In this document: positions 1 to 64,000 of the stretch, in pieces | How the letters are laid out: each line of letters starts with the position of its first letter | How positions within the stretch are numbered: position 1 is the stretch's first letter | Assembly (NCBI GenBank): GCA_902776375.1 | Contig: CACYPV010000006.1 | Span: 893 to 64,892, forward strand | Direction of reading: 5' to 3' | Origin: an uncultured Ruminococcus sp. | GTDB taxonomy: Bacteria > Bacillota > Clostridia > Oscillospirales > Acutalibacteraceae | DNA length: 64,000 nt | Notes under the pieces: generated by a model | The model's input: the letters and a program-made list of their open reading frames with translations, nothing else | The model's database searches: none | What the model was told of the DNA's origin: nothing | Translations under genes and position numbers: made by a program

Positions 1-365
1 ACGAGCTGCAAAACCTGCTGATAGAAGCCTTTCTTGACACCGCCGACACCTACTCCGACGAAATCAAAAAGCTTCACGACGCGTGGATTGCGGGCGACGA
101 AGACAAGCTTAGCGATGAAATGGAGGGCGAAACGGAAGACGACGACGAGGAGCTTACGCCCGAACAGCAAAAGCTTCTCGACGACTACCGAAAAAAGATG
201 TACGACGACCGCAACGACGGAATGGCAAAAAAGGCTGTCGAATATCTCGAAAGCGGCAAGAACGTTTTCTTCACCGCCGGCACGGCTCACTTCCTCGGCG
301 ATAAAGGCATAGTCAAGCAGCTCACCGACAAGGGCTATAAGGTCGAGAGAATACATATCAGTTAA
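1..365 (+). CDS. TraB/GumN family protein, C-terminal part (5' end outside window)
   Basis: Frame 3 is open from the window edge. The C-terminus FFTAGTAHFLGDKGIVKQLTDKGYKVERI matches the usual TraB/GumN ending (AGxxHLxGxxGvxxxLxxxGYxV). Confidence 0.6.
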   Translation, partial: ELQNLLIEAFLDTADTYSDEIKKLHDAWIAGDEDKLSDEMEGETEDDDEELTPEQQKLLDDYRKKMYDDRNDGMAKKAVEYLESGKNVFFTAGTAHFLGDKGIVKQLTDKGYKVERIHIS

Positions 366-373
366 ACAAAAAT

Positions 374-406
374 GCCTCTGACGTAAAATCAGAGGCGTTT
401 GTTTTT
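374..406. terminator. Stem-loop GCCTCTGA-N7-TCAGAGGC followed by a T-run, between convergent genes
   Basis: An 8-bp perfect stem at 374-396 is followed by GTTTGTTTTT and preceded by an A-run, so it could work in both directions. Confidence 0.6.
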
Positions 407-1265
407 ATTCATCTTTCTTATTTGCGGGCGCTTCGGTCGCTGACTTCTGCTCGGACGTTTGCTTATCGCCCTTCTTGTCTTCCTTCATCGTCGCCTTAGT
501 CACTTCGTGCACGGCGTAGCCGATCGCGCCGTTCACTCCCTTGTAGTGATAAATAATAATCAAATTCTTTTTCGCGTTGAAGTAATACTCGCATTGCTCA
601 AGATTCTCGTCGGACGTGCTCACCTGACGGGCGTTTGCGATCCTTGCCCTCGTGGCGGAGTCGGCGTCCTTTTCCATCGCGTCGTAAATCTTATTGATTT
701 TTTCCTTCGCGTAATTTCTTGTCTTTTTCAGCTCAGTGGTCGACGCGGCTACGATATCCGCCCCCGTAAGCTGCTCTCCGGTCTCGATATCAAAGTTGTA
801 CACGTCGAAAAAGCTGTTGGGGACTTCCTCGACCGTGCGATGCTCTATAACAAGACTCAGAATATTTCCGTTCAGAGTGCAAACATAATCTACCCTGTCC
901 ACAGCGTGGTCGTCGGCAGGCCTTTGTTTGGTTTTTAACTGTACCCTGTACTTCGCGGTTATCTCCAAATTTATCCGCCTGGCGGCGTCGCCGTCAAGCA
1001 TAAGCTGCGGCATACGGTTGGGAACAAGAGCGTTTTTAAGCCCCTTCTCGCCCGTGATCTGAAAATCGCCCGAAAACGGCAGCTTCTTTTCCAGCGCGGT
1101 CGAAACATAGCTTTCCGCCTTTGTTTTATCAAGCGGAGCCGTAGTTTCCGCAACGCCTGAGCCGGTTGAGGATTTGCTCTTTTTATCCGAACCGCCGAAC
1201 AAGCTGCACGAGCACATCGAAAACGCCAACGCGCAGACAAGGACGGCAGACAAAATCTTTTTCAT
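405..1265 (-). CDS. Secreted lipoprotein, possibly DUF4163/DUF3298 (RsiV-like) fold
   Basis: Signal peptide plus lipobox (MKKILSAVLVCALAFSMCSCS). PQLMLDGDAARRINLEI and VYNFDIETGEQLTGADI resemble DUF4163/DUF3298 signatures. Confidence 0.55.
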   Translation of the reverse strand: MKKILSAVLVCALAFSMCSCSLFGGSDKKSKSSTGSGVAETTAPLDKTKAESYVSTALEKKLPFSGDFQITGEKGLKNALVPNRMPQLMLDGDAARRINLEITAKYRVQLKTKQRPADDHAVDRVDYVCTLNGNILSLVIEHRTVEEVPNSFFDVYNFDIETGEQLTGADIVAASTTELKKTRNYAKEKINKIYDAMEKDADSATRARIANARQVSTSDENLEQCEYYFNAKKNLIIIYHYKGVNGAIGYAVHEVTKATMKEDKKGDKQTSEQKSATEAPANKKDE

Positions 1266-1431
1266 ATATCATACCTCGGTTTCTTTTTTCCATGTACCCT
1301 GATAGTATACCATTCAATTCAAATAATTTCAAGTCATAATCATATCATATCGGCGCGTTCGCTGTTTTTTCTGTTGAATAATCGGCAGAACCGTGCTATA
1401 CTCAAGCTATAATCAACAAAAGGGATCTGCT

Positions 1432-2355
1432 ATGAAATCATCTGTAATTCAAAACCGAACCGCCGCCTGCGCGCTCGCCGTGGGCTGCACCCTGCTGTGG
1501 GGCACGGCTTTCCCGTTCATCAAGCTCGGGTACCGCGAATTTGGCATAGCCGACGGCGACGTGGGCAGCATGCTCCTGTTCGCGGGGCTGCGCTTTTCGC
1601 TGGCGGGTATTTTGGTCATCCTGTTTTTGTGCGCAAGGGAACACAGGCTTCGCTTTCCTCAAAAGCCGGAGCTTGCGCCCATCCTCCTGCTTGGCGTCAT
1701 CCAGACCGCCGGTCAGTACTTCTGCACCTACTTCGGCATAGGTCACACCACGGGAACGAACACCTCGATAATAACCGCCTGCGGCTCATTTTTGACCGTG
1801 CTGTTCGCGCCGCTGTTTTTCAAAAGCGACAGGCTGACTTTATTAAAGCTGCTCGGCTGCGCCGTCGGTTTTGCCGGCGTTCTGGTAATAAACGGCGGTG
1901 GCGGCTTCGGGCTCGGCACGCTTTTCGGCGATTTTTTGATTTTCATGTCTACCGTTTTTGCGTCGGGCGGCAACCTTATCGCCAAGGGCTTTTCAAAAGG
2001 CAAAGACCCTGTCAGCATAACCGGCTGGCAGCTTTTGCTCGGCGGGCTTATGCTCACGCTCGCGGGGCTTTTCGGCGGCGGGCGGCTCGACCTTTCAAAC
2101 CTGCGCGGATTGCTTATCCTGCTGTGGCTCGCGCTCGTTTCGGCAGTCGCGTTCACCGTATGGACGGCGCTGCTAAAGCACCATCCCGCTGGAAAGATCG
2201 CCGTGTTCAACCTGCTGGTGCCCGTGTTCGGCACGGCGCTTTCGGGGCTGCTGCTCGGCGAAAATGTCTGGCGGTTGGAGGCTCTGCTCTCCCTCACGCT
2301 CATAGCGGCAGGCATCGTTTTGGTGAATATTTCAAGGGGGAACACGAATGATTAA
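1432..2355 (+). CDS. DMT superfamily (EamA-like) transporter
   Basis: About 10 hydrophobic helices with typical EamA sequence (LLWGTAFPFIKLGY..). The start is moved to the ATG at 1432, which has an AAGGGA Shine-Dalgarno (SD) upstream. Confidence 0.85.
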   Translation: MKSSVIQNRTAACALAVGCTLLWGTAFPFIKLGYREFGIADGDVGSMLLFAGLRFSLAGILVILFLCAREHRLRFPQKPELAPILLLGVIQTAGQYFCTYFGIGHTTGTNTSIITACGSFLTVLFAPLFFKSDRLTLLKLLGCAVGFAGVLVINGGGGFGLGTLFGDFLIFMSTVFASGGNLIAKGFSKGKDPVSITGWQLLLGGLMLTLAGLFGGGRLDLSNLRGLLILLWLALVSAVAFTVWTALLKHHPAGKIAVFNLLVPVFGTALSGLLLGENVWRLEALLSLTLIAAGIVLVNISRGNTND

Positions 2356-3001
2356 AGGCGTTATTTCCGACATGGACGGCGTCATGCTCGACTCCGAAAA
2401 GTTGTACGTGCGCTTTTGGTGCGAGGCTGCGCAAAGCCACGGCTACCCGATGAAAAAGGAGCACGCGCTGGGCATCCGCTCAATGGCGCGACCCTTCGCC
2501 ATCCAAAAGCTGCAGGGCTGGTTCGGCGAGGGCTTTGACTACGACAAGGTGCGCGATACGCGCGTAAAAATAATGGACGAATACATCAGCGCCCACGGCA
2601 TAGAAGCCAAGCGCGGCGCAAAAGCTCTGCTGCAATGGCTGAAAGCGAACAACATAAAAACCGCGCTCGCCACCGCCACAGCCGTAGACAGGGCAACGCT
2701 CTATTTGGACAAGGTAGGCTTGCTTGAGTACTTCGACGTGATAGCCAGCGCGCGCATGGTAAAGCGCGGCAAGCCGGAGCCCGACATTTATCTCTACGCC
2801 GCCGGGCAGCTCGGGCTCGACCCAAAGGACTGCCTTGCGCTGGAGGACTCGCAAAACGGTGTGCGCTCCGCCGCCGCGGCAGGCTGCAAAACCGTGCTCG
2901 TCCCCGACCTCGACAACCCCGAAAACGAGCTGAAAGACCTGCTTTTCGCCACGGCGAAAAACCTTGAAAACGTTATTGATATCATAAAAAACAGCAAATA
3001 G
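2348..3001 (+). CDS. HAD-IA family hydrolase (beta-phosphoglucomutase-like phosphatase)
   Basis: Motif I DMDGVMLDSE, the GKPEPDIY motif and the LALEDSQNG motif are present. The start overlaps the upstream gene by 8 nt. Confidence 0.85.
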   Translation: MIKGVISDMDGVMLDSEKLYVRFWCEAAQSHGYPMKKEHALGIRSMARPFAIQKLQGWFGEGFDYDKVRDTRVKIMDEYISAHGIEAKRGAKALLQWLKANNIKTALATATAVDRATLYLDKVGLLEYFDVIASARMVKRGKPEPDIYLYAAGQLGLDPKDCLALEDSQNGVRSAAAAGCKTVLVPDLDNPENELKDLLFATAKNLENVIDIIKNSK

Positions 3002-3041
3002 AAAAGCAGCCGTTTCCGACTGCTTTTTTCTTTATTGGAAA

Positions 3042-4337
3042 TTAAATCGCTTTGAACGCTTCCTCCAAGTCAAAGAGGATATCGTCGATGTGCTCGGTGC
3101 CTATCGAAAGGCGAACGGTGTTGGGACGGATGCCCTGCTCCTCCAACTCCTCGGCGTTTAGCTGAGAGTGCGTGGTCGTCGCTGGGTGGATGACAAGCGA
3201 CTTTACGTCAGCCACGTTCGCGAGCAGCGAAAAGACCTGCAAATTGTCGATAAAGCGCAGCGCCTCTGCCTCTCCCCCCTTCACATCAAAGGTGAAGATG
3301 GAACCGCCGCCGTTCGGGAAATACTTGTCATAAAGCTCCTTGTAGCCCGACTCCGGAAGCGAGGGGTGGTTGATGTGCTCGACCTTCGGGTGGTTCTTCA
3401 AAAACTCGATGACCTTCTTGGTGTTGTAGGCGTGGCGCTCGACGCGCAGCGAAAGGGTCTCCAAGCCCTGCAAGAAGATGAACGCGTGGAACGGCGAGAT
3501 CGTCGCGCCGGTGTCGCGCAGCAGTATCGCGCGGATATATGTCGCGAACGCCGCGCCGGGAGCCGCCTGAGTGAACACCGCGCCGTGATACGACGGGTTG
3601 GGCTCGGAGAATTGCGGGAACTTGCCGCTTGCCGCCCAATCGAAATTGCCGCTCTCGATTATAACGCCGCCGATAGCGGTGCCGTGTCCGCCGATGAACT
3701 TCGTCGCGGAATGGACAACGATGTCCGCCCCGTGCTCGATGGGGCGAAGCAAAAACGGGGTGGCGAAGGTGCTGTCTACAACGAGCGGTATATTATGCGC
3801 GTGAGCGACCTTAGCGAGGGCTTCAATGTCGATGATGTTCGAATTTGGATTGCCCAGCGACTCGATATAGATCGCGCGGGTGTTCTCGTCTATCGCCCTT
3901 TCAAAGGCGCCCTCCTCGTCGGGGTCGACAAAGGTCGTAGTGATGCCGTAATCGGGCAGGGTGTGCGCCAGCAGGTTGTAGCTGCCGCCGTAGATCGTCT
4001 TGGCGGCAACGATATTGTTGCCCGCCTTTGCCAGCGCCTGGATGGTGTATGTTATAGCCGCCGCGCCGGAGGCAACCGCCAGCGCCGCCGAGCCGCCCTC
4101 CAACGCCGCTATCCTCTCCTCAAAAACCGCCTGCGTGGGGTTTGTCAGTCTGCCGTAGATATTGCCCGCGTCGCGCAGACCGAAGCGATCCGCCGCGTGC
4201 TGACTGTCGTGAAAAACGTATGATGTCGTGGCGTAGATCGGCACCGCGCGAGCATCGGTAACGGGGTCGGCGCTCTCCTGTCCTACGTGAAGCTGCTTTG
4301 TTTCAAAGTGAAGGTTTCTTTCTTTTAATGTACTCAT
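3042..4337 (-). CDS. metY: O-acetylhomoserine aminocarboxypropyltransferase / sulfhydrylase (PLP-dependent)
   Basis: Full-length 431-aa protein of the Cys/Met-metabolism PLP family ([11 protein letters not shown] lysine motif; N-terminus [11 protein letters not shown]). Confidence 0.9.
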
Positions 4338-4388
4338 TATAATTTCTCCTTTTTGTTATGATGATGTGTTTTATTTTTGTCGCTAAAA

Positions 4389-4442
4389 TCAACATCGGCA
4401 CATTCGCGCGTCATAACAGCAAAGGTTTATGTAAAGTTTCAT
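4389..4442 (-). CDS. Candidate 17-codon Cys-rich leader peptide (MKLYINLCCYDARMCRC) upstream of metY
   Basis: Absent from the ORF track because it is short. An AGGAGAA SD lies 5 nt upstream of the ATG. It sits in the metY 5' leader downstream of a consensus promoter and has 4 Cys and 2 Met in 17 residues. Confidence 0.3.
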   Translation of the reverse strand: MKLYINLCCYDARMCRC

Positions 4443-4490
4443 ATCTATTCTCCTATATTTCCTACTGCATTAGTAGGTTTTGTGATTCGG

Positions 4491-4519
4491 ATTATAACAC
4501 ACATTTCCTAGTTTGTCAA
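4491..4519 (-). promoter_or_regulatory. Sigma-70/SigA-type promoter TTGACA-17 nt-TATAAT driving metY
   Basis: Exact consensus hexamers on the minus strand (revcomp of 4514-4519 and 4491-4496) with a 17-nt spacer. Confidence 0.55.
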
Positions 4520-4617
4520 TAGGTTTTGTAAAATATTTTTTTGATTATTCTCCTCCGCCGCAAAAACATCTCACCCATTTGTATTTCCGCGATAAACTGT
4601 AATGAGGTGAGCCGCTT

Positions 4618-4950
4618 ATGAATATAGTATCCGCCGTTATAATAGTCAGCCTTGCGGTCGCGGGGCTCGTCGCCGTATTCCGCGAGATATCGCTGCGGCT
4701 TTTTACCTGCCGCGACGAATGTACCGTGATGTACATCACAAGAATAAACGCCAACGACGACAACATCGAGTTCGTGCTGCGCAGCGCGCTTGCCAAACGC
4801 CGCTGGAGCGCCGACAAAAACTCGGTCAGCGCGGTCTGCCTTAACTGCGAGCTAAACGACAAAAACCGCAAGATCTGCGAGCGTATCTGCCGCGAATACG
4901 GCTTTGCGCGTATAATGACAAAGGACGAATTTTTAAAATCACTTGATTAA
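4618..4950 (+). CDS. Hypothetical small membrane-anchored protein
   Basis: An N-terminal TM helix (IVSAVIIVSLAVAGLVAVF) is followed by a Cys-rich soluble part. No family recognised. Confidence 0.5.
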   Translation: MNIVSAVIIVSLAVAGLVAVFREISLRLFTCRDECTVMYITRINANDDNIEFVLRSALAKRRWSADKNSVSAVCLNCELNDKNRKICERICREYGFARIMTKDEFLKSLD

Positions 4951-5002
4951 TGCGCCCGATATGGAGTATAATAGAAAGGAAACGTAAAAAACAGGTGTTA
5001 TT

Positions 5003-7216
5003 ATGCAGGAAAAAGCCTTGCTCCGGCTGGAGGGCACAGTTGAAAATATAGTATACCGCAACGACGAGAACGGCTACACCGTCCTCGAGATCATCGACGG
5101 CGACAACTTTATAACCGCCGTCGGCGTCATGCCGCCCGTCAATTCCGGCGACAGGGTGGCGCTTACGGGCATGTACACCGAGCACCGCAGCTACGGCAGG
5201 CAGTTTTCCGCAAAAGCGTGCGAGATCTGCCGCCCCACCGAAACGGCGGATATTCTCAGGTATCTTTCCTCCGGCGCGATAAAGGGCGTCGGCCCCGCGA
5301 CGGCGCAGCGGCTCGTGAAGGAGTTCGGCGAAAGCACGCTCGAAGTCATGGAAACTCAGCCCGAGCGCGTCGCGCTGCTAAAAGGCGTGTCAAAGGAAAA
5401 GGCGCTCGACTTCGCCGCGCAGCTCCGCGCGAACGCCGGCATCCGCACGCTCATGCTCTATCTCGGCGAGTACGGCATCTCCAACTCCTCGGCGGTAAAG
5501 ATATTCAACGCCTTCGGAGCCGGCTGCGTCGAGCATATAAAAGAAAACCCGTACATACTCTGTCAGGGCGACTTCGGCGTTCCTTTCGAGCGTGCGGACT
5601 TCATCGCCAAGCGCGAAAACCTTGAAAGCGACAGCGGCATCCGCGTCCGCGCGGGGCTGAGCTATATACTGCGCCACAACGAGGGCAACGGCCACACCTG
5701 CCTGCCCGCTGACAAACTGCTCGACACCGCCGCGGGCTTCCTCGGCGTAAGCCAAGCCAGAGCGCGCGAATGTCTTGACGAACTGATCTTCGACCGCAGC
5801 CTTATTTTGGACAGGCTGGGCGATACCGACTTTATCTTCACGCCGCAGCTCCACCTCAACGAAATGTACATAGCCTCGCGCGTAAAAATGATGCTTTCCT
5901 TCCCCGCCGAACGCGAAAAGAACCTTGAAGACGCGATAGCGGAGCTTGAAGAAAGCAACGGCATACGATACGCCGACCTTCAGCGCGACGCGATAACAGC
6001 CGCGCTCAGCGAGGGCATGCTGGTGCTTACCGGCGGCCCAGGCACAGGCAAAACCACCACGCTTAACGCGATAATAAAAATACTGCAAAGCAGGGGCAAA
6101 AAGGTACTGCTCGCCGCCCCGACGGGACGCGCCGCCCAGCGCATGAGCGAGCTTACGGGCGACGAGGCAAAAACCATCCACCGTCTGCTTGAAGTGAGCT
6201 GGGACAAGCATGACAACCCCGTATTCAACAAAAACGAGAAAAACCAATTGAAATGCGACGCGCTTATCATCGACGAAATGTCGATGGTGGACTGCTACAT
6301 CTTCGAAAGCGTAATGCGCGCGCTGCCCATGGGCTGCCGCCTGGTGCTCGTCGGCGACTCCGACCAGCTGCCGTCCGTCGGCCCCGGCAACATCCTCGGC
6401 GACCTTATCGACAGCGGCGTCCTGCCCGTCGTGCGGCTCAATGAGATTTTCAGGCAAGCGCAGGAAAGCCTGATAATCACCAACGCGCACAAGATAGTCA
6501 ACGGGCAAATGCCCGTGCTCAACAAGGCGGACAAGGACTTTTTCTTCCTGCGACGAACCGTCAAGAGCGAAGTGACCGAGCTCATCACCGACCTCTGCCG
6601 CTCCCGTCTGCCAAAAGCCTACGGCTATTCGCCGTTTGAAAACATACAGGTGCTCTCCCCCTCAAAAAAAGGCGAGCTCGGCACCGCGGAGCTCAACCAC
6701 AGGCTGCAGTCAAGTTTGAACCCGCCCGATGATAACAAGGCGGAGGTAACGATCGGCAGCAAGACCTTCCGCGAGGGCGACAAGGTGATGCAGATAAAAA
6801 ACAACTACGATATCCGCTGGTTCCGCGAAAACGGCGAAACAGGCGAGGGCGTGTTCAACGGCGACATCGGCATCATCGAGAAGATCGACAGAAAGACAAA
6901 GCACATGCGGATAAACTTTTACGACAAGACCGCCGCGCTCACCTTTGAAGACTGCTCCGATATCGACTTCGCCTACGCGATAACCGTGCACAAAAGTCAG
7001 GGCAACGAGTTCGACGCGGTCATAATCCCGATGTTTTCCGGACCCCCTCAGCTATATTACCGCAATCTGCTCTACACCGCCGTGACCCGCGCCAAAAAGA
7101 CGCTCATCCTCGTCGGCACGCCGCAGACAGTGGAATACATGGTAAACAACAACCGCCAAACCAAACGCTACAGCGCGCTAAGGGAATTCCTGACAAGGGA
7201 AGACAGCCTGTATTAA
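5003..7216 (+). CDS. recD2: SF1B ATP-dependent RecD2-like DNA helicase
   Basis: Walker A GGPGTGKTT, DEMSMVD and VGDSDQLPSVGPG motifs, with a C-terminal AITVHKSQGNEF/TAVTRAK signature. Confidence 0.9.
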   Translation: MQEKALLRLEGTVENIVYRNDENGYTVLEIIDGDNFITAVGVMPPVNSGDRVALTGMYTEHRSYGRQFSAKACEICRPTETADILRYLSSGAIKGVGPATAQRLVKEFGESTLEVMETQPERVALLKGVSKEKALDFAAQLRANAGIRTLMLYLGEYGISNSSAVKIFNAFGAGCVEHIKENPYILCQGDFGVPFERADFIAKRENLESDSGIRVRAGLSYILRHNEGNGHTCLPADKLLDTAAGFLGVSQARARECLDELIFDRSLILDRLGDTDFIFTPQLHLNEMYIASRVKMMLSFPAEREKNLEDAIAELEESNGIRYADLQRDAITAALSEGMLVLTGGPGTGKTTTLNAIIKILQSRGKKVLLAAPTGRAAQRMSELTGDEAKTIHRLLEVSWDKHDNPVFNKNEKNQLKCDALIIDEMSMVDCYIFESVMRALPMGCRLVLVGDSDQLPSVGPGNILGDLIDSGVLPVVRLNEIFRQAQESLIITNAHKIVNGQMPVLNKADKDFFFLRRTVKSEVTELITDLCRSRLPKAYGYSPFENIQVLSPSKKGELGTAELNHRLQSSLNPPDDNKAEVTIGSKTFREGDKVMQIKNNYDIRWFRENGETGEGVFNGDIGIIEKIDRKTKHMRINFYDKTAALTFEDCSDIDFAYAITVHKSQGNEFDAVIIPMFSGPPQLYYRNLLYTAVTRAKKTLILVGTPQTVEYMVNNNRQTKRYSALREFLTREDSLY

Positions 7217-7431
7217 AGTGAATGATTAATAATGAATAGTGAATAGTGAATGGCGGGCTCTGCCCGCACCCGATTTATATTGGCGCGGCACGATTCGATA
7301 ACGCGGCACATGCGCTTCGCGCAGGAAGCTTTTTCGCTCAGCACGCATTATTACAAATCCGGAGCGAAGCGACCATTCACTATGCACTATGCACCATTCA
7401 CTATACACTAATATAAAACGGAGTATTAAAC
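7217..7431. repeat. Composite palindromic intergenic element (word arrays flanking a TIR-like core)
   Basis: GTGAATAG-type words (7226-7254) are mirrored by their complement (7375-7412). They flank a core at 7255-7374 that begins GGGCTCTGCCCGCACCCGATT and ends AATCCGGAGCGAAGCGACC. The same ends recur at 28344-28516 and 30284-30361. Confidence 0.8.
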
Positions 7432-8448
7432 ATGAACATTGCAATCGATTTAGGTTCCGACAGAACCAGAGTATTTATTGAAAACAAAGGAAAGGTGCTC
7501 GACGAAGCAAGCGTTATCACCTACGACATCGACACCAACGAGATCTACGCGGTCGGCGACGAAGCGTACGCCATGATCGGCAAAACGCCGCTGGGCATCC
7601 GCGCCGCTCACCCGATGGACAGCGGCGTTATCGCTCAGTCCGATTTGGTTGAGGAAATGGTCGACATAATGATGCGCGAGCTGTGCCCCGTCAAAATATC
7701 AAATCCGCGCGTCATCACCGCTATCCCCTGCGCCCTCACCGAGGTCGAAAAGCGCGCGGTCGTAAACGCCGTAAGCTCCTTCGGCGCGCGCAAGGTGTAC
7801 CTTATCGAAACGCCCAAGGCGGCGGCGCTGGGCTGCGGAGCCGACATCACCTCGCCCCACGGCGTGTTTATCGCCGATATCGGCAGCGGCACCGCAGACA
7901 TAGGCGTGCTCTCCCTCGGCGGTCTTTCGGCGTCCAAAAGCGTCAAGCACGCGGGCAGCGCGATGGACGAGGCTATAGTAAAATACGTGCGCAAAGAGTA
8001 CAACCTCGTTATCGGCACCAACATGGCTGAAAGCTGCAAAAAGGCTATAGGCTGCGTCGTCAGCCTTCCCAAGCAAGAGACCTTCCGCGTAAAGGGCAGG
8101 GACGCGATAAGCGGTCTGCCGCGCTACGTTGACGTTACAAGCGAGGAGATCAAGGGCGCGATAGAGGAAATAGCAAAAGAGATAGTGACCGCCATCCGCG
8201 ACGTGCTCGAGCAAACTCCCCCCGAGCTGCTCAGCGACGTCTCGACCGACGGCATCATCCTCACCGGCGGCCTCGCCAAGCTAAAGGGCATGGCACAGCT
8301 CGTCGGCCTGACTACCAAGCTAAAGGTGCGCGTCCACAAATACGCCCCCGACTGCGTGATAATGGGCTGCGGCAAGGCGATAAAATACATCCCCTACGCC
8401 GACAAAGAAATGGTCTCCGGCATCTCCCCCCTCCTGACCGCGTATTAA
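7432..8448 (+). CDS. MreB/Mbl family actin-like protein (divergent)
   Basis: 338-aa actin-fold ATPase with IDLGSDRTRVF, IADIGSGTADI and ILTGGLAKLKG phosphate/adenosine motifs. Confidence 0.8.
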   Translation: MNIAIDLGSDRTRVFIENKGKVLDEASVITYDIDTNEIYAVGDEAYAMIGKTPLGIRAAHPMDSGVIAQSDLVEEMVDIMMRELCPVKISNPRVITAIPCALTEVEKRAVVNAVSSFGARKVYLIETPKAAALGCGADITSPHGVFIADIGSGTADIGVLSLGGLSASKSVKHAGSAMDEAIVKYVRKEYNLVIGTNMAESCKKAIGCVVSLPKQETFRVKGRDAISGLPRYVDVTSEEIKGAIEEIAKEIVTAIRDVLEQTPPELLSDVSTDGIILTGGLAKLKGMAQLVGLTTKLKVRVHKYAPDCVIMGCGKAIKYIPYADKEMVSGISPLLTAY

Positions 8449-8484
8449 TTATCCGCCATCAGACAAACCAACAGGAGTTATATT

Positions 8485-10695
8485 ATGCGCTGTTATAATT
8501 GTATGAAAGAGCTGCCTACGGATAGCGTCCCGTTTTGTCCGTTCTGCGGCAAGAACCCAAATGAACAGAATCCCCCGCACCGCCTTGCCGCCGGAACAGT
8601 CCTGCATAACAGGTACCTTGTCGGCGCAACGCTGGGCGAAGGCGGCTTCGGCATAACCTACGTGGGCTTTGACCAAACGCTTTATATCAAGGTGGCGGTC
8701 AAGGAGTATTACCCCTCGGGCATCGCCACGCGCTTCAACACCATTTCAAACGACGTAAGAGTAAGCGCGGAGAGGCAACAAGAGAGTTTTGAAAAAGGAA
8801 AAGACAGCTTTTTGAAAGAAGCCCGCAGCGTGGCGCAGTTTTCAAACGAAACCGGCATTGTAGACGTGCGCGACTTCTTCACCGAAAACAACACGGCGTA
8901 TATCGTCATGGAGTTTTTGGACGGCATTGATTTAAACAAGCACATACATAATAACGGTATTATGGAAGCAAAGCAGACCTTTGACATGATGCTTCCGCTC
9001 ATGCGCACGCTCGAAAAAATGCACAGGCAAAACGTCATCCACCGCGACATCTCGCCCGACAATATCATGCTGCTCAAAAACGGCACGCTAAAGCTTATGG
9101 ATTTCGGCTCGGCGCGGCAGTATTCGCGTGATGAATCAAGGTCGCTTTCCGTAGTGCTAAAGCCCGGCTTCGCTCCGTTCGAGCAGTACAGCCGCAAGGG
9201 AAAGCAGGGTCCGTGGACGGACGTGTACGCCCTGTGCGCCACTATCTACGCGTGCATAACAGGTAAAGCGCCCTCAGATTCACTCGACCGCTCGGTTACC
9301 GACGATTTAAAAAAGCCCTCGGAGCTCGGCATTTCGATACCCGAAAACCTCGAAAAAGCGCTGATGAAAGGGCTCGCCGTTCATCGTGAGAACCGATTCC
9401 GGAACATGAGCGAGCTTATTGCGGCAATTGAGAAAAAACCTGTACCGACTGAAAAGAAAAAAACCGAGGCAAAAGAAAACCTAACGATCGTCACAGACGA
9501 TAAGGAAAGTGACGAAAGCAAAACCATTGCTGCGGACGATGCGGAAAACAACAAAAACAAAACCATTGACGCAAATGAATTAAAGAAAGACGAACAGAAA
9601 ACAGTTTCGGCAGACGCACCAGTAATGGCAAAAAAGCCTGTTGATTGGAAACAAGCTAAAGAAACCGATAAAACAAATGAGAAAAATAAGCGCGGCAAAA
9701 AGGTGCCGTTAATAATCAGCTCAATCGCATTAGTGCTGGTATTGGCAATTGTGGGCGTTTTTGTTGTTAAGCCAATTTTTGATAAACAATCAGAATCATC
9801 ATCGTCGGGATCGACAACTTATGGCGATGAACAAAAGCAAATACGGGAGGGCTTGTCAAAGCAAACGATTTCAGCGGGGTCTTATCACACTGTCAGCTTA
9901 AAATCGGATGGCACTGTCGTTGCTACAAAAATACCCGATGATTCTATGCATGATGTATATAATAAGGGTCAATGCAATGTCGGCGATTGGAAGGATATCG
10001 TCGCGATAAGCGCGGGTGAATACCTCTCTGTTGGCTTAAAATCGGACAGCACTGTGGTTGCCGTGGGATATAATGATTCAGGTCAACTCCACGTCAGAGA
10101 CTGGAAAGATATTGTCGCAGTAAGCGCGGGAAATAATTTCACTGTCGGCCTGAAATCGGACGGCACTGTTGTTGCTGCGGGATTAGATTCGAATGATCAA
10201 TACGACATTGGCGGTTGGAATGATATCGTAGCGGTCAGTGCAGGAAGGCGCCACACTGTCGGCTTAAAATCGGACGGCACGGTAGTTGCCGCGGGAGATA
10301 ATGAATACGGTCAATGTGATGTCAGCGAATGGGAAAATATCATTGCAGTAAGCGCGGGATATGACCACACCGTCGGCTTGAAAGCTGACGGCACGGTAGT
10401 AGCCGTAGGTTATTATTACTCCGGTCAATGCGACGTCGGCGGTTGGAAGGATATCGTAGCGATAAGCGCGGGAGAATATCACTCTGTCGGCTTGAAATCG
10501 GACAGGACAGTTGTTGCTGCGGGAAATAATTATCACGGAGAATGTTACGTCAGTGATTGGAAGGATATAGTCTCTGTAAGCGCGGGAGCGAGTCACACTG
10601 TCGGCTTGAAATCAGATGGCACTGTTGTTGCTGTGGGAGATAATTATGACGGTCAATGCGACGTCGGCGACTGGACAAACATAAAAACAAACTAA
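8485..10695 (+). CDS. Ser/Thr protein kinase with N-terminal zinc ribbon, single TM helix and extracellular 7-blade RCC1-like propeller
   Basis: CxxC..CxxC at the N-terminus; Hanks kinase motifs (VAVKEY, HRDISPDNIML, DFGSAR, APFE); a K/E-rich linker; a TM helix (VPLIISSIALVLVLAIVGVFVV); seven (V/I)SAGxxHTVGLKSDGTVVAxG repeats. Confidence 0.9.
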   Translation: MRCYNCMKELPTDSVPFCPFCGKNPNEQNPPHRLAAGTVLHNRYLVGATLGEGGFGITYVGFDQTLYIKVAVKEYYPSGIATRFNTISNDVRVSAERQQESFEKGKDSFLKEARSVAQFSNETGIVDVRDFFTENNTAYIVMEFLDGIDLNKHIHNNGIMEAKQTFDMMLPLMRTLEKMHRQNVIHRDISPDNIMLLKNGTLKLMDFGSARQYSRDESRSLSVVLKPGFAPFEQYSRKGKQGPWTDVYALCATIYACITGKAPSDSLDRSVTDDLKKPSELGISIPENLEKALMKGLAVHRENRFRNMSELIAAIEKKPVPTEKKKTEAKENLTIVTDDKESDESKTIAADDAENNKNKTIDANELKKDEQKTVSADAPVMAKKPVDWKQAKETDKTNEKNKRGKKVPLIISSIALVLVLAIVGVFVVKPIFDKQSESSSSGSTTYGDEQKQIREGLSKQTISAGSYHTVSLKSDGTVVATKIPDDSMHDVYNKGQCNVGDWKDIVAISAGEYLSVGLKSDSTVVAVGYNDSGQLHVRDWKDIVAVSAGNNFTVGLKSDGTVVAAGLDSNDQYDIGGWNDIVAVSAGRRHTVGLKSDGTVVAAGDNEYGQCDVSEWENIIAVSAGYDHTVGLKADGTVVAVGYYYSGQCDVGGWKDIVAISAGEYHSVGLKSDRTVVAAGNNYHGECYVSDWKDIVSVSAGASHTVGLKSDGTVVAVGDNYDGQCDVGDWTNIKTN
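9868..10692 (+). repeat. Seven tandem ~114-nt coding repeats (RCC1-like blades) inside the kinase gene
   Basis: Recurrent GTAAGCGCGGGA..CACACTGTCGGCTTGAAATCGGACGGCACTGT segments. The first blade is 46 aa and blades 2-6 are 38 aa. Confidence 0.75.
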
Positions 10696-10739
10696 CGCAA
10701 AAGGCAGGCTCAACAACCGAGCCTGCCTTAACTATTATA

Positions 10740-11423
10740 CTATCCCAAAAACTTTTTGATTTTCCCAACATCCTCATTCGGGAACAGCCTTGTAAAATGC
10801 TCCAACAGCCTTTCATACGATTCCTCGGGCGAGCGGCTGTACACCTTATCGGTAAAGCCGCCGCGCATAAAAGCCTCGGGCGTTGAGTACTCGGCAACGC
10901 CCCAGCCGTAGGGGGTGCCGTATTTGTCCTTCATGTACACGAAGTCGCTGATAATCACATAGCCCTGCGCCTGCAATCGGGTGATTATCGTGTCAAAGCC
11001 CTTGTTGCCGCCCTTTTTGTAGTTGCCGAGCTGCTTAAGTCGCTTTGATATGACCGGCGCGTTCTGCTCAACCAAATCGTAGAGCAGCTTGTCCCTGTAC
11101 TGAGCCAGCCCGTCGTCATACCGCGCGTCAAAGTCGTAGCCGTCGCGGCGGTAATTCGCAAAATCAGGGAACCATTCGGGGCTTATATAGCACGCCTTCT
11201 TCTCAAAAAACTTGCCATAGGCGCAGCCCGTTTCTTTTATAACGGGACCTTTCCATTCCCACGCGCTCCATTCGCCCGTGTCGCTGTGCCACCAGCAGCC
11301 GGGGTCGATATGCTCCTCAATAGAGAATCCGTCTATCGAATTTTCAAAAAACGGCAGAAACCCATACTCGTTTATCGCTTGTATCAGATCTGCCTTTGTC
11401 CTTATAATAAAATCGCCAAACAT
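10740..11423 (-). CDS. Conserved hypothetical protein (possibly AlkZ/YcaQ-related winged-helix family)
   Basis: Clean 227-aa ORF. The Trp/aromatic-rich sequence resembles proteins I recall annotated as AlkZ-related; the family assignment is from memory only. Confidence 0.45.
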   Translation of the reverse strand: MFGDFIIRTKADLIQAINEYGFLPFFENSIDGFSIEEHIDPGCWWHSDTGEWSAWEWKGPVIKETGCAYGKFFEKKACYISPEWFPDFANYRRDGYDFDARYDDGLAQYRDKLLYDLVEQNAPVISKRLKQLGNYKKGGNKGFDTIITRLQAQGYVIISDFVYMKDKYGTPYGWGVAEYSTPEAFMRGGFTDKVYSRSPEESYERLLEHFTRLFPNEDVGKIKKFLG

Positions 11424-11472
11424 AATACCACTTCAAGCTATGGGGAGCCGCCGTAAAGCAGCTCCCCCCATT

Positions 11473-13776
11473 TTAATCTATCGTAAAATAATATCTTCCG
11501 TTCGCGTAGGTCTGGTCGACCGCGCGGTAAACATGCGGCGCGCCGTCGTACGGAATCTTCTCGGTCTGCACCGTGCCGTTATTAAAGATGACATATTCGG
11601 TGTAGTCGGTCAGCTCGACCGTATACGCCGCGTGTCCGTCAATGTCCGCAGCGGGCGTCATCGCAACGCCCGGCCACTCAAAAGGGACTGTCGACCCTCC
11701 GTAATAATACGCCTTTATCTCGCCCGTCCAGTCCAGCGTGTTCACAAAGGTGACCGTGCGGTTCGCGGGCTTAGGCTGTTCCACAGGAGCGGAAAAGCCG
11801 GCTTTAATTCTTTGAAGCTGCGTCACGTCAGAGATATTTATCTTCTCGTCGTCGTTTGCGTTGGCGAGCTCATACTGCAGCGGAGTCAGCTCCATATACT
11901 CAGCCAAGTATCTCTGCACCTCGGTGATGTCGTTCACATCAAACTCGCCGCTGCGGTCAACATCGTAGCGCACCTTCGAGCCCTTATACGAAGCGTACAT
12001 TTCGTTTGAAAGCCACGCCGCGCGGTTGAGCATCCAATCGCGCGCATAGTTGAACATGCCCCTGAAATCGCCGCTGTAGCTCGTGTTAGCCGAGGCAACG
12101 GTGTATTCGCCGGTGAAGAAGTCAAATCCGGCTTTCTTCATCGGATTGCGCGGAGCTATCCAGCTTCCGGTATTCAGCAGCCAGCCGCTTTTGTAGTTCA
12201 TGGCGGCGCTGTCCGAGATAAGCGAATAATACTTGTCTGCGCTGTACATCTCAGGCTCGATATACGGGTTTTTCGTCTTGCCGCTGAAATGGTTTATCGC
12301 GGGCATGAAGTCCTCAAACCAAACCTGCGCGGCAGTCGCCTGCACCTGCTTGTTGCGCGAAAGCAGATTCATAATATTGTAAGTATAAACCTCGGTGCTG
12401 CTCTTGCCCTTGAAGCGGCACCACCAGCCCGTATACTGCTGATAATCGCTTACGCCCATATTCGTCAGGTCGCGGCCTACGCCCACAGCGTTGCCGAGCG
12501 AGTTGTCGTAATCCCACACGGGCGAGCCGTAGAACTTATACTTTCCTTCCTCATCGGGCTTGTAAGTAAAGAAGGTGGACGATACGCCCGCGTCCCAGTT
12601 TTTGCCGAGCTCGTTTATCAGGTAGAGCTTCGCCGCCGAATCCAGATCGATCAGATCGTCGATAGCCGTGCTCGTCTTTTTAATAGCCGTGCGGCATTGC
12701 TTCAGCAGAGCGTTGAACTTTTCCGCGACATACGCCTTTACTTCCTCGTAGCCGGGGTTGCCTGGATCGATCTCGGGCGCTTTTATCGTGACCTTTATTC
12801 CGCCGTCGCAGGTGACATAATAATCGTCGCCGCCCGCGCTGGCGTCCACCTCGGCGATAAACGAAAAGTCCTCCTTGACGGTTTCGTCCTCGTTTAGGTA
12901 ACCCTCCTCGTCAACGTCGGTCACAAGGCTGCCCGCCTCGACCTTCTCCGTCATCATGTAGGAGCCCCAGTAAAAGCCGTTAACGTAAAAATCGACAAAG
13001 CGCGAATCCGAGGCATAGGGCATTCCCACCGCGTCGGAAAGGTCATAAAGGATGCGGTTGCGCGAAAGCGAATCATCCTGATAGTTGGGCAAAATGGAAT
13101 ACTTCTTGTTTTTCTCCATGCCCGCTATCGATACCTTCTTATCGTAGGTGATGTTATATCCCTTTTTGGGCTTGTCCCACGAGGTGTTGCCGCGGCCCTT
13201 GATCTTCTTTATCGTCGTGTTGTCGATCTTGCCGTCGGCTTCAACTATAGCGCCAGTAGCCTTGGCGCTGTTCGACTTGTCAACGTTCAGATACGACATA
13301 AGGTCGCTTCCCTCGCCGTCAGCGTCGGGGTTGTTGATATAGACCGCCGCCTCGGCGCTCGACTTCATGTATCTCAGCGTAAAAGTGCTGCCTGCCGCAG
13401 TCACGCGGTAGCTTTGCTCGGTCGAATAAGGCACTGTCTCCGTTTCGCCCGCCGCGATGGTAACGCCGTTAAGGGTGACCGCCGAGGAAAATCCGTTGTA
13501 AACGTCTACCTCCTCGTCGCCTGCGGACACAGGCAGGAAAAAGTATTTTTCCGTTGGTGCCGCAACCAAAAAGCGTTCGTCATGGACGCTCTGCCACGCC
13601 TGCCACGCCTCGCTGTCCTTGGAGCCCGAAACCGCGTGAACATAAAGCGCCTGCTCCGACGCGAAATCCGAGGGGGCAAAAACGACCTCCTCAACTTCTT
13701 CCGCAGAGGCGTTTAGCACGGGAACGCAGCCAAAAACCAGCATTGCGGACATAAACCCCGCAATCAGTTTTTTCAT
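11473..13776 (-). CDS. Secreted CotH-family kinase-like protein with dockerin and C-terminal starch-binding-type module
   Basis: Signal peptide; CotH core (GRGNTSWDKPKKGYNITYDKK..NRILYDLSDAVGMPYA..FYVNGFYWGSYMMTEKVE); dockerin loops DVDRSGEFDVND and NANDDEKINISD; C-terminal TFVNTLDW..AYYYG..EWPGVAMT module like those in the amylase. Confidence 0.85.
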   Translation of the reverse strand: MKKLIAGFMSAMLVFGCVPVLNASAEEVEEVVFAPSDFASEQALYVHAVSGSKDSEAWQAWQSVHDERFLVAAPTEKYFFLPVSAGDEEVDVYNGFSSAVTLNGVTIAAGETETVPYSTEQSYRVTAAGSTFTLRYMKSSAEAAVYINNPDADGEGSDLMSYLNVDKSNSAKATGAIVEADGKIDNTTIKKIKGRGNTSWDKPKKGYNITYDKKVSIAGMEKNKKYSILPNYQDDSLSRNRILYDLSDAVGMPYASDSRFVDFYVNGFYWGSYMMTEKVEAGSLVTDVDEEGYLNEDETVKEDFSFIAEVDASAGGDDYYVTCDGGIKVTIKAPEIDPGNPGYEEVKAYVAEKFNALLKQCRTAIKKTSTAIDDLIDLDSAAKLYLINELGKNWDAGVSSTFFTYKPDEEGKYKFYGSPVWDYDNSLGNAVGVGRDLTNMGVSDYQQYTGWWCRFKGKSSTEVYTYNIMNLLSRNKQVQATAAQVWFEDFMPAINHFSGKTKNPYIEPEMYSADKYYSLISDSAAMNYKSGWLLNTGSWIAPRNPMKKAGFDFFTGEYTVASANTSYSGDFRGMFNYARDWMLNRAAWLSNEMYASYKGSKVRYDVDRSGEFDVNDITEVQRYLAEYMELTPLQYELANANDDEKINISDVTQLQRIKAGFSAPVEQPKPANRTVTFVNTLDWTGEIKAYYYGGSTVPFEWPGVAMTPAADIDGHAAYTVELTDYTEYVIFNNGTVQTEKIPYDGAPHVYRAVDQTYANGRYYFTID

Positions 13777-14007
13777 TGGTACATCATTCCTTTCAGAGTA
13801 ATTTTTTACAAATATTTTAAAAATGTTTGTTTATTTTCATTTTATCACAGTGCTGTCACATAAGCAAGCACAATTTTTCTTTTTTTTATGAATTTTCGGA
13901 ATCCTCTTTATTTTTGCAAAATTATTTGCTATAATAGCTCTGAAGCGGCATATCGATTTGGAACGAAGGTATGCAATGAAAAGAACACCAATTAAGGAAG
14001 TGGTAAA

Positions 14008-14910
14008 ATGTCCATGACAAACACAACAAAAAAGAACATTTTTAAAAGCGCTCTCGCCGCGCTTCTCGCGGCAACTATGATCGCAGGCGCAATGGCAGGC
14101 TGCGGCTCCGGCTCAACAAGCTCAAAGGCTGAGGTAAGCGCCGCAAACGAAACACAGGTCGTCACCCAGGTCGTAAACGGCGTTTACGTCGACGAAAACG
14201 GCCAGCCGATCACCGACGCCAACGGCGACTTCATCCCCGCGTCCGAGGCGGCAACAACTGCCGGCGACAAAACGTCCAAGGCTAAGGACGACAAGCAGAG
14301 CAGCGCCGACAACAAACAAAACTCCAAGTCGGGCGATACAAGCAAGACCCAGAGCAGCGCTTCATCCAAAACCAACAACACGCAGAATTCCGGCGCTCAG
14401 CAGTCGGCAGGCTCCGGCAACTCCGGCAGCGGCGAAAGAACCAAGACCCCGTCCGGCGCAAAGAACAGCGCCACCAAAAAGTCGACCAAGGCAGACGACT
14501 CCGCCAAAGAACTCACTATCGGCGGCAAGAGCTACAAGGTCGGCGACAAAGTCACCTGCACCTATTTCCTGACTGTTCCCCAGCCCATGCTCAACTTCCA
14601 GGGCAGAGTAGAGTATGACAACACCATGCTCAAAAAGACCAACGCCTATCTCGTAGCGCCCGCAAGCTACAGCGCGATGCTCAACGCCACGCTCGACAAC
14701 CGCGTAGTATTCAACGGCTCCGACCTCAGCGGCTACGACTTCACCGAGCCCGGCTACGAATTCCTCGTTGTAGAGTACGAGGTGCTCAAAACAGGCACGA
14801 CCGAGCCCGCCATCACCTTCGAGGTCATCACCGATACCAACGACAAGGCATACGCCGGCGCCGACGGCGTCCTCTCGGGCGGCGCAAAGGTCATGAGCGT
14901 TTATTCGTGA
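14008..14910 (+). CDS. Lipoprotein with low-complexity S/K/Q/N linker and C-terminal cohesin-like domain (scaffoldin-like)
   Basis: Lipobox AMAGC. The C-terminal ~140 aa (KVGDKVTCTYFLTVPQPMLNFQGRVEYDNTMLKK..) follow the cohesin pattern (vGdxvxvxvxl...gxqxxlxYDxxxL). Confidence 0.6.
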   Translation: MSMTNTTKKNIFKSALAALLAATMIAGAMAGCGSGSTSSKAEVSAANETQVVTQVVNGVYVDENGQPITDANGDFIPASEAATTAGDKTSKAKDDKQSSADNKQNSKSGDTSKTQSSASSKTNNTQNSGAQQSAGSGNSGSGERTKTPSGAKNSATKKSTKADDSAKELTIGGKSYKVGDKVTCTYFLTVPQPMLNFQGRVEYDNTMLKKTNAYLVAPASYSAMLNATLDNRVVFNGSDLSGYDFTEPGYEFLVVEYEVLKTGTTEPAITFEVITDTNDKAYAGADGVLSGGAKVMSVYS

Positions 14911-14917
14911 TAGAGCC

Positions 14918-14975
14918 TGTCATCCTGAGCGGTGCCGAAGGCGATTTCACGAAGTGAAATAGTCGAAGGAGCCCC
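14918..14975 (+). repeat. Two-hairpin repeat module 'B' (TGTCATCCTGAGCGG..GTCGAAGGAGCCCCC), solitary copy in a 3' UTR
   Basis: Shares conserved ends with copies at 26270-26330, 26347-26408, 28406-28467 and 63613-63673. Internal hairpins are GCC-GAA-GGC and ATTTCAC-GAA-GTGAAAT. Confidence 0.75.
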
Positions 14976-15025
14976 CTTCTTCGCGAAGCAAACCATAACC
15001 ATTAATTGAAAATCGATAATTTAAA

Positions 15026-15059
15026 AACATAGGCTGCAAACAGCAGTCTATGTTTTTTT
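15026..15059 (+). terminator. Rho-independent terminator after the cohesin-like lipoprotein gene
   Basis: An ACATAGGCTGC..GCAGTCTATGT stem is followed by TTTTTTT. Confidence 0.7.
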
Positions 15060-15187
15060 GTAAACTGTACCCTTTTATTTTGTGATATCTGTCTATTTTT
15101 TTATGCACAGATATGTGTTAAAATCCAACTGTACATATAAATTTATAATATTTGTGCGTTATTAAAGGTACAGTCAGGAGGGTCGGC

Positions 15188-16024
15188 ATGGCTAAAAGAG
15201 CAATGGTAATAAACGATCTGTCGTCGTTCGGCAGGTGCTCGCTCACAGCGTACATCGCTGTTTTGTCCGCTATGGGGCACACGCCCTGTCCCCTGCCCAC
15301 CGCCGTACTCAGCGCGCAGTCTGAGTTCCCCGACTATTTCGGCATGGAGCTGACCGACGCTATTACCGGATACAAAAAGGCTTGGCAAAAGAACCGCGAA
15401 CGCTTCGACGGCATAAGCACGGGCTACTTTGCAAACAGCCGCCAGCTCGACCACACGGCGGACATAATAAACACCTTCCGCACCGAGGGAAGCGCGGTGC
15501 TCGTAGACCCCGTCATGGGCGACAACGGCAGCCTTTATCCCGATTACGACAAAGCCTGCTGCGCAAAGATGAAGCAGCTTATATGCACCGCCGACGTCAT
15601 CACGCCCAACCTGACCGAGCTTTGCCTGCTGACCGATACCGCTTACGCCGATTTGACCGCGCACAGTGCGGCACATGGCTATTTCGACGAGATTACAGCC
15701 CTTGCAAGGCAAATCATGCGGCCGCTCGGCGTTATCGTCACGGGTATCCGCAGCGGCGGCGACGTGTGCAACCTAGCCGTGACGGGCGACGAGGCGAGGT
15801 TCTTTCGATGTAAGAACGCCGGCGAGAGCTTTTCCGGCACCGGAGATATTTTCTCGGCGGTCATATTCGGCTGTATACTCAGCTGTAAAACATTGTTTGA
15901 TGCGGCTCGGCTTGCAACAGACTTCATTGAACGCTCGATAGCCGACACTGTAAAGGAGCCGCACGACCCGCTTTACGGGGTGAATTATGAAAAATTCCTA
16001 ACTATACTTGCAGAGGTGAAATAG
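15188..16024 (+). CDS. pdxK: Pyridoxal/pyridoxamine kinase (ribokinase superfamily)
   Basis: MVINDLSSFGRCSL, DPVMGDNG and SFSGTGDIFSA motifs typical of PdxK/PdxY. The start is set at the ATG at 15188 behind a CAGGAGGG SD. Confidence 0.8.
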   Translation: MAKRAMVINDLSSFGRCSLTAYIAVLSAMGHTPCPLPTAVLSAQSEFPDYFGMELTDAITGYKKAWQKNRERFDGISTGYFANSRQLDHTADIINTFRTEGSAVLVDPVMGDNGSLYPDYDKACCAKMKQLICTADVITPNLTELCLLTDTAYADLTAHSAAHGYFDEITALARQIMRPLGVIVTGIRSGGDVCNLAVTGDEARFFRCKNAGESFSGTGDIFSAVIFGCILSCKTLFDAARLATDFIERSIADTVKEPHDPLYGVNYEKFLTILAEVK

Positions 16025-16198
16025 TGTGAAAAAGTAAAAAACAGGCATTTTAGCCTGTTGAACACCAAAACAAGACCCACCTAAGTGAGCCTAAAATCGC
16101 AATAATTCCCACCAATTCGGTCAACTGAAAACGGAAAATTTAGCGGCTTCCGTTTTCATCTCTATTTGTGCCGGTGCCGCACCGGCATGTGGATTAAT

Positions 16199-16756
16199 AT
16201 GCAAACTATCAAAGTAAAAGCAAAAGCGCAAAAATCAAAAGCAACGGGAAAAGCGCTGGCGGTCAGCGCGATGTTCGCGGCGCTGATAACCGTGACAACC
16301 GCGTTTATAAAGATACCCGCGCCAATGGGTTACGCCCACGCCGGCGACTCAATGGTGTATCTCACCGCAAATGTCCTGCCCGCGCCGTTCAGCTTTATCG
16401 CGGCGGCGATCGGCGGAGCGCTTGCCGATATAATGAGCGGCTACGCGGTATGGGCTATACCCACCGCCATCATCAAGGCGTTGAATGTTCTGCCGTTTTT
16501 TCTTATTCGCTTAATTCTTAATAAGAACAATAAAGACGACAAAATCTTACGCCTGCCAATCATAGCGGCGCTCGTCGCCACGACGGCGGTCACTGTCGGC
16601 GGATATTTTATCGCCAACGCCCTGCTCTACGACGTTTCCGCGGCTATAGCTGAAACGCCCTTCAACATCATGCAGTCGATCGTCGGCGCCGTTCTGTTCA
16701 CCGCGCTCGCGGCAGCGCTTGACGCCGTAAAATTCAAACAGCATATACTTAAGTGA
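16199..16756 (+). CDS. ECF transporter S component (substrate unknown; vitamin B6 suggested only by the adjacent pdxK)
   Basis: About 6 TM helices and an ECF-S-like sequence (AMFAALITVTTAFIKIP..HAGDSMVY..). Confidence 0.7.
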   Translation: MQTIKVKAKAQKSKATGKALAVSAMFAALITVTTAFIKIPAPMGYAHAGDSMVYLTANVLPAPFSFIAAAIGGALADIMSGYAVWAIPTAIIKALNVLPFFLIRLILNKNNKDDKILRLPIIAALVATTAVTVGGYFIANALLYDVSAAIAETPFNIMQSIVGAVLFTALAAALDAVKFKQHILK

Positions 16757-16892
16757 ACATGTGTAAATGCCAAATAAATATTGACATTCCGGCTTTTTTC
16801 CAATATAATAAAAAACAGAAACGGCATAAGCTGTTTCGCAATATGTTTTTGGGCTATAAGATTAACCGCACTGTACTGCTACTACAGGGCGG

Positions 16893-16958
16893 TTATTTCT
16901 TTATGATAAGGACGATCACTGTCACTAAAAAAGCGAGATACACTACGTACTCCATCAT
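16893..16958 (-). CDS. 21-codon hydrophobic peptide MMEYVVYLAFLVTVIVLIIKK (holin-like / type I toxin-like)
   Basis: Absent from the ORF track. An AAAGGAGGTG SD ends 2 nt before the ATG (short spacing); counted from the second ATG the spacing is 5 nt. Single TM stretch ending in KK. Two downstream stem-loops on the minus strand (16864-16894; 16819-16838 followed by a T-run). Confidence 0.45.
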   Translation of the reverse strand: MMEYVVYLAFLVTVIVLIIKK

Positions 16959-17075
16959 TTCACCTCCTTTCACAGAGGTGTCAAAACAGCGAAAAAAATA
17001 AAATGCAATGAATCAAAAGGCTCCTAAAAGCATCTAATAAATGAATCGGCTGATTCAGAGAAAAGGAGTGAGGAA

Positions 17076-18326
17076 ATGAAAGCAGAAGAACTAAAAAAGC
17101 TATACGCGCTGACCCCTGAATTACATGAAAGCGTTGCGCGTACTCTGCAAAAGCTTGATGACAAATCGCCTATGCGCTACCGCAAACAGAAAATTGTTAA
17201 GCGTTTTGCGGTTGTGCTTGCTGTTGTCATATTGCTTGCGGCGTTTACTACCGCAGCATACGCAACGCATCTATTTGGCTTTTTGACAGAACGCGTCGGG
17301 AAATACGGAGTGAATATGCATATCGTGCAGGCAACGCCGGATTCCGCCGTAAACAAAAAATACGCAAAGCCTAACCCAACCTACTTGCCAAAAGGCTGCT
17401 GCCAGTTGATGGGAAATGATGATAACGAAAATCCCATCCTTAACGCCGAGGGTGTGACGTCTTACAATCCCAACGGCAATTACAAATATACGGACGGCAA
17501 AGAAACATGGGTGCATTTCCATGTGTACCAAGCGGAGTCATACAGCGAGGAAGCCCGTTATATTGTAGATAGCTTTGAAAAAGAATACGGAGGTCATAAA
17601 ACCATATTCCTGACAAGACAGTTTGAGGATAACGGCAATCAGGATCACTACGCCGTGAAATATTTTGAGGATTGGGGGATTGTGGTTGATAAAGAGCACT
17701 TGGAACCGGAAACCGTTGATGTGGGCGATGATCCGTATGTCGGTTATGCTTTTTCGACGAAGGATGAAACAAGAGAGTACCAACTTGGCGAAACTTTTAC
17801 ATGGACAGAGCAGATAGTAGACGCACCTTCACCGTTATACTGCTTTAAAGAAGGTGAATGTGAGATAACCGTAAAAGCCGTTAAAGAGAACGACGGTATC
17901 AAAGGATTAGACAGAAACAATCTGCTTTTTCCCGATGACGAAGAATGGTGCGCACGTTGGTTCAACAGCGACGGCAGTTTGAAAACACCATATATTCGAA
18001 CCGATATAGATTACGGTGACGGTGTTAACGCGCTCGGACACAGTGAATCAAAAGAAGTCAACCGGCACTTTTATTTGGTGACTGTGAAAGTGAAAAACGG
18101 CAGCTTTACCGGGCAATTTATGACACATAGCGGCAGCGTATTGTATCAGGAAAACCATTCTGAAAACGGAGCGGAAATTTTTACAGTAGGTATTGTGGCG
18201 GATGAAGATGAATTGAATGATGTTGTGCTTAGCATAGCTTCCTTTGAAACGGTCATTGACGATAAAACGCAGACCGTCGTCCGCAAGAGTATTGACACAA
18301 TAATTCCGCTCCAAGTGAATCAGTGA
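17076..18326 (+). CDS. Single-pass membrane protein, possible anti-sigma factor partner of the downstream ECF sigma
   Basis: A cytoplasmic N-terminal ~40 aa, a TM helix (FAVVLAVVILLAAFTTAAYA) and a large extracytoplasmic domain. A 9-nt gap separates it from the sigma factor gene. Confidence 0.55.
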   Translation: MKAEELKKLYALTPELHESVARTLQKLDDKSPMRYRKQKIVKRFAVVLAVVILLAAFTTAAYATHLFGFLTERVGKYGVNMHIVQATPDSAVNKKYAKPNPTYLPKGCCQLMGNDDNENPILNAEGVTSYNPNGNYKYTDGKETWVHFHVYQAESYSEEARYIVDSFEKEYGGHKTIFLTRQFEDNGNQDHYAVKYFEDWGIVVDKEHLEPETVDVGDDPYVGYAFSTKDETREYQLGETFTWTEQIVDAPSPLYCFKEGECEITVKAVKENDGIKGLDRNNLLFPDDEEWCARWFNSDGSLKTPYIRTDIDYGDGVNALGHSESKEVNRHFYLVTVKVKNGSFTGQFMTHSGSVLYQENHSENGAEIFTVGIVADEDELNDVVLSIASFETVIDDKTQTVVRKSIDTIIPLQVNQ

Positions 18327-18335
18327 GGTGTGTAT

Positions 18336-18791
18336 ATGACGAAAGAAAAGTTCACCGGGCTGATTTTGAAAAACGAGGAAATGATGTGTAAGGTTGCCAT
18401 GTCCATGCTCCGCAACGAAAAGGACTGCGAGGATGCTATGCAAACAGCGATTTTGTCAGCGTTTGAAAAGCTAAGTACATTAAAGCATGAGGAATACTTC
18501 CGCACATGGCTCATGCGCATTTTGATCAACACCTGCAACAAGCAGCTTCGCCAAAGAAAAAGAACTGCGGAATTAACGGAAGTCCAAGCCGTTTCAACCT
18601 CCTCGATTGAGGAGGTTGAGGTGCGTGCGGCGGTGGAAGCATTGCCGTTGAAAATCCGACAGGTGATTATCCTTTACTATTCAGAACAATTCACCACTAA
18701 AGAAATCAGCGAGATTCTCAGAATCCCTAAGGGTACGGTACTGAGCCGGTTGGATAAGGGGCGCAAACTGTTAAGGTTAGAGCTTGAATGA
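18336..18791 (+). CDS. ECF-type sigma-70 family RNA polymerase sigma factor
   Basis: Region 2 (EDAMQTAILSAFEKL..FRTWLMRILINTC) and region 4 HTH (FTTKEISEILRIPKGTVLSRLDKGRKLL). The ATG at 18336 lies behind a GAGGTG SD. Confidence 0.85.
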   Translation: MTKEKFTGLILKNEEMMCKVAMSMLRNEKDCEDAMQTAILSAFEKLSTLKHEEYFRTWLMRILINTCNKQLRQRKRTAELTEVQAVSTSSIEEVEVRAAVEALPLKIRQVIILYYSEQFTTKEISEILRIPKGTVLSRLDKGRKLLRLELE

Positions 18792-18824
18792 GCCCTTAAA
18801 ACATTTTTTAACTACATAAAAATT

Positions 18825-18868
18825 CCCCTTGATAAGCCGATTTGCCTATCAAGGGGCGTCGTGTTTTT
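18825..18868. terminator. Stem-loop CCCCTTGATA..TATCAAGGGG plus T-run between convergent genes
   Basis: A 10-bp stem is followed by CGTCGTGTTTTT. Confidence 0.6.
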
Positions 18869-18870
18869 GG

Positions 18871-19182
18871 TTATGCGCTGATAATATTGTTTTTGACGAG
18901 CAGCTTTGGGTCGGCTTTCAATACGCTGAGAAACCGCCTTGCCGCTCCGATCGGTTTGTTGGTGCCGGCTTCCCACGCTTCGACTGTTTTGACAGATACG
19001 CCCATAACTTCGGCGAACGTGAGCTGCGTCATACCAAAGCCGAGACGGATGTCCTTGATTTCTTCCGAGCTGAAATCGGGAACAGGGCTTACCGTGCATT
19101 TCGCCGTTCGTGCCTGAACATTGCCTTTTTCATATTCGATTGCTTCATTCAGCCCTTTTAAAATGCTTTCATAAACGCTCAT
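18871..19182 (-). CDS. higA: XRE-type HTH antitoxin (HigA-2-like)
   Basis: 103-aa protein with HTH FGMTQLTFAEVMGVSVKTVEAWEAGTNKP and a C-terminal RFLSVLKADPKLL. The toxin frame stops 4 nt upstream of its start. Confidence 0.8.
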   Translation of the reverse strand: MSVYESILKGLNEAIEYEKGNVQARTAKCTVSPVPDFSSEEIKDIRLGFGMTQLTFAEVMGVSVKTVEAWEAGTNKPIGAARRFLSVLKADPKLLVKNNIISA

Positions 19183-19186
19183 AAAA

Positions 19187-19525
19187 TCATCTCCTGATAG
19201 TCGCTTCCAAAATTTTGATCAACTTCTTAACTTCATTCCGCTCCGATTTGGACAGATTATCTTTCTCATCTTTAGCATATGCGGTAATCAGATAAATACT
19301 CTCATAAACCGCAAAGTCCACATATCAAACTCTTGCGCTGCCGCTTTTCCCTCTGCCTTCAAAGGCGATTCGGATTTTCCGCAGACCTCCGGTGCCTTGC
19401 ATTACATCACCTTTAGCGGGATCGATCGTCAGTTCTTCCTGCAAGGCTTTGAGCTCCTTGTCAGTAAGCCCCATCTCAGCCCACTTTCGGTCAAACTCCG
19501 GAAGCATAATAAATTGCCTTGTCAT
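19187..19525 (-). pseudogene. higB: RelE/HigB-2 (DUF1044-like) toxin gene interrupted by an in-frame TGA
   Basis: The reading frame ..GTGGLRKIRIAFEGRGKSGSARV stops at a TGA (19325-19327). It then continues in the same frame as YVDFAVYESIYLITAYAKDEKDNLSKSERNEVKKLIKILEATIRR, which is the expected C-terminal half of this toxin family. Confidence 0.75.
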
Positions 19526-19545
19526 ACTGTCAGTTCTTTCAATTA

Positions 19546-19574
19546 TATTATACCCTATATAATAGGGTGTGTCA
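19546..19574 (-). promoter_or_regulatory. Consensus promoter TTGACA-17-TATAAT of the higBA locus with a palindromic operator in the spacer
   Basis: Exact hexamers on the minus strand. The spacer contains CCCTAT-ATA-ATAGGG (19552-19566). Confidence 0.55.
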
Positions 19575-19629
19575 ATATAAATCTTCCTTTTTCCTTCTAT
19601 GATTTACAATACTTATAACAAAAAACCAA

Positions 19630-19658
19630 TTGAATTACCCGGAAAAATATGCTATACT
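19630..19658 (+). promoter_or_regulatory. Putative promoter TTGAAT-17-TATACT upstream of gltX
   Basis: Near-consensus hexamers with a 17-nt spacer, 35 nt upstream of the gltX ATG. Confidence 0.4.
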
Positions 19659-19692
19659 ATTCCAGTATAGCATTTTTATTGGAGGTAATTTT

Positions 19693-21150
19693 ATGGCTGA
19701 CAAAACGGTACGCACCCGTTACGCCCCGAGCCCCACGGGCTTTATGCATGTGGGCAACCTGCGCACGGCGCTTTACGAATATCTGGTAGCCAAATCGCAG
19801 GGCGGCAAATTCATTCTCAGAATAGAGGACACCGACCGTGAAAGGCTGGTTGAAGGCGCGGTCGATTTTATTTATAACACCCTCAAGCTTGCGGGCTTGC
19901 AGCACGACGAAGGTCCCGACGTCGGCGGCGAATACGGTCCCTATGTGCAGTCCGAGCGCAAGGACATGTATCTCCCCTACGCCGAACAGCTAATAAAGGA
20001 AGGCAAGGCATACCGCTGCTTCTGCACAAAGGAAAGGCTCGAAAAAATCCAAAACGAAACCGTAGGCGGCGGCTACGACCGTCACTGCCGCGACCTCTCC
20101 GAGGAAGAGATCCAGGCGAAGCTCGACGCGGGCGTTCCCTACGTTATCCGCCAGAAAATGCCCATAGAGGGCAGCACAACATTTTCGGACGCGGTTTTCG
20201 GCGATATCACAGTTGAGAACAGCGAGCTGCAAGATCAAATACTTATCAAGACCGACGGCTATCCCACCTACAATTTCGCCAACGTTATCGACGACCACAC
20301 AATGGGCATCACCCACGTGGTGCGCGGCAGCGAGTATTTGAGCTCAACACCCAAGTATAACCTGCTTTACGAGGCGTTCGGCTGGGAGATACCCACCTAT
20401 ATCCACCTTCCCCTCATCATGGGCAAGGACGAGGACGGCAACGTAAGCAAGCTCAGCAAACGCCACGGCGCGACAGGCTTCTACGATTTGATAGACGACG
20501 GCTATCTGCCGCAGGCTATCATCAACTACATCGCCCTGCTGGGCTGGTGCCCCAAGGACAATCAGGAGATCTTCACCCTGAAAGAGCTTGAGCAGGCGTT
20601 CGACATCGACGGTATCAGCAAATCCCCGTCCGTGTTCGACTACGACAAGCTGACGTGGTTCAACGGCGAATACATCAAGACTATGACCACTGATGAGTTC
20701 ACCGAGGCGGCTATGCCCTATTACAAAAAGCTTTTCGGCGATAAAGAAATGCCGTGGGACAAGCTTGCCGAGATCCTGCAAAAGCGCGTGACTCAGCTTA
20801 CGCAGATACCCGAAATGCTCGATTTCTTCGCGGAATTGCCCGAATACGACGAAAGTCTTTTCGTAAATAAAAAGAGCAAGACCAATCTTGAAAACGCGCC
20901 CGTCGTGCTCAAAGAGGCTTACGAGCGCCTGAAAGCCCTGCCCGTCTGGGACAACCCCTCCATCCACGACTGCCTTATAGACATGGCAAAGGAAAAGGAG
21001 CTCAAAAACGGCACCGTTATGTGGCCGGTACGCATTTCGGCGGCAGGCAAGACCGTCACCCCCGGCGGTGCGGTCGAGATACTCGACATTTTGGGCAGAG
21101 AGGAATCCCTGCGCAGAATGGAAATCGGCTTAAATAAATTTGAAAAATAA
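19693..21150 (+). CDS. gltX: Glutamate--tRNA ligase
   Basis: HIGH motif (PSPTGFMHVGNLRTA) and KMSKS-type motif (KLSKRHG). The start is placed at the ATG at 19693 behind a GGAGG SD. Confidence 0.95.
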   Translation: MADKTVRTRYAPSPTGFMHVGNLRTALYEYLVAKSQGGKFILRIEDTDRERLVEGAVDFIYNTLKLAGLQHDEGPDVGGEYGPYVQSERKDMYLPYAEQLIKEGKAYRCFCTKERLEKIQNETVGGGYDRHCRDLSEEEIQAKLDAGVPYVIRQKMPIEGSTTFSDAVFGDITVENSELQDQILIKTDGYPTYNFANVIDDHTMGITHVVRGSEYLSSTPKYNLLYEAFGWEIPTYIHLPLIMGKDEDGNVSKLSKRHGATGFYDLIDDGYLPQAIINYIALLGWCPKDNQEIFTLKELEQAFDIDGISKSPSVFDYDKLTWFNGEYIKTMTTDEFTEAAMPYYKKLFGDKEMPWDKLAEILQKRVTQLTQIPEMLDFFAELPEYDESLFVNKKSKTNLENAPVVLKEAYERLKALPVWDNPSIHDCLIDMAKEKELKNGTVMWPVRISAAGKTVTPGGAVEILDILGREESLRRMEIGLNKFEK

Positions 21151-21162
21151 AGGAAAATCATC

Positions 21163-22845
<1,683 letters not shown>

Positions 22846-22872
22846 TTTATTAACATTTTTTACAAAATAACG

Positions 22873-22906
22873 GCGCAGATCCCCATTGATCTGCGCTTTT
22901 GTTTTT
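22873..22906 (+). terminator. Rho-independent terminator after glnS
   Basis: GCGCAGATC-N6-GATCTGCGC followed by TTTTGTTTTT. Confidence 0.8.
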
Positions 22907-23254
22907 ATTTTAGAATTTTTTAATAATAGATAACAATTCTGATTATTTTTGCGAAATATTCGTTTTTTATCGATTTTTATAAGAAAAAGGCGAAAAAATA
23001 AAGAATAAGTGAGTTTTTACGCACCGCTATTTCGCCTCGATCCGGTTATCCGAGTGACGTTGTTTTGATCCTCAAAACGGCAAAAGACAAAAATATAACA
23101 ATTTTGTACTAAAGGCATAGGTTATTCGGATTTTTTAAAAAATTGTGTGTCGTGTTTTGTTTTTTATATCTTTGGGCTACATTTCGTTACTATAGTTGAT
23201 TGAAGAAATTTATCATTTCCATTAATATATAAATAAATTAATTGTTAGGTAGGA

Positions 23255-23599
23255 ATGAGTATGGATAGAGCAGCATTATCTAGATTAATAGGGGCAAATA
23301 TCCGCAAATACCGTATTCAAAGGGACGTCAGCCAAGAACACCTCGCGTTGGAGTCGGGTATTCACCCCGCGTATATCAGCAAGCTTGAGCGCGGCGAGAA
23401 ATGTCCTACTATCGACACCCTTTACAGGCTTGCAAAAGCGCTGCGTATTCCTGTTTATAAATTGATCGATATCGACGGCGACATCGACAATATCTCCGAT
23501 ACTGCTTATAAAATACAGAAGTCGCTCAGCGATTTAAGTCCCGAACAGCAGAATCGCATAGCCGATTTGATCGATGAAATAGTAAGTCTTGTAAAGTAA
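23255..23599 (+). CDS. XRE family HTH transcriptional regulator
   Basis: IRKYRIQRDVSQEHLALESGIHPAYISKLERGEKCPTIDTLYRLAKAL is a Cro/C1-type HTH. Confidence 0.8.
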   Translation: MSMDRAALSRLIGANIRKYRIQRDVSQEHLALESGIHPAYISKLERGEKCPTIDTLYRLAKALRIPVYKLIDIDGDIDNISDTAYKIQKSLSDLSPEQQNRIADLIDEIVSLVK

Positions 23600-23627
23600 C
23601 GCTCTGAAAAGAGCGTTTTCTTTTTTC
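23600..23627 (+). terminator. Rho-independent terminator after the XRE gene
   Basis: CGCTCT-GAAA-AGAGCG followed by TTTTCTTTTTT. Confidence 0.75.
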
Positions 23628-23720
23628 GTTCTTTTTATATCTTTTCTTTTTCTTATTTTTATGTTATACTTTTAGTGCCAATACGCGCATTATACCTTTA
23701 GTGCCAGCAGGAGGTTTGAC

Positions 23721-24455
23721 ATGACGGTTCTCGTAACAGGCGGAGCGGGCGGAATAGGGTCGGCTGTTTGCCGCGCCTTCGCAAAAAACGGATATAATAT
23801 CGCCATACACTATCACAGCGGAGAGCGCCGCGCACAAGCTTTAGCTGATGAAATCAATAATAATTATAACTTAAAAACAGGTATATTTTACGCCGATGTT
23901 TCGAATAACGAATCTGTGCGTGAAATGTTTGACAATATCGAAAAGCAGTTCGGTTCGCTCGACGTGCTGGTCAATAACGCGGGAATAGCTCAGCAAAAGC
24001 TTTTTACCAATATAACCGCTGAGGATTGGGCTAAAATGCGCGGAGTGAACCTTGACGGGACGCTCTACTGCTGTCAGGAGGCGCTGCGGCGCTTCATGCT
24101 GCCGGCGCACAAGGGCGCGATACTCAACATCAGCTCCATGTGGGGGCAGGTAGGCGCGAGCTGCGAGGTGCACTACAGCGCGGCTAAGGCAGGCGTGATA
24201 GGACTGACAAAGGCGCTTGCAAAGGAAGTCGGGCTGTCGGGCGTGCGCGTAAACTGCATTGCGCCCGGGGTAATAATGACCGACATGATGGCGGGCTTTG
24301 ACGAGGAAACGCTTGATGAGCTGCGCGATGAAACCCCGCTGAACAGGCTGGGAACGCCCGAGGATATAGCGGAGACGGCGCTGTTTTTGTGCAGCGACAA
24401 GGCTTCGTTTATTACAGGGCAGATACTTGGAATAAACGGCGGGTTTGTCATATAG
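23721..24455 (+). CDS. SDR family oxidoreductase (FabG-like 3-oxoacyl-ACP reductase paralogue)
   Basis: TGGAGGIG cofactor motif, NNAG, and the YSAAK catalytic motif. Confidence 0.85.
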   Translation: MTVLVTGGAGGIGSAVCRAFAKNGYNIAIHYHSGERRAQALADEINNNYNLKTGIFYADVSNNESVREMFDNIEKQFGSLDVLVNNAGIAQQKLFTNITAEDWAKMRGVNLDGTLYCCQEALRRFMLPAHKGAILNISSMWGQVGASCEVHYSAAKAGVIGLTKALAKEVGLSGVRVNCIAPGVIMTDMMAGFDEETLDELRDETPLNRLGTPEDIAETALFLCSDKASFITGQILGINGGFVI

Positions 24456-24479
24456 AAAACAGTCATGAATAAAAAAGGA

Positions 24480-24514
24480 CCCTCTCGGCTTTTGAAGCTG
24501 AGAGGGATTTTTTT
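24480..24514. terminator. Bidirectional stem-loop terminator between the SDR gene and accA
   Basis: A CCCTCTCGGC..GCTGAGAGGG stem is flanked by an A-run and a T-run. Confidence 0.75.
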
Positions 24515-24518
24515 AACG

Positions 24519-25304
24519 TTAATCGGTTTGAGCGCCTATTTTGCGGAAGCGCATGTATCTTTGCTCGGTGAGCGCTTCGACGGGAAGCGAAAGATTTTTT
24601 TCGAGCGTTCGGCTGATAAGGAGCTTTAAGCTTTCGAACATAGCGGCGTCCTCCGCCTTTGGCTCGCGGATGATACGCTCAACCACGCCTAGGTCGAAAA
24701 GATCCTGCGCGGTCATTTTGAGCGCCTCTGCCGCCTCGGGCGCCTTTGAGCTGTCCTTCCACAGAATGGAGGCGCAGCCCTCGGGAGAGATGACGGAATA
24801 AACTGCGTTTTCCATCATCCAGACCTCGTCGGAAACAGCCAGCGCCAACGCGCCGCCGCTGCCGCCCTCGCCTATCAAGATGGTGAGGATGGGGGTTTTG
24901 AGGGTCATCATTTCCATGAGGTTTTCCGCGATAGCCTGACCCTGACCGCGCTCCTCGGCGCCGATACCCGGGTAGGCTCCGCTGGTGTCAACAAGGCAGA
25001 GCACGGGGCGGCGGAACTTTTCAGCCTGCTTCATAAGGCGCAGCGCCTTGCGGTAGCCCTCGGGCTGTGCCTGACCGAAATTGCGCTCGACGCGCTCGCG
25101 GGTGTTTCTGCCCTTTTCTATGCCTATGACGGTGAGCGGCGTGTCGTAGAGCATGGCAAGCCCCGCGACGATAGCCTTGTCGTCGGAAAACCTTCTGTCG
25201 CCGTGCAGCTCGATAAAGCTGTCGCCGAACATGTGTGAGATATAATCAACAGCGGTGAGCTTTTTGGAGTCGCGCGCCGCCATTACCTTTTCAAAAGCCG
25301 TCAT
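24519..25304 (-). CDS. accA: Acetyl-CoA carboxylase carboxyltransferase subunit alpha
   Basis: Typical AccA core (FGQAQPEGYRKALRLMKQAEKFRRPVLCLVDTSGAYPG). Overlaps accD by 4 nt. Confidence 0.9.
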   Translation of the reverse strand: MTAFEKVMAARDSKKLTAVDYISHMFGDSFIELHGDRRFSDDKAIVAGLAMLYDTPLTVIGIEKGRNTRERVERNFGQAQPEGYRKALRLMKQAEKFRRPVLCLVDTSGAYPGIGAEERGQGQAIAENLMEMMTLKTPILTILIGEGGSGGALALAVSDEVWMMENAVYSVISPEGCASILWKDSSKAPEAAEALKMTAQDLFDLGVVERIIREPKAEDAAMFESLKLLISRTLEKNLSLPVEALTEQRYMRFRKIGAQTD

Positions 25305-26161
25305 TGCGCCGCCTCCCCGTAACCGTGCATTTTAAGCAGCTTTACCACTGTTTTCTTTAACTTGTCGCGGCTTACTACCGCGTCGATAAAGCCCTTTTGC
25401 ATAACGAATTCGGAGGTCTGGAAATCCTTCGGGAGCTTTTGTCGCATGGTCTGCTCGATGACACGCGGACCCGCGAACGCCACAAGGGAGTTGGGCTCGG
25501 CGAGGATTATGTCGCCCTCCATAGCGAACGAAGCCGTAACGCCGCCCGTGGTGGGGTCGGTGAGAACGGTTATGTAGAGCAGCCCCGCGTCGCTGTGACG
25601 CTTGACCGCACCGGAGGTCTTTGCCATTTGCATAAGCGAGAGGATGCCCTCTTGCATGCGTGCGCCGCCCGAAACGGTGCAAACGACGACCGGAAGCCGG
25701 TTTTCGGTGGCGTATTCAAAGGCGCGGGTGATCTTTTCGCCCGTGACGGTGCCCATGCTGCCCATCATGAAGCCGCCCTCCATAACACAGAGGACTGTTT
25801 TGACGCCGCCGATAAGGCACTCGCCGCATATCACCGACTCTTTGCCCTTCTCACGAGCCTTCTCAAGCTTTTTGTCGTAGCCCGGGAAGTCGAGGATATT
25901 GGCGGCGGTGAGGTCGGCGTCGTGCTCGCAGAAGCTGTCGCCGTCGGCAAACAGAGAAATGCGTCGCTTAGCGTCCATGCGGAAGTGGTGGTTGCACTTG
26001 GTACAGACGTTAAGGTTTTCCTCCATGTCGGTGGTGAGGAGCAGGGTGTTGCACTTGGGGCACTTAACCCACATTTCCTCGGGGACGAAGGGTACGTTCT
26101 GCTTAGCGTCGGGCGAGGATTCAAGCTCGTTTTTCGGTTTTACAAAGGAAAAGAAATCCAT
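25301..26161 (-). CDS. accD: Acetyl-CoA carboxylase carboxyltransferase subunit beta
   Basis: N-terminal Zn ribbon CPKC..CTKC and the carboxyltransferase beta core. Confidence 0.9.
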   Translation of the reverse strand: MDFFSFVKPKNELESSPDAKQNVPFVPEEMWVKCPKCNTLLLTTDMEENLNVCTKCNHHFRMDAKRRISLFADGDSFCEHDADLTAANILDFPGYDKKLEKAREKGKESVICGECLIGGVKTVLCVMEGGFMMGSMGTVTGEKITRAFEYATENRLPVVVCTVSGGARMQEGILSLMQMAKTSGAVKRHSDAGLLYITVLTDPTTGGVTASFAMEGDIILAEPNSLVAFAGPRVIEQTMRQKLPKDFQTSEFVMQKGFIDAVVSRDKLKKTVVKLLKMHGYGEAAQ

Positions 26162-26466
26162 AATGACCTCTCATTAGTGGTTAGTGGCTAGTGGTTAGTG
26201 GTTAGTCAGTAATAAGTTATAAGTAAGAAGTTATAAGTAAATTTAGATTAAGCCTTTGTTCATCGCCGAGGGGGATCCTTCGACTATTTCACTACGTGAA
26301 ATTGCCCTTCGGGCACCGCTCAGGATGACAATTTCTGCCTCTCATTGGGGTATCTCTCGACTATTTCCTGTCGGAAATTTTTGCTTCGCAAAACCGCTCG
26401 AGATGACATATATAGGCAACGTTTCTGCTAAATCAACTTTCAACTTTCAATTTTCAACTTTCAATT
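26162..26466. repeat. Composite repeat element inside the acc/fab operon (word arrays plus two tandem module-B copies)
   Basis: GTTAGTGG and AAGTTATAAGTA words at 26172-26240, module B at 26270-26330 and 26347-26408, and TTCAACTTT words at 26432-26466. Confidence 0.85.
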
Positions 26467-27816
26467 CTAAAAACGGTGTTCTTTCTCGAAGTCCTGCATA
26501 AAGTCGGTAGTGTATTCGCCGCTGACAAAGCGGTCGTCGGAAAGTATCTCGGCGAGGAGGTCGCGGTTGATGTCGATTCCGTCCATAGTCAGCTCGGAGA
26601 GCGCCATTTTCATTTTGCGGATAGCCTCGGCACGGCTGCGCGCCTGAACTATCAGCTTGCCTACCATTGAGTCGTAATACGGCGGAACGGTGTAGTCCTG
26701 ATAAACGGCGGTGTCAAAGCGCACGAAGCTGCCGCCGGGGGTGTGCAGACGGCGGATCTTGCCGCAGCTGGGGCGGTAGCCCTTTGCGGGATTTTCGGCG
26801 TTTATGCGGCATTCGATAACATTGCCGTGGGTGAAGATGCTGTCCTGAGTGCGCGTGAGCCTTGCGCCCGCGGCGATGCGTATCTGCCACTGGACGATGT
26901 CAAGACCCGTGACCATTTCGGTGACGCCGTGCTCGACCTGCAGGCGGGTGTTCATCTCCATAAAGTAGAAGTTGTTGTCCATGTCGAGCAAAAACTCGAC
27001 CGTGCCGGCGTTGATATAATGCACAGCCTTTGCCGCCTTGACCGCCGCGATCATCATTCTTTTGCGGGTCTTTTCGTCAAGCGCGGGGCTGGGACTTTCC
27101 TCGATCATCTTCTGATTCTTGCGCTGAACGCTGCACTCGCGCTCGCCGAGGCAGATGATGTTGTTGTATTTGTCGCAGAGAAGCTGCATTTCGATGTGCT
27201 TTACGGGGCGGATGAACTTTTCAAGATAGCACGCGCCGTCGCCGAAGGCGGACTTTGCCTCGGCGCTCGCCGCGAGGAACGCCTCCTCGAAGCGGTCGAT
27301 GGAGTCTACGCGGCGGATACCTTTGCCGCCGCCGCCCGAACGCGCCTTGATAAGAAGCGGGAAGCCGATGCGCTCCGCCTCGATCTTTGCCTGTTCAACG
27401 TCCTCGACCACGTCGCAGCCGGGGGTGACCGGAACGCCCGCCGCGCGCATGGTTTTGCGCGCCATGTCCTTGTCGCCGAGCATGGCGATCATGTCGGAGG
27501 TGGGCCCGATGAAGTTGATATTGCACTGCTCGCAGAGCGACACGAACTTGGCGTTCTCGCTGAGCAGACCGTAGCCCGGGTGGATAGCCTGAGCGCCGCT
27601 TTCGACAGCGACGGTGAGGATAGCCGGGATATTGAGATAACTGTCTGCCACGCGGTTGCCGCCCACGCAGTAGCTTTCGTCGGCGAGCTGGACGTGCATG
27701 GCGTCCTTGTCGGCTTTTGAGTAAATAGCCACGGTGGAAATGCCCATTTCGCGGCAGGCGCGGATTATGCGCACGGCGATCTCGCCGCGGTTGGCGATCA
27801 GAATTTTAGAAAACAT
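26467..27816 (-). CDS. accC: Acetyl-CoA carboxylase biotin carboxylase subunit
   Basis: ATP-grasp biotin carboxylase (MFSKILIANRGEIAVRIIRAC..; EMNTRLQVEH). Confidence 0.95.
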   Translation of the reverse strand: MFSKILIANRGEIAVRIIRACREMGISTVAIYSKADKDAMHVQLADESYCVGGNRVADSYLNIPAILTVAVESGAQAIHPGYGLLSENAKFVSLCEQCNINFIGPTSDMIAMLGDKDMARKTMRAAGVPVTPGCDVVEDVEQAKIEAERIGFPLLIKARSGGGGKGIRRVDSIDRFEEAFLAASAEAKSAFGDGACYLEKFIRPVKHIEMQLLCDKYNNIICLGERECSVQRKNQKMIEESPSPALDEKTRKRMMIAAVKAAKAVHYINAGTVEFLLDMDNNFYFMEMNTRLQVEHGVTEMVTGLDIVQWQIRIAAGARLTRTQDSIFTHGNVIECRINAENPAKGYRPSCGKIRRLHTPGGSFVRFDTAVYQDYTVPPYYDSMVGKLIVQARSRAEAIRKMKMALSELTMDGIDINRDLLAEILSDDRFVSGEYTTDFMQDFEKEHRF

Positions 27817-27866
27817 ATAATCACATCCGTTTTAGAGGCTAGAGGCTAGATCAATGCGTAATTGGA
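27817..27866. repeat. Short word-repeat spacer (CTAGAGG and GCGTAAT words) between accC and fabZ
   Basis: TTTAGAGGCTAGAGGCTAGATCAATGCGTAATTGG uses the same words as the large elements. Confidence 0.6.
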
Positions 27867-28292
27867 TCACTGCTTTTCGTTTGGAACAAGCGCGAAGCTG
27901 AGCTCGGCGCTGACGCAGAGCTTGCCGTCGACATAACCCTTTGCGTCGATGAAATAGAACGCGCCGCGGTTTTTGGTGAGGGTGCAGACGCTCTCTAAGG
28001 TATCGCCGGGCTTTACGGGGTTTTTGAATTTGACCTTGTCCATTTTTGTGAAGTAGGGCGTGCAGTCGCTTACCTTGTCGGCAAGCAGGCAGCAACTTGC
28101 CTGACCCATCATTTCGCAGAGAATGACGCCCGGGACGACGGGGTTGCCGGGGAAATGACCCTGCAAAAAGAACTCGTCGCCCTTTATTGTATATTTGCCC
28201 TTAGCGGTGTTCTCGTCGAGCATTTCGGATTCCTCGACGAGCAGCATGTTGTCGCGGTGGGGCAGGATTTTCATGATTTGTTCTTGATTCAT
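27867..28292 (-). CDS. fabZ: 3-hydroxyacyl-ACP dehydratase
   Basis: LPHRDNMLLVEE..GHFPGNPVVPGVILCEMMGQ is the FabZ signature. The start is set at MNQEQI (28292); the longer ORF runs into the repeat element. Confidence 0.9.
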   Translation of the reverse strand: MNQEQIMKILPHRDNMLLVEESEMLDENTAKGKYTIKGDEFFLQGHFPGNPVVPGVILCEMMGQASCCLLADKVSDCTPYFTKMDKVKFKNPVKPGDTLESVCTLTKNRGAFYFIDAKGYVDGKLCVSAELSFALVPNEKQ

Positions 28293-28552
28293 GGTTTGCT
28301 CCTTTGGAGAATTGAAAATGGAGAATGGAAAATGGAAAATTTCGGGTCGCTTCGCTCCGGATTTGTATTGTGTTTGGTTGCAAAACAACGTTTGTGCGCT
28401 GCATTGGGGGATCTCTCGACTATTTCCTGTCGGAAATTTTTGCTTCGCAAAACCGCTCGAGATGACAACTATTGGAAACCGCGCTAATACAAATCAGGTG
28501 TGGGCGGAGCCCGCCCTCAATTGTCAATTGTTCATTGTCAATTGTTAATTGT
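28293..28552. repeat. Composite repeat element (TIR-like core with a nested module-B copy) between fabZ and accB
   Basis: Words at 28303-28340, core at 28344-28516 in inverted orientation with module B at 28406-28467 inside it, and CAATTGTC words at 28518-28552. Confidence 0.85.
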
Positions 28553-28987
28553 TTAGCTTTTCAAGCTAAACAACGGCTGGTCGTATTCTACCAATTCGCC
28601 GTCCTTGGCAAGGACTTCGATGATCTCGCCGTCGGCTTCCGCCTGGATCTCGTTCATGCACTTCATGGCTTCGATAATGCAGACGGTATCGCCCTTCTTG
28701 ACCTTTTTGCCCGCGTAAACGTAGGGGTCGCTGTCGGGCGAGGGGGCGGCGTAGAACACGCCTACGATGGGAGCGTTGATTGTTTTGCCGCTTTCGGCTG
28801 TTGCCGGAGCGGGCTCGGCTGCGGGCGCGGGAGCCGGAGCTGCCTGAACCGTTACGGGAGCGGCTGCGGCTGCGGCGGCGGGCTTTTCGAGGCGGATGGA
28901 GTCGTTTCCGTCTGAGAGCTCAATAGCCTGAAGTCCGCTTTCCTCCAGCACGTTTATGTATTCCTTGAGGGTAGCTATATCTATCAT
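28553..28987 (-). CDS. accB: Acetyl-CoA carboxylase biotin carboxyl carrier protein
   Basis: Ala/Pro linker and biotinyl motif [12 protein letters not shown]. Confidence 0.9.
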
Positions 28988-28999
28988 TACGTTCCTCCG

Positions 29000-30229
29000 T
29001 TATACTTTCTTGAAAATGACGCAAGCGTCGTGACCGCCGAAGCCGAGGTTGGTTGAGATGGCAACGTTTACGTCGCGCTTTTTCGCGGTTTTGGGCGTGT
29101 AGTCGAGGTCAAGCCCTTCGTCGGGCTCGTCGAGATTGATGGTGGGCGGAATGATACCGTCGTCGAGCGCCTTGACCGCCGCGATAGCTTCGATAGCGCC
29201 GGTAGCGCCCAGCATGTGGCCTGTCATGGATTTGGTGGAGCTTATGCTCGCGCTGTACGCCTTGTCGCCCAGCGCCTTCTTGAAGGCGATAGTCTCGGTG
29301 AGGTCGTTGAGGTGGGTGCTGGTGCCGTGGGCGTTGATGTATATTTCTGCGTCGTCGGGGACGTTAGCCTCGTTGAGCGCGATTTTGATTGCCTTTGCCA
29401 GCCCGTCGCCCTCGGGGTCGGGAGCTGTTATATGGTGAGCGTCGCAGGTGTTGCCGTAACCGGCGAACTCGGCGTAGATCTTAGCGCCGCGAGCCTTAGC
29501 GTGCTCGTATTCCTCGAGGATAAGCACGCCCGCGCCCTCGCCCATTACAAAGCCGTCGCGGTCTTTGTCGAAGGGACGTGAAGCGGTTTTGGGGTCGGGA
29601 TTGGTGGAAAGCGCCTTCATGTTTTGGAAGCCCGCAATGGTGAGCCGCTCCACGACCGCCTCGGCGCCGCCCGCGATAACAGCGTCGGCGTAGCCGTCCT
29701 TTACGGCGTGGAATGCCTCGCCGATAGAATTGGTGCCTGTGGCGCACGCGCTCATGACAGAGAGCGTAACGCCCTTGGCGTTGAAGCGGATAGCGGTGTT
29801 TCCGGTGGCGATGTTGCCTATCATCATGGGGATGAAGAAGGGGCTGACCTTGCGCGGACCGCCGTGGTCGAGGCCTAAAGTGTTGTCGACAAAGGTCTGC
29901 AAGCCGCCTATGCCCGCGCCGATATACACGCCGAAGCGGTCTTCGTCGATATGACCGAGGATGCCGCTGTCGTCGACAGCCTGCTGAGCCGCCGCCATGG
30001 CGTACTGGCAGTAAATATCGAGCTTTTTGGCTTCTCGCTTTTCAAAGTAAAGCTCGGGCTGAAAATCCTTTACGGTGCCGGCGATATGAACCTTCAGATC
30101 GGAGGTGTCGAACGCGGTTATCTCGTCGATGCCGCACACGCCGTTTATCATATTATTCCACATAGTCGGGACGTCGTTTCCGACGGGGCTAATCACGCCC
30201 AGACCCGTAACTACAACTCGTCTGCTCAT
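29000..30229 (-). CDS. fabF: Beta-ketoacyl-ACP synthase II
   Basis: MSRRVVVTGLGVISPVGN.., active-site SACATG, and HGTSTHLNDLTE/GHMLGATG motifs. The start is set at 30229; the upstream extension translates the repeat. Confidence 0.95.
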   Translation of the reverse strand: MSRRVVVTGLGVISPVGNDVPTMWNNMINGVCGIDEITAFDTSDLKVHIAGTVKDFQPELYFEKREAKKLDIYCQYAMAAAQQAVDDSGILGHIDEDRFGVYIGAGIGGLQTFVDNTLGLDHGGPRKVSPFFIPMMIGNIATGNTAIRFNAKGVTLSVMSACATGTNSIGEAFHAVKDGYADAVIAGGAEAVVERLTIAGFQNMKALSTNPDPKTASRPFDKDRDGFVMGEGAGVLILEEYEHAKARGAKIYAEFAGYGNTCDAHHITAPDPEGDGLAKAIKIALNEANVPDDAEIYINAHGTSTHLNDLTETIAFKKALGDKAYSASISSTKSMTGHMLGATGAIEAIAAVKALDDGIIPPTINLDEPDEGLDLDYTPKTAKKRDVNVAISTNLGFGGHDACVIFKKV

Positions 30230-30397
30230 GTGATCACTCCATTTCAGTTGACAATTGACGATTGATAATTGACAATTAAGATTGGGCTCTGCCCACACCC
30301 GATTAATATTCGTGCCGTGCGACAAAAACATGCGGCATCATAAATCGGAGCGAAGCGACCCTAAATTGTCCACTGTCCATTATAAATTGTCCATTTA
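30230..30397. repeat. Composite repeat element (GACAATTG words plus a 78-nt TIR-like core) between fabF and fabG
   Basis: Words at 30246-30280 and 30362-30397. Core at 30284-30361: GGGCTCTGCCCACACCCGATT..AATCGGAGCGAAGCGACCC. Confidence 0.85.
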
Positions 30398-31141
30398 TTA
30401 AATAGCAAGTCCGCCGTCTACGCGGATGACCTCGCCCGTTACGTATGCAGCCTCGTCGCTGCAAAGGAAGGCAACGACGTTAGCCACGTCCTCGGGGGTG
30501 CCTATTCTTTTGGCGGGGATCTGCGCCTGCATGGCTTCCTTGATTTTGTCGGAAAGGGCGTTGGTCATGTCGGTGCCGATATAGCCGGGGGCTACGGCGT
30601 TGACGGTGACTCCCCTGCCGGCGAGCTCGCGTGCTACGGACTTTGTAAGGCCGATTATGCCCGCCTTGGAAGCGGAATAGTTAGCCTGACCCGCGTTGCC
30701 GATAAGACCGACGATGGAGGAGGTGCTGACGATCCTGCCGGCGCGCTTTTTCATAAAGTGCTTGTAGGTGTGCTTTATCATATTGAAGGTGCCCTTGAGG
30801 TTGACGTTTATTACCGCGTCAAAGTCCTTTTCGTCCATGTTGAGCACCAGCTTGTCGCGGGTGATGCCCGCGTTGTTTATCAGGAAATCGATACCGCCGA
30901 ATTCCGCGATAACGGTATCGACGACCTTTTTGGACGCCTCAAAATCGGAAACGTCGCAGAAATACTGCTCGACCTTGGTGCCGAAGCTCTTTAATTCCTC
31001 GACGGCGTTTTTGCCCTCGGATTCATCGCCGACGTAAAGAATGGCGATGTTGGCGCCGGCCGCGGCGAGCTTTTTTGCGATAGCGAGTCCGATACCGCGC
31101 GAGCCGCCTGTGATGACGGCAGTTTTGTTTTCGAAATTCAT
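30398..31141 (-). CDS. fabG: 3-oxoacyl-ACP reductase
   Basis: TGGSRGIG, NNAG and YSASKAG motifs, in the usual operon position. Confidence 0.9.
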   Translation of the reverse strand: MNFENKTAVITGGSRGIGLAIAKKLAAAGANIAILYVGDESEGKNAVEELKSFGTKVEQYFCDVSDFEASKKVVDTVIAEFGGIDFLINNAGITRDKLVLNMDEKDFDAVINVNLKGTFNMIKHTYKHFMKKRAGRIVSTSSIVGLIGNAGQANYSASKAGIIGLTKSVARELAGRGVTVNAVAPGYIGTDMTNALSDKIKEAMQAQIPAKRIGTPEDVANVVAFLCSDEAAYVTGEVIRVDGGLAI

Positions 31142-31186
31142 ATTTTCTCCTTATTGTTTGTTGTTCTGGATGACAGTTTCTAATAT

Positions 31187-32083
31187 CTAATCAAAATTAA
31201 TATCGTCAGGGGTTTCGACCTTGTATGCTTTTACGTCGTCGAAGGTGCGCTTGCACAGGTTTTGCAGGGTCTTGCCCACGCCGATCTCGATAACGGTGTC
31301 TACGCCGTCGGCTTTCATGTTTTCCATTATGGTCTGCCAGCGGACGGGGTTTTCGACCTGCGCCCTGACAAGCTGCTTATAGTCGCCCTCGTAGGGCTTG
31401 GCGGTGAAGTTGGAGTAGATTTTGATTTTAGGTTCGCTGAAATCTACGCCTTGCATGTATTCGGCGAGCCCTGCCGCCGCCTGAGCCATGAACGGAGAGT
31501 GGAAGGCTCCGCTTACGGGCAGAGCCTTTGCCCTGCCGCCCGCCTCTTTGACCGCCTTGCAGAAGGCGTCGCTGTTTTCGACAGTCGTCGCGACGACCGT
31601 TTGAGCGGGGGAATTATAGTTGACGGGATAGGTTTTATCGAAGCCCGCGCAGATCTCCTCGACCTTTTCGGGAGCTATCTTCATAACCGCGACCATTGCG
31701 CCGGGGTTTTCGCGCGCAGCCTTGTCCATGAGCTCGCCGCGCTTGCACACGAGCCTGAACGCGTCCTCGTCGGAGAGCATGCCGGCGAACGCGAGAGCCG
31801 CGATCTCGCCGAGCGAAAAGCCTGCCACGCAGTCGGGCGTAATGCCCTTTTCTACCAACGCGCGCGCCGCCGCAAGATCGACGGTGAACACGCAGGGCTG
31901 GGTGTTCACGGTTTGGGTGAGCTCCTCAGCCGTGCCCTCGAAGCACTGCTTTGAGGTGCCGGGGCGAACGCTGTCCGCCATATCGTAGACCGCCTTGGCA
32001 GCGGGTGAGGCGTCGTACATTGCCTTGCCCATGCCGCTGTACTGGGCGCCCTGTCCTGAAAATACAAATGCTATTTTACCCAT
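31187..32083 (-). CDS. fabD: Malonyl CoA-ACP transacylase
   Basis: FSGQGAQY and GFSLGE active-site motifs. Confidence 0.9.
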   Translation of the reverse strand: MGKIAFVFSGQGAQYSGMGKAMYDASPAAKAVYDMADSVRPGTSKQCFEGTAEELTQTVNTQPCVFTVDLAAARALVEKGITPDCVAGFSLGEIAALAFAGMLSDEDAFRLVCKRGELMDKAARENPGAMVAVMKIAPEKVEEICAGFDKTYPVNYNSPAQTVVATTVENSDAFCKAVKEAGGRAKALPVSGAFHSPFMAQAAAGLAEYMQGVDFSEPKIKIYSNFTAKPYEGDYKQLVRAQVENPVRWQTIMENMKADGVDTVIEIGVGKTLQNLCKRTFDDVKAYKVETPDDINFD

Positions 32084-33021
32084 TTTGTCGCTCCGTTCAG
32101 TACCGCCTCTGCCTCGCCGAACATTTCGGTGATAATCTCGCGTGAGGTCTGCTCGCGGGTCACCATTGAGGCGACCTGTCCGGCCAGCACGCAGCCGTTC
32201 TTGACATCGCCCTCGCGCGCCGCAAGGCGGAGCACGCCGGTAGCCATTTTTTCGAGCTCCTCGTCGGAGTAGTTGGTTGAATCGTATTCAGCCTTGGCGT
32301 ATTCTCTGGTGAATTGGTTGCGGATAGAGCGGACGGGATGACCTAAACGCTTGCCGGTCACGACCGAGTCGATATCCTTCGCCTTTAATACCTTGTCCTT
32401 GTATTCCTGAGCTATGGTACATTCCTTAGCTACCAAAAAGCGCGTGCCGACCTGAACGCCCACCGCGCCCAGCATGAACGCCGCCGCGACCTGTCTGCCG
32501 TCGGCTATGCCGCCCGCGGCGATGACGGGTATCTTTACCGCGTCGACGACCTGGGGAACGAGCGCCATTGTGGTGAGCTCGCCGACGTGACCGCCGCTCT
32601 CTCCCCCTTCGGCTATCAGCGCGAAGGCTCCGAGCTTTTCCATGCGCCTTGCAAGCGCTACGGAGGGGATCACGGGGATGACCTTGATACCTGCGGCTAG
32701 CCATTTTTCCATATATTTGCCGGGGTTGCCCGCGCCCGTGGTGACGACGGGTATACCCTCTTCGATCACAACGTCGGCTACCTCGTCGGCGAAGGGGCTC
32801 ATGAGCATGATGTTTACGCCGAAGGGCTTGTCGGTGAGCTGCTTGCATTTGCGTATCTCGTCACGGAGCTGCTCGCCGTTGGAATTCATGGCGGCTATAA
32901 GCCCCAGACCGCCCGCATTGGAAACGCCTGCGGCGAGCGAGGCGTCGGCTACCCAAGCCATTCCGCCCTGAAAAATCGGGAACTCCAGTCCCAGCGATTG
33001 GTCGATAACTGTCGAAATCAT
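32071..33021 (-). CDS. fabK: Enoyl-ACP reductase II (FMN, nitronate monooxygenase fold)
   Basis: FPIFQGGMAWV and the operon position upstream of fabD. The start is set at MISTVID (33021). Confidence 0.85.
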   Translation of the reverse strand: MISTVIDQSLGLEFPIFQGGMAWVADASLAAGVSNAGGLGLIAAMNSNGEQLRDEIRKCKQLTDKPFGVNIMLMSPFADEVADVVIEEGIPVVTTGAGNPGKYMEKWLAAGIKVIPVIPSVALARRMEKLGAFALIAEGGESGGHVGELTTMALVPQVVDAVKIPVIAAGGIADGRQVAAAFMLGAVGVQVGTRFLVAKECTIAQEYKDKVLKAKDIDSVVTGKRLGHPVRSIRNQFTREYAKAEYDSTNYSDEELEKMATGVLRLAAREGDVKNGCVLAGQVASMVTREQTSREIITEMFGEAEAVLNGATKWVK

Positions 33022-33123
33022 ATGCACTTTCTCCTTTATATTGCGCACGCACAATTTCATTAGTCTTAGCAAAATTTAATCGTATACTCTGCGTTTTACG
33101 CATAGTAGGACATTATCGTTATT

Positions 33124-33152
33124 ATCATACCTCAAAAACCGGAAAAAGTCAA
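33124..33152 (-). promoter_or_regulatory. Putative promoter TTGACT-17-TATGAT upstream of fabK
   Basis: Near-consensus hexamers on the minus strand, about 100 nt upstream of the fabK start. Confidence 0.4.
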
Positions 33153-33175
33153 CTTATATATTTGGAGCTTGATAA

Positions 33176-33209
33176 GAAAACAAAAAGGAGCGGACGTTTT
33201 GTCCGCTCC
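33176..33209 (-). terminator. Rho-independent terminator downstream of the amylase locus
   Basis: GGAGCGGAC-N5-GTCCGCTCC, followed on the minus strand by TTTTTGTTTT. Confidence 0.7.
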
Positions 33210-33224
33210 AAAGGTGTGTATTTA

Positions 33225-33549
33225 TTACTGCCAGTTGCCGTTGTACCAGCTTGTGATGACATAGGTACCGCCGATTTGAGTATCGAGGTCGGGCGTCTGG
33301 TTGAAGATGTTTCTGGGATCCCAGCTGGGCTGCTGTCCCTTGGGAACTCTTACGAAGAGTATCTTATTGCCGAACTCGCCTGTGAACACATACGCGGTGG
33401 CGTCGCCTGTACCGGAGAGCCATTTGCCTTCGCTGCCTTCGTTCCATGTCCAGGCGTACCAGTCCTGACCCTTGTCGTTATCAACAAAGCTGCCGTTTAC
33501 AAGGGTAACGGTATCGCCGGAGGGCGGATTGGTCGGGTTGGTAGGATTA
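33225..33549 (-). pseudogene. Out-of-frame 3' extension of the amylase gene: P/T/N linker plus a ~95-aa aromatic-rich CBM-like module
   Basis: The frame downstream of the amylase stop reads NNPTNPTNPPSGDTVTLVNGSFVDNDKGQDWYAWTWNEGSEGKWLSG..ILFVRVPKGQQPSWDPRNIFNQTPDL..NGNWQ*. It is separated from the amylase frame by one nucleotide at a G6/C6 run (33552-33557). Confidence 0.6.
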
Positions 33550-36500
33550 TTGGGGGGTGCCTCCGTCATACTGAGTCCAGCCGTTGCGATAAAGCGCATT
33601 GGTGTAGGGGATATCCTCCAAATCGCCGGTGATCTTGCTGTCATTTCCGCCGTCGCGGCTGAAGATGCAGCAGTTGTACTCCTCAAGACAGGTGTACATG
33701 TAGATGTTGCCTCCGACATTAGTCATGGGCTGTCCCGGCCAGCTTGCAGCGCTCTGGTTTGTGCCCTTCTTCCAAACATAGATGTAAGGAGTAGTGGTGT
33801 TGTGACCCGTCGCGTCAAAGTAGATGGTTCTGGTGCCCGCGGGCTGAGTGGGTGTAGTGGGCTGTGTAGGCTGTGTGGGCTGTGTGGGATCGTTGCCGCC
33901 AACGTTTACATAAGTGTTGGTGTAAGCGTGGTTGTCCATTTCAGCGAGGAACATCTGTATATAGGTGGCGTCCTTGATAGCGACCTTGCCGCTCTTGTCT
34001 ACGTCAGCCGCAGTATAAGCGTTGCCTGACAGGGCAATAAGCTCTGCGCAGTGTCTTTGGATCAGAGTAACGTCCTTGATGGTGATGCTTCCGTCAAGGT
34101 TAGCGTCGCCGAGGAGCACCTTGTCGCCGGTATCGGGCTGGGTGGGCTCGGTGGGAGCTTCGGTAGGCGCTTCGGTGGGAGCTTCGGTAGGCGCTTCGGT
34201 GGGTGCTTCGGTAGGCTCCTGAACCTCGGACCAGCTGCCGTTGGAGTAAAGCGCGTTCTGATAAGACGGCATTGTGATATCGCCGGTCTGGTTAGCCTTA
34301 TTGTCGCTGAACACGCACATATTATATGTTGCGGGGAAAGACGCGTAGTAGAGGTTGCCCTCGCCCTTGGTCATTGTGATGCCCGGCCAGGGCTTGTAAG
34401 GGTCATTGGAACCGGATTTCCAGACGTGGATGCAGGGAGTGGAGTAGTTCGCGCTCGAGTTGTCGAAGTAAACCGTGCGCATCGTGCCGGGATCGGGAGG
34501 CTCGGGAGTTTCAACTGTTTCGCCCTCGTAGTTCTTCCAGGTGGTCTTGTTGATGAGGATCTTATCGGTGCCCTCAATGTCGAAGCGGACGCCCTCTGCG
34601 GGATACTGCGCCTGACCGGAGCCGGCGTTGAATACTACAGCGCCCTCGTCGGCGAAGTCCTCGTCGACTTCATAGACGTAAAGACCGGTAGTGCTGTCAA
34701 ATTCCATAGCCTCGCCGGGCCAAGCCTTGATGCTTGAGGCGGAGTCGCCGTCGCCCTTGTAGACATAGATGTTGACGTTTGACCAGTTGTACTGGGTGTT
34801 GTCGAAGTAAACGTACGTAACGGCGCTGGGATCCTTCTTCTTATAAGAGAAGGTCATCTCGGAGGTTTCCACGGCGTTGGTGGCTGTCATGGTGACGTCA
34901 AAGCTGGCGCCGACCTCGATGCCTTCGCCGATCTCGAAGCTCTGTCCGTCAACAACGCGGAAGGGTGTTCCGCCCGCAACGGATACCATTGCGTAGTCCG
35001 CGCCGCGCAGGCTTACGGTTACGGTCATGCTGTCGTAGAAAGCTCTCTTTTCGCTCTTGAGCGACATGTTGATGGTGGACTGCGGTCCCGAGATCAGGAT
35101 AACGCCCTGAGGACCGGAGTTGAAGGTGGCGCAGCCGTTGGTTACGACCGCAGTAGTGCCGTCGTACTCGTTGGTGACGGTCTTGCCGCTCGCGAAGGTG
35201 GAGCCGAGGTTGACTGTGATATTTTGGTTGGCGGGTGCGCCGATGCAGCATACGACCGCGTCGCTTACATCTCCGTCGTCATAGGTACGCGCAAAGGTGT
35301 AGCCGGTAGATCCATTGTAGGCGGAAATAAGACGATGATCGCCCGCGCCGACCGCAACGTGATTGTTGCGGAACTTACCGACCTTTTGCCAGTGAGCAAG
35401 CACGTCGGTGTCGATGCTGTCCCAGTTCATGTCGCTGCGCAGCGAATGTCCGCTGCCGCCGTGGCCGTCGAATGACATGCCCGGTACCGTCGGACGGTTA
35501 GTTTCGTCGCCGTAGAAGGGCTGAACGCCGCCCGGCAAAAGCATGAGCGAGGTGCCCTGCCAGTAAAGGTCTCCGCGCGCAAGGTCGGAGTCGTGAGATG
35601 AGTTATAGGTAAGGACGTTGAAGTTGGGATCGCTGTTGATCCTGTCAGCGTAGTCCTGATAAACATTGTTGATGGAGGTCGGACCGTCAAGGCTTCTGCC
35701 TGAGTAGGAGAAGTTGATCATGGAATCAAAGCCGCCCACGGTGTGGTATTCGCTCTTGCCGGAGCCGTAGTCCCAGCATTCGCCGGTCATCCAGAAGTCT
35801 TCGTCCCAGTCTGCTCCGACGGCGGTGGGATTGTTTCTTCTCCAATTCTGGAGAGCGGTGACGCACTTGGTCTTGAGCTTCTTCCATGAAGCCAGCTCAA
35901 CGTGCTTTGCGGTGTCGCAGCGGAAGCCGTCAACGCCGTAGGTCTCGACCCACTCGGCGAGCCATGTGGTGAGGTAATCGGAAACTGTGCCGCTGCTGCC
36001 GTATTTAGCAATTTTGGTGTTGTAGGTGCCTGCCTTCTGCCATTTTTCCTGCAGGAAGGTAGGAATGGAAACGGAAGCGGTGGACTCGGTGCGGAAGTCG
36101 GGCAGACCGGCCAGGCAGCGGGTGATGTCGTCGCCGCCGTTACCGCCGGTATATCCGGGCAGACCGCTGCGAACCCAGCCGTTGCCCCACCAGCTTCCCC
36201 AGTCGGAAGCGGAGGATTTGTAGTCAATAAAGTCGTGGAAGCCGTCAACGCCGGTCAGCTTATACTTATAGGCGTCAATCGCGGATTTGTCGGTGATGGT
36301 GCCGTAGTTAAACTCCTCCATATCGACGATGTTGTTGTAGCCGGCGTGGTTCATAACGATGTCCATCACGATGCGGATACCGTGAGCGTGCGCGGTGTCT
36401 ACAAGGGTCTTGAACTCAGCCTTGGTGCCGAAGTTGGCGTCGGTTTCGGTGTAGTCCAGCACATAGTAGCCGTGGTAGGAATAGTGGGCAAAGTGACCGT

Positions 36501-36906
36501 CGCCGGAGTCAACATAGCCGTGGATCTGCTCGTAGGGAGCGGAGAGCCAGATGGCGTTTACGCCGAGGTCGTCAAAATAGCCCTCGTTGATTTTCTGGGT
36601 AAGTCCCTTGAAGTCGCCGCCGTGGAAGGTGCCGGGAGCGGTTTGCCAGCCGCTGAGCGGGTTTCCGTTGGCGTCAAGAGCTCTGCCGTATGAGTGGTCG
36701 TTTGAGGTGTCGCCGTTTGCAAAACGGTCGGTCAATAGAAAGTAGACGTTGGCGTTATCCCAAGAGAAATCGTCGGCACTTTCTATTCTGCTGTACCCTG
36801 TCGAAGCAGATTCAACGGTCGCGGCGGATGTTGTGGTGAATCCGACGGCGAGCATTGAAATGAGCATGGCAAAGCACAGCGCGAGTGAAATCGTTTTTTT
36901 CTTCAT
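33547..36906 (-). CDS. Secreted GH13 alpha-amylase with three CBM25/26-like starch-binding modules and an internal dockerin
   Basis: Signal peptide MKKKTISLALCFAMLISMLAVG. GH13 regions DIVMNHAG, GFRCDTAKHV, GECWD and YNSSHDSD. Three Y(F)D..W..(Y/H)VW/VY..(A/P/S)WPGxxMT modules. Dockerin GDANLDGSITIKDVT..ADVDKSGKVAIKDAT. Confidence 0.9.
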   Translation of the reverse strand: MKKKTISLALCFAMLISMLAVGFTTTSAATVESASTGYSRIESADDFSWDNANVYFLLTDRFANGDTSNDHSYGRALDANGNPLSGWQTAPGTFHGGDFKGLTQKINEGYFDDLGVNAIWLSAPYEQIHGYVDSGDGHFAHYSYHGYYVLDYTETDANFGTKAEFKTLVDTAHAHGIRIVMDIVMNHAGYNNIVDMEEFNYGTITDKSAIDAYKYKLTGVDGFHDFIDYKSSASDWGSWWGNGWVRSGLPGYTGGNGGDDITRCLAGLPDFRTESTASVSIPTFLQEKWQKAGTYNTKIAKYGSSGTVSDYLTTWLAEWVETYGVDGFRCDTAKHVELASWKKLKTKCVTALQNWRRNNPTAVGADWDEDFWMTGECWDYGSGKSEYHTVGGFDSMINFSYSGRSLDGPTSINNVYQDYADRINSDPNFNVLTYNSSHDSDLARGDLYWQGTSLMLLPGGVQPFYGDETNRPTVPGMSFDGHGGSGHSLRSDMNWDSIDTDVLAHWQKVGKFRNNHVAVGAGDHRLISAYNGSTGYTFARTYDDGDVSDAVVCCIGAPANQNITVNLGSTFASGKTVTNEYDGTTAVVTNGCATFNSGPQGVILISGPQSTINMSLKSEKRAFYDSMTVTVSLRGADYAMVSVAGGTPFRVVDGQSFEIGEGIEVGASFDVTMTATNAVETSEMTFSYKKKDPSAVTYVYFDNTQYNWSNVNIYVYKGDGDSASSIKAWPGEAMEFDSTTGLYVYEVDEDFADEGAVVFNAGSGQAQYPAEGVRFDIEGTDKILINKTTWKNYEGETVETPEPPDPGTMRTVYFDNSSANYSTPCIHVWKSGSNDPYKPWPGITMTKGEGNLYYASFPATYNMCVFSDNKANQTGDITMPSYQNALYSNGSWSEVQEPTEAPTEAPTEAPTEAPTEAPTEPTQPDTGDKVLLGDANLDGSITIKDVTLIQRHCAELIALSGNAYTAADVDKSGKVAIKDATYIQMFLAEMDNHAYTNTYVNVGGNDPTQPTQPTQPTTPTQPAGTRTIYFDATGHNTTTPYIYVWKKGTNQSAASWPGQPMTNVGGNIYMYTCLEEYNCCIFSRDGGNDSKITGDLEDIPYTNALYRNGWTQYDGGTPQ
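34144..34216. repeat. Tandem 12-nt coding repeat (TEAP linker) in the amylase gene
   Basis: GCTTCGGT(A/G)GG(C/A) repeated about 6 times, encoding (PTEA)n on the minus strand. Confidence 0.7.
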
Positions 36907-37090
36907 TCCAAAACTTCCTTTCTGTAAAAAAACTTCTATTTTTTGCAAATGAAACCGAGCGCTCATTTGCCCAGTTTACATTATAATAATAATAACATGA
37001 ATGTATTTTTTATTCAATATGGAATAGGCTATAGATTTACGGCGATTTTTCAATGATTTTTTGTGTAATTTTTTGCGTTTTTTCACAAAG

Positions 37091-37121
37091 AAAAAGCAGA
37101 CTTCGAAAAGCCTGCTTTTTT
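37091..37121 (-). terminator. Possible terminator between the cohesin/dockerin gene and the amylase gene
   Basis: An imperfect AAAAAGCAG..CTGCTTTTT stem with flanking A/T runs. Confidence 0.45.
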
Positions 37122-37135
37122 GTTCCGGAACGGAA

Positions 37136-38029
37136 TTATAATTCGGTTATGAAGCCCGCGAGATAACGCTGACCATAGGTCACGTCGCGGATGTTAACCT
37201 TGCCGTCTTTGTTGAGATCAGCCGCCGCGAAAACCGCGGGATCGGTGAGGTCAAGACCGTCGAATTCCGCCAGTATCCTTTGAAGCTCGGTGACGTCGTT
37301 GACGGAAACTTCGCCGTTGCTGTCGAGGTCGCCGGTCTTGTACTGAGCGGCGGGTGAAATGGCGGTGGAGAGAGTGGCGAGCCCGGAGCTTTCTTCGTTA
37401 ATAGAGCAACTTCTGATCAGATAGTACTGCGAATACGGCTCGGCTATGGTTTCATCGCAAAGGGTGATGGTGTCCATAACGCAGTTGACGGTCGTCTCTT
37501 TCGCGTCCTTGTCGAGCAGCTTGAACACCGCTTTAACGACGGTGATGGCGCTGCCGTCCTCGTTGTACGCGTATGCAGCCGGTGAAACAGAGGTGTAGTT
37601 GCCGACGATCCTGCCGTCGTTTTTGTCGCCGAAGGTGTTTACTATGCCGCCCCCGAGCCCCTGCTCGATGCCGAACGGGAAAACGTTGAGCCTGGGGGTC
37701 CTGCCAACAAGGATCTTGTTGTAATCTTCCTTGAACTCGAGAACGTTTTTGTCCCATGTCAGCTCGTCGAGATCGAGGTTGAGAATGTACATAGCGTTCG
37801 CTTGCAGTTTGTATTCAACGGTGATGAACACGTCGCCGTTATCGTCCTCGAACTGCGAAATATCATAGTAGGATGATTCGGAGCCGGGGAATATGTTTGA
37901 GGTGGCTTTGACAACAAACGGTTTTGCCTCGGCGTTCTCGGTCGCGCCGGCCGAAATGAAGCAGAACGAGCACATAAGAAGCGCCGCCGAAAGCGCTATT
38001 GCGGTTATTTTGCGGAAAAGATGTTTCAT
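37136..38029 (-). CDS. Secreted protein with one cohesin-like module and a C-terminal dockerin
   Basis: Signal peptide; module ..VFITVEYKLQANAMYILNLDLDELTWDKNVLEF..; dockerin GDLDSNGEVSVNDVT..ADLNKDGKVNIRDVTYGQRYLAGF. Confidence 0.7.
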   Translation of the reverse strand: MKHLFRKITAIALSAALLMCSFCFISAGATENAEAKPFVVKATSNIFPGSESSYYDISQFEDDNGDVFITVEYKLQANAMYILNLDLDELTWDKNVLEFKEDYNKILVGRTPRLNVFPFGIEQGLGGGIVNTFGDKNDGRIVGNYTSVSPAAYAYNEDGSAITVVKAVFKLLDKDAKETTVNCVMDTITLCDETIAEPYSQYYLIRSCSINEESSGLATLSTAISPAAQYKTGDLDSNGEVSVNDVTELQRILAEFDGLDLTDPAVFAAADLNKDGKVNIRDVTYGQRYLAGFITEL

Positions 38030-38111
38030 ATATTTACCTCCCGTGGTTTGATTCTTTTATTATACTACATTGCGCAATTTTTTTCAACATCTGTTTGCGG
38101 CATTTTGGTAC

Positions 38112-38140
38112 AAAAAAACACGCGGCATTGCTGCCGCGTG
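38112..38140 (-). terminator. Rho-independent terminator after the 428-aa cohesin/dockerin gene
   Basis: A CACGCGGCA..TGCCGCGTG stem is followed on the minus strand by TTTTTTT. Confidence 0.7.
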
Positions 38141-38155
38141 AATGTTTTGATTAAT

Positions 38156-39442
38156 TTAGAAAGCTGTAATGAAGCCTGCAACGAATCTCTGGAGCTGAGT
38201 TACGTCGCGGATGTTTATTTTGCCGTCGCGGTTAACGTCGGCAACAGCCAGATTAACGGCGCCGATGTTGGTGTACTCCGCAAAATATCTCTGCAGGGTG
38301 GTGGCGTCCTGAATGTTTACAACGCCGTCGTTGTTGACGTCGCCGAGCAGACCCTCGACAGCCGCGCCGAAGTCGACGTCGGTGGAATAGGTACCCTTAG
38401 CCTTGTTGGTTGCGTTTACGACCTTTTTGTCGATAGCGATGTACTGCATGTAGGGCTGAGAAACGGACTCGCTGCAGTAGGTGAGGGTGTCGATGTTACA
38501 GGTAACGGTGGTTTCGCCTGCGCTGAGATCCTTTACCTTGAACACTGCCTTTACAGCGGTGATCGGGTCGTTGTGTTCGCCGTATGCCCAAGCTGCGGGC
38601 TTAACGGAGGTGAAGTTACCGACGAGTCTGCCGGGAGCGGTGAGCTGGTAGGTTCCGGGGCCGAAGTTGTACTCGGCAGCAAAGGGGAACAGATCGACAA
38701 CGTTGCCGTACATGTTGTAGGATTCCTGCCACTCGAGAACGGCGGGATCGTAGGTGAGCTCGTCGATATCGATGTTGATGAGATACATGTTATTAGCCTG
38801 GAGCTTGTACTCTACGGTGACGTAAACGTTGCCGTCGGCAGCCTTGTAAAGGTTTACGTTATTGACGCTCTTGCTGCCCGCGGCGAAGAAGTTGGAAGCG
38901 GCGTTTACCTTGAAGGGAACTTCCTGCTGAACGACGCCGTTGTTGACGAGGATCTCGTCGCCGGTCGATGTTCTGTTCATCAGGTCTTCTACTTTAAGGA
39001 AAACACTTGCGTCGCCCGTGCCGATAGCCTTGAAGGTAAAGGTGAGGACGGTTGCGCCTTGTGCAAGCGTGAAGGGGGCGCCGTTGTTGGAGATGCTGCC
39101 CATTACGTTGTAGCCGGTCGCGTTGGGGTTGACGAGCATGTCGTCTGTGAATGCGGTCACGCCCTGATACTGGAGCTTTGTGCTGTCGTAGTTCATGCCC
39201 CACTGGATGCTGACAAGGCTGAGCTGCGCGGGGGTTTTGAAGGTCACGGTAACTGTCTGGTTGGTTTGAACGGTCACGGGTTCGCTTACCGTACAGTAGT
39301 TAGAGCTGCCCGTAACTGTGAGATTGGACGCTCCGACTGCGTCGGATGTTTCGGCAGCGGACGCCGATACAACCGCGAACACGCTGAAAAGCATGACAAC
39401 AGTCAGAAGGATGGATGAAATTTTTTTGAATGTTGTTTTCAT
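38156..39442 (-). CDS. Secreted protein with two cohesin-like modules and a C-terminal dockerin (paralogue of 37136-38029)
   Basis: Its second module (VYVTVEYKLQANNMYLINIDIDELTYDPAVLEW..) parallels the neighbouring gene. Dockerin GDVNNDGVVNIQDAT..ADVNRDGKINIRDVTQLQRFVAGF. Confidence 0.7.
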   Translation of the reverse strand: MKTTFKKISSILLTVVMLFSVFAVVSASAAETSDAVGASNLTVTGSSNYCTVSEPVTVQTNQTVTVTFKTPAQLSLVSIQWGMNYDSTKLQYQGVTAFTDDMLVNPNATGYNVMGSISNNGAPFTLAQGATVLTFTFKAIGTGDASVFLKVEDLMNRTSTGDEILVNNGVVQQEVPFKVNAASNFFAAGSKSVNNVNLYKAADGNVYVTVEYKLQANNMYLINIDIDELTYDPAVLEWQESYNMYGNVVDLFPFAAEYNFGPGTYQLTAPGRLVGNFTSVKPAAWAYGEHNDPITAVKAVFKVKDLSAGETTVTCNIDTLTYCSESVSQPYMQYIAIDKKVVNATNKAKGTYSTDVDFGAAVEGLLGDVNNDGVVNIQDATTLQRYFAEYTNIGAVNLAVADVNRDGKINIRDVTQLQRFVAGFITAF

Positions 39443-39575
39443 GGTGGCCCTCCTGTGGATTTTCTTATATTTATGTATCTATTATATAATACTTTTCCGT
39501 TTGTTGCAATCCAAAAAATCACCTTAATATTTGTTGGTTTTGTACATATATCAACCGTCAGGCGAGTGTTTTGCA

Positions 39576-40292
39576 CTAATGCGACTGCGAGCGCTTCCTG
39601 AGTTCTCTCAGGGTTATCTCGTAGCCGGCGCGCTCGTGGGTGAGCCAGTCGCTCTCGGGCGCTCTGCCGAGAAGCTTTTCGGCGAGGCAGGTGAGGAAGT
39701 GCGGATTCTTGATGAGCACGGGTCCCGTGAGGTGGGTGCAGAAAAGGTTGTTAAGGCGCGCACCCTCGTTTTTGTCGCCGTCATGGTTGCCGAGACCCAT
39801 CGTTACGGTGAAGAGCGGGTTTTTGACTCCTTTTATCTCGCTGCACTTGTTGATGAAGCCGACAAGCGGGCGGGTGAGGAAGTCGCACGCCTCCACAGCG
39901 TCGGCGGTCATGCGGGTCTTGTTTTGCTCGGTCACGGTGAAATCGAACAGTCCCAAACCGTCGTAGACGTTGCCCTGTGCGTCGGTGATGGTTTTGCCGA
40001 GCATTTCAAAGGAATTGCCGGTGAGCAGAATCACCTTGCCGCTGTCGACGCACGCCTTGAAGTCGTCCGCGTATTTTTTGAAGTCCTCAAGCACATAATG
40101 CATGTTGCGCTCGGTGCCGGAGCCGATGTAGATGAAGTCGTAGTCCGCAAGGACGGCGGTATCGGCAAGGCTGAGTTTGTCGACCGTGACCTCCTCGCCG
40201 CTCTTCTCGAGCACGCGCTTCATGGCGGAGACGTTGGCGTAGTCGCCGTAGAGGTTCATGATGTCGTGATATAAATGCAGGATCTTCATCAT
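39576..40292 (-). CDS. gatD: Lipid II isoglutaminyl synthase glutaminase subunit (CobQ-like GATase)
   Basis: MKILHLYHDIMNLYGDYANV.. is the typical GatD N-terminus. Overlaps murT by 4 nt. Confidence 0.85.
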   Translation of the reverse strand: MMKILHLYHDIMNLYGDYANVSAMKRVLEKSGEEVTVDKLSLADTAVLADYDFIYIGSGTERNMHYVLEDFKKYADDFKACVDSGKVILLTGNSFEMLGKTITDAQGNVYDGLGLFDFTVTEQNKTRMTADAVEACDFLTRPLVGFINKCSEIKGVKNPLFTVTMGLGNHDGDKNEGARLNNLFCTHLTGPVLIKNPHFLTCLAEKLLGRAPESDWLTHERAGYEITLRELRKRSQSH

Positions 40293-41617
40293 TGTTCCTC
40301 CTTTACCTTTACCAAAAACTTGCCCTTGTCGGAGAAGCAGGTGATGACGTACAGGTACTCCTTGCGGTCGCTGTTGAGGTAATCAGCCGCCTCGTCGATG
40401 CTTTCGAACAGCTTGATCTTGCTGTTTGGGATATCGGTGTAGGAGAAGCGCACCGCGAGGTCGTTGACGTATTTGCCCGCGAGGATTATCTCGTGGATGT
40501 TGGGGTTGTTGAGCATTTCGAAGTCGATGTCGTACAGCCACGAAACGTCGCTGGTGAAATACTTGCGGCTTACGGCGTCGACGATGAACATAACGTCGCA
40601 GCCCTCTTTGCAGGCGGAGGCGACGCGGATGGACTGGTCGTAGGATATAGAGTTCTCGTGCTTTGAGGTGAGCATGGTGCCCTTGCGGCTGCCGAGGGTG
40701 AAGGTGATGACCCTGCCGTTTTTGAGCACGTAGTCGTTCATGTCGGCGGCTATTTCGGCGCCGTTGACGCCCACAATGGATGCTACGGTGTACGCCGCGA
40801 GGATGTTGTAGATATTGTACAGCGACTTTAAGGCGAGGTGGATGGTGTGCCTGTTGTCGATGGTCATCTCTCCCCTGTCCATATCAAAGGAGGTGAGGGT
40901 GTACTTGGTGTTGCGGCGGTAGAAGCCGCAGTTGTCGCAACGGTAGTGGCCGATGTGGTTGTAGTGGTAGGCGCTGTAGATCATGGGCGCCTTGCATATC
41001 GGACAGTATGCGCCGTCGTTGTAAACGCTTTCGAGCGTGTCGGTGTCGGTGGAAAGCCTGTTGGCGCCGAACCAAACGACGTTGTCCCTGCCCTCTCCGA
41101 AGGAGGACACCAGCGGGTCGTCGGCGTTGAGGATGAGCTGAGTGCCGTCGGTGATGCTGTCGGCGAGAGCGTCGTAGACCCACTCGGGGTGACCGTTGCG
41201 CGTGAGCTGGTCGCGGTAGAGGTTGGTTATGACATAGTGGGTGGGCTTGATGTACTTAAAGGTATAGCGCGCGAAGCGTTCGTCGCTCTCGATAAGCAAT
41301 ATATCCGCCTTGACCTTGCCGCCGAGGGTGGAGCCGGCGAGCACAAGGGTGGTAACGCCCTCGATCTGGTTGGAGCCTTCCCTGTTCCACGCGACTTTTT
41401 TGCCGTTTTTTTGCAGGATGTGGGCTATCATCTCGACCGTTGAGGTCTTGCCGTTGCTGCCCGTCACCGCGATGATATACTGCGGAAGCTGCATGCGGCT
41501 GAGGATATCGGGGCAGAGCTTAAGCGCGACCTGACCCGGCTTGCTGCTGCCCTTGCCGATAAGCTTGCCAAGAAAGCGCAGGAGCTTGCAAATAAGGATT
41601 GTAAGGAATTTTTTCAT
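40289..41617 (-). CDS. murT: Lipid II isoglutaminyl synthase, Mur-ligase-like subunit
   Basis: VTGSNGKTST P-loop, internal Cys4 ribbon CPICKAP..CDNCGF, and a DUF1727-like C-terminus. Confidence 0.9.
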   Translation of the reverse strand: MKKFLTILICKLLRFLGKLIGKGSSKPGQVALKLCPDILSRMQLPQYIIAVTGSNGKTSTVEMIAHILQKNGKKVAWNREGSNQIEGVTTLVLAGSTLGGKVKADILLIESDERFARYTFKYIKPTHYVITNLYRDQLTRNGHPEWVYDALADSITDGTQLILNADDPLVSSFGEGRDNVVWFGANRLSTDTDTLESVYNDGAYCPICKAPMIYSAYHYNHIGHYRCDNCGFYRRNTKYTLTSFDMDRGEMTIDNRHTIHLALKSLYNIYNILAAYTVASIVGVNGAEIAADMNDYVLKNGRVITFTLGSRKGTMLTSKHENSISYDQSIRVASACKEGCDVMFIVDAVSRKYFTSDVSWLYDIDFEMLNNPNIHEIILAGKYVNDLAVRFSYTDIPNSKIKLFESIDEAADYLNSDRKEYLYVITCFSDKGKFLVKVKEEQ

Positions 41618-41760
41618 ATCGTTCTCCGTTTAATAGTAGATTACTTTTTTATTATAATATCAATGGTTTATAATTTCAAGTTGTTAAGAGAATAATAAAA
41701 ACGTTTGAATAAAAAATTTGCGGCGGTGAATAATAAAGACATCAACAAGGAGGTTTTAAT

Positions 41761-41934
41761 ATGACAGAAAAAGAATTGCTTTATGTTGAAGACGCGCTGG
41801 GTCACGAACAGCATTTTCAGACGCAGTGCCAAACGACCGCCGAACAGATACAGGACGGCGACCTGAAAAGCTTTGCGCGCGAGCAGGAGCAAAAGCACCG
41901 CGCGATATTTGAGAGCTTTTACGATTTGCTGTAA
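41761..41934 (+). CDS. 57-aa small protein usually paired with CotF-like spore coat proteins
   Basis: Absent from the ORF track. MTEKELLYVEDALGHEQHFQTQCQ..; its stop lies 12 nt upstream of the CotF-like gene start, and a GGAGGA SD for that downstream gene follows the stop. Confidence 0.5.
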   Translation: MTEKELLYVEDALGHEQHFQTQCQTTAEQIQDGDLKSFAREQEQKHRAIFESFYDLL

Positions 41935-41946
41935 GGAGGAAACGAC

Positions 41947-42189
41947 ATGGATGACAAACAGCTTATGGAGAACCTTTTGCTATTGGAAAAGGGAGCCTGC
42001 GACCTGATGCTGCACGGCACGGTCGAAAGCGCGAGCCCCAACGTGCACCGCGCGTTCTCGACCTCGCTGAACGCCTCGCTGCAAATGCAGGAGCAGATCT
42101 ACGACAAAATGCAGGAGAAGGGCTGGTACCCCAGCCAACAGGTGGAAAGGCAGAAAATCGAGCAAGTAAAGCAGAAGTTTTCGTGCTGA
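41947..42189 (+). CDS. Spore coat protein, CotF-like (Coat_F domain)
   Basis: LLLEKGACDLMLHGTVESASPNVHRAF..LQMQEQIYDKMQEKGWY is the Coat_F pattern. Confidence 0.75.
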   Translation: MDDKQLMENLLLLEKGACDLMLHGTVESASPNVHRAFSTSLNASLQMQEQIYDKMQEKGWYPSQQVERQKIEQVKQKFSC

Positions 42190-42526
42190 CAAAAGATTAG
42201 ATGCCAGAGGCTAGATGCCAGAGGCTAGATGCTAGAGGCTGGAAGCTAGAGCAGAAACGTTGCAAAAAAGAAGGCTCCCCTGCGTAAGGGGAGCCTTTCG
42301 TATAGCTAAACGTTTGTGCTTACATCAGTGTTGCGTAGTGACAGCCCTTGCGGCTGTCATTTCGCCGCAGGGCGGCGAATACTCTCATCCGACCAATTCG
42401 CAAAGCGAATTGCCCACCTTCCCCACAAGGGGGAAGGCTTTAACATAGCTAAACGCTTCCGCTAATTCATCTAGCATCTAGCTTCTAGCCTCTAGCTTCT
42501 AGCCTCTAGCTTCTAGCCTCTAGCTT
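42190..42526. repeat. Large composite palindromic element: CTAG-word arms enclosing five short stem-loops
   Basis: The left arm (42196-42253) is complementary to the right arm (42466-42526). Hairpins at 42271-42297, 42339-42359, 42361-42379, 42394-42412 and 42417-42437. Confidence 0.85.
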
Positions 42527-43369
42527 CTAGCCGCCGACCCTACGGCATTTGACGAAGAATCGGTCGAAGTCGCCGCTTGCGGAGGGGGTGCAGGTGAACA
42601 TGGTGAAAAGATCCTCGCCCTCCTTGATGAACGCCGCGGCGGATTCGTTCGGCTTGAAGGTGTTCTTTTCGCTGACCTCGTAGGTCAGAGTTTCCCAAAA
42701 GTTCCTGACGGTTATTCTGTCGCCGATATTCAGGCTGCGCAGGTTGTCGAAGAATATCCTGCCCACATAGCCCGTGTGACCGGCTATGACGGCGTTGGTG
42801 TCGGCGCCGCCTATGGGGAGCGAGGTGAAGGTCATGTGCGCCGCGCCGTAGCTCATGTTTGAGTCGCTGGTGCCGAGATAGATAGGAAGCAGCATGTCGA
42901 TAGAGGGCGCGGAGACGTAGCCGTAAACGCCGTCGTAGATGCCGTAGTCGCGCAGGTCGAGCGCGGACTTGCCGTTGAAGTCGCCGCTGCCGTTGAACTT
43001 GCTGCCCTGAGTCTTTTTAAGATCCTCGTTGTAGGCTATGCTGTCGCGTCTTAGCCTGTCGAGATCGGCTTTGAACAGAACGGGCGCGCTGCTTGTGCGC
43101 TTGCCGCTCTCTTTGTCTACGGCGTAGCCTTCGGAGTCGACCTCGCCGGCTTTGAGCGCGTCGGCGTAGGTCTTTTGGGTTATGCCCGTGCCGGCGTCGC
43201 TGTCCTCGGATATCACATATGTGAGCGTTTTTTCATAGTCCTCGGTTTTGTGGCGCGCCTTCTGCTTTCCTATGTAATTGGAAATCGGCGGGAAAAGCAG
43301 TAAAGCCAAGCCCGCGAGCAGCAGGATCGAGGCGATGATGATAAGGATCAGCTTAGTGCGTTTTTTCAT
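42527..43369 (-). CDS. Sortase (class C-like or pilus-anchoring; no C-terminal TM helix, no DPF lid)
   Basis: N-terminal TM helix with His (VIAGHTG), Cys (TMFTCTP) and Arg (VKCRRV) catalytic motifs. Its TAG stop lies within the first CTAG word of the adjacent repeat. Confidence 0.85.
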   Translation of the reverse strand: MKKRTKLILIIIASILLLAGLALLLFPPISNYIGKQKARHKTEDYEKTLTYVISEDSDAGTGITQKTYADALKAGEVDSEGYAVDKESGKRTSSAPVLFKADLDRLRRDSIAYNEDLKKTQGSKFNGSGDFNGKSALDLRDYGIYDGVYGYVSAPSIDMLLPIYLGTSDSNMSYGAAHMTFTSLPIGGADTNAVIAGHTGYVGRIFFDNLRSLNIGDRITVRNFWETLTYEVSEKNTFKPNESAAAFIKEGEDLFTMFTCTPSASGDFDRFFVKCRRVGG

Positions 43370-43370
43370 A

Positions 43371-44282
43371 TCAGCCGCCTCCCCCGCTTTGCGCTTCGGC
43401 GTGAGCTGCCTTCTTTTTCTTCTTTCCGCGGCGCACGAAGAACACGACGATGAACACCACCATGCCTACAAAGCCCGTGATAACAAGGATAGCCGCCCAG
43501 TAGGGGATTTTGTAGCCGAGGAAAAAGATGTTGTCGCCGACAAGGTCGATAGCCTTGGCGCCGGTGACGATGTATTTTGAGTCGTCGTACTCGACGCGCT
43601 CGCCGCGCACGAGCAGGCGGTGGGTGTTGATGCTGTAGGGCGTGCAGGTGACGAGGGTCACGTAGTCCTTGCCGCGGGTTATGCGCAGGTCGCTTGTTTC
43701 CTCGGGCAGGACGGTCTTGATTTGGTTGACCTTGTATTTGAGCACGCGGTTGAGGACGCGGATGTAGAACTCGTCGCCCTCCTCCATGTCGGTGAGGTAG
43801 TCAAAGAAGGTCTGCCCCGGGAATGCGGAATGCGCGGATATGACCGCGTGGGTGCTTTCGCCGCCGATGGGCATAGAGGTGTTTTGCAGGTGGCCTGCCG
43901 AACGGGCGAGCACTTCCTCGGAGGTTGAATGGTTGATGGGCAGCGTGACGTTGATCTTGGGTATGTCGATATAGCCGATGAGCCCCTGACCGTCGACGTT
44001 GAGCGCCTTGGCGTATTCCCTGCCTATCTTCTCGTACGCTTCCTTGTCGAAGGGGTCGATGATTATGACGTTTTGGGTGAGGCTGTCGTTGTATTTTTTG
44101 GCGCTCTCGAGCAGCTCCTTTTGCCTTTCGGTGGGCATTTCCTTTGTGACCTGGGTGTACTCCTCAGCCTGCTGCCGCGCGGCGAAGTTATTGACCGCCG
44201 AGCTTATGAGCGGATATAGAAGTATGCCTAAGCCCACAAGGAAAATGAGCGCGATACCGATTATCGGGAGTTTTGATTTCAT
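43371..44282 (-). CDS. Class C (pilin-polymerising) sortase
   Basis: N- and C-terminal TM helices, lid motif IIDPFD, and HAVISAHS, TLVTCTP and LLVRGERV motifs. Confidence 0.9.
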   Translation of the reverse strand: MKSKLPIIGIALIFLVGLGILLYPLISSAVNNFAARQQAEEYTQVTKEMPTERQKELLESAKKYNDSLTQNVIIIDPFDKEAYEKIGREYAKALNVDGQGLIGYIDIPKINVTLPINHSTSEEVLARSAGHLQNTSMPIGGESTHAVISAHSAFPGQTFFDYLTDMEEGDEFYIRVLNRVLKYKVNQIKTVLPEETSDLRITRGKDYVTLVTCTPYSINTHRLLVRGERVEYDDSKYIVTGAKAIDLVGDNIFFLGYKIPYWAAILVITGFVGMVVFIVVFFVRRGKKKKKAAHAEAQSGGGG

Positions 44283-44390
44283 GTGTTTGATTCCTTTTTT
44301 AGATTCTAGAAGCTAGAGGCTAGAAGCTAGATATAATATATCCTACATTCTTCTAGCATCTAGCTTCTGGCATCTAGCCTCTAAATGCTG
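44283..44390. repeat. CTAG-word hairpin element (arms only, no core) between the pilin and sortase genes
   Basis: CTAGAAGCTAGAGGCTAGAAGCTAG (about 44296-44325) is complementary to CTAGCATCTAGCTTCTGGCATCTAGCCTCTA (about 44352-44385). Confidence 0.75.
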
Positions 44391-44392
44391 TT

Positions 44393-44420
44393 GTCGGGGA
44401 CGTGAGAACACGTCCCCGAC
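44393..44420 (-). promoter_or_regulatory. 12-bp GC-rich stem-loop just downstream of the pilin gene (possible attenuator or transcript stabiliser)
   Basis: GTCGGGGACGTG-AGAA-CACGTCCCCGAC. No U-run follows on the minus strand, so it is not a canonical terminator. Confidence 0.4.
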
Positions 44421-44451
44421 GGATCGATCTATTCAAGTGTGAATAGTCAAA

Positions 44452-45891
44452 TTATTTTGTGCTCTTCTTCTTTCTCATGATAACGATGAAGAGGATGCCT
44501 GCGCAAGCGATGAGGGAAGCGCCGATGATGGTGAACATCATTGTGCCGGGGCCGCCTGTTGCGGGCATAACAACGGGAGTGTTGCCGATCTTAACGCCCT
44601 TGAGGGTAGCGTCGTACTGAGCGCTTGTTACTGCGCCGTCAGCGCCGATGGTTACGGTGTACTGAGTGGTGTTTTCGTTGTAGCCCTTGGGCGGGTTTGT
44701 CTCAACGAGGGTGTAGGTGCCCTTCTTAAGACCGGTAAAGGTAGCCTTGCCGCCGTTAGCGGTGGTAGCGGTGTAGGTCTTGCTGCCCATGGTCAGGGTG
44801 AAGGTAGCGCCGTCGAGCTTCTTGGTATCGTCGGTAGCGTCAACCTTGTAGAGGTCTACGTCGAAGGTGTAAACGTGAACAGAGTTACCGTTTACGGTGC
44901 TGTCTACGCCCTGCTTGTTGGTGTAGGAAAGGCTGTCCTTGTTATAGTTTGCAACAGTGTTGTCATAAGCGGTAGCGTCGTCGCCGGCGGTTCTGCCGTG
45001 AACAGCGTTAGCGTTGAGCTTGCCCTTGAGGGTAACTACAACGTTGGCAGCAGCATAGAAGCCGTTGTCGCCGGTAGCCTTCTTGGCGTTGTTGAGGTAA
45101 GCCTCGGTAAGAGCGATGGTGATGTCAGCCTTGTTAGTGGAGGTAACGGTGTAGTCTGTGCCGCTTGTAAGGGTAGTTGCTTCGTCGAGAGTTACGGAGT
45201 CAACGCTTACAAAATCAAGACCCTCGGACATGGAATCGTGGATAACATAGCTGGTGAGGTACTCGTCCTTGGTGCCGGTTACGGAAGCGGTCAGCTTAAA
45301 GGTAACGTTGTCGCCGACATGCTCGGTGGTCTGAGTTGTGTTGCCCATGTCGCCGTTTACGATCTCTTTGCTAACGGAAACGGTGCCGTCGGCGATCTTT
45401 GCGCTCATGTCGATGGTCTGGCTGGTCATAGGAGTGCCGTTGCTGTCCTTAGCGTCGGAAAGATAGAATACGCAGCCGCCGGTCTTTTTAACGCTTACGC
45501 CCGCGGGAGTAGCTGTTACGGTAGCATAGTAGATACCTTCGATGGTGGTGGTGAAGGTGGTCTTGTTGTCTGAACCGAAGGTCAGAGCGTTGCCGGACTG
45601 TGTGCCGGTGTTGTTGCCTGCCTTCTTGGCAGTTTCGCAGGCTGCGAGAAGATCGGCGGGAACGATGCCGGTATCCTTTGTGATCTGAGCAGCGATAGTT
45701 GAGTCAATGCCGGTTGCAGGTACATAGGCTGCGCCGTCATATGCAGCGATCTGATAAACGGTGATGGTGTATCCGTCTTTACCTGTGATTTCTGCGGTAT
45801 AGCTGCTTACTGCGCTTGCCGCGAAGGGGATCATGAGTGCGAGGATCATTACTGCCAGTGCTACGGCAATAATTCTTTTTGTAGCTTTCAT
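44452..45891 (-). CDS. Backbone pilin (isopeptide-forming fimbrial domain plus Cna-B-like domain) with an MPATG sorting signal
   Basis: Signal peptide; HVGDNVTFKLTASVTG..YVIHDSMSEGLDF; E-box-like YTLVETNPPKGY; C-terminus VVMPATGGPG followed by a hydrophobic helix and RKKKSTK. Confidence 0.85.
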   Translation of the reverse strand: MKATKRIIAVALAVMILALMIPFAASAVSSYTAEITGKDGYTITVYQIAAYDGAAYVPATGIDSTIAAQITKDTGIVPADLLAACETAKKAGNNTGTQSGNALTFGSDNKTTFTTTIEGIYYATVTATPAGVSVKKTGGCVFYLSDAKDSNGTPMTSQTIDMSAKIADGTVSVSKEIVNGDMGNTTQTTEHVGDNVTFKLTASVTGTKDEYLTSYVIHDSMSEGLDFVSVDSVTLDEATTLTSGTDYTVTSTNKADITIALTEAYLNNAKKATGDNGFYAAANVVVTLKGKLNANAVHGRTAGDDATAYDNTVANYNKDSLSYTNKQGVDSTVNGNSVHVYTFDVDLYKVDATDDTKKLDGATFTLTMGSKTYTATTANGGKATFTGLKKGTYTLVETNPPKGYNENTTQYTVTIGADGAVTSAQYDATLKGVKIGNTPVVMPATGGPGTMMFTIIGASLIACAGILFIVIMRKKKSTK

Positions 45892-45935
45892 TACTTTTTC
45901 TCCTTTAAATATTTTTAGTATTAATAATAAATAAA

Positions 45936-48900
45936 TTATTTGTATCTTCTGCCGTGTCTGCTTTTGCGCTTTGCGCGGGCGCGTCTGTCATATACGATAT
46001 AACCCGCAGCCATAAGCAGAGCCGAGCCGAATATACCGAAGCCGATGAACAGGAATGTTCTTACTCCGGGGCCGCCCGAAGCGGGATCGATGACCGCGAC
46101 GTTGGTGTAGTCGAACGTTACGGCGTACTGGCTTTCATACGGGAAGGTGACCAGCTTGGTGGTTTTGTTGGTATTGTAGCCGTCTGTGGGCGAATACTCA
46201 AACACCAGATAGGTCTGAGGTGTGAAGGTGCCTTGCAGATAGTTCGCGCTGTTCACCCAAGTGCCGGATTCCACATTGTAGATCGGGTCGCCGTTCTGGT
46301 AAATCGGAAGGTTCTCGAAGTACGCCTGCGCCTTGCCGGATTTTGCCGTTGTAGGCTTGATGATAAGGTCGTTCTCATCCATAGCGAGAAGGGCGTTGAG
46401 CTGAGCTTCGGTGGGAAGCTTGTCCTCAGCCGCGACCTTGATGACCGCAAACTCGGTGTCGTAAACGGGATCGCCGGCTTGGTCGTCCTTGTTTACGACG
46501 ATCTCGCCGTACTGAACGGTGTTCTTAAAGGTGACGTCGGTGGTTTCGGTGGTGAAGTTGCTGTTTGTGTAGAACTTAAGCGTGCTTCTGTCGATCTTTA
46601 ACGCGCCGCCGTCGCTTATGACACTGAAGCCGGTGTAGATAACACGGGAATCATAAACCATGCCGTCGGGTGAAGAAACTGTGGTCGGCGCGGTCTCTGT
46701 GATGCTGTAACGGTAGTTGCCCGGAGTGGTGAAGTTCAGGCTGAAGTTGACTTCGCCGTTGCTCGCGTTCGAGGTGACGACCTGAGTGGTAGCGGGGTTG
46801 GAAACATAGGTTGTTCCGCTTTTGCCGCCGCTTGTCATCGCGTTCAGTTCAAAGTTGAACAGCGTTCCGGTATAATCCTGTCCGTCAAGAGTTTTGTTGA
46901 CGGTAATGGTATCTGCGCCGCTCTGCTTCGTGTTGGTGATGCCGATGTTGCCGCCGCCCGCGAGGTTGGGCTTATTAACGGTGATCCAGCCGCCGTTGCC
47001 GTCCTCGGTAACGCCGTTGGATACGCCCTGATAAACGTAGCCGGTGGGCATCGAGGTCTCGGTGACCTTGAACTTAGCGCCTACGGGAATGCCCTCGAAG
47101 GTGAGCGTTCTGCCATCCTTAAGCTTCGCGCCGCTCGCGAGCTTGCCGTCGCTGCCGAGCTCAAAGGTTCCGTTAAGGTCGGACGCGGTGTATTTGAGGC
47201 TGTAGGGACGGAAACCGAGAGAATCGGACAGCGCCACTGTAACAACAGCGTCAAACTCGGTAGCGTCGTCTTGGGTGCCGCCCGCCACGGTCTTTGTAAC
47301 GCCTACGGGAGCGGTAAGGGGTTTGTTCTCGTAATCGATCTGCAGCTTGGCAAATTCCATAAGGTTCGGATTCGACACATCATTCACAAGCTGCTTGGTA
47401 TCGGTAGAGAAGCCGCTTTCGGGAAGCTCGTCAACGCTGCCGTTCGAAGCCGACTGATTGCCGACCTTGTCGGTATACTGCCACTTACTGTCGTAGGTGA
47501 GGTAGCTCGACGACAACTGCGTCTGCTTTACCGAGATGGTTTCTCCGGTAGTGAAGGCGTTACCGAAGTCCGCCTCGCCGCCGTCTTTCAAATCAAAGCT
47601 TGAGCCGCCGAGGGTGAACGCGCCGTCGCTGAACTTTGCTCCGCTGCTTGAGGACGTGATATCAACGCTCTTTAGGTTTTTGCCGTCGTTGAAAACCGCG
47701 CCCGTAGCGCCGCTCGGGATAGATATTTTGTAGTCTCCGCCGCGGGTATAAGCGGTCATCTGGGTACCGGGCCATGAAGCGCCCACAGTGCCGCTGCTGT
47801 TGAAGAAGTAGCAATAGTACTTATTCCAGCCCAAGTTGTGCGCGTCGAGGTACAGATAGCTGCTGCCCGCGTCTGACGGGATACCGCTCGTCCATTTTTT
47901 TGCCGTGTAATTGGGCAGACTTTCGGAGCCGGATTTTGCGCCGTATTTAAGGCTGGCGATCTCGTTTGTTCCGTCGCCGCCGTAAGGAGTGAATGTAAAG
48001 CTGTCGAGCTCTTTAACAGTTTGTCTTAAGCCTTCGTTCACGTATGTTGTATCGATTTTTTCGGTAACTACTACCTCGTTGCCCAAAGGAACGAAGTTGA
48101 AGTTAAAGCTGAGGTTGGATTCGATCATACCTCTTTCAACATAGAACATAGTCAGAGTGTGCTTCTCTGTAGGATCTGTGTTGCTGAGCCATGTAAAGCT
48201 TTGGTTACGTGTAGCGCCGTTGAAGGTGTGACCCGTATCTACCGTAACCGTTCTGTTGGCAAAATTGATCGTGCCGGTCGCCTTTTTGTGGTCGCCGCCG
48301 AGGTCGAGAACAAGCTTTCCGTCAATGTAGACCCAAACGTCGTCGTCGCCCGTGAAGGTGAACTTTTCATCAACGCCGTTGTTCTTGCCGTTCATGCCGA
48401 TGTTGAAGTCAACATCGATACGCATTCCGAAGCCGTAGTTCTTAGCCACTACATTGCCGGTCCTGTCGCCGTCAAACGGGAAGAAGCCATAGCCGCTCGT
48501 CTCTCTGTCGGAATAGGAGTAGAGCGAATCCTGCGCTTTCTTGCTGTTTTCAGCATAGGATACGGTAGGACTGCTTCCGCCGAGACCGTTGAACCAAACG
48601 TTATCCTTGCCGTTTGTGCTGTCAAAGTAATAGCCCATTACGCCGTTCTCTTCAACCATGCGCATGGGGAACTTTGAATTGACCACCGAACCGACTTTCT
48701 TTGAGCTGAGGAAGTCCTCATCGAAGAAGGGAACGGTCGTTGAGCTGTTGTAGCCGCTGTTTCCGGCGTATACAAGCTTGCCCGTCGCCTTTCCGTTGTC
48801 CAAAGTGCCGCCCGTAAGGCCCGCGACCGACTTATGGTTGCCGCCGATGTTGTTAGAGTTGTTCGCCTTATTGTTGAAATTCTTAAGGTTTGAAGAACCC

Positions 48901-49838
48901 TCACCGGTGTATCCGTCGTTCTTTCCGTAGAAGTTACCGAAGTAAAGCGGATAGTTGACACTGCTGTCATGCTCGGCGATCTTGCTGTTCAGATACTGGA
49001 ACGGCTCCCAGTAGCCCGCCCACCAATACCAGTTGTTGTTCTTGGTGTAGTGGACGGAGGCGTGGTTGGACTCGTAATTGATATTGCGCCAACCCTTCTG
49101 GATCTCATCGTCGTTGTAGTAATCATAAAATGTCGCGTCAATGGTGTAAAGATCGCTGTTGCCGGTTATGGTGCTGTCGGGATTTGCCGTCTTGGAACTG
49201 TAAGACGCGTTGTTCGAGGGACGGAAGCATGTCCATTCAGCGGGACTGTAGCCATCGTTGCCCCAACTTTTGATCTTTATACAGTTGGATTTGCTGCCCG
49301 CGGTTTTTGTTCGCTGGTTATCCCACATATAGTACTGAGTCAAATTCCACTTTTCGGTAGCACCGCTGTTGGTTCTGACGACACGGACATGGCTGATCTT
49401 GTCGCTGGGGATCCTGAAACGATAAACATGGTCGCAGAATTTGTCGGCCTTGATACCCTTTTGCAGGACATTGGAACCCGAAAACCAGCCGTCGTTCTGA
49501 AAGTTTTCCTCAAACTCATGGCAGTAGTTAGCGTCGACCGAGTCGTTGTAATAAGTGAAAACTCTGATCTCAGCACCGTCTTTGTCCCAAAAATCGTTGT
49601 TGCCTATCCGGCAGTCAATGAAAATACATTCATTGTCGATAAAGGCACTTTCGCCCTGAGCTGAAACCATGGGCACGGCGATAACCAGTGCCGAAGCCGC
49701 AATCAAAACCGAAAGCAAAACAGCCAGCACGCCGAGAAGCGATCTTTTACCCTGACGCGATGTGTATTTTGTAGCTTTTTTTATAATTACCATCTTCCTT
49801 TCTTTAGATTTTTTCGCATTACCGCGCGGCGTCAGCAC
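45936..49838 (-). CDS. 1300-aa pilus tip adhesin candidate: fibro-slime/PA14-like region, CBM25/26-like module, several Cna-B/isopeptide-type domains, DPASG sorting signal
   Basis: FTGDDDVWVYIDGKLVLDLGGDHKK (about 48290-48362); YLYLDAHNLGWNKYYCYFFNSSGTVGASWPGTQMT.. (about 47655-47861); FKVTETSMPTGY, YRYSITETAP and LVFEYSPTDGY; C-terminus IDPASGGPG, a TM helix and a basic tail. The start is either GTG 49838 or ATG 49793. Confidence 0.85.
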   Translation of the reverse strand: MLTPRGNAKKSKERKMVIIKKATKYTSRQGKRSLLGVLAVLLSVLIAASALVIAVPMVSAQGESAFIDNECIFIDCRIGNNDFWDKDGAEIRVFTYYNDSVDANYCHEFEENFQNDGWFSGSNVLQKGIKADKFCDHVYRFRIPSDKISHVRVVRTNSGATEKWNLTQYYMWDNQRTKTAGSKSNCIKIKSWGNDGYSPAEWTCFRPSNNASYSSKTANPDSTITGNSDLYTIDATFYDYYNDDEIQKGWRNINYESNHASVHYTKNNNWYWWAGYWEPFQYLNSKIAEHDSSVNYPLYFGNFYGKNDGYTGEGSSNLKNFNNKANNSNNIGGNHKSVAGLTGGTLDNGKATGKLVYAGNSGYNSSTTVPFFDEDFLSSKKVGSVVNSKFPMRMVEENGVMGYYFDSTNGKDNVWFNGLGGSSPTVSYAENSKKAQDSLYSYSDRETSGYGFFPFDGDRTGNVVAKNYGFGMRIDVDFNIGMNGKNNGVDEKFTFTGDDDVWVYIDGKLVLDLGGDHKKATGTINFANRTVTVDTGHTFNGATRNQSFTWLSNTDPTEKHTLTMFYVERGMIESNLSFNFNFVPLGNEVVVTEKIDTTYVNEGLRQTVKELDSFTFTPYGGDGTNEIASLKYGAKSGSESLPNYTAKKWTSGIPSDAGSSYLYLDAHNLGWNKYYCYFFNSSGTVGASWPGTQMTAYTRGGDYKISIPSGATGAVFNDGKNLKSVDITSSSSGAKFSDGAFTLGGSSFDLKDGGEADFGNAFTTGETISVKQTQLSSSYLTYDSKWQYTDKVGNQSASNGSVDELPESGFSTDTKQLVNDVSNPNLMEFAKLQIDYENKPLTAPVGVTKTVAGGTQDDATEFDAVVTVALSDSLGFRPYSLKYTASDLNGTFELGSDGKLASGAKLKDGRTLTFEGIPVGAKFKVTETSMPTGYVYQGVSNGVTEDGNGGWITVNKPNLAGGGNIGITNTKQSGADTITVNKTLDGQDYTGTLFNFELNAMTSGGKSGTTYVSNPATTQVVTSNASNGEVNFSLNFTTPGNYRYSITETAPTTVSSPDGMVYDSRVIYTGFSVISDGGALKIDRSTLKFYTNSNFTTETTDVTFKNTVQYGEIVVNKDDQAGDPVYDTEFAVIKVAAEDKLPTEAQLNALLAMDENDLIIKPTTAKSGKAQAYFENLPIYQNGDPIYNVESGTWVNSANYLQGTFTPQTYLVFEYSPTDGYNTNKTTKLVTFPYESQYAVTFDYTNVAVIDPASGGPGVRTFLFIGFGIFGSALLMAAGYIVYDRRARAKRKSRHGRRYK

Positions 49839-50207
49839 ACTACCCCGCTTTTGTGCGATATGCGAAAATTGAGTGCAGTATTTTTGTTAAACTTTTCACA
49901 AATACTAACACTTTTGTGAAAATTCAACAGATACCCAAATAACATTATAAAACATTTGTTTTATTTTTTTTGTTCCTTTATAGAAATAAAATTCAGGAAA
50001 ATAAATGCCTGCCGGATACCCTTCAAAAAATTGTATATTGTTGTTCACAACAAAAAATTATTACTTTATTAATTTTCATTTTATATTTCTTTCGCCAAAT
50101 CCGTTGTGATAAATGCACAATCAAAAAGCAGAAATTTTGTAATAACTTACAAAGGCAGAATCGCGATTGAAATGTGCCGAATGTTGTGATATAGTAGTAG
50201 ACAGGAA

Positions 50208-51236
50208 GTGATTACAGTGATTGATATCTACCCCGATTTTTATAAAGAGTTCAAATGCATAGCGAACCGCTGCGAGGACAGCTGCTGCAAGGACTGGGAC
50301 ATCGACATTGACAGCGAGACCGAGCGGTTTTACATGACCGTCAAGGGCGCGACGGGCGACAAGATAAGAGACAAGCTTGTGACCGACGAATACGGCGAGC
50401 GGGTGTTCAAGGCGGAGGGCGGCAGATGCCCGTTTTGGAACAGCGACATGCTGTGCGATATCTTCATCGACATTGGCGAGGAGCACCTGAGCGAGACCTG
50501 CGGCGGATTTCCGCGCGTTAAGGTGGACTACGTTGATTTTCGCGAGCATTTGCTGTCGTTCGCCTGCCCCGAGGCGGCGAGGATAATGCTGCGCAGCGAA
50601 AACTCCTACACCGGCTTCGGCGGCGAGGCTGAGCTGAGCCTTGCCGAAAACGGCGACGACTACATGAGCTTTTTGCTTAAGGCGAGGGAGCGCTCGGCGG
50701 AGATACTGACGGATGGGAGCCTGCCGTTCAAATACCGCCTTGCCGACTGCCTGGACTTTAACGTTCAGGTGCAGAGCATTTTGGACGGCGCTGAACCGCA
50801 GCCAATGAGCGAGGGAAAAACCGAGGGCAACGGTTTTATATTCGACATGCATCTTAAATTTGAGATAATGAGCGAACGCTGGCGCGAGGCTCTTGAGGAA
50901 GCTAAGGAAAACGCCTCGGCAAAAGCGTCGGACGAATTTGAAGCAGATTTTGAAAAATTCGCACTGTACTACATTTACCGCTACTATCTGGAGGCTGTGA
51001 ATTCGGGCGATGTGCTGTACTCGATAAAACGCATAATCTGCGCGTATGTGATAACCGAAAGGCTTGACGCGGACTTTGCCGCGAAGGGCTATCCCCTGCC
51101 GCGCATGAGGATATTGCAGCGCTACTCAAAGGAGGTAGAGCACTCCTACGACAACACCGAGGCGCTGAACGCGGAATTTGACCGCGACGAAAGATTTTCG
51201 GCGGAGAACCTTATCGCGCTGCTGGAAGAGCTTTAA
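50208..51236 (+). CDS. FliB-family lysine-N-methylase-like protein (YkgJ-type Cys cluster)
   Basis: The N-terminal FKCIANRCEDSCCKDWDIDID matches, from memory, the FliB signature FSCSGSACRDHCCKGWKITLD. There is also a second GGRCPFW..MLCDI motif. The start is GTG 50208 or GTG 50217. Confidence 0.65.
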   Translation: MITVIDIYPDFYKEFKCIANRCEDSCCKDWDIDIDSETERFYMTVKGATGDKIRDKLVTDEYGERVFKAEGGRCPFWNSDMLCDIFIDIGEEHLSETCGGFPRVKVDYVDFREHLLSFACPEAARIMLRSENSYTGFGGEAELSLAENGDDYMSFLLKARERSAEILTDGSLPFKYRLADCLDFNVQVQSILDGAEPQPMSEGKTEGNGFIFDMHLKFEIMSERWREALEEAKENASAKASDEFEADFEKFALYYIYRYYLEAVNSGDVLYSIKRIICAYVITERLDADFAAKGYPLPRMRILQRYSKEVEHSYDNTEALNAEFDRDERFSAENLIALLEEL

Positions 51237-51250
51237 CAATGGAAAATTAC

Positions 51251-51290
51251 GGGCGGAAGCGCTGAAATAACGCTTCCGCCCGGTTTTTTA
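51251..51290. terminator. Bidirectional rho-independent terminator
   Basis: GGGCGGAAGCG-N9-CGCTTCCGCCC followed by GGTTTTTTA, between convergent genes. Confidence 0.8.
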
Positions 51291-51294
51291 TCTT

Positions 51295-52836
51295 TTATTT
51301 ATCTTTGTCGCTGTTTTTGCGGCGTTTTGTGTTGGCTGTTGCCATTTCAAACCAGAAGGTGCTGCCCTTGCCCACGGCGCTCCTTACGCCGTAGCGCGCG
51401 TTGTGGGCGTCGAGGATGGACTTGACGATTGAAAGTCCGAGTCCCGAGCCGATAACTCCGCGCTTGTGCTCCTTGTCGACCTTATAGTACCGCTCCCAAA
51501 TGTAGGGTAGCTTGTCGGCGGGTATGCCCTCGCCGTGGTCGGTGACCTCGATGCGCACGCGCCTGTCCTTGATGGTCTGGGTTATGATGACCGTTTTATC
51601 GTCGCCGCAGTGATTGACCGCGTTGTTGACGAGGTTGTAAATGACCTGCGAAACGCGCAGCTCGTCGGCGTTGATGTAGGCGTCCTCGTCGCAGTTGAAG
51701 GTGATGTCGAAGCCGTCCTGCTCAACAAGCTTTGAGTAGCGGGTGAGTATATCGCGGACGCTGTCGGTAAGGCAGAACACCTTTTTCTCCGCTTGCAGCG
51801 CGCCTGACTGCAGCTTGGAAAGGTCGAGCAGATCGTTCACGAGCGTTGAAAGGCGCGTAGCCTCGTCGATGATTATCTGGATGTTTTCGGGGGTGTTTTC
51901 GCCCGGCAGATCGCGCATGACCTCGCCGTAGCCGGTTATCATGGTGAGCGGCGTGCGCAGGTCGTGTGAAATATTGGCGATAAGCTCTCGCTGCAGCTTT
52001 TCGGTAGCCGCGAGCTCAGTCCTGGCGTAGTTGAGCGTTTGGTTGAGCTCCTCGACCTCGCGGTAGCCCTTGGCGTTGAAATCTACGGCGTAGTTTTTCT
52101 TTGCCAGCTGCTTTGCCGCGTTGTTGGTGCGCGCTATCGGCTTTGCTATCCTGCGGCTGGCGTAGAGCGAAAAGATTATAGACAGCAATATGAACGCCAC
52201 CGACACCAGCAGAAGCTGATTGCGGATGACCTCGATAGTGGTGTTGAGCGGCGTTATTGACGAGGTGATGATAAGGAAGGTCTGCCGCCCGTCCTTGCGC
52301 GGTATTATATATGTATAGACAAGGCTTTCGTTTTCGCTGTCCGTGGTCTGCCGCGCCTGCGCGATAAAGCTGTCGGCGCTGGAAACGGACTGGCTCATTA
52401 TATCGATGCGCTTACGCGCCATATCCTCGGCGTCGTTTGAGTCTACAAAGCTGCATTTGCCGCCGTGGTCTACGGTTTTTTCGTAGTACTTCAAAACATC
52501 CTTGTACTCGAGCTCAAGCCTTATAGTGGGGTTCTCGTAGGAGCACTTGCGTGAAAACTCCGGCTTGCCGCCGCCCACGTCGTAAAGGTAGACGGTGAGC
52601 GTGTATTCGCTGGCGACGTTGTCGACGGTGGCGAACACGTTTTTGCTGTGCTGCACCGCCTTTGAAATTTGAGTGGCGCCCTTTTCGACCTTCATAGACT
52701 TTGACACGGTGTACAGAGGTTTGAGGAAAAACGACTGGAACACCCAGAGCACGATGAGGATTATCGCGCCGAACACCAGAAAGTAAACCAGGAGCTTGGC
52801 GCGCAGGGGCATTTTTTTCAGACTAAACCGTTTCAA
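51295..52836 (-). CDS. Sensor histidine kinase (two TM helices, HAMP, HisKA, HATPase_c)
   Basis: H-box ISHDLRTPL, N-box NLVNNAVNH and G-boxes DHGEGI/GSGLGLSIV. Confidence 0.9.
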   Translation of the reverse strand: MKRFSLKKMPLRAKLLVYFLVFGAIILIVLWVFQSFFLKPLYTVSKSMKVEKGATQISKAVQHSKNVFATVDNVASEYTLTVYLYDVGGGKPEFSRKCSYENPTIRLELEYKDVLKYYEKTVDHGGKCSFVDSNDAEDMARKRIDIMSQSVSSADSFIAQARQTTDSENESLVYTYIIPRKDGRQTFLIITSSITPLNTTIEVIRNQLLLVSVAFILLSIIFSLYASRRIAKPIARTNNAAKQLAKKNYAVDFNAKGYREVEELNQTLNYARTELAATEKLQRELIANISHDLRTPLTMITGYGEVMRDLPGENTPENIQIIIDEATRLSTLVNDLLDLSKLQSGALQAEKKVFCLTDSVRDILTRYSKLVEQDGFDITFNCDEDAYINADELRVSQVIYNLVNNAVNHCGDDKTVIITQTIKDRRVRIEVTDHGEGIPADKLPYIWERYYKVDKEHKRGVIGSGLGLSIVKSILDAHNARYGVRSAVGKGSTFWFEMATANTKRRKNSDKDK

Positions 52837-53509
52837 ATCTGTAGCCCACTCCCCTAAGCGTGACTATGCACTTGCTGTAATCGCCGAGGCTTTTGCGCAG
52901 CAGCTTGATGTGCGTGTCGAGCGTGCGCTCGTCGCCGAAAAAGTCGTAGCCCCAGACCTCGCTGATAAGGGCTTCGCGGGTGAGCGCTATGCCCTTGTTG
53001 CGAACCATGTAGAAAAAGAGGTCGTATTCCTTGGGGGTCATTTCGACGCGCTTGCCGTCGATCGTCACGGTGCGCGCGGAAAAGTCGACCTCTAAGCCGT
53101 TGTAGGTGAACACGTCGTTCTTTTGAGCGGAGTCACCCTTGCCCGAGCGCTTTATGACCGCGCCGACGCGCATCATGAGCTCCTTGGGCGAGAAGGGCTT
53201 TACGACGTAGTCGTCGCTGCCCAGCTCAAAGCCGTGGATCTTGTCGTACTCCTCGCCGCGCGCCGAGAGCATGATGATGGGCGTATCGCGGAACTTGCGG
53301 ATCTCGCGGCAGGCGGAAAAGCCGTCGAGCTCGGGCATCATGACGTCCATGATGATGAGGTCGAACTCCTTTTGGCGGCAAATTTGGATAGCCTGCATGC
53401 CGTCGGTGGCTTCCTCTACCTCGTAGCCCTCGAACTCGGCGTATTTGCGGATAAGCTGACGAATGCGGAATTCGTCGTCTACAACCAGAATTTTGCTCAT
53501 ATCTATCAA
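52823..53509 (-). CDS. OmpR/PhoB family response regulator
   Basis: Receiver domain (ILVVDDE..DLIIMDVMMPELDG) plus a winged-helix C-terminus (TLRGVGYRF). Overlaps the kinase gene by 14 nt. Confidence 0.9.
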   Translation of the reverse strand: MIDMSKILVVDDEFRIRQLIRKYAEFEGYEVEEATDGMQAIQICRQKEFDLIIMDVMMPELDGFSACREIRKFRDTPIIMLSARGEEYDKIHGFELGSDDYVVKPFSPKELMMRVGAVIKRSGKGDSAQKNDVFTYNGLEVDFSARTVTIDGKRVEMTPKEYDLFFYMVRNKGIALTREALISEVWGYDFFGDERTLDTHIKLLRKSLGDYSKCIVTLRGVGYRFETV

Positions 53510-53627
53510 TTCCTTTATCTTATTTTTCCATCTCTAAATAATTATTATATCACAGAATAAAAAGGATTGAAATAGTTTATAAAAAGTTTTATAATATATT
53601 TTATACAAACGACAAAGGAGATTGATC

Positions 53628-54479
53628 ATGGATATACGCGCAATAGACGCCGCCGAAATAACCGCGGCGGTAAAAAAGCTGTTTATGGACTGCAACTATT
53701 TCATAGGCGGCGACATCATGAGCTCGCTTGAAAGGGCGCTGGAGATCGAGGACTCCCCGGTCGCGAAAAGCGTGCTCAGCCAGATAATAGAGAACGACAA
53801 AATAGCCGCCGCGGAGGAGATACCGCTTTGTCAGGACACGGGAATGGCGGTGCTGTTCGTCGAGTACGGCGACAAGGTGTGCGTACAAAACGGCAGCTTT
53901 GAGGACGCTGTTCAGCAGGGCGTGCGCGAGGCATACGACGAGGGCTATCTGCGCAAGAGCGTGGTGAGCGACCCGGTTTTTGACCGCGTGAACACCCGCG
54001 ACAACACGCCCGCGATAATCCACACCAAAATAGTGAGCGGAGATAGAATAAAGATCACCGCCGGCGGCAAGGGCTTTGGCAGCGAGAACATGTCGGCTAT
54101 TAAAATGCTGACACCGGCATACGGCGTTGAGGGCGTGAAGCAGTTCATTCTTGACACCGTAAGGGCGGCGGGTCCCAACCCCTGCCCGCCGATAGTGGTC
54201 GGCGTTGGAATTGGCGGCACCTTTGAGCGCGCTGCTCAGCTTGCGAAGAAGGCTACCTTTCGCGCGATAGACACGCATAATCCCGACGAACGCTACGCTT
54301 TGCTTGAGGATGAGCTGCTCGAAAAAATCAACGAAATGGGCTTTGGCCCCGCGGGCTTGGGCGGTAAAACCACCGCGCTGGGCGTGAATATCGAGACCTC
54401 GCCCACACACATAGCCGGAATGCCGGTTGCGGTGAATATATGCTGTCACGCGGCAAGGCACGCAGATACAATCATTTAA
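53628..54479 (+). CDS. Fe-S hydro-lyase alpha subunit (class I fumarate hydratase / tartrate dehydratase type)
   Basis: [18 protein letters not shown] and [13 protein letters not shown] motifs. The start is set at the ATG at 53628 behind an AAAGGAG SD. Confidence 0.85.
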
Positions 54480-54514
54480 TTCGTAATGCGTAATTAGGAA
54501 TTATGGGAGGAAAC

Positions 54515-55042
54515 ATGGCTAAAAAAATACAGTTACCGATAACGGATGAGGATATAAAAAGCTTAAAGGCAGGCGACAGCGTGCTGCTTACGGGTACTAT
54601 AATCACGGGGCGCGACGCGGCGCACAAGCGGCTTTTTGAGCTGATAGAAAAAGGCGAGGAGCTGCCCGTGGACGTACGCGGCGAGTTGATATATTACGTA
54701 GGTCCCGCGCCCGCAAAGCCCGGCTACGCGGTGGGTCCGGCGGGTCCGACCTCGAGCTATCGCATGGACAAGTTCACCCCCGCCCTGCTAGATCTTGGCA
54801 TGAAGGGCATGATAGGCAAGGGCGCGCGCTCGCAGGAGGTCATCGACGCCATAGTGCGCAACAAGGCGGTGTACTTTGCCGCTATTGGCGGCGCGGCGGC
54901 GCTTATCGCAAAAAGCATAAAGAAGGAAGAGATCCTTTGTTACGAGGATTTGGGCACCGAAGCGGTGCGCAGATACACCGTAGAGGATTTTCCCTGCATA
55001 GTCGCGATAGACTGCGAGGGAAACAACGTTTATGAACGGTAA
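54515..55042 (+). CDS. Fe-S hydro-lyase beta subunit (fumarate hydratase C-terminal domain)
   Basis: LTGTIITGRDAAHKRL..GPAGPTSSYRMD..GMIGKG pattern. Confidence 0.85.
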   Translation: MAKKIQLPITDEDIKSLKAGDSVLLTGTIITGRDAAHKRLFELIEKGEELPVDVRGELIYYVGPAPAKPGYAVGPAGPTSSYRMDKFTPALLDLGMKGMIGKGARSQEVIDAIVRNKAVYFAAIGGAAALIAKSIKKEEILCYEDLGTEAVRRYTVEDFPCIVAIDCEGNNVYER

Positions 55043-55053
55043 ATAACAAAAAC

Positions 55054-55090
55054 AACGGAGCGACGCGCATGCCGCTCCGTTATTATTTGC
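55054..55090. terminator. Bidirectional stem-loop terminator
   Basis: AACGGAGCG-N10-CGCTCCGTT flanked by an A-run and a T-rich run. Confidence 0.7.
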
Positions 55091-55103
55091 AGTTTTATCA
55101 AAT

Positions 55104-56468
55104 CTATTTAAAGCCCGCAAGGCGTCTTTGGATCTCGGTCACATCGCGGATGTTTCGTTTTCCGTCTTGGTTGACGTCGCTGATGTAGATAGGCGGGCTG
55201 GGGTCGTCGAAGCTGTAGCAAGGCAGCTTTTGTCCGTAAACCAAGTCGTCATACGGGTAGCTGCTGAATTCAGCCATGCAGCGCTGCATTTCGGTGGCGT
55301 CGTTGATGGTCAGCGCGTTGTCCTTATCGATATCGCCGCGCAGTCTGCCGATGTTCAGCGCATCGAGCGCCTCGGACAAGCCGGAATAGGCGCCGCCGAC
55401 ATACGCGTTTTCCAAGCTGACAAATCGGTTTTGCTTCACGTCATAGACGGCATAGTCAAACTGAAACGGATTGCCGCCGGAATACTTTTGAAGGATCCTG
55501 TCGCCGAGCACGCTGTAGATGATCCACTCCTCCTCCGGACCGCCGTTGGAGGCTTGAACAAGCACCCAGTCAATCTCATCGTTCGCAAGGTGAACATACA
55601 GCTCGTTATAGATTTCCGGATTGAAATCTTCAAGATCATAATCTTCGTAATCCATGTATTTTTTGTCAAATTCGTTTTTATATGTATCCTTCGGCAAGCG
55701 GAAGCGTTCGCCCTCAGCCAAAGCGACAACGCCGAAGCGCGCGCCCTCCTTTGTTGCGAAGTCGAAGTCTCTGAGGTCGAGGAAAATACACAGCTCGGCG
55801 ACGTTTTCACCCACGTCGAGGGTTACGGGGTCGCCCATGAAAACCGCGTCAGTCCACACCTCATAAGCGTCAAAGCTGCCGCCGAAGGTGAAATCCATAC
55901 TGCCGCAATAGCTGACGCGGAACTCTCTGCCGTTCCCTGCCGAGGCGTTGACGCGCAGACAATAGATATAATCAGCGACTTCTTCCATCTCGTTTTTGAT
56001 GCTGATCTCGTTGCCGGCGGCGTTGTTCAGCCAGCCCTCATCGCCGTTGCCGAACACGTAAAAGGACTCAAAGTCGTGGGGATCGTTGTAGTCATAGACA
56101 TTGTCGCCGCTGACAGACACGACCTTGGTGAGCGCGTTGTAGCTGACAGTAAAGTCGCCGGGCGCTTCGATATCGAAAGCCACGGCGTTGCCGCTTTCGT
56201 CGCCGTACCACCGGCTTTCGTCATCTACATAGACCCTGACCTGCACATCGGTGTATTCGGTATTGGCGGTGTAGGTTTTGGAATATGTGTGATCGCCGAC
56301 AAATTCCATGATGTTGTCGGTGTTGCCGTTGTCCCACATCGTGCCGAAAAGGTCAGTCACGCTGCCTGTTGCAATACACTTGAGCGGCGCGGGAACGGCG
56401 CTCGCGCATATCACGGCGCAGGGCAAAAGCAGACACAAAACAAGCAGAAATGATATTGTTTTCTTCAT
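55104..56468 (-). CDS. Secreted dockerin-containing protein of unknown function
   Basis: Signal peptide MKKTISFLLVLCLLLPCAVICASA. C-terminal split dockerin GDIDKDNALTINDAT..SDVNQDGKRNIRDVTEIQRRLAGF. Confidence 0.75.
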   Translation of the reverse strand: MKKTISFLLVLCLLLPCAVICASAVPAPLKCIATGSVTDLFGTMWDNGNTDNIMEFVGDHTYSKTYTANTEYTDVQVRVYVDDESRWYGDESGNAVAFDIEAPGDFTVSYNALTKVVSVSGDNVYDYNDPHDFESFYVFGNGDEGWLNNAAGNEISIKNEMEEVADYIYCLRVNASAGNGREFRVSYCGSMDFTFGGSFDAYEVWTDAVFMGDPVTLDVGENVAELCIFLDLRDFDFATKEGARFGVVALAEGERFRLPKDTYKNEFDKKYMDYEDYDLEDFNPEIYNELYVHLANDEIDWVLVQASNGGPEEEWIIYSVLGDRILQKYSGGNPFQFDYAVYDVKQNRFVSLENAYVGGAYSGLSEALDALNIGRLRGDIDKDNALTINDATEMQRCMAEFSSYPYDDLVYGQKLPCYSFDDPSPPIYISDVNQDGKRNIRDVTEIQRRLAGFK

Positions 56469-56671
56469 AGCTATACCTCCTTGATTATAATATTTCTCTA
56501 TTATAATCATAGCACTTTAGGGGCAGTTTTGCAAGTAGATTTTTCACCTACCGATCCGGTCATTTTGCACAATCGACCGTTAATATCGCCACGGCAGGCA
56601 CACCGCATTCTTTTACAAAAAGCGCTTCGCTCTGCCGCAGAATTTCATCGGAAATAATAACGCCGATTCAA

Positions 56672-56700
56672 TTGACAATAACGGCGATTAATATTATAAT
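56672..56700 (+). promoter_or_regulatory. Consensus promoter TTGACA-17-TATAAT upstream of the tautomerase-ddl-murF genes
   Basis: Exact hexamers with a 17-nt spacer, 35 nt upstream of the ATG at 56735. Confidence 0.5.
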
Positions 56701-56734
56701 AAAACACGAATATACTTTATAGGAGAATAACATT

Positions 56735-57079
56735 ATGCCGTTTATCAATGTAAAAACAAATGCAGATATCCCAAAGGAAAAGAAAGAGATTATAAAAAGA
56801 CGTCTTTTTGACAGCATCAGCATCCTTCCCGGAAAAAGCGACCGTTACCTTATGGTCGCCGTGGAGGATAAAACAGACATGGCGTTTCACCGCGACAGCG
56901 AGTCGAACATGGCTATGGTAGAGGTAAAGATCTTCGGCAGCTCATCCAAGGACGCCTATCAGCGCCTGACTACGGCTATCTGCCTGATACTTCAGGATGA
57001 GGCGGACGTTGAGGGGCAAAACTGCTATGTAAAATTTGAGGAAGTAAAATACTGGGGCTATAACGGCTTTATGTTCTGA
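56735..57079 (+). CDS. Tautomerase/MIF superfamily protein
   Basis: Begins MPFINVKTN (Pro directly after the initiator Met), is about 114 aa long, and has a beta-alpha-beta repeat pattern. Confidence 0.65.
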   Translation: MPFINVKTNADIPKEKKEIIKRRLFDSISILPGKSDRYLMVAVEDKTDMAFHRDSESNMAMVEVKIFGSSSKDAYQRLTTAICLILQDEADVEGQNCYVKFEEVKYWGYNGFMF

Positions 57080-57100
57080 TAAAAGAGAAGGGGATCCATT

Positions 57101-58150
57101 ATGAGAATTGTAGTACTTGCCGGCGGCACGAGCACCGAGCGCGACGTTTCGATATCGTCGGGACTTTTGGTATCGGCCGCTCTCAGAGAAAAGGGACACG
57201 AGGTAGTGCTGCTCGACGTTTTTACCGGCTACGAGCAGGACATCCTTGACGTTGACGCGCTGTTCAAACAGAATTACAGCTTTACCGACAGCGCCAAGGT
57301 GAGCGAAACGATATCGGACATCGACGAGATACGCGAGAACCGCCGCGACAAATCGGACAGATTTATCGGCGAACACGTTATAGACATTTGCTCCTGCGCC
57401 GACATCACCTTCTTCGCGCTGCACGGCGGCGAGGGCGAGAACGGTCAGCTTCAGGCGGCGTTCGATCTGCTCGGGCTGAAATATACCGGCTCGGGATATC
57501 TGGGCTCCGCGCTCGCGATGAACAAGGGTCTTACCAAAAGCGTGCTTACGCAAAAGAAGGTTATGACCCCCAGAGGCGAGATATTCAGGAGCGTTGAAGA
57601 AACCAAGGATTGGAAGGTGTTCCCCTGCGTTGTCAAGCCCTGCTCGGGCGGCTCCAGCGTGGGTATCACCATAGTCAAGGACAAGAAGGATTTCAAGAAA
57701 TCGGTCGAAGAGGCTTTTGCCTACGGCGAACGCGAGATAGTTGTAGAGCAATACGTAAAGGGCAGAGAATTTGCCGTCGGCGTTTTGGGCGGCAAGGCGC
57801 TGCCCCCTATCGAGATAATCCCGAACGGCGGCTTTTACGACTACAGGACAAAATATCAGGCGGGCGCGGCTATTGAGAAATGCCCCGCAAACATCACCCT
57901 TGAGCAGGATACGGCTATGCGCAAGGCGGCGGAAGAGGCGTACAACGCGCTTCACCTGCAAAGCTACGCAAGAATGGACTTTATTCTTGACAAGGGCAAC
58001 AACGCATATTGCCTTGAAGCGAACACCCTGCCCGGCATGACCCCCACAAGCCTGCTGCCTCAGGAGGCGGCTGCCGAGGGTATAGGCTACACCGAGCTGT
58101 GCGAGCTGATAATCCAATACTCGCTGAAAAAATACGAAAAAAAGGTATGA
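57101..58150 (+). CDS. ddl: D-alanine--D-alanine ligase
   Basis: MRIVVLAGGTSTEREVS-type N-terminus, ATP-grasp core, and C-terminal EANTLPGMT. Confidence 0.95.
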   Translation: MRIVVLAGGTSTERDVSISSGLLVSAALREKGHEVVLLDVFTGYEQDILDVDALFKQNYSFTDSAKVSETISDIDEIRENRRDKSDRFIGEHVIDICSCADITFFALHGGEGENGQLQAAFDLLGLKYTGSGYLGSALAMNKGLTKSVLTQKKVMTPRGEIFRSVEETKDWKVFPCVVKPCSGGSSVGITIVKDKKDFKKSVEEAFAYGEREIVVEQYVKGREFAVGVLGGKALPPIEIIPNGGFYDYRTKYQAGAAIEKCPANITLEQDTAMRKAAEEAYNALHLQSYARMDFILDKGNNAYCLEANTLPGMTPTSLLPQEAAAEGIGYTELCELIIQYSLKKYEKKV

Positions 58151-59502
58151 GTATGAAACCGTTCACTTTAGCAGAGATCGCCGCGGCGTGCGGCGGTACA
58201 TACGTAGGAAATGAGGACATGAAGTCCGCCGTCATAACCTCGGTCGAGCGCGACAGCAGGCAGGTCAAAGAGGGCTCGCTGTTCCTCGCCATAAAGGGCG
58301 AGCGCGTCGACGGACACGACTACATCCAAAAATGCTACGACAACGGCGCGATTTGCGCGATTTGCGAAAAAGCGCCCGAAAACGCAGACAAGCCGTACAT
58401 CCTTGTCCCCTCTACCCTGCAGGCGGTCAAGGAGATAGGCAGGGCGTACCGCGAAAAATTCGACATTCCCGTCGTGGGCGTGTCGGGCAGCGTGGGCAAG
58501 ACCTCCACAAAGGAAATGCTGTACGCGGTGCTCTCGCAGAAATTCAAGACGCACAAGACTCAGGGCAACCTGAACAACGAGCTGGGCGTTCCGCTGACGC
58601 TTTTGAGCATGCCGGAGGACACCGAGGCGGCTGTTATAGAGATGGGCATTTCCGGCTTTGGCGAGATGACCCGCCTTGCGAAAATGGCGCAGCCCACCAT
58701 CTGCGTGCTGACGATAATCGGCTGCTGTCACCTTGAAAACCTGGGCGACCGCGACGGCGTGCTGAAAGCCAAGACCGAAATGTTTGATTACGCGAAGGAT
58801 GGCGCGGCGTTCATTCTGAACGGCGACGACGACAAGCTGTCGACCGTAAAGGACGTTCGCGGCACAAAGCCCATATTCTTCGGGCTTGACAAAAGCAACC
58901 GCTATTACGCGGAGAACATTGAAAACAACGGCGAGGGCGGCGTGAGCTGCACCCTCTGCTTTGACGACACGCGGCTCGACGTGACTATCCCCGCAATCGG
59001 CAGCTACATGGTGTCTAACGCGCTGGCGGCGGTGGCGGCGGGCAAGCTGCTGGGGCTAAGCGACGAACAGCTTAAAAACGGCGTTGAGGCTTACAAGACC
59101 GTGGGTAGCCGCGCGAACGTGATAAACACGGGCAAGCTGCGCATCATCGACGACTGCTACAACGCGAACCCCACCTCGGTGAAGGCTTCGCTTGACACGC
59201 TGAAAAACTTTGAGGGCAGGAAAGTCGCCATACTCGGCGACATGAAGGAGCTCGGCTCAAACGAGCTTGCGCTGCACTACGACACGGGCGCGTACGCCAA
59301 AGAGATAGGCATAGACCGCGTTTTGAGCGTGGGACCGCTTGCAAAGGAGCTTGCGCGGGGCGCGGAGGACGTGTGGTTCGAGAGCATAGACGCGCTGCTT
59401 CCCGAGCTGCCCGATTTGCTAAAGGACGGCGACACCGTGCTTGTTAAGGCTTCGCACTCGATGCATTTTGAAAACATAGTTGAGAATTTAAAAACGTTAT
59501 GA
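58147..59502 (+). CDS. murF: UDP-N-acetylmuramoyl-tripeptide--D-alanyl-D-alanine ligase
   Basis: GVSGSVGKTSTKEM P-loop, NNELGVP, and DDCYNANP. The start overlaps the ddl stop (ATGA). Confidence 0.9.
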   Translation: MSMKPFTLAEIAAACGGTYVGNEDMKSAVITSVERDSRQVKEGSLFLAIKGERVDGHDYIQKCYDNGAICAICEKAPENADKPYILVPSTLQAVKEIGRAYREKFDIPVVGVSGSVGKTSTKEMLYAVLSQKFKTHKTQGNLNNELGVPLTLLSMPEDTEAAVIEMGISGFGEMTRLAKMAQPTICVLTIIGCCHLENLGDRDGVLKAKTEMFDYAKDGAAFILNGDDDKLSTVKDVRGTKPIFFGLDKSNRYYAENIENNGEGGVSCTLCFDDTRLDVTIPAIGSYMVSNALAAVAAGKLLGLSDEQLKNGVEAYKTVGSRANVINTGKLRIIDDCYNANPTSVKASLDTLKNFEGRKVAILGDMKELGSNELALHYDTGAYAKEIGIDRVLSVGPLAKELARGAEDVWFESIDALLPELPDLLKDGDTVLVKASHSMHFENIVENLKTL

Positions 59503-59526
59503 TATACAGAAAGGCAGGAATGTAAA

Positions 59527-60153
59527 ATGTCGGTATCCTATATGACCCATCCGCTGATAAAGCACAAAATAACCTTGCTGCGCAAATGCTCCACCGGAAC
59601 AGGCGAGTTCCGCAAGCTGATTGAGGAGATCGCCATGATGATGGGCTATGAGGCGCTGGCTGACCTGCCAACGGCTGACATAGAGGTAAGAACGCCTATC
59701 GAAAGAACGATGCAGCCCGTTATCAACGGCAAAAAGCCGGCGGTGGTGCCTATTTTGCGCGCGGGCTTGGGCATGGTGAACGGCATACTTGCGCTGGTTC
59801 CCTCGGCTAAGGTCGGACACATCGGTATTTTCCGCGACCCCGAAACTCACCTGCCGCAGGTGTATTACGGCAAGCTGCCCGAGGCTATCAGCGAACGTCA
59901 GATAGTGGTGTTGGATCCGATGCTTGCCACCGGCGGCACGGCTGTGGCGGCTGTTGACTTTATAAAGGAACAGGGCGGCAAAAACATAAAGTTTATGTCG
60001 GTGCTTGCGGCGCCCGAGGGCGTGAGCGTGCTGATGAAAAAGCACCCCGACATTCAGCTTTACGTTGGCTGTCTTGACCGCTGCCTAAACGACGACGCCT
60101 ACATCTGCCCCGGCGTGGGCGACGCCGGCGACCGGATTTTCGGTACACTGTGA
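59527..60153 (+). CDS. upp: Uracil phosphoribosyltransferase
   Basis: HPLIKHKITLLR.., VLDPMLATGGT PRPP motif, and C-terminal PGVGDAGDRIFGT. Confidence 0.95.
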   Translation: MSVSYMTHPLIKHKITLLRKCSTGTGEFRKLIEEIAMMMGYEALADLPTADIEVRTPIERTMQPVINGKKPAVVPILRAGLGMVNGILALVPSAKVGHIGIFRDPETHLPQVYYGKLPEAISERQIVVLDPMLATGGTAVAAVDFIKEQGGKNIKFMSVLAAPEGVSVLMKKHPDIQLYVGCLDRCLNDDAYICPGVGDAGDRIFGTL

Positions 60154-60208
60154 TTTATAAAACCCGTGGGCGGCTTTTGTCGCCCATTGTTAATAGAGGG
60201 ATCAAATT

Positions 60209-60562
60209 ATGTCAATAAAAGATAAATACCCCTTTAACCATATCAAAAACAAGCTTGACCCGCCTAAAACCGTTTACGCGGGACCCGATTATTTTGAAAA
60301 AAACGCGGCGGGCGTTTACGCGGGGCCGGACTACTTTTCCGCTCCCGTCGCGCCGCCTGTGGAGGAATATCCGGCACCGACCTACGCGGGACCCGAAATG
60401 AACGGCGGCATAGGCGCGTTTGCTCCTATGCCCGAGGAGAAAAAGGAAGCCGCGCCCGCAAAGAATCCCGACGGCGTTTTTTGCACGATGTGCGGAGCGA
60501 TAAATCCCGAAAACGCGAATTTCTGCTCAAAATGCGGCGCGCCCTTGGTGAATAGAGGCTAG
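60209..60562 (+). CDS. Pro-rich protein with three YAGP repeats and a C-terminal zinc ribbon
   Basis: VYAGPDYF twice, TYAGPE once, and C-terminal CTMCG..CSKCG. Confidence 0.7.
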   Translation: MSIKDKYPFNHIKNKLDPPKTVYAGPDYFEKNAAGVYAGPDYFSAPVAPPVEEYPAPTYAGPEMNGGIGAFAPMPEEKKEAAPAKNPDGVFCTMCGAINPENANFCSKCGAPLVNRG

Positions 60563-60600
60563 TTAATGCGTAATGCGTAATGCGTAATTGATTTAGTAGG
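60563..60600 (+). repeat. GCGTAAT heptamer array directly after the stop codon
   Basis: TTAATGCGTAATGCGTAATGCGTAATTGA places TAA in all three forward frames. The same word occurs at 54483-54497 and around 27853. Confidence 0.65.
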
Positions 60601-60646
60601 GGCGGCGCTTGCCTGCGCGTGATTTAAAACCGAGGAGAGGACTAAT

Positions 60647-60793
60647 ATGTTCGGCAAGAAAAAATACCCTTTTAGCTTTTCGAACAGCGGCGGCGAGCCC
60701 GTTGACGTATACGCGGGGCCTCCGCTTGACGTCGAACCGGACGACGAAATGACGGACGAAAGCGCCGAGGAAGAAACAGATGAAAAGCGCTGA
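60647..60793 (+). CDS. 48-codon ORF MFGKKKYPFSFSNSGGEPVDVYAGPPLDVEPDDEMTDESAEEETDEKR, a candidate precursor or partner peptide of the downstream radical SAM enzyme
   Basis: Absent from the ORF track. A GGAGAGG SD lies 6 nt upstream. Its stop overlaps the rSAM start by 14 nt. The N-terminal 26 aa are paralogous to those of the 60209-60562 protein (KYPF .. (D/E)P..VYAGP). Confidence 0.5.
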   Translation: MFGKKKYPFSFSNSGGEPVDVYAGPPLDVEPDDEMTDESAEEETDEKR

Positions 60794-61808
60794 TGATTTT
60801 CCCTTCAAGCTGCGGCACTGCGTTTGGGAGATAACGCTCGCGTGCTGCTTCAACTGCGCCTACTGCGGCTCGCGCGGCGGCAGGGCGCGGGAAAACGAGC
60901 TGACTACCGAGGAATGTCTTGACGTTGCGCGGCAGCTGGGCGAGATCGGGCTTAAAAGGATATCGCTTATAGGCGGCGAGGTTTTTATGCGCCCCGACTG
61001 GGAGCAAATAGTGCGCGCGCTGACCTCGCGCGGGATAATAACCTGCATTATCACAAACGGCTTTCGGCTTACGCCCGGGATGATCGACGCGTTAAAGAAC
61101 TTAAACATCGAATCCGTGGCGGTGTCGCTGGACGGCGTTGAGGAAGTCCACGACCCGTTCCGCCAAAAAGGCAGTTACCGCCGCGCCTTAGAAGCTATCG
61201 ACACGCTGACGGCGGCGGGCATACCGACCTCTGTTATAAGCGCCCTGCGCAGCGACAACGCGCCGCGTTTGGGCGAGCTGTACGAGGTGCTCAAAAGCAA
61301 AAAAATCTTCGCGTGGCAGATACAGGCGTGCTCGCCGATGGGCAACGCCCGCGAGAACGGGCTCAACGTGGCGTTCGACGCTAACGAGGTCATGCGATTT
61401 ATAAGAGATACCGCGCCTGCCGCGCCGTTTAGGATAGGGGCAGCGGACAATATAGGCTATTTTACCGACGACGAGCCGTACATACGCGGCATTTCGGGAA
61501 ACCCCTTCCCCGGCTGCGCCGCCGGGCTTTCGGTGATAGGCATCGACAGCGCGGGCAATGTGCGCGGCTGCGAGTCGATGTACGACGAGCGCTTCATCGA
61601 GGGCAACCTGCGCGAGAGGACGCTTGCGGATATTTGGACAGACCCCGAGGCGTTTGCCTACAACCGCCGCTTTGACGCGTCGATGCTCAGCGGCAAATGC
61701 AAGGGCTGCAAGCACGGAGAGTACTGCGCGGGCGGCTGCAGATCGTACAATTATTTTACGACCGGAAATATATACGAAAACCGATTATGCGGACGAACGC
61801 ATAAATAA
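60780..61808 (+). CDS. Radical SAM enzyme with a C-terminal SPASM-type auxiliary Fe-S domain
   Basis: CxxxCxxC in ITLACCFNCAYCGS; GGE motif (LIGGEVF); C-terminal Cys cluster GCAAG..GCES..CKGCKHGEYCAGGCRS. Confidence 0.9.
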   Translation: MKSADDFPFKLRHCVWEITLACCFNCAYCGSRGGRARENELTTEECLDVARQLGEIGLKRISLIGGEVFMRPDWEQIVRALTSRGIITCIITNGFRLTPGMIDALKNLNIESVAVSLDGVEEVHDPFRQKGSYRRALEAIDTLTAAGIPTSVISALRSDNAPRLGELYEVLKSKKIFAWQIQACSPMGNARENGLNVAFDANEVMRFIRDTAPAAPFRIGAADNIGYFTDDEPYIRGISGNPFPGCAAGLSVIGIDSAGNVRGCESMYDERFIEGNLRERTLADIWTDPEAFAYNRRFDASMLSGKCKGCKHGEYCAGGCRSYNYFTTGNIYENRLCGRTHK

Positions 61809-61832
61809 ATGATACAAAGTGAGGACGCCGAG

Positions 61833-62540
61833 ATGACCAAAAGAAGCTTTAAACGCGCTTTTAAAGACAGCCTGCCGATAATGGCAGGCTATTTGGCGTT
61901 GGGCATCGGCTACGGCGTGCTTTTGCAGAGCAAGGGCTACAGCTTTTGGTGGGCTATACTTATGAGCGTAACGATGTTCGCGGGCTCGGGTCAATACGCC
62001 GGAGTGGATTTTATGGCGAGCGGCGCGTCGCTGCTGACTACCGCGTTCATGACGCTTATAATCAACTGCCGCCACTTCTTTTACGGGGTCTCGCTGCTCG
62101 ACAAATACCGCGGCACGGGTATAGTGAAGCCGTACCTTATTTTCGGACTGACGGACGAGACCTACTCGATAACCGCCACGACGACCCTTGAGGACGATAT
62201 CAGCCCGAAAAAATACTACTTTTTCCTGACCGCGCTGAATCACAGCTACTGGATAACGGGCTGCGTGCTGGGCGCGGTGCTGGGAATGATAATGCCGTTT
62301 TCTGGCGAGGGCATCGACTTCGCGATGACGGCGCTGTTCATCGTAATTATGACGGATCAATGGCTGAAAAGCAAGCAGCACCTGCCCGCCATACTGGGTG
62401 CGGGAACAACGGTGGTTTGCCTGGTGATCTTCGGCGCGGAGTATTTTATTGTGCCCGCTTTGTTCCTTATAGCTTTAGAGCTTATGCTGCTGCGCAAAAA
62501 GCTCGAAAAACCGGCAAGCGAGGTGGAAAACGATGAATGA
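61833..62540 (+). CDS. azlC: AzlC family branched-chain amino acid permease/exporter subunit
   Basis: FKDSLPIMAGYLALGIGYGVL.. plus multiple TM helices. Followed by azlD with an 8-nt overlap. Confidence 0.85.
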   Translation: MTKRSFKRAFKDSLPIMAGYLALGIGYGVLLQSKGYSFWWAILMSVTMFAGSGQYAGVDFMASGASLLTTAFMTLIINCRHFFYGVSLLDKYRGTGIVKPYLIFGLTDETYSITATTTLEDDISPKKYYFFLTALNHSYWITGCVLGAVLGMIMPFSGEGIDFAMTALFIVIMTDQWLKSKQHLPAILGAGTTVVCLVIFGAEYFIVPALFLIALELMLLRKKLEKPASEVENDE

Positions 62541-62862
62541 TATGCACGCTCTGCTGCAGGTGCTTGTTATGGCGGCTGTTATAGCCTTTACGCGCTTTTT
62601 GCCGTTTTTGGCGTTCCCCGAGGGGCGCAAAAGGCCGCAGGTCATCACATATTTGGGCAGCGTGCTGCCATATGCTATTATCGGCATGCTGGTGGTGTAC
62701 TGCTTTAAGGGCGTTTCGGTAATGCAATGGCCTTACGGGCTGCCCGAGCTTATCGCCTCGGCGTTCGTTGTTGGGATGTACGTCTGGCGGCGCAACACAC
62801 TGATAAGCGTTTTCGGCGGCGTTGCGGTATACATGCTGCTGGTACAGCTTGTTTTCAAATGA
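62533..62862 (+). CDS. azlD: AzlD family branched-chain amino acid transport protein
   Basis: 109-aa four-helix hydrophobic protein (TRFLPFLAF) in the canonical position after azlC. Confidence 0.8.
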   Translation: MNDMHALLQVLVMAAVIAFTRFLPFLAFPEGRKRPQVITYLGSVLPYAIIGMLVVYCFKGVSVMQWPYGLPELIASAFVVGMYVWRRNTLISVFGGVAVYMLLVQLVFK

Positions 62863-62870
62863 GGTAATTT

Positions 62871-63431
62871 ATGGGGATAATTGAACTTATACTGCTATCT
62901 GTCGGGCTTGCGATGGACGCGTTCGCGGTGTCGATCTGCAAGGGGCTGTCGGTCAGAGAGCTCAAGCCTAAGCACGGTTTGATCGCGGGCGCGTACTTCG
63001 GCGGCTTTCAGGCGCTTATGCCGCTTATCGGCTGGCTGCTGGGCAGGCAGTTTGAGGAGCTGATAAAGAGCGTCGACCATTGGATAGCGTTCGGTCTGCT
63101 TGTGCTGATAGGCGCAAACATGATACGCGAGTCGTTCGGCGGCGAGGACGAGCAGAACGCCTCGTTCTCGTTCAAGGCTATGCTGCCGCTGGCGATAGCC
63201 ACGAGCATAGACGCGCTTGCGGTGGGCGTGACCTTCGCGTTTTTGGAGGTAAACATCGTTCTGGCGATCACGCTGATAGGCGTTATCACCTTTGCGATAT
63301 CGGCGGCAGGCGTGAAAATAGGCAATGTTTTCGGCACGAGGTTCAAGTCAAAGGCGGAATTCGCCGGCGGCGTTATTCTTATTTTGCTGGGAATAAAAAT
63401 ACTGGTCGAGCATTTATTCTTCGGAGGATAG
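62871..63431 (+). CDS. mntP: Manganese efflux pump MntP
   Basis: [10 protein letters not shown] and the repeated [10 protein letters not shown] motif; 186 aa with six TM helices. Confidence 0.9.
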
Positions 63432-63780
63432 AAGCTAGATGCTAGAAGCTAGAGGCTAGATGCTAGATAGTTGAGAGTTGAGAGTTGAGAGTGGAGAGTT
63501 GTTTCAAATCTACAATTAACAATCTACAATCTACAGTGAAGGGTCGCTTCGCTCCGATTTGTGTTGCGTTTGGTTTAATGGAAACGCTTTGCGGTTAGCC
63601 GTTGCCTCCTGCTGTCATTCTGAGCGGTGCCGGAGGCAAAATCGCGTTCAGCGATTTAGTCGAAGGATCCCCCTCGGCAATGAACCAAACGCTTCTGCTA
63701 ATACATCTAGCATCTAGCATCTAGCATCTAGCATCTTCACTTTCAACTTTCAATTTTCAATTTTCAACTAAAAAAACGGA
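63432..63780. repeat. Largest composite repeat element: several word families, a half TIR-like core, a long-range stem and module B
   Basis: CTAG words at 63432-63468, GTTGAGAG words at 63469-63500, CAATCTACA words at 63507-63535, GGGTCGCTTCGCTCCGATT at 63541-63559, GCGTTTGGTT/AACCAAACGC stem (63566-63575 / 63683-63692), module B at 63613-63673, CATCTAG words at 63705-63737 and TTCAACTTT words at 63738-63768. Confidence 0.85.
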
Positions 63781-63788
63781 GGTTTATT

Positions 63789-64000
63789 ATGAGCACTGTT
63801 GAGCAACTGCAGGAAGTGATAGACAAAAGCCAAAGGATCGTATTCTTCGGCGGAGCGGGCGTGAGCACCGAGAGCGGTATTCCCGACTTTCGCAGCGTGG
63901 ACGGGCTGTACAATCAGAAGTACGACTATCCGCCCGAGCAGATTTTGTGCCGCACCTTCTTTGAAAGGCACACAGACGAGTTTTACCGCTTTTACCGCGA
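63789..64000 (+). CDS. NAD-dependent protein deacylase (Sir2 family), N-terminal part (3' end outside window)
   Basis: ATG behind a GGAGG SD; FFGGAGVSTESGIPDFRS is the sirtuin motif. The frame is open to the window edge. Confidence 0.85.
   Translation, partial: MSTVEQLQEVIDKSQRIVFFGGAGVSTESGIPDFRSVDGLYNQKYDYPPEQILCRTFFERHTDEFYRFYR

Follow-up and report, generated by a model that had tools for sequence, protein, structure and literature searches.

The gene junctions of the fab/acc operon in this rumen Ruminococcus probably hold small, non-coding, modular mobile repeats of the MITE/BIME type, whose terminal inverted repeats each consist of 7-nt units in tandem. We give this reading a probability of roughly 0.6; it places the elements in the heptamer-repeat class of Xanthomonas, Nostoc, and Beggiatoaceae and regards them as selfish or near-neutral passengers. 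The analysis covered a 64,000-nt stretch of DNA from an uncultured Ruminococcus sp. (hereafter the window) and comparable loci from strains and species.

The operon lies on the minus strand in the order fabK-fabD-fabG-fabF-accB-fabZ-accC-accD-accA, with gene identities backed by Pfam labels on identical contigs. Every sequence and coordinate quoted in the original prediction was reproduced on re-checking, as were its junction lengths (accD/accC 305, accC/fabZ 50, fabZ/accB 260, and fabF/fabG 168 nt). Its view of the junctions as insertions into an ancestrally tight operon also holds: R. bromii ATCC 27255 and human-gut relatives carry the same operon with gaps of 8–15, 6–9, and 14 nt and without elements, and one strain (L004) has an empty fabG-fabF site. 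Comparison of fab operons in relatives revealed independent expansion of differing junctions in rumen lineages. The operon's load consists of three composite elements (El1–El3, in the 305-, 260-, and 168-nt junctions) and one mini-array (Table 1).

Seventeen period-7 arrays were detected in the window, compared with 0.2 in local shuffles; arrays of period 4, 5, 8, 10, 11, or 13 numbered zero in the window. The words of 7 or 8 nt originally described are therefore confirmed for period 7 and not for period 8, the period being strictly 7, often with a superimposed 14-nt super-period. All 17 lie between genes or else overlap a stop codon, and many differing unit families coexist in one genome. Copy number of the fabZ-accC array differs by strain in 7-nt steps (2, 4, or 5 units). 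The window arrays share the traits of heptanucleotide long simple-sequence repeats (SSRs), namely 7-nt head-to-tail units, intergenic placement, and copy-number polymorphism between close strains. Treating the words as repeats was correct, but not as free-standing units: the arrays form the outer arms of larger composite elements, alongside array-only examples (27833–27850, 60563–60588, and 44306–44383).

The elements share one layout, read on either strand: a G/purine-rich, C-poor heptamer array, a core of interchangeable hairpin modules, and a complementary C/pyrimidine-rich, G-poor array. They measure 78–345 nt, are non-coding and multi-copy, and lie mainly between co-directional genes, with their arms adjoining the upstream stop codon and the downstream Shine-Dalgarno sequence. 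Paired arms are reverse-complementary at 5–7 of 7 positions per unit, and the purine-first polarity (RY) was found in 35/35 pairs (26 RY/0 YR in Ruminococcus loci and 9 RY/0 YR in unrelated metagenome contigs), irrespective of whether the units contain stops or have G-quadruplex (G4) potential. That so strict a polarity extends over unrelated unit families and phyla suggests that some constraint beyond "selfish DNA" alone is at work. The inverted array pairs reported to bracket gene blocks were recovered around accB-fabF (28517–28553 versus 30248–30277) and around the two sortases (42468–42531 versus 44306–44331), each with 7/7 unit matches; both pairs consist of arms facing each other from adjacent elements.

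Table 1. Coordinates of the fab/acc junction elements and of sister elements elsewhere in the window
Feature	Position	Strand	Basis or remark
El1, composite element filling the accC-accD junction (305 nt)	26162..26466	-	Identical copy in L001, L002, L005
El1 5' arm (mRNA sense), (AAGTTGA)n, adjoining accC stop codon 26467-26469	26433..26466	-	Purine-rich sense strand
GTCAT...GATC core module copy B, two hairpins inside a closing helix	26347..26407	-	Hairpins and closing helix covary between copies
GTCAT...GATC core module copy A	26271..26329	-	Compensatory differences versus copy B in all three helices
El1 3' arms (mRNA sense), (CTTATAA/CTTCTTA)n then (CCACTAA)n, ending 12 nt before accD start	26174..26240	-	Array detection
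Array-only mini element (CTAGCCT)n, fabZ/accC	27833..27850	-	2 units here; 4 in L003, L006; 5 in L004
El2, composite element filling the accB-fabZ junction (260 nt)	28293..28552	-	Sequence, strain comparison
El2 5' arm (mRNA sense), (CAATTGA/CAATGAA)n, adjoining accB stop	28517..28552	-	Array detection
GTCAT...GATC module in El2, near-identical to El1 copy B	28406..28466	-	Module comparison
GGAGCGAAGCGACC module, then El2 3' arm (TTTTCCA)n, ending 12 nt before fabZ start	28305..28358	-	Module and array detection
El3, 152-nt insertion in fabG/fabF: both arms, small GC hairpin 30284-30294, GGAGCGAAGCGACC module 30347-30360	30245..30396	-	Absent from L004
Target-site duplication AAATGGA	30238..30244, second copy 30390-30396	-	Filled versus empty alleles
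Sister element, recD2-like/mreB: (AGTGAAT)n, GC hairpin, core, GGAGCGAAGCGACC, (ATTCACT)n	7217..7415	+	Fold z about -4 to -5
Sister element between convergent genes: (TAGAGGC)n, four GC hairpins, (GCCTCTA)n	42190..42531	.	Fold z about -15 to -17
Array-only hairpin (CTAGAAG)n, 20-nt loop, (CTTCTAG)n, upstream of sortase gene	44306..44383	-	z about -9
Single array (TAATGCG)n, beginning one base past a stop codon	60563..60588	+	Array detection
Sister element, mntP/sir2: three 5' arrays, GGTCGCTTCGCTCC and GTCAT modules, two 3' arrays	63429..63770	+	z about -7 to -8

Within the window the core modules appear repeatedly, at several sites and either way round, and they are also found in relatives; their depth in a source-like DNA run was 4–5 times gene depth. 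The GGAGCGAAGCGACC module, for example, is also present at 7361, 30347, and 63542, and El2 shares its modules with El3, where they point the other way. The GTCAT...GATC module (~60 nt), an imperfect palindrome conserved together with its flanks, belongs to a widespread structured motif. Searches against Rfam 15 returned no match in the window at gathering score, none in the elements at E ≤ 10, and none at the motif in 18 motif-bearing contigs. At Ruminococcus junctions the module is in sense orientation in 7/7 cases, which hints at an RNA-level role, and it contains two G.U pairs that only the sense RNA could form; no gene-orientation bias was seen for the wider motif.

Evidence for mobility comes from filled and empty alleles. 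The empty fabG-fabF allele of L004 reads TAACAAATGGAGTGATTACATG, and El3, the 152-nt insertion with both arms and the core, is flanked by a 7-nt duplication, AAATGGA. This is one event with one clean empty site, and the duplication could be microhomology instead. Both ends of El3 read CARTTGA... on their respective strands, with termini in phase with the heptamers. Whole elements were swapped between strains at four sites: accB-fabZ (different elements in L004 and L006, where the final accB codons and stop also differ), recD2-mreB (a CTAG-armed element in L088 and L090), spaA-sortase (a GTCAT-module element in L099 in place of the array-only hairpin), and mntP-sir2 (alternative alleles in L102, L103, and L110). 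At mntP-sir2, the 5' arrays of the window element supply the mntP stop codon. Presence/absence and replacement were seen even among strains with identical AccC. Smaller changes include an L004 variant of El1 without one core module, and both L004 and L006 have El1's compound 3' arm at junctions other than this one. Array pairs spaced 0.45–6 kb, examined across about 2 Mb of loci, revealed neither an autonomous element nor a transposase with matching ends. Arm units differ among elements with a common core, which is awkward for a single sequence-specific transposase.

The stop codons of these arrays reflect base composition rather than a special signal. Each frame of every junction does meet a stop, as predicted, and the El1 5' arm has TGA in all three frames. 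A stop does not, however, occur in each word: TGGAAAA at 28305–28340 contains none, and among the class's GC-rich relatives stop-free units are common. Six-frame stop totals of the junctions were not above those of mononucleotide shuffles (z −3.9 to +2.4), and the purine-rich strand carried a stop in 42/53 distinct units against 38.6 expected when each unit's own letters were permuted (P = 0.15). The claim that the words are built to place stops thus fails on the comparison chosen beforehand to refute it, as density does not exceed that expected from composition; for the same reason, the translation-insulator idea is unsupported. An A/G/T-rich strand repeating every 7 nt would be enough to generate the stops.

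The predicted read-through transcription is consistent with metatranscriptomic RNA unitigs that tile gene, element, and gene; these are assembled contigs that may contain DNA and do not reveal where transcripts end, and transcription appears to run through the elements. Inside the fab junctions, no convincing sense-strand intrinsic terminator was found, only a 5-bp stem at 30295–30283. The transcripts are compatible with host-selected RNA elements that act within the polycistronic mRNA as insulators, RNase processing sites, stability hairpins, or protein landing pads (for instance for cold-shock-type proteins, which bind about 7 nt) and set relative fab/acc expression. Such a role would suit the sense orientation and sense-only pairs of the GTCAT module at Ruminococcus junctions, the position of the arms beside stop codons and Shine-Dalgarno sequences, and the unlike arms, the 5' arm being stop-rich and the 3' arm nearly devoid of G (start codons in 7/53 pyrimidine-strand units versus 30/53 purine-strand units). 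Translational regulation has also been proposed for TAACTGA repeats by MacGregor (PMC4679880). We nevertheless consider it doubtful: stop density is unremarkable, neither sense nor antisense strand has a consistent folding advantage, the wider GTCAT motif ignores gene orientation, elements come and go despite identical AccC, and R. bromii and human-gut relatives run the same operon without them.

Immobile long SSRs growing by replication slippage in situ, with cores as unrelated leftovers, would account for the 7-nt steps in copy number and the array-only examples. Heptamers are cited in PMC4679880 as the commonest long SSR class in prokaryotes, and heptamer-favouring slippage is a proposal of Mrazek et al. 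2007. Slippage leaves unexplained the inverted complementary arms, their fixed polarity, the insertion of 152 nt of arms and core with a duplication, and the same arm-plus-module combinations at different loci, and we regard it as improbable. Polarity itself could be a survivorship filter imposed by transcription-coupled surveillance. Rho rut sites are C-rich, G-poor, unstructured RNA. A C-rich, G-poor arm emerging first would remain unpaired during transcription of the core, recruit Rho, and thereby trigger polarity, so that the survivors inside operons would be those elements whose C-rich arm pairs at once with an already made G-rich arm. The unbroken RY count, which parallels the rule reported for Xanthomonas (PMC4692102), agrees with this scheme, as do the location mainly between co-directional genes and the independence of polarity from stops and G4 potential. 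Against it, the arms of El1–El3 show only weak folding (z −0.5 to −2.6), the 7-nt period is left unexplained, and polarity could be no more than an inherited trait if the unit families are related by descent. Nostoc also shows a related strand preference, although cyanobacteria are not known to carry Rho. A surveillance filter has, in our estimate, only a small chance of being the explanation. It is very improbable that the inverted arrays around accB-fabF and the two sortases serve as recombination substrates that invert or mobilise the enclosed blocks in the manner of a composite transposon. The 7/7 match of the facing arms and the oppositely oriented modules of El2 and El3 would allow it, yet gene order and orientation were unchanged wherever neighbouring fab genes could be compared among 86 strain and species loci, the homology spans only about 30–60 nt, and the few common unit families are often shared by neighbouring elements by chance.

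Several known systems resemble the mobile, heptamer-armed repeats proposed here. Rehm et al. 2015 (PMC4692102) describe intergenic G-rich heptamers of Xanthomonas (GGGAATC) and Nostoc (GGGGAYT) whose G-rich strand is sense within ≤50 bp after a stop and antisense within ≤50 bp before a start, and which form convergent pairs, are transcribed, and lack conservation between sister species. The Ruminococcus arrays agree with this account in all these respects, including the dependence of the G-rich strand on position, and likewise have tandem 7-nt units in mostly about 4 or more copies between co-directional genes, some overlapping a stop codon. Compared with the repeats as described there, the Ruminococcus units are A/T/G-rich and mostly unable to form G-quadruplexes (window units such as AAGTTGA, CAATTGA, AGTGAAT, TAGAGGC, and TTAGTGG have no G3 runs), many unit families occur per genome, and the arrays are arms of composites whose cores are modular. 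Ruminococcus also documents insertion accompanied by a 7-nt duplication and the replacement of elements between strains, neither of which was found in the passages of Rehm et al. 2015 that were consulted. Over-represented intergenic 7-nt tandem units of several types per genome, with variable copy number and no assigned function, are shared with the STRR heptanucleotides of heterocystous cyanobacteria (Mazel 1990) and with long SSRs (Mrazek 2007), both as cited in PMC4679880 and PMC4692102. STRRs belong to another phylum, have other unit sequences, and are defined without inverted pairing, arm polarity, or core modules.

TAACTGA direct repeats of marine Beggiatoaceae, some Cyanobacteria, and Bacteroidetes (MacGregor 2015, PMC4679880) similarly form arrays of 2–6 copies a few nucleotides from start codons, in operons that include essential genes, with stop triplets within the unit and a proposed post-transcriptional role. 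They differ in being a single dominant unit, nearly always in direct repeats (one indirect case is reported), and in lying forward-oriented upstream of starts, where Ruminococcus arrays are pyrimidine-rich; the flanking-arm architecture of the Ruminococcus elements is not described for them (PMC4679880). With MITEs the elements share a length of 80–350 nt without coding capacity, terminal inverted repeats, a target-site duplication with an empty site (a single event), multi-copy intergenic placement, co-transcription, and presence polymorphic between strains, whereas their terminal repeats are variable heptamer arrays instead of one fixed sequence, and they have no known parent insertion sequence. 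Short hairpin modules in both orientations within transcribed operon spaces recall REP/BIME mosaics and REPINs, and the GTCAT...GATC module is REP-like as an imperfect palindrome with conserved flanks. Its head is GTCAT and not the GTAG type of REP/BIME with RAYT, heptamer arms are not a BIME feature, and, unlike species-specific REPs, the module is conserved across very different communities.

We envisage that the mobile repeats integrate, or are retained, in the gap of a few bases that separates a stop codon from the ribosome-binding site downstream. They would be tolerated there because the upstream stop and downstream Shine-Dalgarno sequence are kept, any stray translation stops within a few codons in the C-poor leading arm, and the element contains no sense-strand terminator, leaving the operon transcribed throughout. 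A mobilising enzyme making 7-nt staggered cuts may underlie array growth. The elements would be selfish or near-neutral passengers and no device of the fab operon. The heptamer repeat class is already known yet little understood; here it occurs in the Ruminococcus fab operon as the arms of composite elements.

The four junctions of the fab/acc operon named in the original prediction measure 305, 50, 260 and 168 nt, as it had reported, and every sequence quoted there was recovered at its position. Tandem Repeats Finder and a scan of our own identified 17 period-7 arrays in the window (G+C 52.9%) versus 0.2 in local shuffles, and none of period 4, 5, 8, 10, 11 or 13. The repeated words, initially described as 7 or 8 nt long, are thus strictly heptamers; where two unit variants alternate, as they often do, a period of 14 is seen as well. 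Each of the 17 arrays lies in intergenic sequence or overlaps a stop codon, and a search for tRNA or tmRNA genes gave none. The context genes (window 33547–38029 and 42527–49838; 849–4529 in L004, a strain with an empty fabG–fabF site) are consistent with an amylolytic bacterium of the R. bromii group: they comprise dockerin and CBM26 proteins, a pilus locus with SpaA/FctA-type pilins and two sortases and, in a strain variant, an α-amylase carrying a dockerin.

Genes, heptamer array sites and core modules in the window (gene names from Pfam labels on identical contigs)
Feature	Position	Strand	Remark
fabK	32071–33072	−	
fabD		−	listed between fabK and fabG
fabG	30398–31141	−	
fabF	29000–30229	−	
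accB	28553–28987	−	
fabZ	27867–28292	−	
accC	26467–27816	−	
accD	25301–26161	−	
accA	24519–25304	−	
Further array sites	7217–7415, 42190–42531, 44306–44383, 60563–60588, 63429–63770		outside the fab junctions
Core module			small GC hairpin, then ACCCGATTT
Core module GGAGCGAAGCGACC	7361, 30347; 28345, 63542		last two reverse-complemented
Core module AACGYTTCYGCTAA	26418, 42452, 63688		
Core module, ~60 nt	26271–26329, 26347–26407, 28406–28466, 63614–63672		GTCATYYYGAGCGG, two hairpins, AGTCGARRGATCCCC

Stop codons do occur in every frame of each junction, as first described. Their interpretation as a special design fails, since counts do not exceed the expectation from composition: across eight junction elements, six-frame counts were inside the range expected from shuffles or lower (z −3.9 to +2.4). 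Closing all frames takes 133 nt of mRNA-sense sequence in the accB–fabZ element and 95 nt in the fabG–fabF insertion. A stop is present on the purine-rich strand of 42/53 distinct units, compared with 38.6 expected when each unit's own letters were permuted (P = 0.15); the excess under a pooled-composition control (83% versus 61%) is gone once each unit's own composition is kept. Many units of GC-rich class members contain no stop at all. Enrichment is ruled out at both unit and junction level, the result that the original prediction had named as refuting its stop-codon idea, and the stop codons follow from composition. The non-random features are the 7-nt period and the C-poor/G-poor polarity of the arrays.

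The heptamer arrays form the outer arms of composite elements. On either strand, these run from a purine-rich, C-poor array through a core to a pyrimidine-rich, G-poor array roughly complementary to the first. Pooled, the purine-rich strands contain A 0.36, T 0.28, G 0.30 and C 0.06. Read in mRNA sense, the 5′ arm begins 0–8 nt past the stop codon of the preceding gene, a stop that the arm itself supplies in two cases, and the 3′ arm ends 12–23 nt short of the next start codon, with the Shine-Dalgarno sequence kept. Ruminococcus loci contained 26 clusters with a purine-rich left and pyrimidine-rich right arm (RY), some of them strain copies of one element, and none in reverse (YR); eight clusters scored RR or YY, mostly as same-side neighbouring arrays. 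Clear inverted pairs on unrelated metagenome contigs were likewise RY (9/9). Most units here cannot form quadruplexes, so the polarity rule is independent of G4 potential.

Element cores are mosaics of recurring modules. CTAG-type elements form long, very stable hairpins (fold z −9 to −17), and the fab operon's three large elements have weak folds (z −0.5 to −2.6). RNA-level selection, judged by sense versus antisense folding energy, found no support, as the sense strand was not consistently more stable across elements. A palindrome core in the units (CTAG, CAATTG, GAATTC) was judged unconvincing, with a 4-nt palindrome in ~9/17 by hand tally against roughly 36% expected. A variant architecture was also observed. 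At the fabG–fabF and accB–fabZ junctions of sister species (L009, L035 and L027), AATTCAT words (ATGAATT on the other arm) alternate with 13-nt mini-hairpins of GNRA or UUCG type, each gap between words holding a different one, giving inverted arms with a period of ~20 nt. Another locus, L033, carries very long arrays of up to ~30 units with almost no core between the arms (7603–7802 and 248–522); its units TTAGGAA/TTAGGGG and CCCTAAC resemble eukaryotic telomere repeats.

Strain comparison revealed the elements in motion. The exact AccC protein was present on 18 rumen-metagenome contigs. In L004, the fabG–fabF site is empty (TAACAAATGGAGTGATTACATG); filled alleles carry an additional 152 bases (window 30245–30396) with AAATGGA on each side, recording one insertion event accompanied by a 7-nt duplication. 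The ends of the insertion are in phase with the heptamers (CARTTGA...). Units are gained and lost in steps of 7, the fabZ–accC mini-array containing 2, 4 or 5 units depending on the strain. Whole elements are replaced between strains at the accB–fabZ, recD2–mreB, spaA–sortase and mntP–sir2 junctions, and at some replaced junctions the final codons and stop of the upstream gene differ too. In a comparison of 80 species-level relatives, junctions are tight (8–15, 11–17, 6–9 and 14 nt) in R. bromii ATCC 27255 and human-gut species, whereas lineages from the rumen and other herbivore guts show expansions to 100–500 nt at different junctions, with other unit families: an ancestrally compact operon has been colonised in a lineage-specific manner.

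Alignment of 31 strain contigs to the window yielded no more empty sites; the only finds were replacements, an indel of one gene, a deletion between direct repeats and an unrelated element of 278 nt. A 2.2-kb Ser/Thr kinase gene with RCC1-like repeats (8449–10681; 114-nt tandem repeats at 9967–10675) is absent in several strains with identical MreB. In three strains, a deletion of ~280 nt between two direct repeats, A(A/G)CGGCGGC (60404–60694), fuses a zinc-ribbon ORF (60209–60562) to the next ORF and removes a (TAATGCG)n array. The 278-nt insertion, in the radical-SAM/azlC gap of one strain (L102 1668–1947, versus window 61780–61817), is hairpin-rich, has no heptamer arms and contains CTGTAGGGGTCGGTC...GACCGAACCCTACAG. 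In a source-like DNA run, depth was ~84x for genes versus 370–470x for modules of the accC–accD element, and unitigs broke at the arms. Raw-read DNA runs of another study lacked the organism and matched arrays only, in many other contexts. (TCAACTT)n also turned up in a variety of contexts in other rumen samples without this organism.

The ~60-nt core module, of the form GTCAT-P1-GAGCGG ... AGTCGA-P1′-GATC, adjoins window arrays, and a pattern search matched at least 120 metagenome contigs. Among the matches listed, the communities were soil or peat (~60% G+C) and gut (50–55% G+C), and one contig carries Acido-Lenti-1 RNA. For the closing helix's two free pairs, 250/256 cases among these matches were Watson-Crick, in four pair combinations, and the variable inner hairpin showed heavy compensatory change; both helices covary and are separated by conserved purine-rich internal loops. 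Rfam 15 gave no match to the elements or the module at gathering score or permissive thresholds, and searching the literature for the exact motif string returned chance primer matches only. The GTCAT module is conserved, structured, widespread across communities and missing from RNA family databases. Among the matches listed, its orientation relative to genes is unbiased in metagenome contigs, which makes the module REP-like. In Ruminococcus, 7/7 independent junction copies are sense (binomial P about 0.016, our own calculation), and two of its G·U pairs are possible in sense RNA only. Listed contigs fetched solely for this motif contained 98 period-7 versus 10 period-8 arrays in 749 kb, and an array lay within 200 nt of 17/128 listed motifs versus 4.7% of random positions. 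The 5′ half of the module is tandemly triplicated at one recD2–mreB junction (L088 2739–3001) and only a 3′ fragment is left at another (L090); internal duplication and deletion therefore happen within cores.

The operon is flanked by terminators, with a promoter-like site upstream of fabK (33152–33124), and no terminators of note were found on the sense strand inside the fab junctions. Cattle and sheep rumen metatranscriptome unitigs (97–100% identity) tile accD–accC and fabZ–accB through their elements, and cross the fabZ–accC junction and both edges of the fabG–fabF insertion. The elements are present in RNA libraries and these unitigs fit read-through; such contigs show neither strand nor transcript ends and can contain DNA. 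Tolerance of the elements may come from the joint preservation of stop codon, Shine-Dalgarno sequence and terminator-free read-through. TTGACA-type arrays yield promoter-like matches, and the end of fabG together with the first arm units of the insertion forms a near-consensus promoter-like TTGCTA-18-TATAAT reading towards fabF (30379–30408, −). A host regulatory role is possible, with little to support it.

The best-supported reading is that the junction repeats are a non-autonomous, modular mobile family whose terminal inverted repeats are the heptamer arrays. About 2 Mb of loci contained no transposase or other candidate parent element between matching arms; distant matching arms there enclosed host genes only. 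As duplication length equals unit length, the 7-nt stagger of a mobilising enzyme may build the arms; telomerase-like end addition at breaks as the source of arm symmetry is speculation. Selfishness alone is no sufficient explanation for the strict arm polarity. The polarity could result from a filter against exposed C-rich RNA, on which Rho would load, a testable proposal.

Among the long simple repeats of bacteria, heptamer tandem repeats are the commonest; they include STRR, the long SSRs of Mrazek 2007 and TAACTGA repeats (PMC4679880). In Rehm et al. 2015 (PMC4692102), Xanthomonas GGGAATC and Nostoc GGGGAYT place the G-rich strand ≤50 bp after stops (sense) and ≤50 bp before starts (antisense), with 70–75 convergent pairs in Xanthomonas; most of these repeats are transcribed, and they lack conservation between sister species. 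Our arm rule agrees with this positional rule, although those units are G-quadruplex-prone and the present ones mostly lack quadruplex potential. We found no literature on such repeats in Ruminococcus. As far as our searches show, four things appear new: such repeats occur in a Firmicute belonging to the R. bromii group, one polarity is shared by many non-G4 unit families, arms travel together with modular cores, and there is a conserved GTCAT module.

The arm rule is obeyed in a rumen Firmicute and also by contigs from soil and gut that differ greatly in composition. Together with the GTCAT module, it could point to operon-junction mobile elements of one widespread, unrecognised kind that share a mechanism, an extension we regard as rather doubtful. 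A mobilising enzyme might build its own heptamer arms by 7-nt staggered cuts, or co-transcriptional folding and surveillance by Rho or the ribosome might impose a universal constraint. If true, either would unify STRR, GGGAATC, TAACTGA and the present repeats, a known class that has been an unexplained puzzle since 1990. In practice, the repeats break metagenome assemblies and produce spurious small ORFs and altered gene ends. Small mobile elements can carry the arrays as their arms. As a natural experiment the fab locus is unusually clean: in rumen lineages, elements have repeatedly and independently colonised an essential operon that was ancestrally compact, and near-identical strains show empty, filled and replaced alleles.

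What the first reader, a model, noticed from the sequence alone, without database searches (positions are those of the whole stretch)
26270..26408. About 60-nt two-hairpin module with fully compensatory stem changes, always in the same orientation relative to transcription (candidate structured RNA)
There are five copies: 14918-14975 (+), 63613-63673 (+), and 26270-26330, 26347-26408 and 28406-28467 on the minus strand. All share the ends TGTCAT(C/T)(C/T)(T/C)GAGCGG and GTCGA(A/G)(G/A)GA..CCCC, but the two internal hairpins differ in sequence while keeping their pairing. Hairpin 1 is GCC-GAA-GGC, GCCC-GAA-GGGC, GCC-GGA-GGC or TTTTGC-GAA-GCAAAA. Hairpin 2 is ATTTCAC-GAA-GTGAAAT, ATTTCAC-GTA-GTGAAAT, ATTTCC-GACA-GGAAAT or AAATCGC-GTTCA-GCGATTT. 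A possible closing stem also co-varies (ATCC/GGAT, ATCTC/GAGAT, ATTC/GGAT with a G-U pair). In all five cases the TGTCAT.. strand is the one transcribed with the flanking genes. The copies at 26347-26408 and 28406-28467 differ at one position only. This pattern suggests selection on an RNA (or single-stranded DNA) structure rather than on sequence.
Basis: seen in the sequence. Interest (0 to 1): 0.65.

Follow-up and report, generated by a model that had tools for sequence, protein, structure and literature searches.

The report
Hairpin DNA repeat tied to Ssn nucleases
The five 60-base modules are real and their fold is conserved, but they are most likely copies of a widespread small DNA repeat that folds as single-stranded DNA and is paired with a tiny GIY-YIG nuclease, not a new functional RNA.

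Summary
A covariance model finds exactly five copies in the window (69-87 bits; next best 11 bits). The three helices covary in 49 distinct relatives: 91.8% of cells paired, 12 of 16 pairs changed on both sides.

The RNA reading does not hold. Outside the window the element lies in either orientation to genes. It also sits in frame inside genes (rsmG, phage terminase), and paired copies mostly have their TGTC ends facing outward.

Its layout is an unpaired TGTC tag, a stem starting A-T/T-A, a C just after the stem and a C-rich tail. This matches the described "CGTC-tagged REP" repeats (Neisseria dRS3/NTS, Rickettsia RPE-4/6). In Neisseria these are bound as single-stranded DNA hairpins, not RNA or duplex DNA, and cut by the 94-aa GIY-YIG nuclease SsnA.

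I tested that link. Six of 120 element-containing loci hold a ~100-aa single-domain GIY-YIG gene with element copies beside it. All 14 contigs fetched through six such proteins carry (C/T)GTCAT-tagged hairpins next to the gene.

The window's copies are a rumen subfamily with two extra hairpins in place of the loop. The published Ssn-motif search pattern misses them. No ssn gene lies in the window, so the link for this genome is inferred.

The parts
26270..26330 (-). Copy 3, the best match to the subfamily model. Read on the minus strand: TGTC tag, closing stem, tandem G.A, two inner hairpins, C, CCCC tail.
   Evidence: sequence; 87.2 bits, E 6.6e-22.
26347..26408 (-). Copy 4, head-to-tail with copy 3 across a 16-nt spacer. 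It has A instead of C right after the closing stem.
   Evidence: (69.2 bits).
28406..28467 (-). Copy 5, between accB and fabZ. It is the twin of copy 4, differing at one base.
   Evidence: (71.9 bits).
14918..14976 (+). Copy 1, starting 7 nt after the stop codon of ORF 14008-14910.
   Evidence: (75.6 bits). One search shows the sharp repeat edges in metagenome depth.
63613..63673 (+). Copy 2, downstream of mntP (62871-63431). Its closing stem has a U.G (T.G) pair.
   Evidence: (74.5 bits).
26327..26330 (-). Unpaired 5' tag TGTC of copy 3. It corresponds to the CGTC/TGTC tag of tagged REPs and to the bases upstream of the palindrome that govern SsnA cleavage in Neisseria.
   Evidence: Invariant in all copies. 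TGTC in 163 of 176 relaxed matches. Literature: PMC3733652, PMC11893778.
26319..26326 (-). 5' arm of the lower stem of copy 3: ATCCT, then GA (tandem G.A), then G.
   Evidence: Covariation (helix 1, 99.7% paired, 4 of 6 pairs with double changes).
26275..26282 (-). 3' arm of the lower stem of copy 3: C, then GA, then AGGAT.
26286..26314 (-). Variable insert of copy 3, sitting where short family members have a 4-nt loop. Hairpin 1 is GCCC-GAA-GGGC; hairpin 2 is ATTTCAC-GTA-GTGAAAT.
   Evidence: Short 31-nt forms such as TGTCATTCCGAGCG-GAGT-CGAGGAATCCCC appear.
26270..26274 (-). C immediately after the stem, plus the C-rich tail of copy 3.
   Evidence: Consensus downstream of 147 copies is (C/T)C(C/T)C(T)(A). 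The equivalent C is the base most critical for SsnA binding in PMC11893778.

Best explanation
The element is a member of the CGTC/TGTC-tagged REP class, called Ssn-related motifs in the 2025 literature. It is a dispersed DNA repeat, and it acts as single-stranded DNA.

When the TGTCAT strand is single-stranded it folds into a hairpin. The sequence-specific parts are the lower part and its unpaired flanks: the TGTC tag, a stem of five Watson-Crick pairs, two sheared G.A pairs and a G-C pair, then a C and a C-rich tail. A cognate small single-domain GIY-YIG nuclease of the Ssn type would bind this part and cut a few bases upstream of the tag.

The upper part of the hairpin is free to vary. In the window's rumen subfamily it has been replaced by two small hairpins, giving a three-way junction.

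The nuclease gene bracketed by two inverted copies looks like an insertion-sequence-like parent unit. On that reading, solo copies and outward-facing dimers are gene-less derivatives that have spread into intergenic regions, operons, open reading frames (in frame) and phages.

- Shown here: the fold and its covariation, the strand asymmetry, the lack of a fixed orientation to transcription, the dimers, the in-frame copies, and the physical link to GIY-YIG genes in relatives.
- Taken from the literature: ssDNA-only, strand-specific binding and cleavage, and tolerance of changes and extensions in the loop (Neisseria SsnA/NTS).
- Inferred: that the window's subfamily has its own Ssn partner, and that the nuclease drives the spread.
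For: - Layout. The element has a TGTC tag, a stem whose first two pairs are A-T and T-A, a short tail, and a preference for sites between convergent or same-direction genes (convergent 29, divergent 6). In-frame copies lie inside genes: rsmG in L099, and a phage terminase and other large phage ORFs. All of this is as described for CGTC REPs (PMC3733652).
- Dimers. Of adjacent pairs within 500 nt, 61 have tags outside, 2 have tags inside and 19 are tandem. Nine rumen doublets share one fixed spacing.
- Nuclease link, forward. Six of 120 loci chosen only for the element hold a ~100-aa single-domain GIY-YIG ORF (PF01541, E 1e-14 to 1e-17). Five are bracketed by two oppositely oriented copies within about 120 nt. 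The sixth, L028, has a detected copy on one side only and a frameshifted gene.
- Nuclease link, reciprocal. Contigs fetched through six GIY-YIG proteins gave 14 loci from Chloroflexota, Bacteroidota, Atribacterota and unnamed metagenome contigs. All carry (C/T)GTCAT-tagged hairpins beside the gene. L273 is a 507-bp unit with near-identical inverted copies at 22-73 and 477-528 around the gene at 141-470.
- Strand specificity without transcription polarity. Single mismatches in the inner stem are G.T 30 versus A.C 13. GAA loops outnumber TTC loops 37 to 8. Yet orientation to genes is mixed.
- Variable upper part. Inner length runs from 4 to 55 nt, with one hairpin or two. This agrees with the experimental finding that the NTS loop is dispensable and extendable (PMC11893778).
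- Conserved contact bases. The bases conserved here are those that matter for SsnA: the bases upstream of the palindrome for cleavage, and the C right after it for binding.
Against: - No GIY-YIG gene lies in the 64-kb window or in about 200 kb of rumen loci carrying the two-hairpin subfamily (tblastn E<0.01). The partner nuclease for this subfamily is therefore not shown.
- The published degenerate Ssn-motif sequence matches neither the window copies nor the short forms.
- Membership of the flanking proteins in CDD family cd10448, and their homology to Neisseria SsnA, could not be tested directly.
- All five window copies are sense to their genes and are transcribed as part of operon mRNA. A secondary RNA-level effect is not excluded.
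- That the nuclease mobilises the repeats is unproven, even in the literature.
Confidence: 0.7

Rival explanations
1. A cis-acting structured RNA in mRNAs. The three-way junction would be transcribed with the upstream gene and act as an intercistronic or 3' stabiliser, a processing site or a terminator-like element, as some REPs do in E. coli.
For: - All five window copies are sense, intergenic, and inside or after operons such as fabF-accB-[el]-fabZ-accC-[el][el]-accD-accA.
- Metatranscriptome contigs run through them.
- The helices covary, and the closing stem includes a U.G pair.
- The given strand folds somewhat better than its complement.
Against: - Orientation is mixed in relatives, including the same subfamily: L120 is antisense inside znuA-znuC, and between same-direction genes the subfamily splits 4 to 4.
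- Phage copies are mostly antisense and inside ORFs.
- Outward-facing dimers and copies bracketing a nuclease gene have no RNA rationale.
- No Rfam match.
- Five of five sense copies has p of about 0.06 under random orientation.
- In the one studied system the partner protein does not bind RNA (PMC11893778).
Confidence: 0.12
2. A REP/REPIN mobilised by a RAYT or IS200/IS605-type HUH tyrosine transposase acting on ssDNA hairpins.
For: Conserved hairpin with unpaired flanks, inverted doublets, no target-site duplication, and a 3'-of-gene location. All are REP-like traits (PMC3733652, PMC3116915).
Against: - There is no GTAG tag; the tag is TGTC.
- tblastn with IS608 TnpA and E. coli RAYT found nothing in 1.7 Mb of element-bearing loci plus the window. 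The queries were written from memory, so this is a weak test.
- The gene that is repeatedly bracketed by the element is a GIY-YIG nuclease, not a Y1 transposase.
- CGTC-tagged REPs were reported to lack RAYT association (PMC3733652).
Confidence: 0.06
3. A conventional MITE: a deletion derivative of a DDE-transposase insertion sequence with terminal inverted repeats TGTCATYCTGAGCGG.
For: The ~147-nt rumen doublets start with TGTCAT and end with ATGACA, in the style of a TG..CA terminus.
Against: - No target-site duplication flanks nine doublets.
- Solo copies are functional-looking units with their own conserved fold.
- Compensatory changes within one arm are not needed for a duplex-DNA terminal repeat.
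- ORF clustering found no DDE transposase recurrently next to copies.
Confidence: 0.04
4. A new small ribozyme or independent non-coding RNA gene.
For: A three-way junction with a conserved core and variable stems, present in many phyla.
Against: - No match to a hammerhead, twister, pistol or hatchet model, even at E<=10.
- No promoter or terminator signature was examined that would support an independent gene.
- Copies lie inside ORFs in both orientations.
- The junction is absent in most family members, which have one hairpin or only a 4-nt loop.
Confidence: 0.02

Closest known systems
Neisseria NTS/dRS3 repeats and other Ssn-related motifs (SRM), with the SsnA GIY-YIG ssDNA nuclease (Chenal et al. 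2025, PMC11893778)
   Same: - An oriented hairpin repeat with a conserved (C/T)GTC just upstream of a palindrome that starts AT.
- A conserved C right after the palindrome.
- A variable loop.
- Hundreds of dispersed copies.
- Copies flanking a ~95-110-aa single-domain GIY-YIG gene in an insertion-sequence-like arrangement.
   Different: - The stem sequence differs (ATCCT-GA-G versus ATTCCCGCG) and contains tandem G.A mismatches.
- The loop is replaced by 20-50 nt of extra hairpin, or by two hairpins in the window.
- It does not match the published degenerate SRM pattern.
- Hosts here are Acidobacteriota, Chloroflexota, Verrucomicrobiota, rumen Clostridia-like bacteria and phages, rather than mainly Pseudomonadati.
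- No nuclease gene has been identified for the window's genome.
CGTC-tagged REP superfamily, including Rickettsia RPE-4/RPE-6 (Di Nocera et al. 2013, PMC3733652)
   Same: - The tag; TGTC is a variant listed by the authors.
- A-T and T-A as the first two stem pairs.
- A short unpaired tail.
- Dimers with tags outside predominate, with 20-100-bp spacers.
- Sites between same-direction and convergent genes.
- In-frame copies inside genes.
   Different: - Described families have 8-9-bp stems and 4-5-nt loops. The window copies have a 35-38-nt two-hairpin insert.
- The tail is CCC(C) rather than CCA.
- Tandem pairs are more frequent here (19 of 82).
- Firmicutes/Clostridia and Acidobacteriota were not among the five listed phyla for CGTC repeats.
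REP/REPIN elements with RAYT transposases (Bertels and Rainey 2011, PMC3116915)
   Same: Short extragenic palindromes, inverted doublets as the likely replicative unit, single-strand recognition, and structure kept by compensatory change.
   Different: A GTAG tag and a Y1 (HUH) transposase in REPINs, against a TGTC tag and a GIY-YIG partner here.
Integron attC sites
   Same: They function as folded single-stranded DNA. The foot of the structure is conserved, the terminal structure is variable and sometimes branched, and recognition is strand-specific.
   Different: There is no GTTRRRY core, no cassette array and no integrase context. Copies sit in housekeeping operons and ORFs.

Membership tests
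CGTC-tagged REP superfamily (PMC3733652) | Unpaired terminal CGTC tag (TGTC or CCTC accepted) at one end | tested here: met
   TGTC in all five window copies. In relaxed matches TGTC occurs 163 times and CGTC 5 times out of 176.
CGTC-tagged REP superfamily (PMC3733652) | Stem whose first and second positions are complementary A-T residues | tested here: met
   A-U in 47 of 48 and U-A in 48 of 48 at the first two pairs.
CGTC-tagged REP superfamily (PMC3733652) | Stem of 8-9 bp and loop of 4-5 nt | tested here: not met
   Window copies have 5 Watson-Crick pairs, 2 G.A pairs and 1 G-C pair, then a 35-38-nt two-hairpin insert. Short relatives do fit, for example ATTCCGAGCG-GAGT-CGAGGAAT.
CGTC-tagged REP superfamily (PMC3733652) | Short unpaired tail at the untagged end (consensus CCA) | tested here: inconclusive
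   A tail is present but reads CCC(C) or CYCTA.
CGTC-tagged REP superfamily (PMC3733652) | Dimers mostly with tags outside; tags-inside dimers rare | tested here: met
   61 tags-outside, 2 tags-inside and 19 tandem in related loci. The only pair in the window is tandem.
Ssn-related motif (SRM) / Ssn system (PMC11893778) | Matches the degenerate sequence HGTCWYN(0-2)YYVSBRHN(0-5)WNVSBRGN(0-2)RNCYNB | tested here: not met
   A regex of this pattern hits NTS but none of the window copies, short forms or L273 copies, and nothing else in the window.
Ssn-related motif (SRM) / Ssn system (PMC11893778) | Copies flank a single-domain ~94-aa GIY-YIG (cd10448) gene | tested here: met
   Met for the wider family: six of 120 loci and 14 of 14 contigs fetched via six GIY-YIG proteins. 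Assignment to cd10448 itself was not testable. Not shown for the window's genome, which has no GIY-YIG gene in 64 kb.
Ssn-related motif (SRM) / Ssn system (PMC11893778) | Bound and cut only as ssDNA of one strand, a few nt upstream of the hairpin | not testable with these tools
   Indirect support only: strand-asymmetric mismatches (G.T 30, A.C 13) and loops (GAA 37, TTC 8) without a transcription polarity.
REP/RAYT (GTAG-tagged REP, REPIN) | GTAG tag and association with a Y1 transposase | tested here: not met
   There is no GTAG. tblastn found no IS200/RAYT-like hit in 1.7 Mb (queries written from memory, so a weak test).
Rfam RNA families | Score at or above a family's gathering threshold | tested here: not met
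   No hit on the element in the window or in 20 loci. At E<=10 only chance-level hits appear.
DDE-type MITE | Terminal inverted repeats plus a target-site duplication | tested here: not met
   The doublets have inverted ends, but no direct repeat flanks nine of them.

The most novel reading that the evidence does not exclude
The TGTCAT...GAGCG...CGA..GGAT hairpins and their ~100-aa GIY-YIG partner may form a true mobile-element family. A single-domain GIY-YIG nuclease would drive its spread through ssDNA.

The hairpin loop would act as a free cargo slot. That would explain the window's three-way junction.

Gene-less copies would colonise operons, essential genes (in frame) and phage genomes across ten or more phyla. 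They may also seed the heptamer tandem arrays seen beside them.
Probability: 0.3. Interest if true: 0.7.

Novelty: new variant of a known kind. Interest (0 to 1): 0.45.

Why it matters
It turns a candidate "new structured RNA" into a testable DNA-level system.

It extends the recently described Ssn/SRM pairing to hairpin variants that the published search pattern misses. These include variants with tandem G.A pairs and long or branched loop inserts. It also extends the pairing to new hosts: Acidobacteriota, Chloroflexota, Verrucomicrobiota, rumen Clostridia-like bacteria and soil phages.

The natural loop inserts fit the experimental finding that the loop is dispensable. They would offer many ready-made nuclease/site pairs for ssDNA tools.

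For annotation, the finding explains recurrent short peptide motifs such as CHPERS...AESKDPY and ...SARDD inside otherwise conserved proteins, and spurious small ORFs. It also warns against calling these repeats RNA motifs from covariation alone.

Tried and rejected
- Rfam: gathering and E<=10 scans found nothing relevant.
- Hand comparison with the hammerhead, hairpin-ribozyme, k-turn, sarcin-ricin and tetraloop-receptor consensus sequences: no fit. This rests on my own knowledge and was not computed.
- Literature searches by DNA string and by encoded peptide returned nothing useful.
- Elhai et al. 2008 on small dispersed repeats in Nostoc could not be read. I did not use it as evidence.
- RNA end mapping was not possible. 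Only assembled contigs of metatranscriptomes are available, and these break at repeat edges.
- A clean filled-versus-empty site comparison was not obtained. Related strains keep the 14918 copy or show whole-segment replacement (28360-28484 replaced by 35 nt). The phage terminase site is a multiply remodelled hot spot.
- My first gene-orientation count, based on longest ORFs, was unreliable in high-GC loci. I replaced it with a codon-model caller and spot-checked that with Pfam.
- In the ORF clustering I first dismissed the six-locus cluster that later proved to be the GIY-YIG gene.
- A second protein search aimed at rumen homologs returned only unnamed or non-rumen proteins. Its query was a family-like sequence written from memory.
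- The environment of P0204 could not be determined.
- A generic scan for other tagged hairpins in the window gave only a chance-level hit.

Full report
**What is there.** The five modules are at the reported coordinates and strands. Read 5' to 3' on their own strand they share these parts:
- TGTCAT(C/T)(C/T)(C/T)GAGCGG-T at the 5' end;
- a 3-6-bp hairpin, mostly with a GNA loop;
- a 6-7-bp hairpin;
- AGTCGA(A/G)(G/A)GA(T/G)(C/A)CCCC at the 3' end.

The fold is a three-way junction. Its closing helix is five Watson-Crick pairs (A-U, U-A, then three covarying pairs), two G.A/A.G oppositions and a G-C pair. A covariance model built from 16 subfamily sequences finds exactly these five in the window (69-87 bits). 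The next best hit scores 11 bits. Nothing in Rfam 15 matches.

**Context in the window.** The organism is a rumen bacterium. Bovine and sheep gut metagenomes hold up to 98% of the sampled words.
- Three copies lie inside a fatty-acid operon, fabF-accB-[copy]-fabZ-accC-[copy][copy]-accD-accA.
- One copy starts 7 nt after the stop of an ORF with no Pfam match.
- One copy follows mntP.

All five are sense to the flanking genes. Metatranscriptome contigs cover the accC-accD copies. In metagenomes the depth over the element is 20-40 times that of its flanks, with sharp edges. It is therefore a highly dispersed repeat.

**The wider family.** Most are Acidobacteriota. Others are Rhodothermales, Gemmatimonadales, Chthoniobacterales, Eremiobacterota, Patescibacteria, Omnitrophota, Bifidobacterium, Gammaproteobacteria and rumen Clostridiales MAGs. 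The same pattern hit 36 viral contigs.

Most copies have one long inner hairpin. Inner length ranges from 4 to 55 nt. The conserved parts are TGTCATCCTGAGCGG(AG) and (CGN)AGTCGAAGGA(C/T)C(C/T)C. Nothing is conserved 5' of the tag.

The closing helix covaries cleanly in 147 copies: T-A 130 and C-G 17 with no mismatch at one pair, and C-G 132, T-A 11 and 4 non-pairs at the next.

A metagenome scan for the two-hairpin form returned 36 loci, nearly all from one project. On 49 distinct sequences aligned to the model:
- 91.8% of cells pair;
- 12 of 16 pairs change on both sides;
- no shuffle out of 500 reaches the observed values;
- slid registers give 22-55% pairing.

**Why it is not primarily an RNA.** I called genes with a codon-usage model and checked examples with Pfam.
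- Between same-direction genes the wider family lies sense 46 times and antisense 30 times. It prefers convergent gaps (29) over divergent ones (6).
- In the two-hairpin subfamily, solo copies between same-direction genes split 4 to 4.
- L120 has an antisense copy between znuA and znuC.
- In a group of related soil phage contigs the element lies antisense inside long ORFs and is read through in frame, for example ...PG-SLDSGLQNAQTSARDD-N....
- In a set of homologous phage terminases, a site that is empty in three relatives carries heptamer arrays plus reverse-complement copies in the others. These include a minimal 27-31-nt form.
- In L099 a sense copy sits in frame inside rsmG, reading CHPERS...AESKDPY.

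The fold is nevertheless strand-specific. Single mismatches in the inner stem are G.T 30 against A.C 13, and GAA loops outnumber TTC loops 37 to 8. A strand-specific fold with no transcription polarity points to single-stranded DNA, or to the intermediate of a mobile element.

**Dimers.** Adjacent copies within 500 nt have their tags outside 61 times, inside 2 times and in tandem 19 times. Nine rumen loci carry a ~147-nt doublet of the form TGTCAT...CCCC, spacer, GGGG...ATGACA. The spacing is fixed and there is no target-site duplication.

**Match to known classes.** Di Nocera et al. (PMC3733652) define CGTC-tagged REPs by these features:
- an unpaired CGTC tag, with TGTC as an accepted variant;
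- a stem starting with complementary A-T residues;
- a short tail;
- predominance of tags-outside dimers with 20-100-bp spacers;
- location between same-direction and convergent ORFs;
- in-frame intragenic copies.

Neisseria dRS3 and Rickettsia RPE-4/-6 are members, and no transposase was known for the class.

Chenal et al. (PMC11893778) showed what the oriented form of dRS3 does. That form, NTS, is CGTCATTCCCGCGMAVGCGGGAATCYRG.
- SsnA, a 94-aa single-domain GIY-YIG protein, binds it only as ssDNA of one strand. It does not bind duplex DNA or RNA.
- SsnA cuts a few nt upstream.
- The three bases upstream of the palindrome control cleavage.
- The C just after the palindrome is the most important base for binding.
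- The loop is dispensable and can be extended.
- ssn genes are typically flanked by such motifs.

The window element has the same tag, the same A-T start, the same C and a freely variable upper part.

**Test of the nuclease link.**
- Forward: among the 120 loci selected only for the element, six contain a ~100-aa ORF with a single GIY-YIG domain (PF01541, E 1e-14 to 1e-17). Five are bracketed by two oppositely oriented copies within about 120 nt. The sixth, L028, has a detected copy on one side only and a frameshifted gene.
- Reciprocal: two protein searches, one of them seeded with a family-like sequence written from memory, each returned 8000 or more single-domain relatives. Those with names are called "GIY-YIG nuclease family protein".
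- I fetched contigs for six of these proteins, giving 14 loci from Chloroflexota, Bacteroidota, Atribacterota and unnamed metagenome contigs. Every locus has (C/T)GTCAT-tagged hairpins next to the gene.
- L273 is a compact 507-bp unit with near-identical inverted copies of this very element around the gene.
- The hairpins flanking P0204 (TGTCATCCTGAGGGCAGCGCCCGAAGGATC) share the ATCCT/AGGAT stem and the tandem G.A with the window copies.

**Limits.**
- The window and about 200 kb of rumen loci contain no GIY-YIG gene. The partner for the two-hairpin subfamily is inferred.
- The published degenerate motif does not match these variants.
- cd10448 membership could not be tested.
- Whether Ssn proteins spread the repeats is unknown.
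- Copy 26347-26408 differs from its twin only by an A at the binding-critical C position, which may mark an inactive copy.
- An incidental effect on mRNA in this operon cannot be excluded.

**Verdict.** The best explanation is a variant of the CGTC/TGTC-tagged REP / Ssn-related hairpin repeat that acts as single-stranded DNA (confidence about 0.7). The novelty lies in the branched loop insert, the G.A-containing stem that escapes the published motif, and the host range.

Noticed in passing
window 7217-7251, 7378-7410, 26174-26240, 26433-26464, 28305-28341, 28517-28552, 30248-30277, 42198-42251, 42470-42531, 44306-44383, 60564-60588, 63429-63535, 63704-63769: About 18 tandem arrays of degenerate heptamers (4-9 units each) fill the intergenic regions. 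They often occur as complementary pairs bracketing a set of hairpins. Similar arrays sit next to the element in a phage terminase hot spot and next to the ssn unit in L273. They are enriched within 200 nt of elements: 26 of 106 against 8.4% of the sequence in genome loci, and 10 of 18 against 3% in the window. They have very high depth in rumen metagenomes. Their origin is unexplained.
   Followed up: partly
window 7361-7375 (+), 28344-28358 (-), 30347-30361 (+), 63541-63555 (-): A second small repeat, GGAGCGAAGCGACCC: a GCGAAGC mini-hairpin flanked by purines. There are four copies against 0.23 expected by chance. It occurs in both orientations relative to genes and lies next to heptamer arrays.
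   Followed up: partly
window 26351 (copy 26347-26408) versus 28410 (copy 28406-28467): The single difference between the twin copies is A instead of C at the base right after the closing stem. In Neisseria NTS this is the base most critical for SsnA binding.
   Followed up: no
L157-L204 (phage terminase genes), between the motifs SAVYWH and RIVTYREF: An insertion hot spot that is empty in L199-L201. Elsewhere it is filled with 20-70 codons of heptamer arrays plus reverse-complement element copies, all read through in frame.
   Followed up: partly
L099 292-1020 (rsmG) and 2266-2324 (start of parB): A sense copy of the element is translated in frame inside 16S rRNA methyltransferase RsmG (CHPERS...AESKDPY). 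A second copy overlaps the annotated start of parB.
   Followed up: partly
window 42260-42450: A 190-nt stretch between two complementary heptamer arrays holds at least five unrelated GC-rich hairpins. One has a TGTCAT head: TGTCATTTCGCCGC-AGG-GCGGCGAAT at 42355-42380.
   Followed up: no
window 28360-28484: In one related rumen strain (run X8) this 125-nt segment, which includes copy 5, is replaced by an unrelated 35-nt sequence. The flanks are conserved.
   Followed up: no
window 9967-10675: A 114/228-nt tandem repeat (about 6 units, about 70% matches) lies inside the 736-aa ORF 8485-10695. It probably encodes a repeated protein domain.
   Followed up: no
window around 24000: GC skew changes sign where plus-strand genes (1-24 kb) meet minus-strand genes (24-56 kb). 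The element's strand follows the genes on both sides.
   Followed up: no
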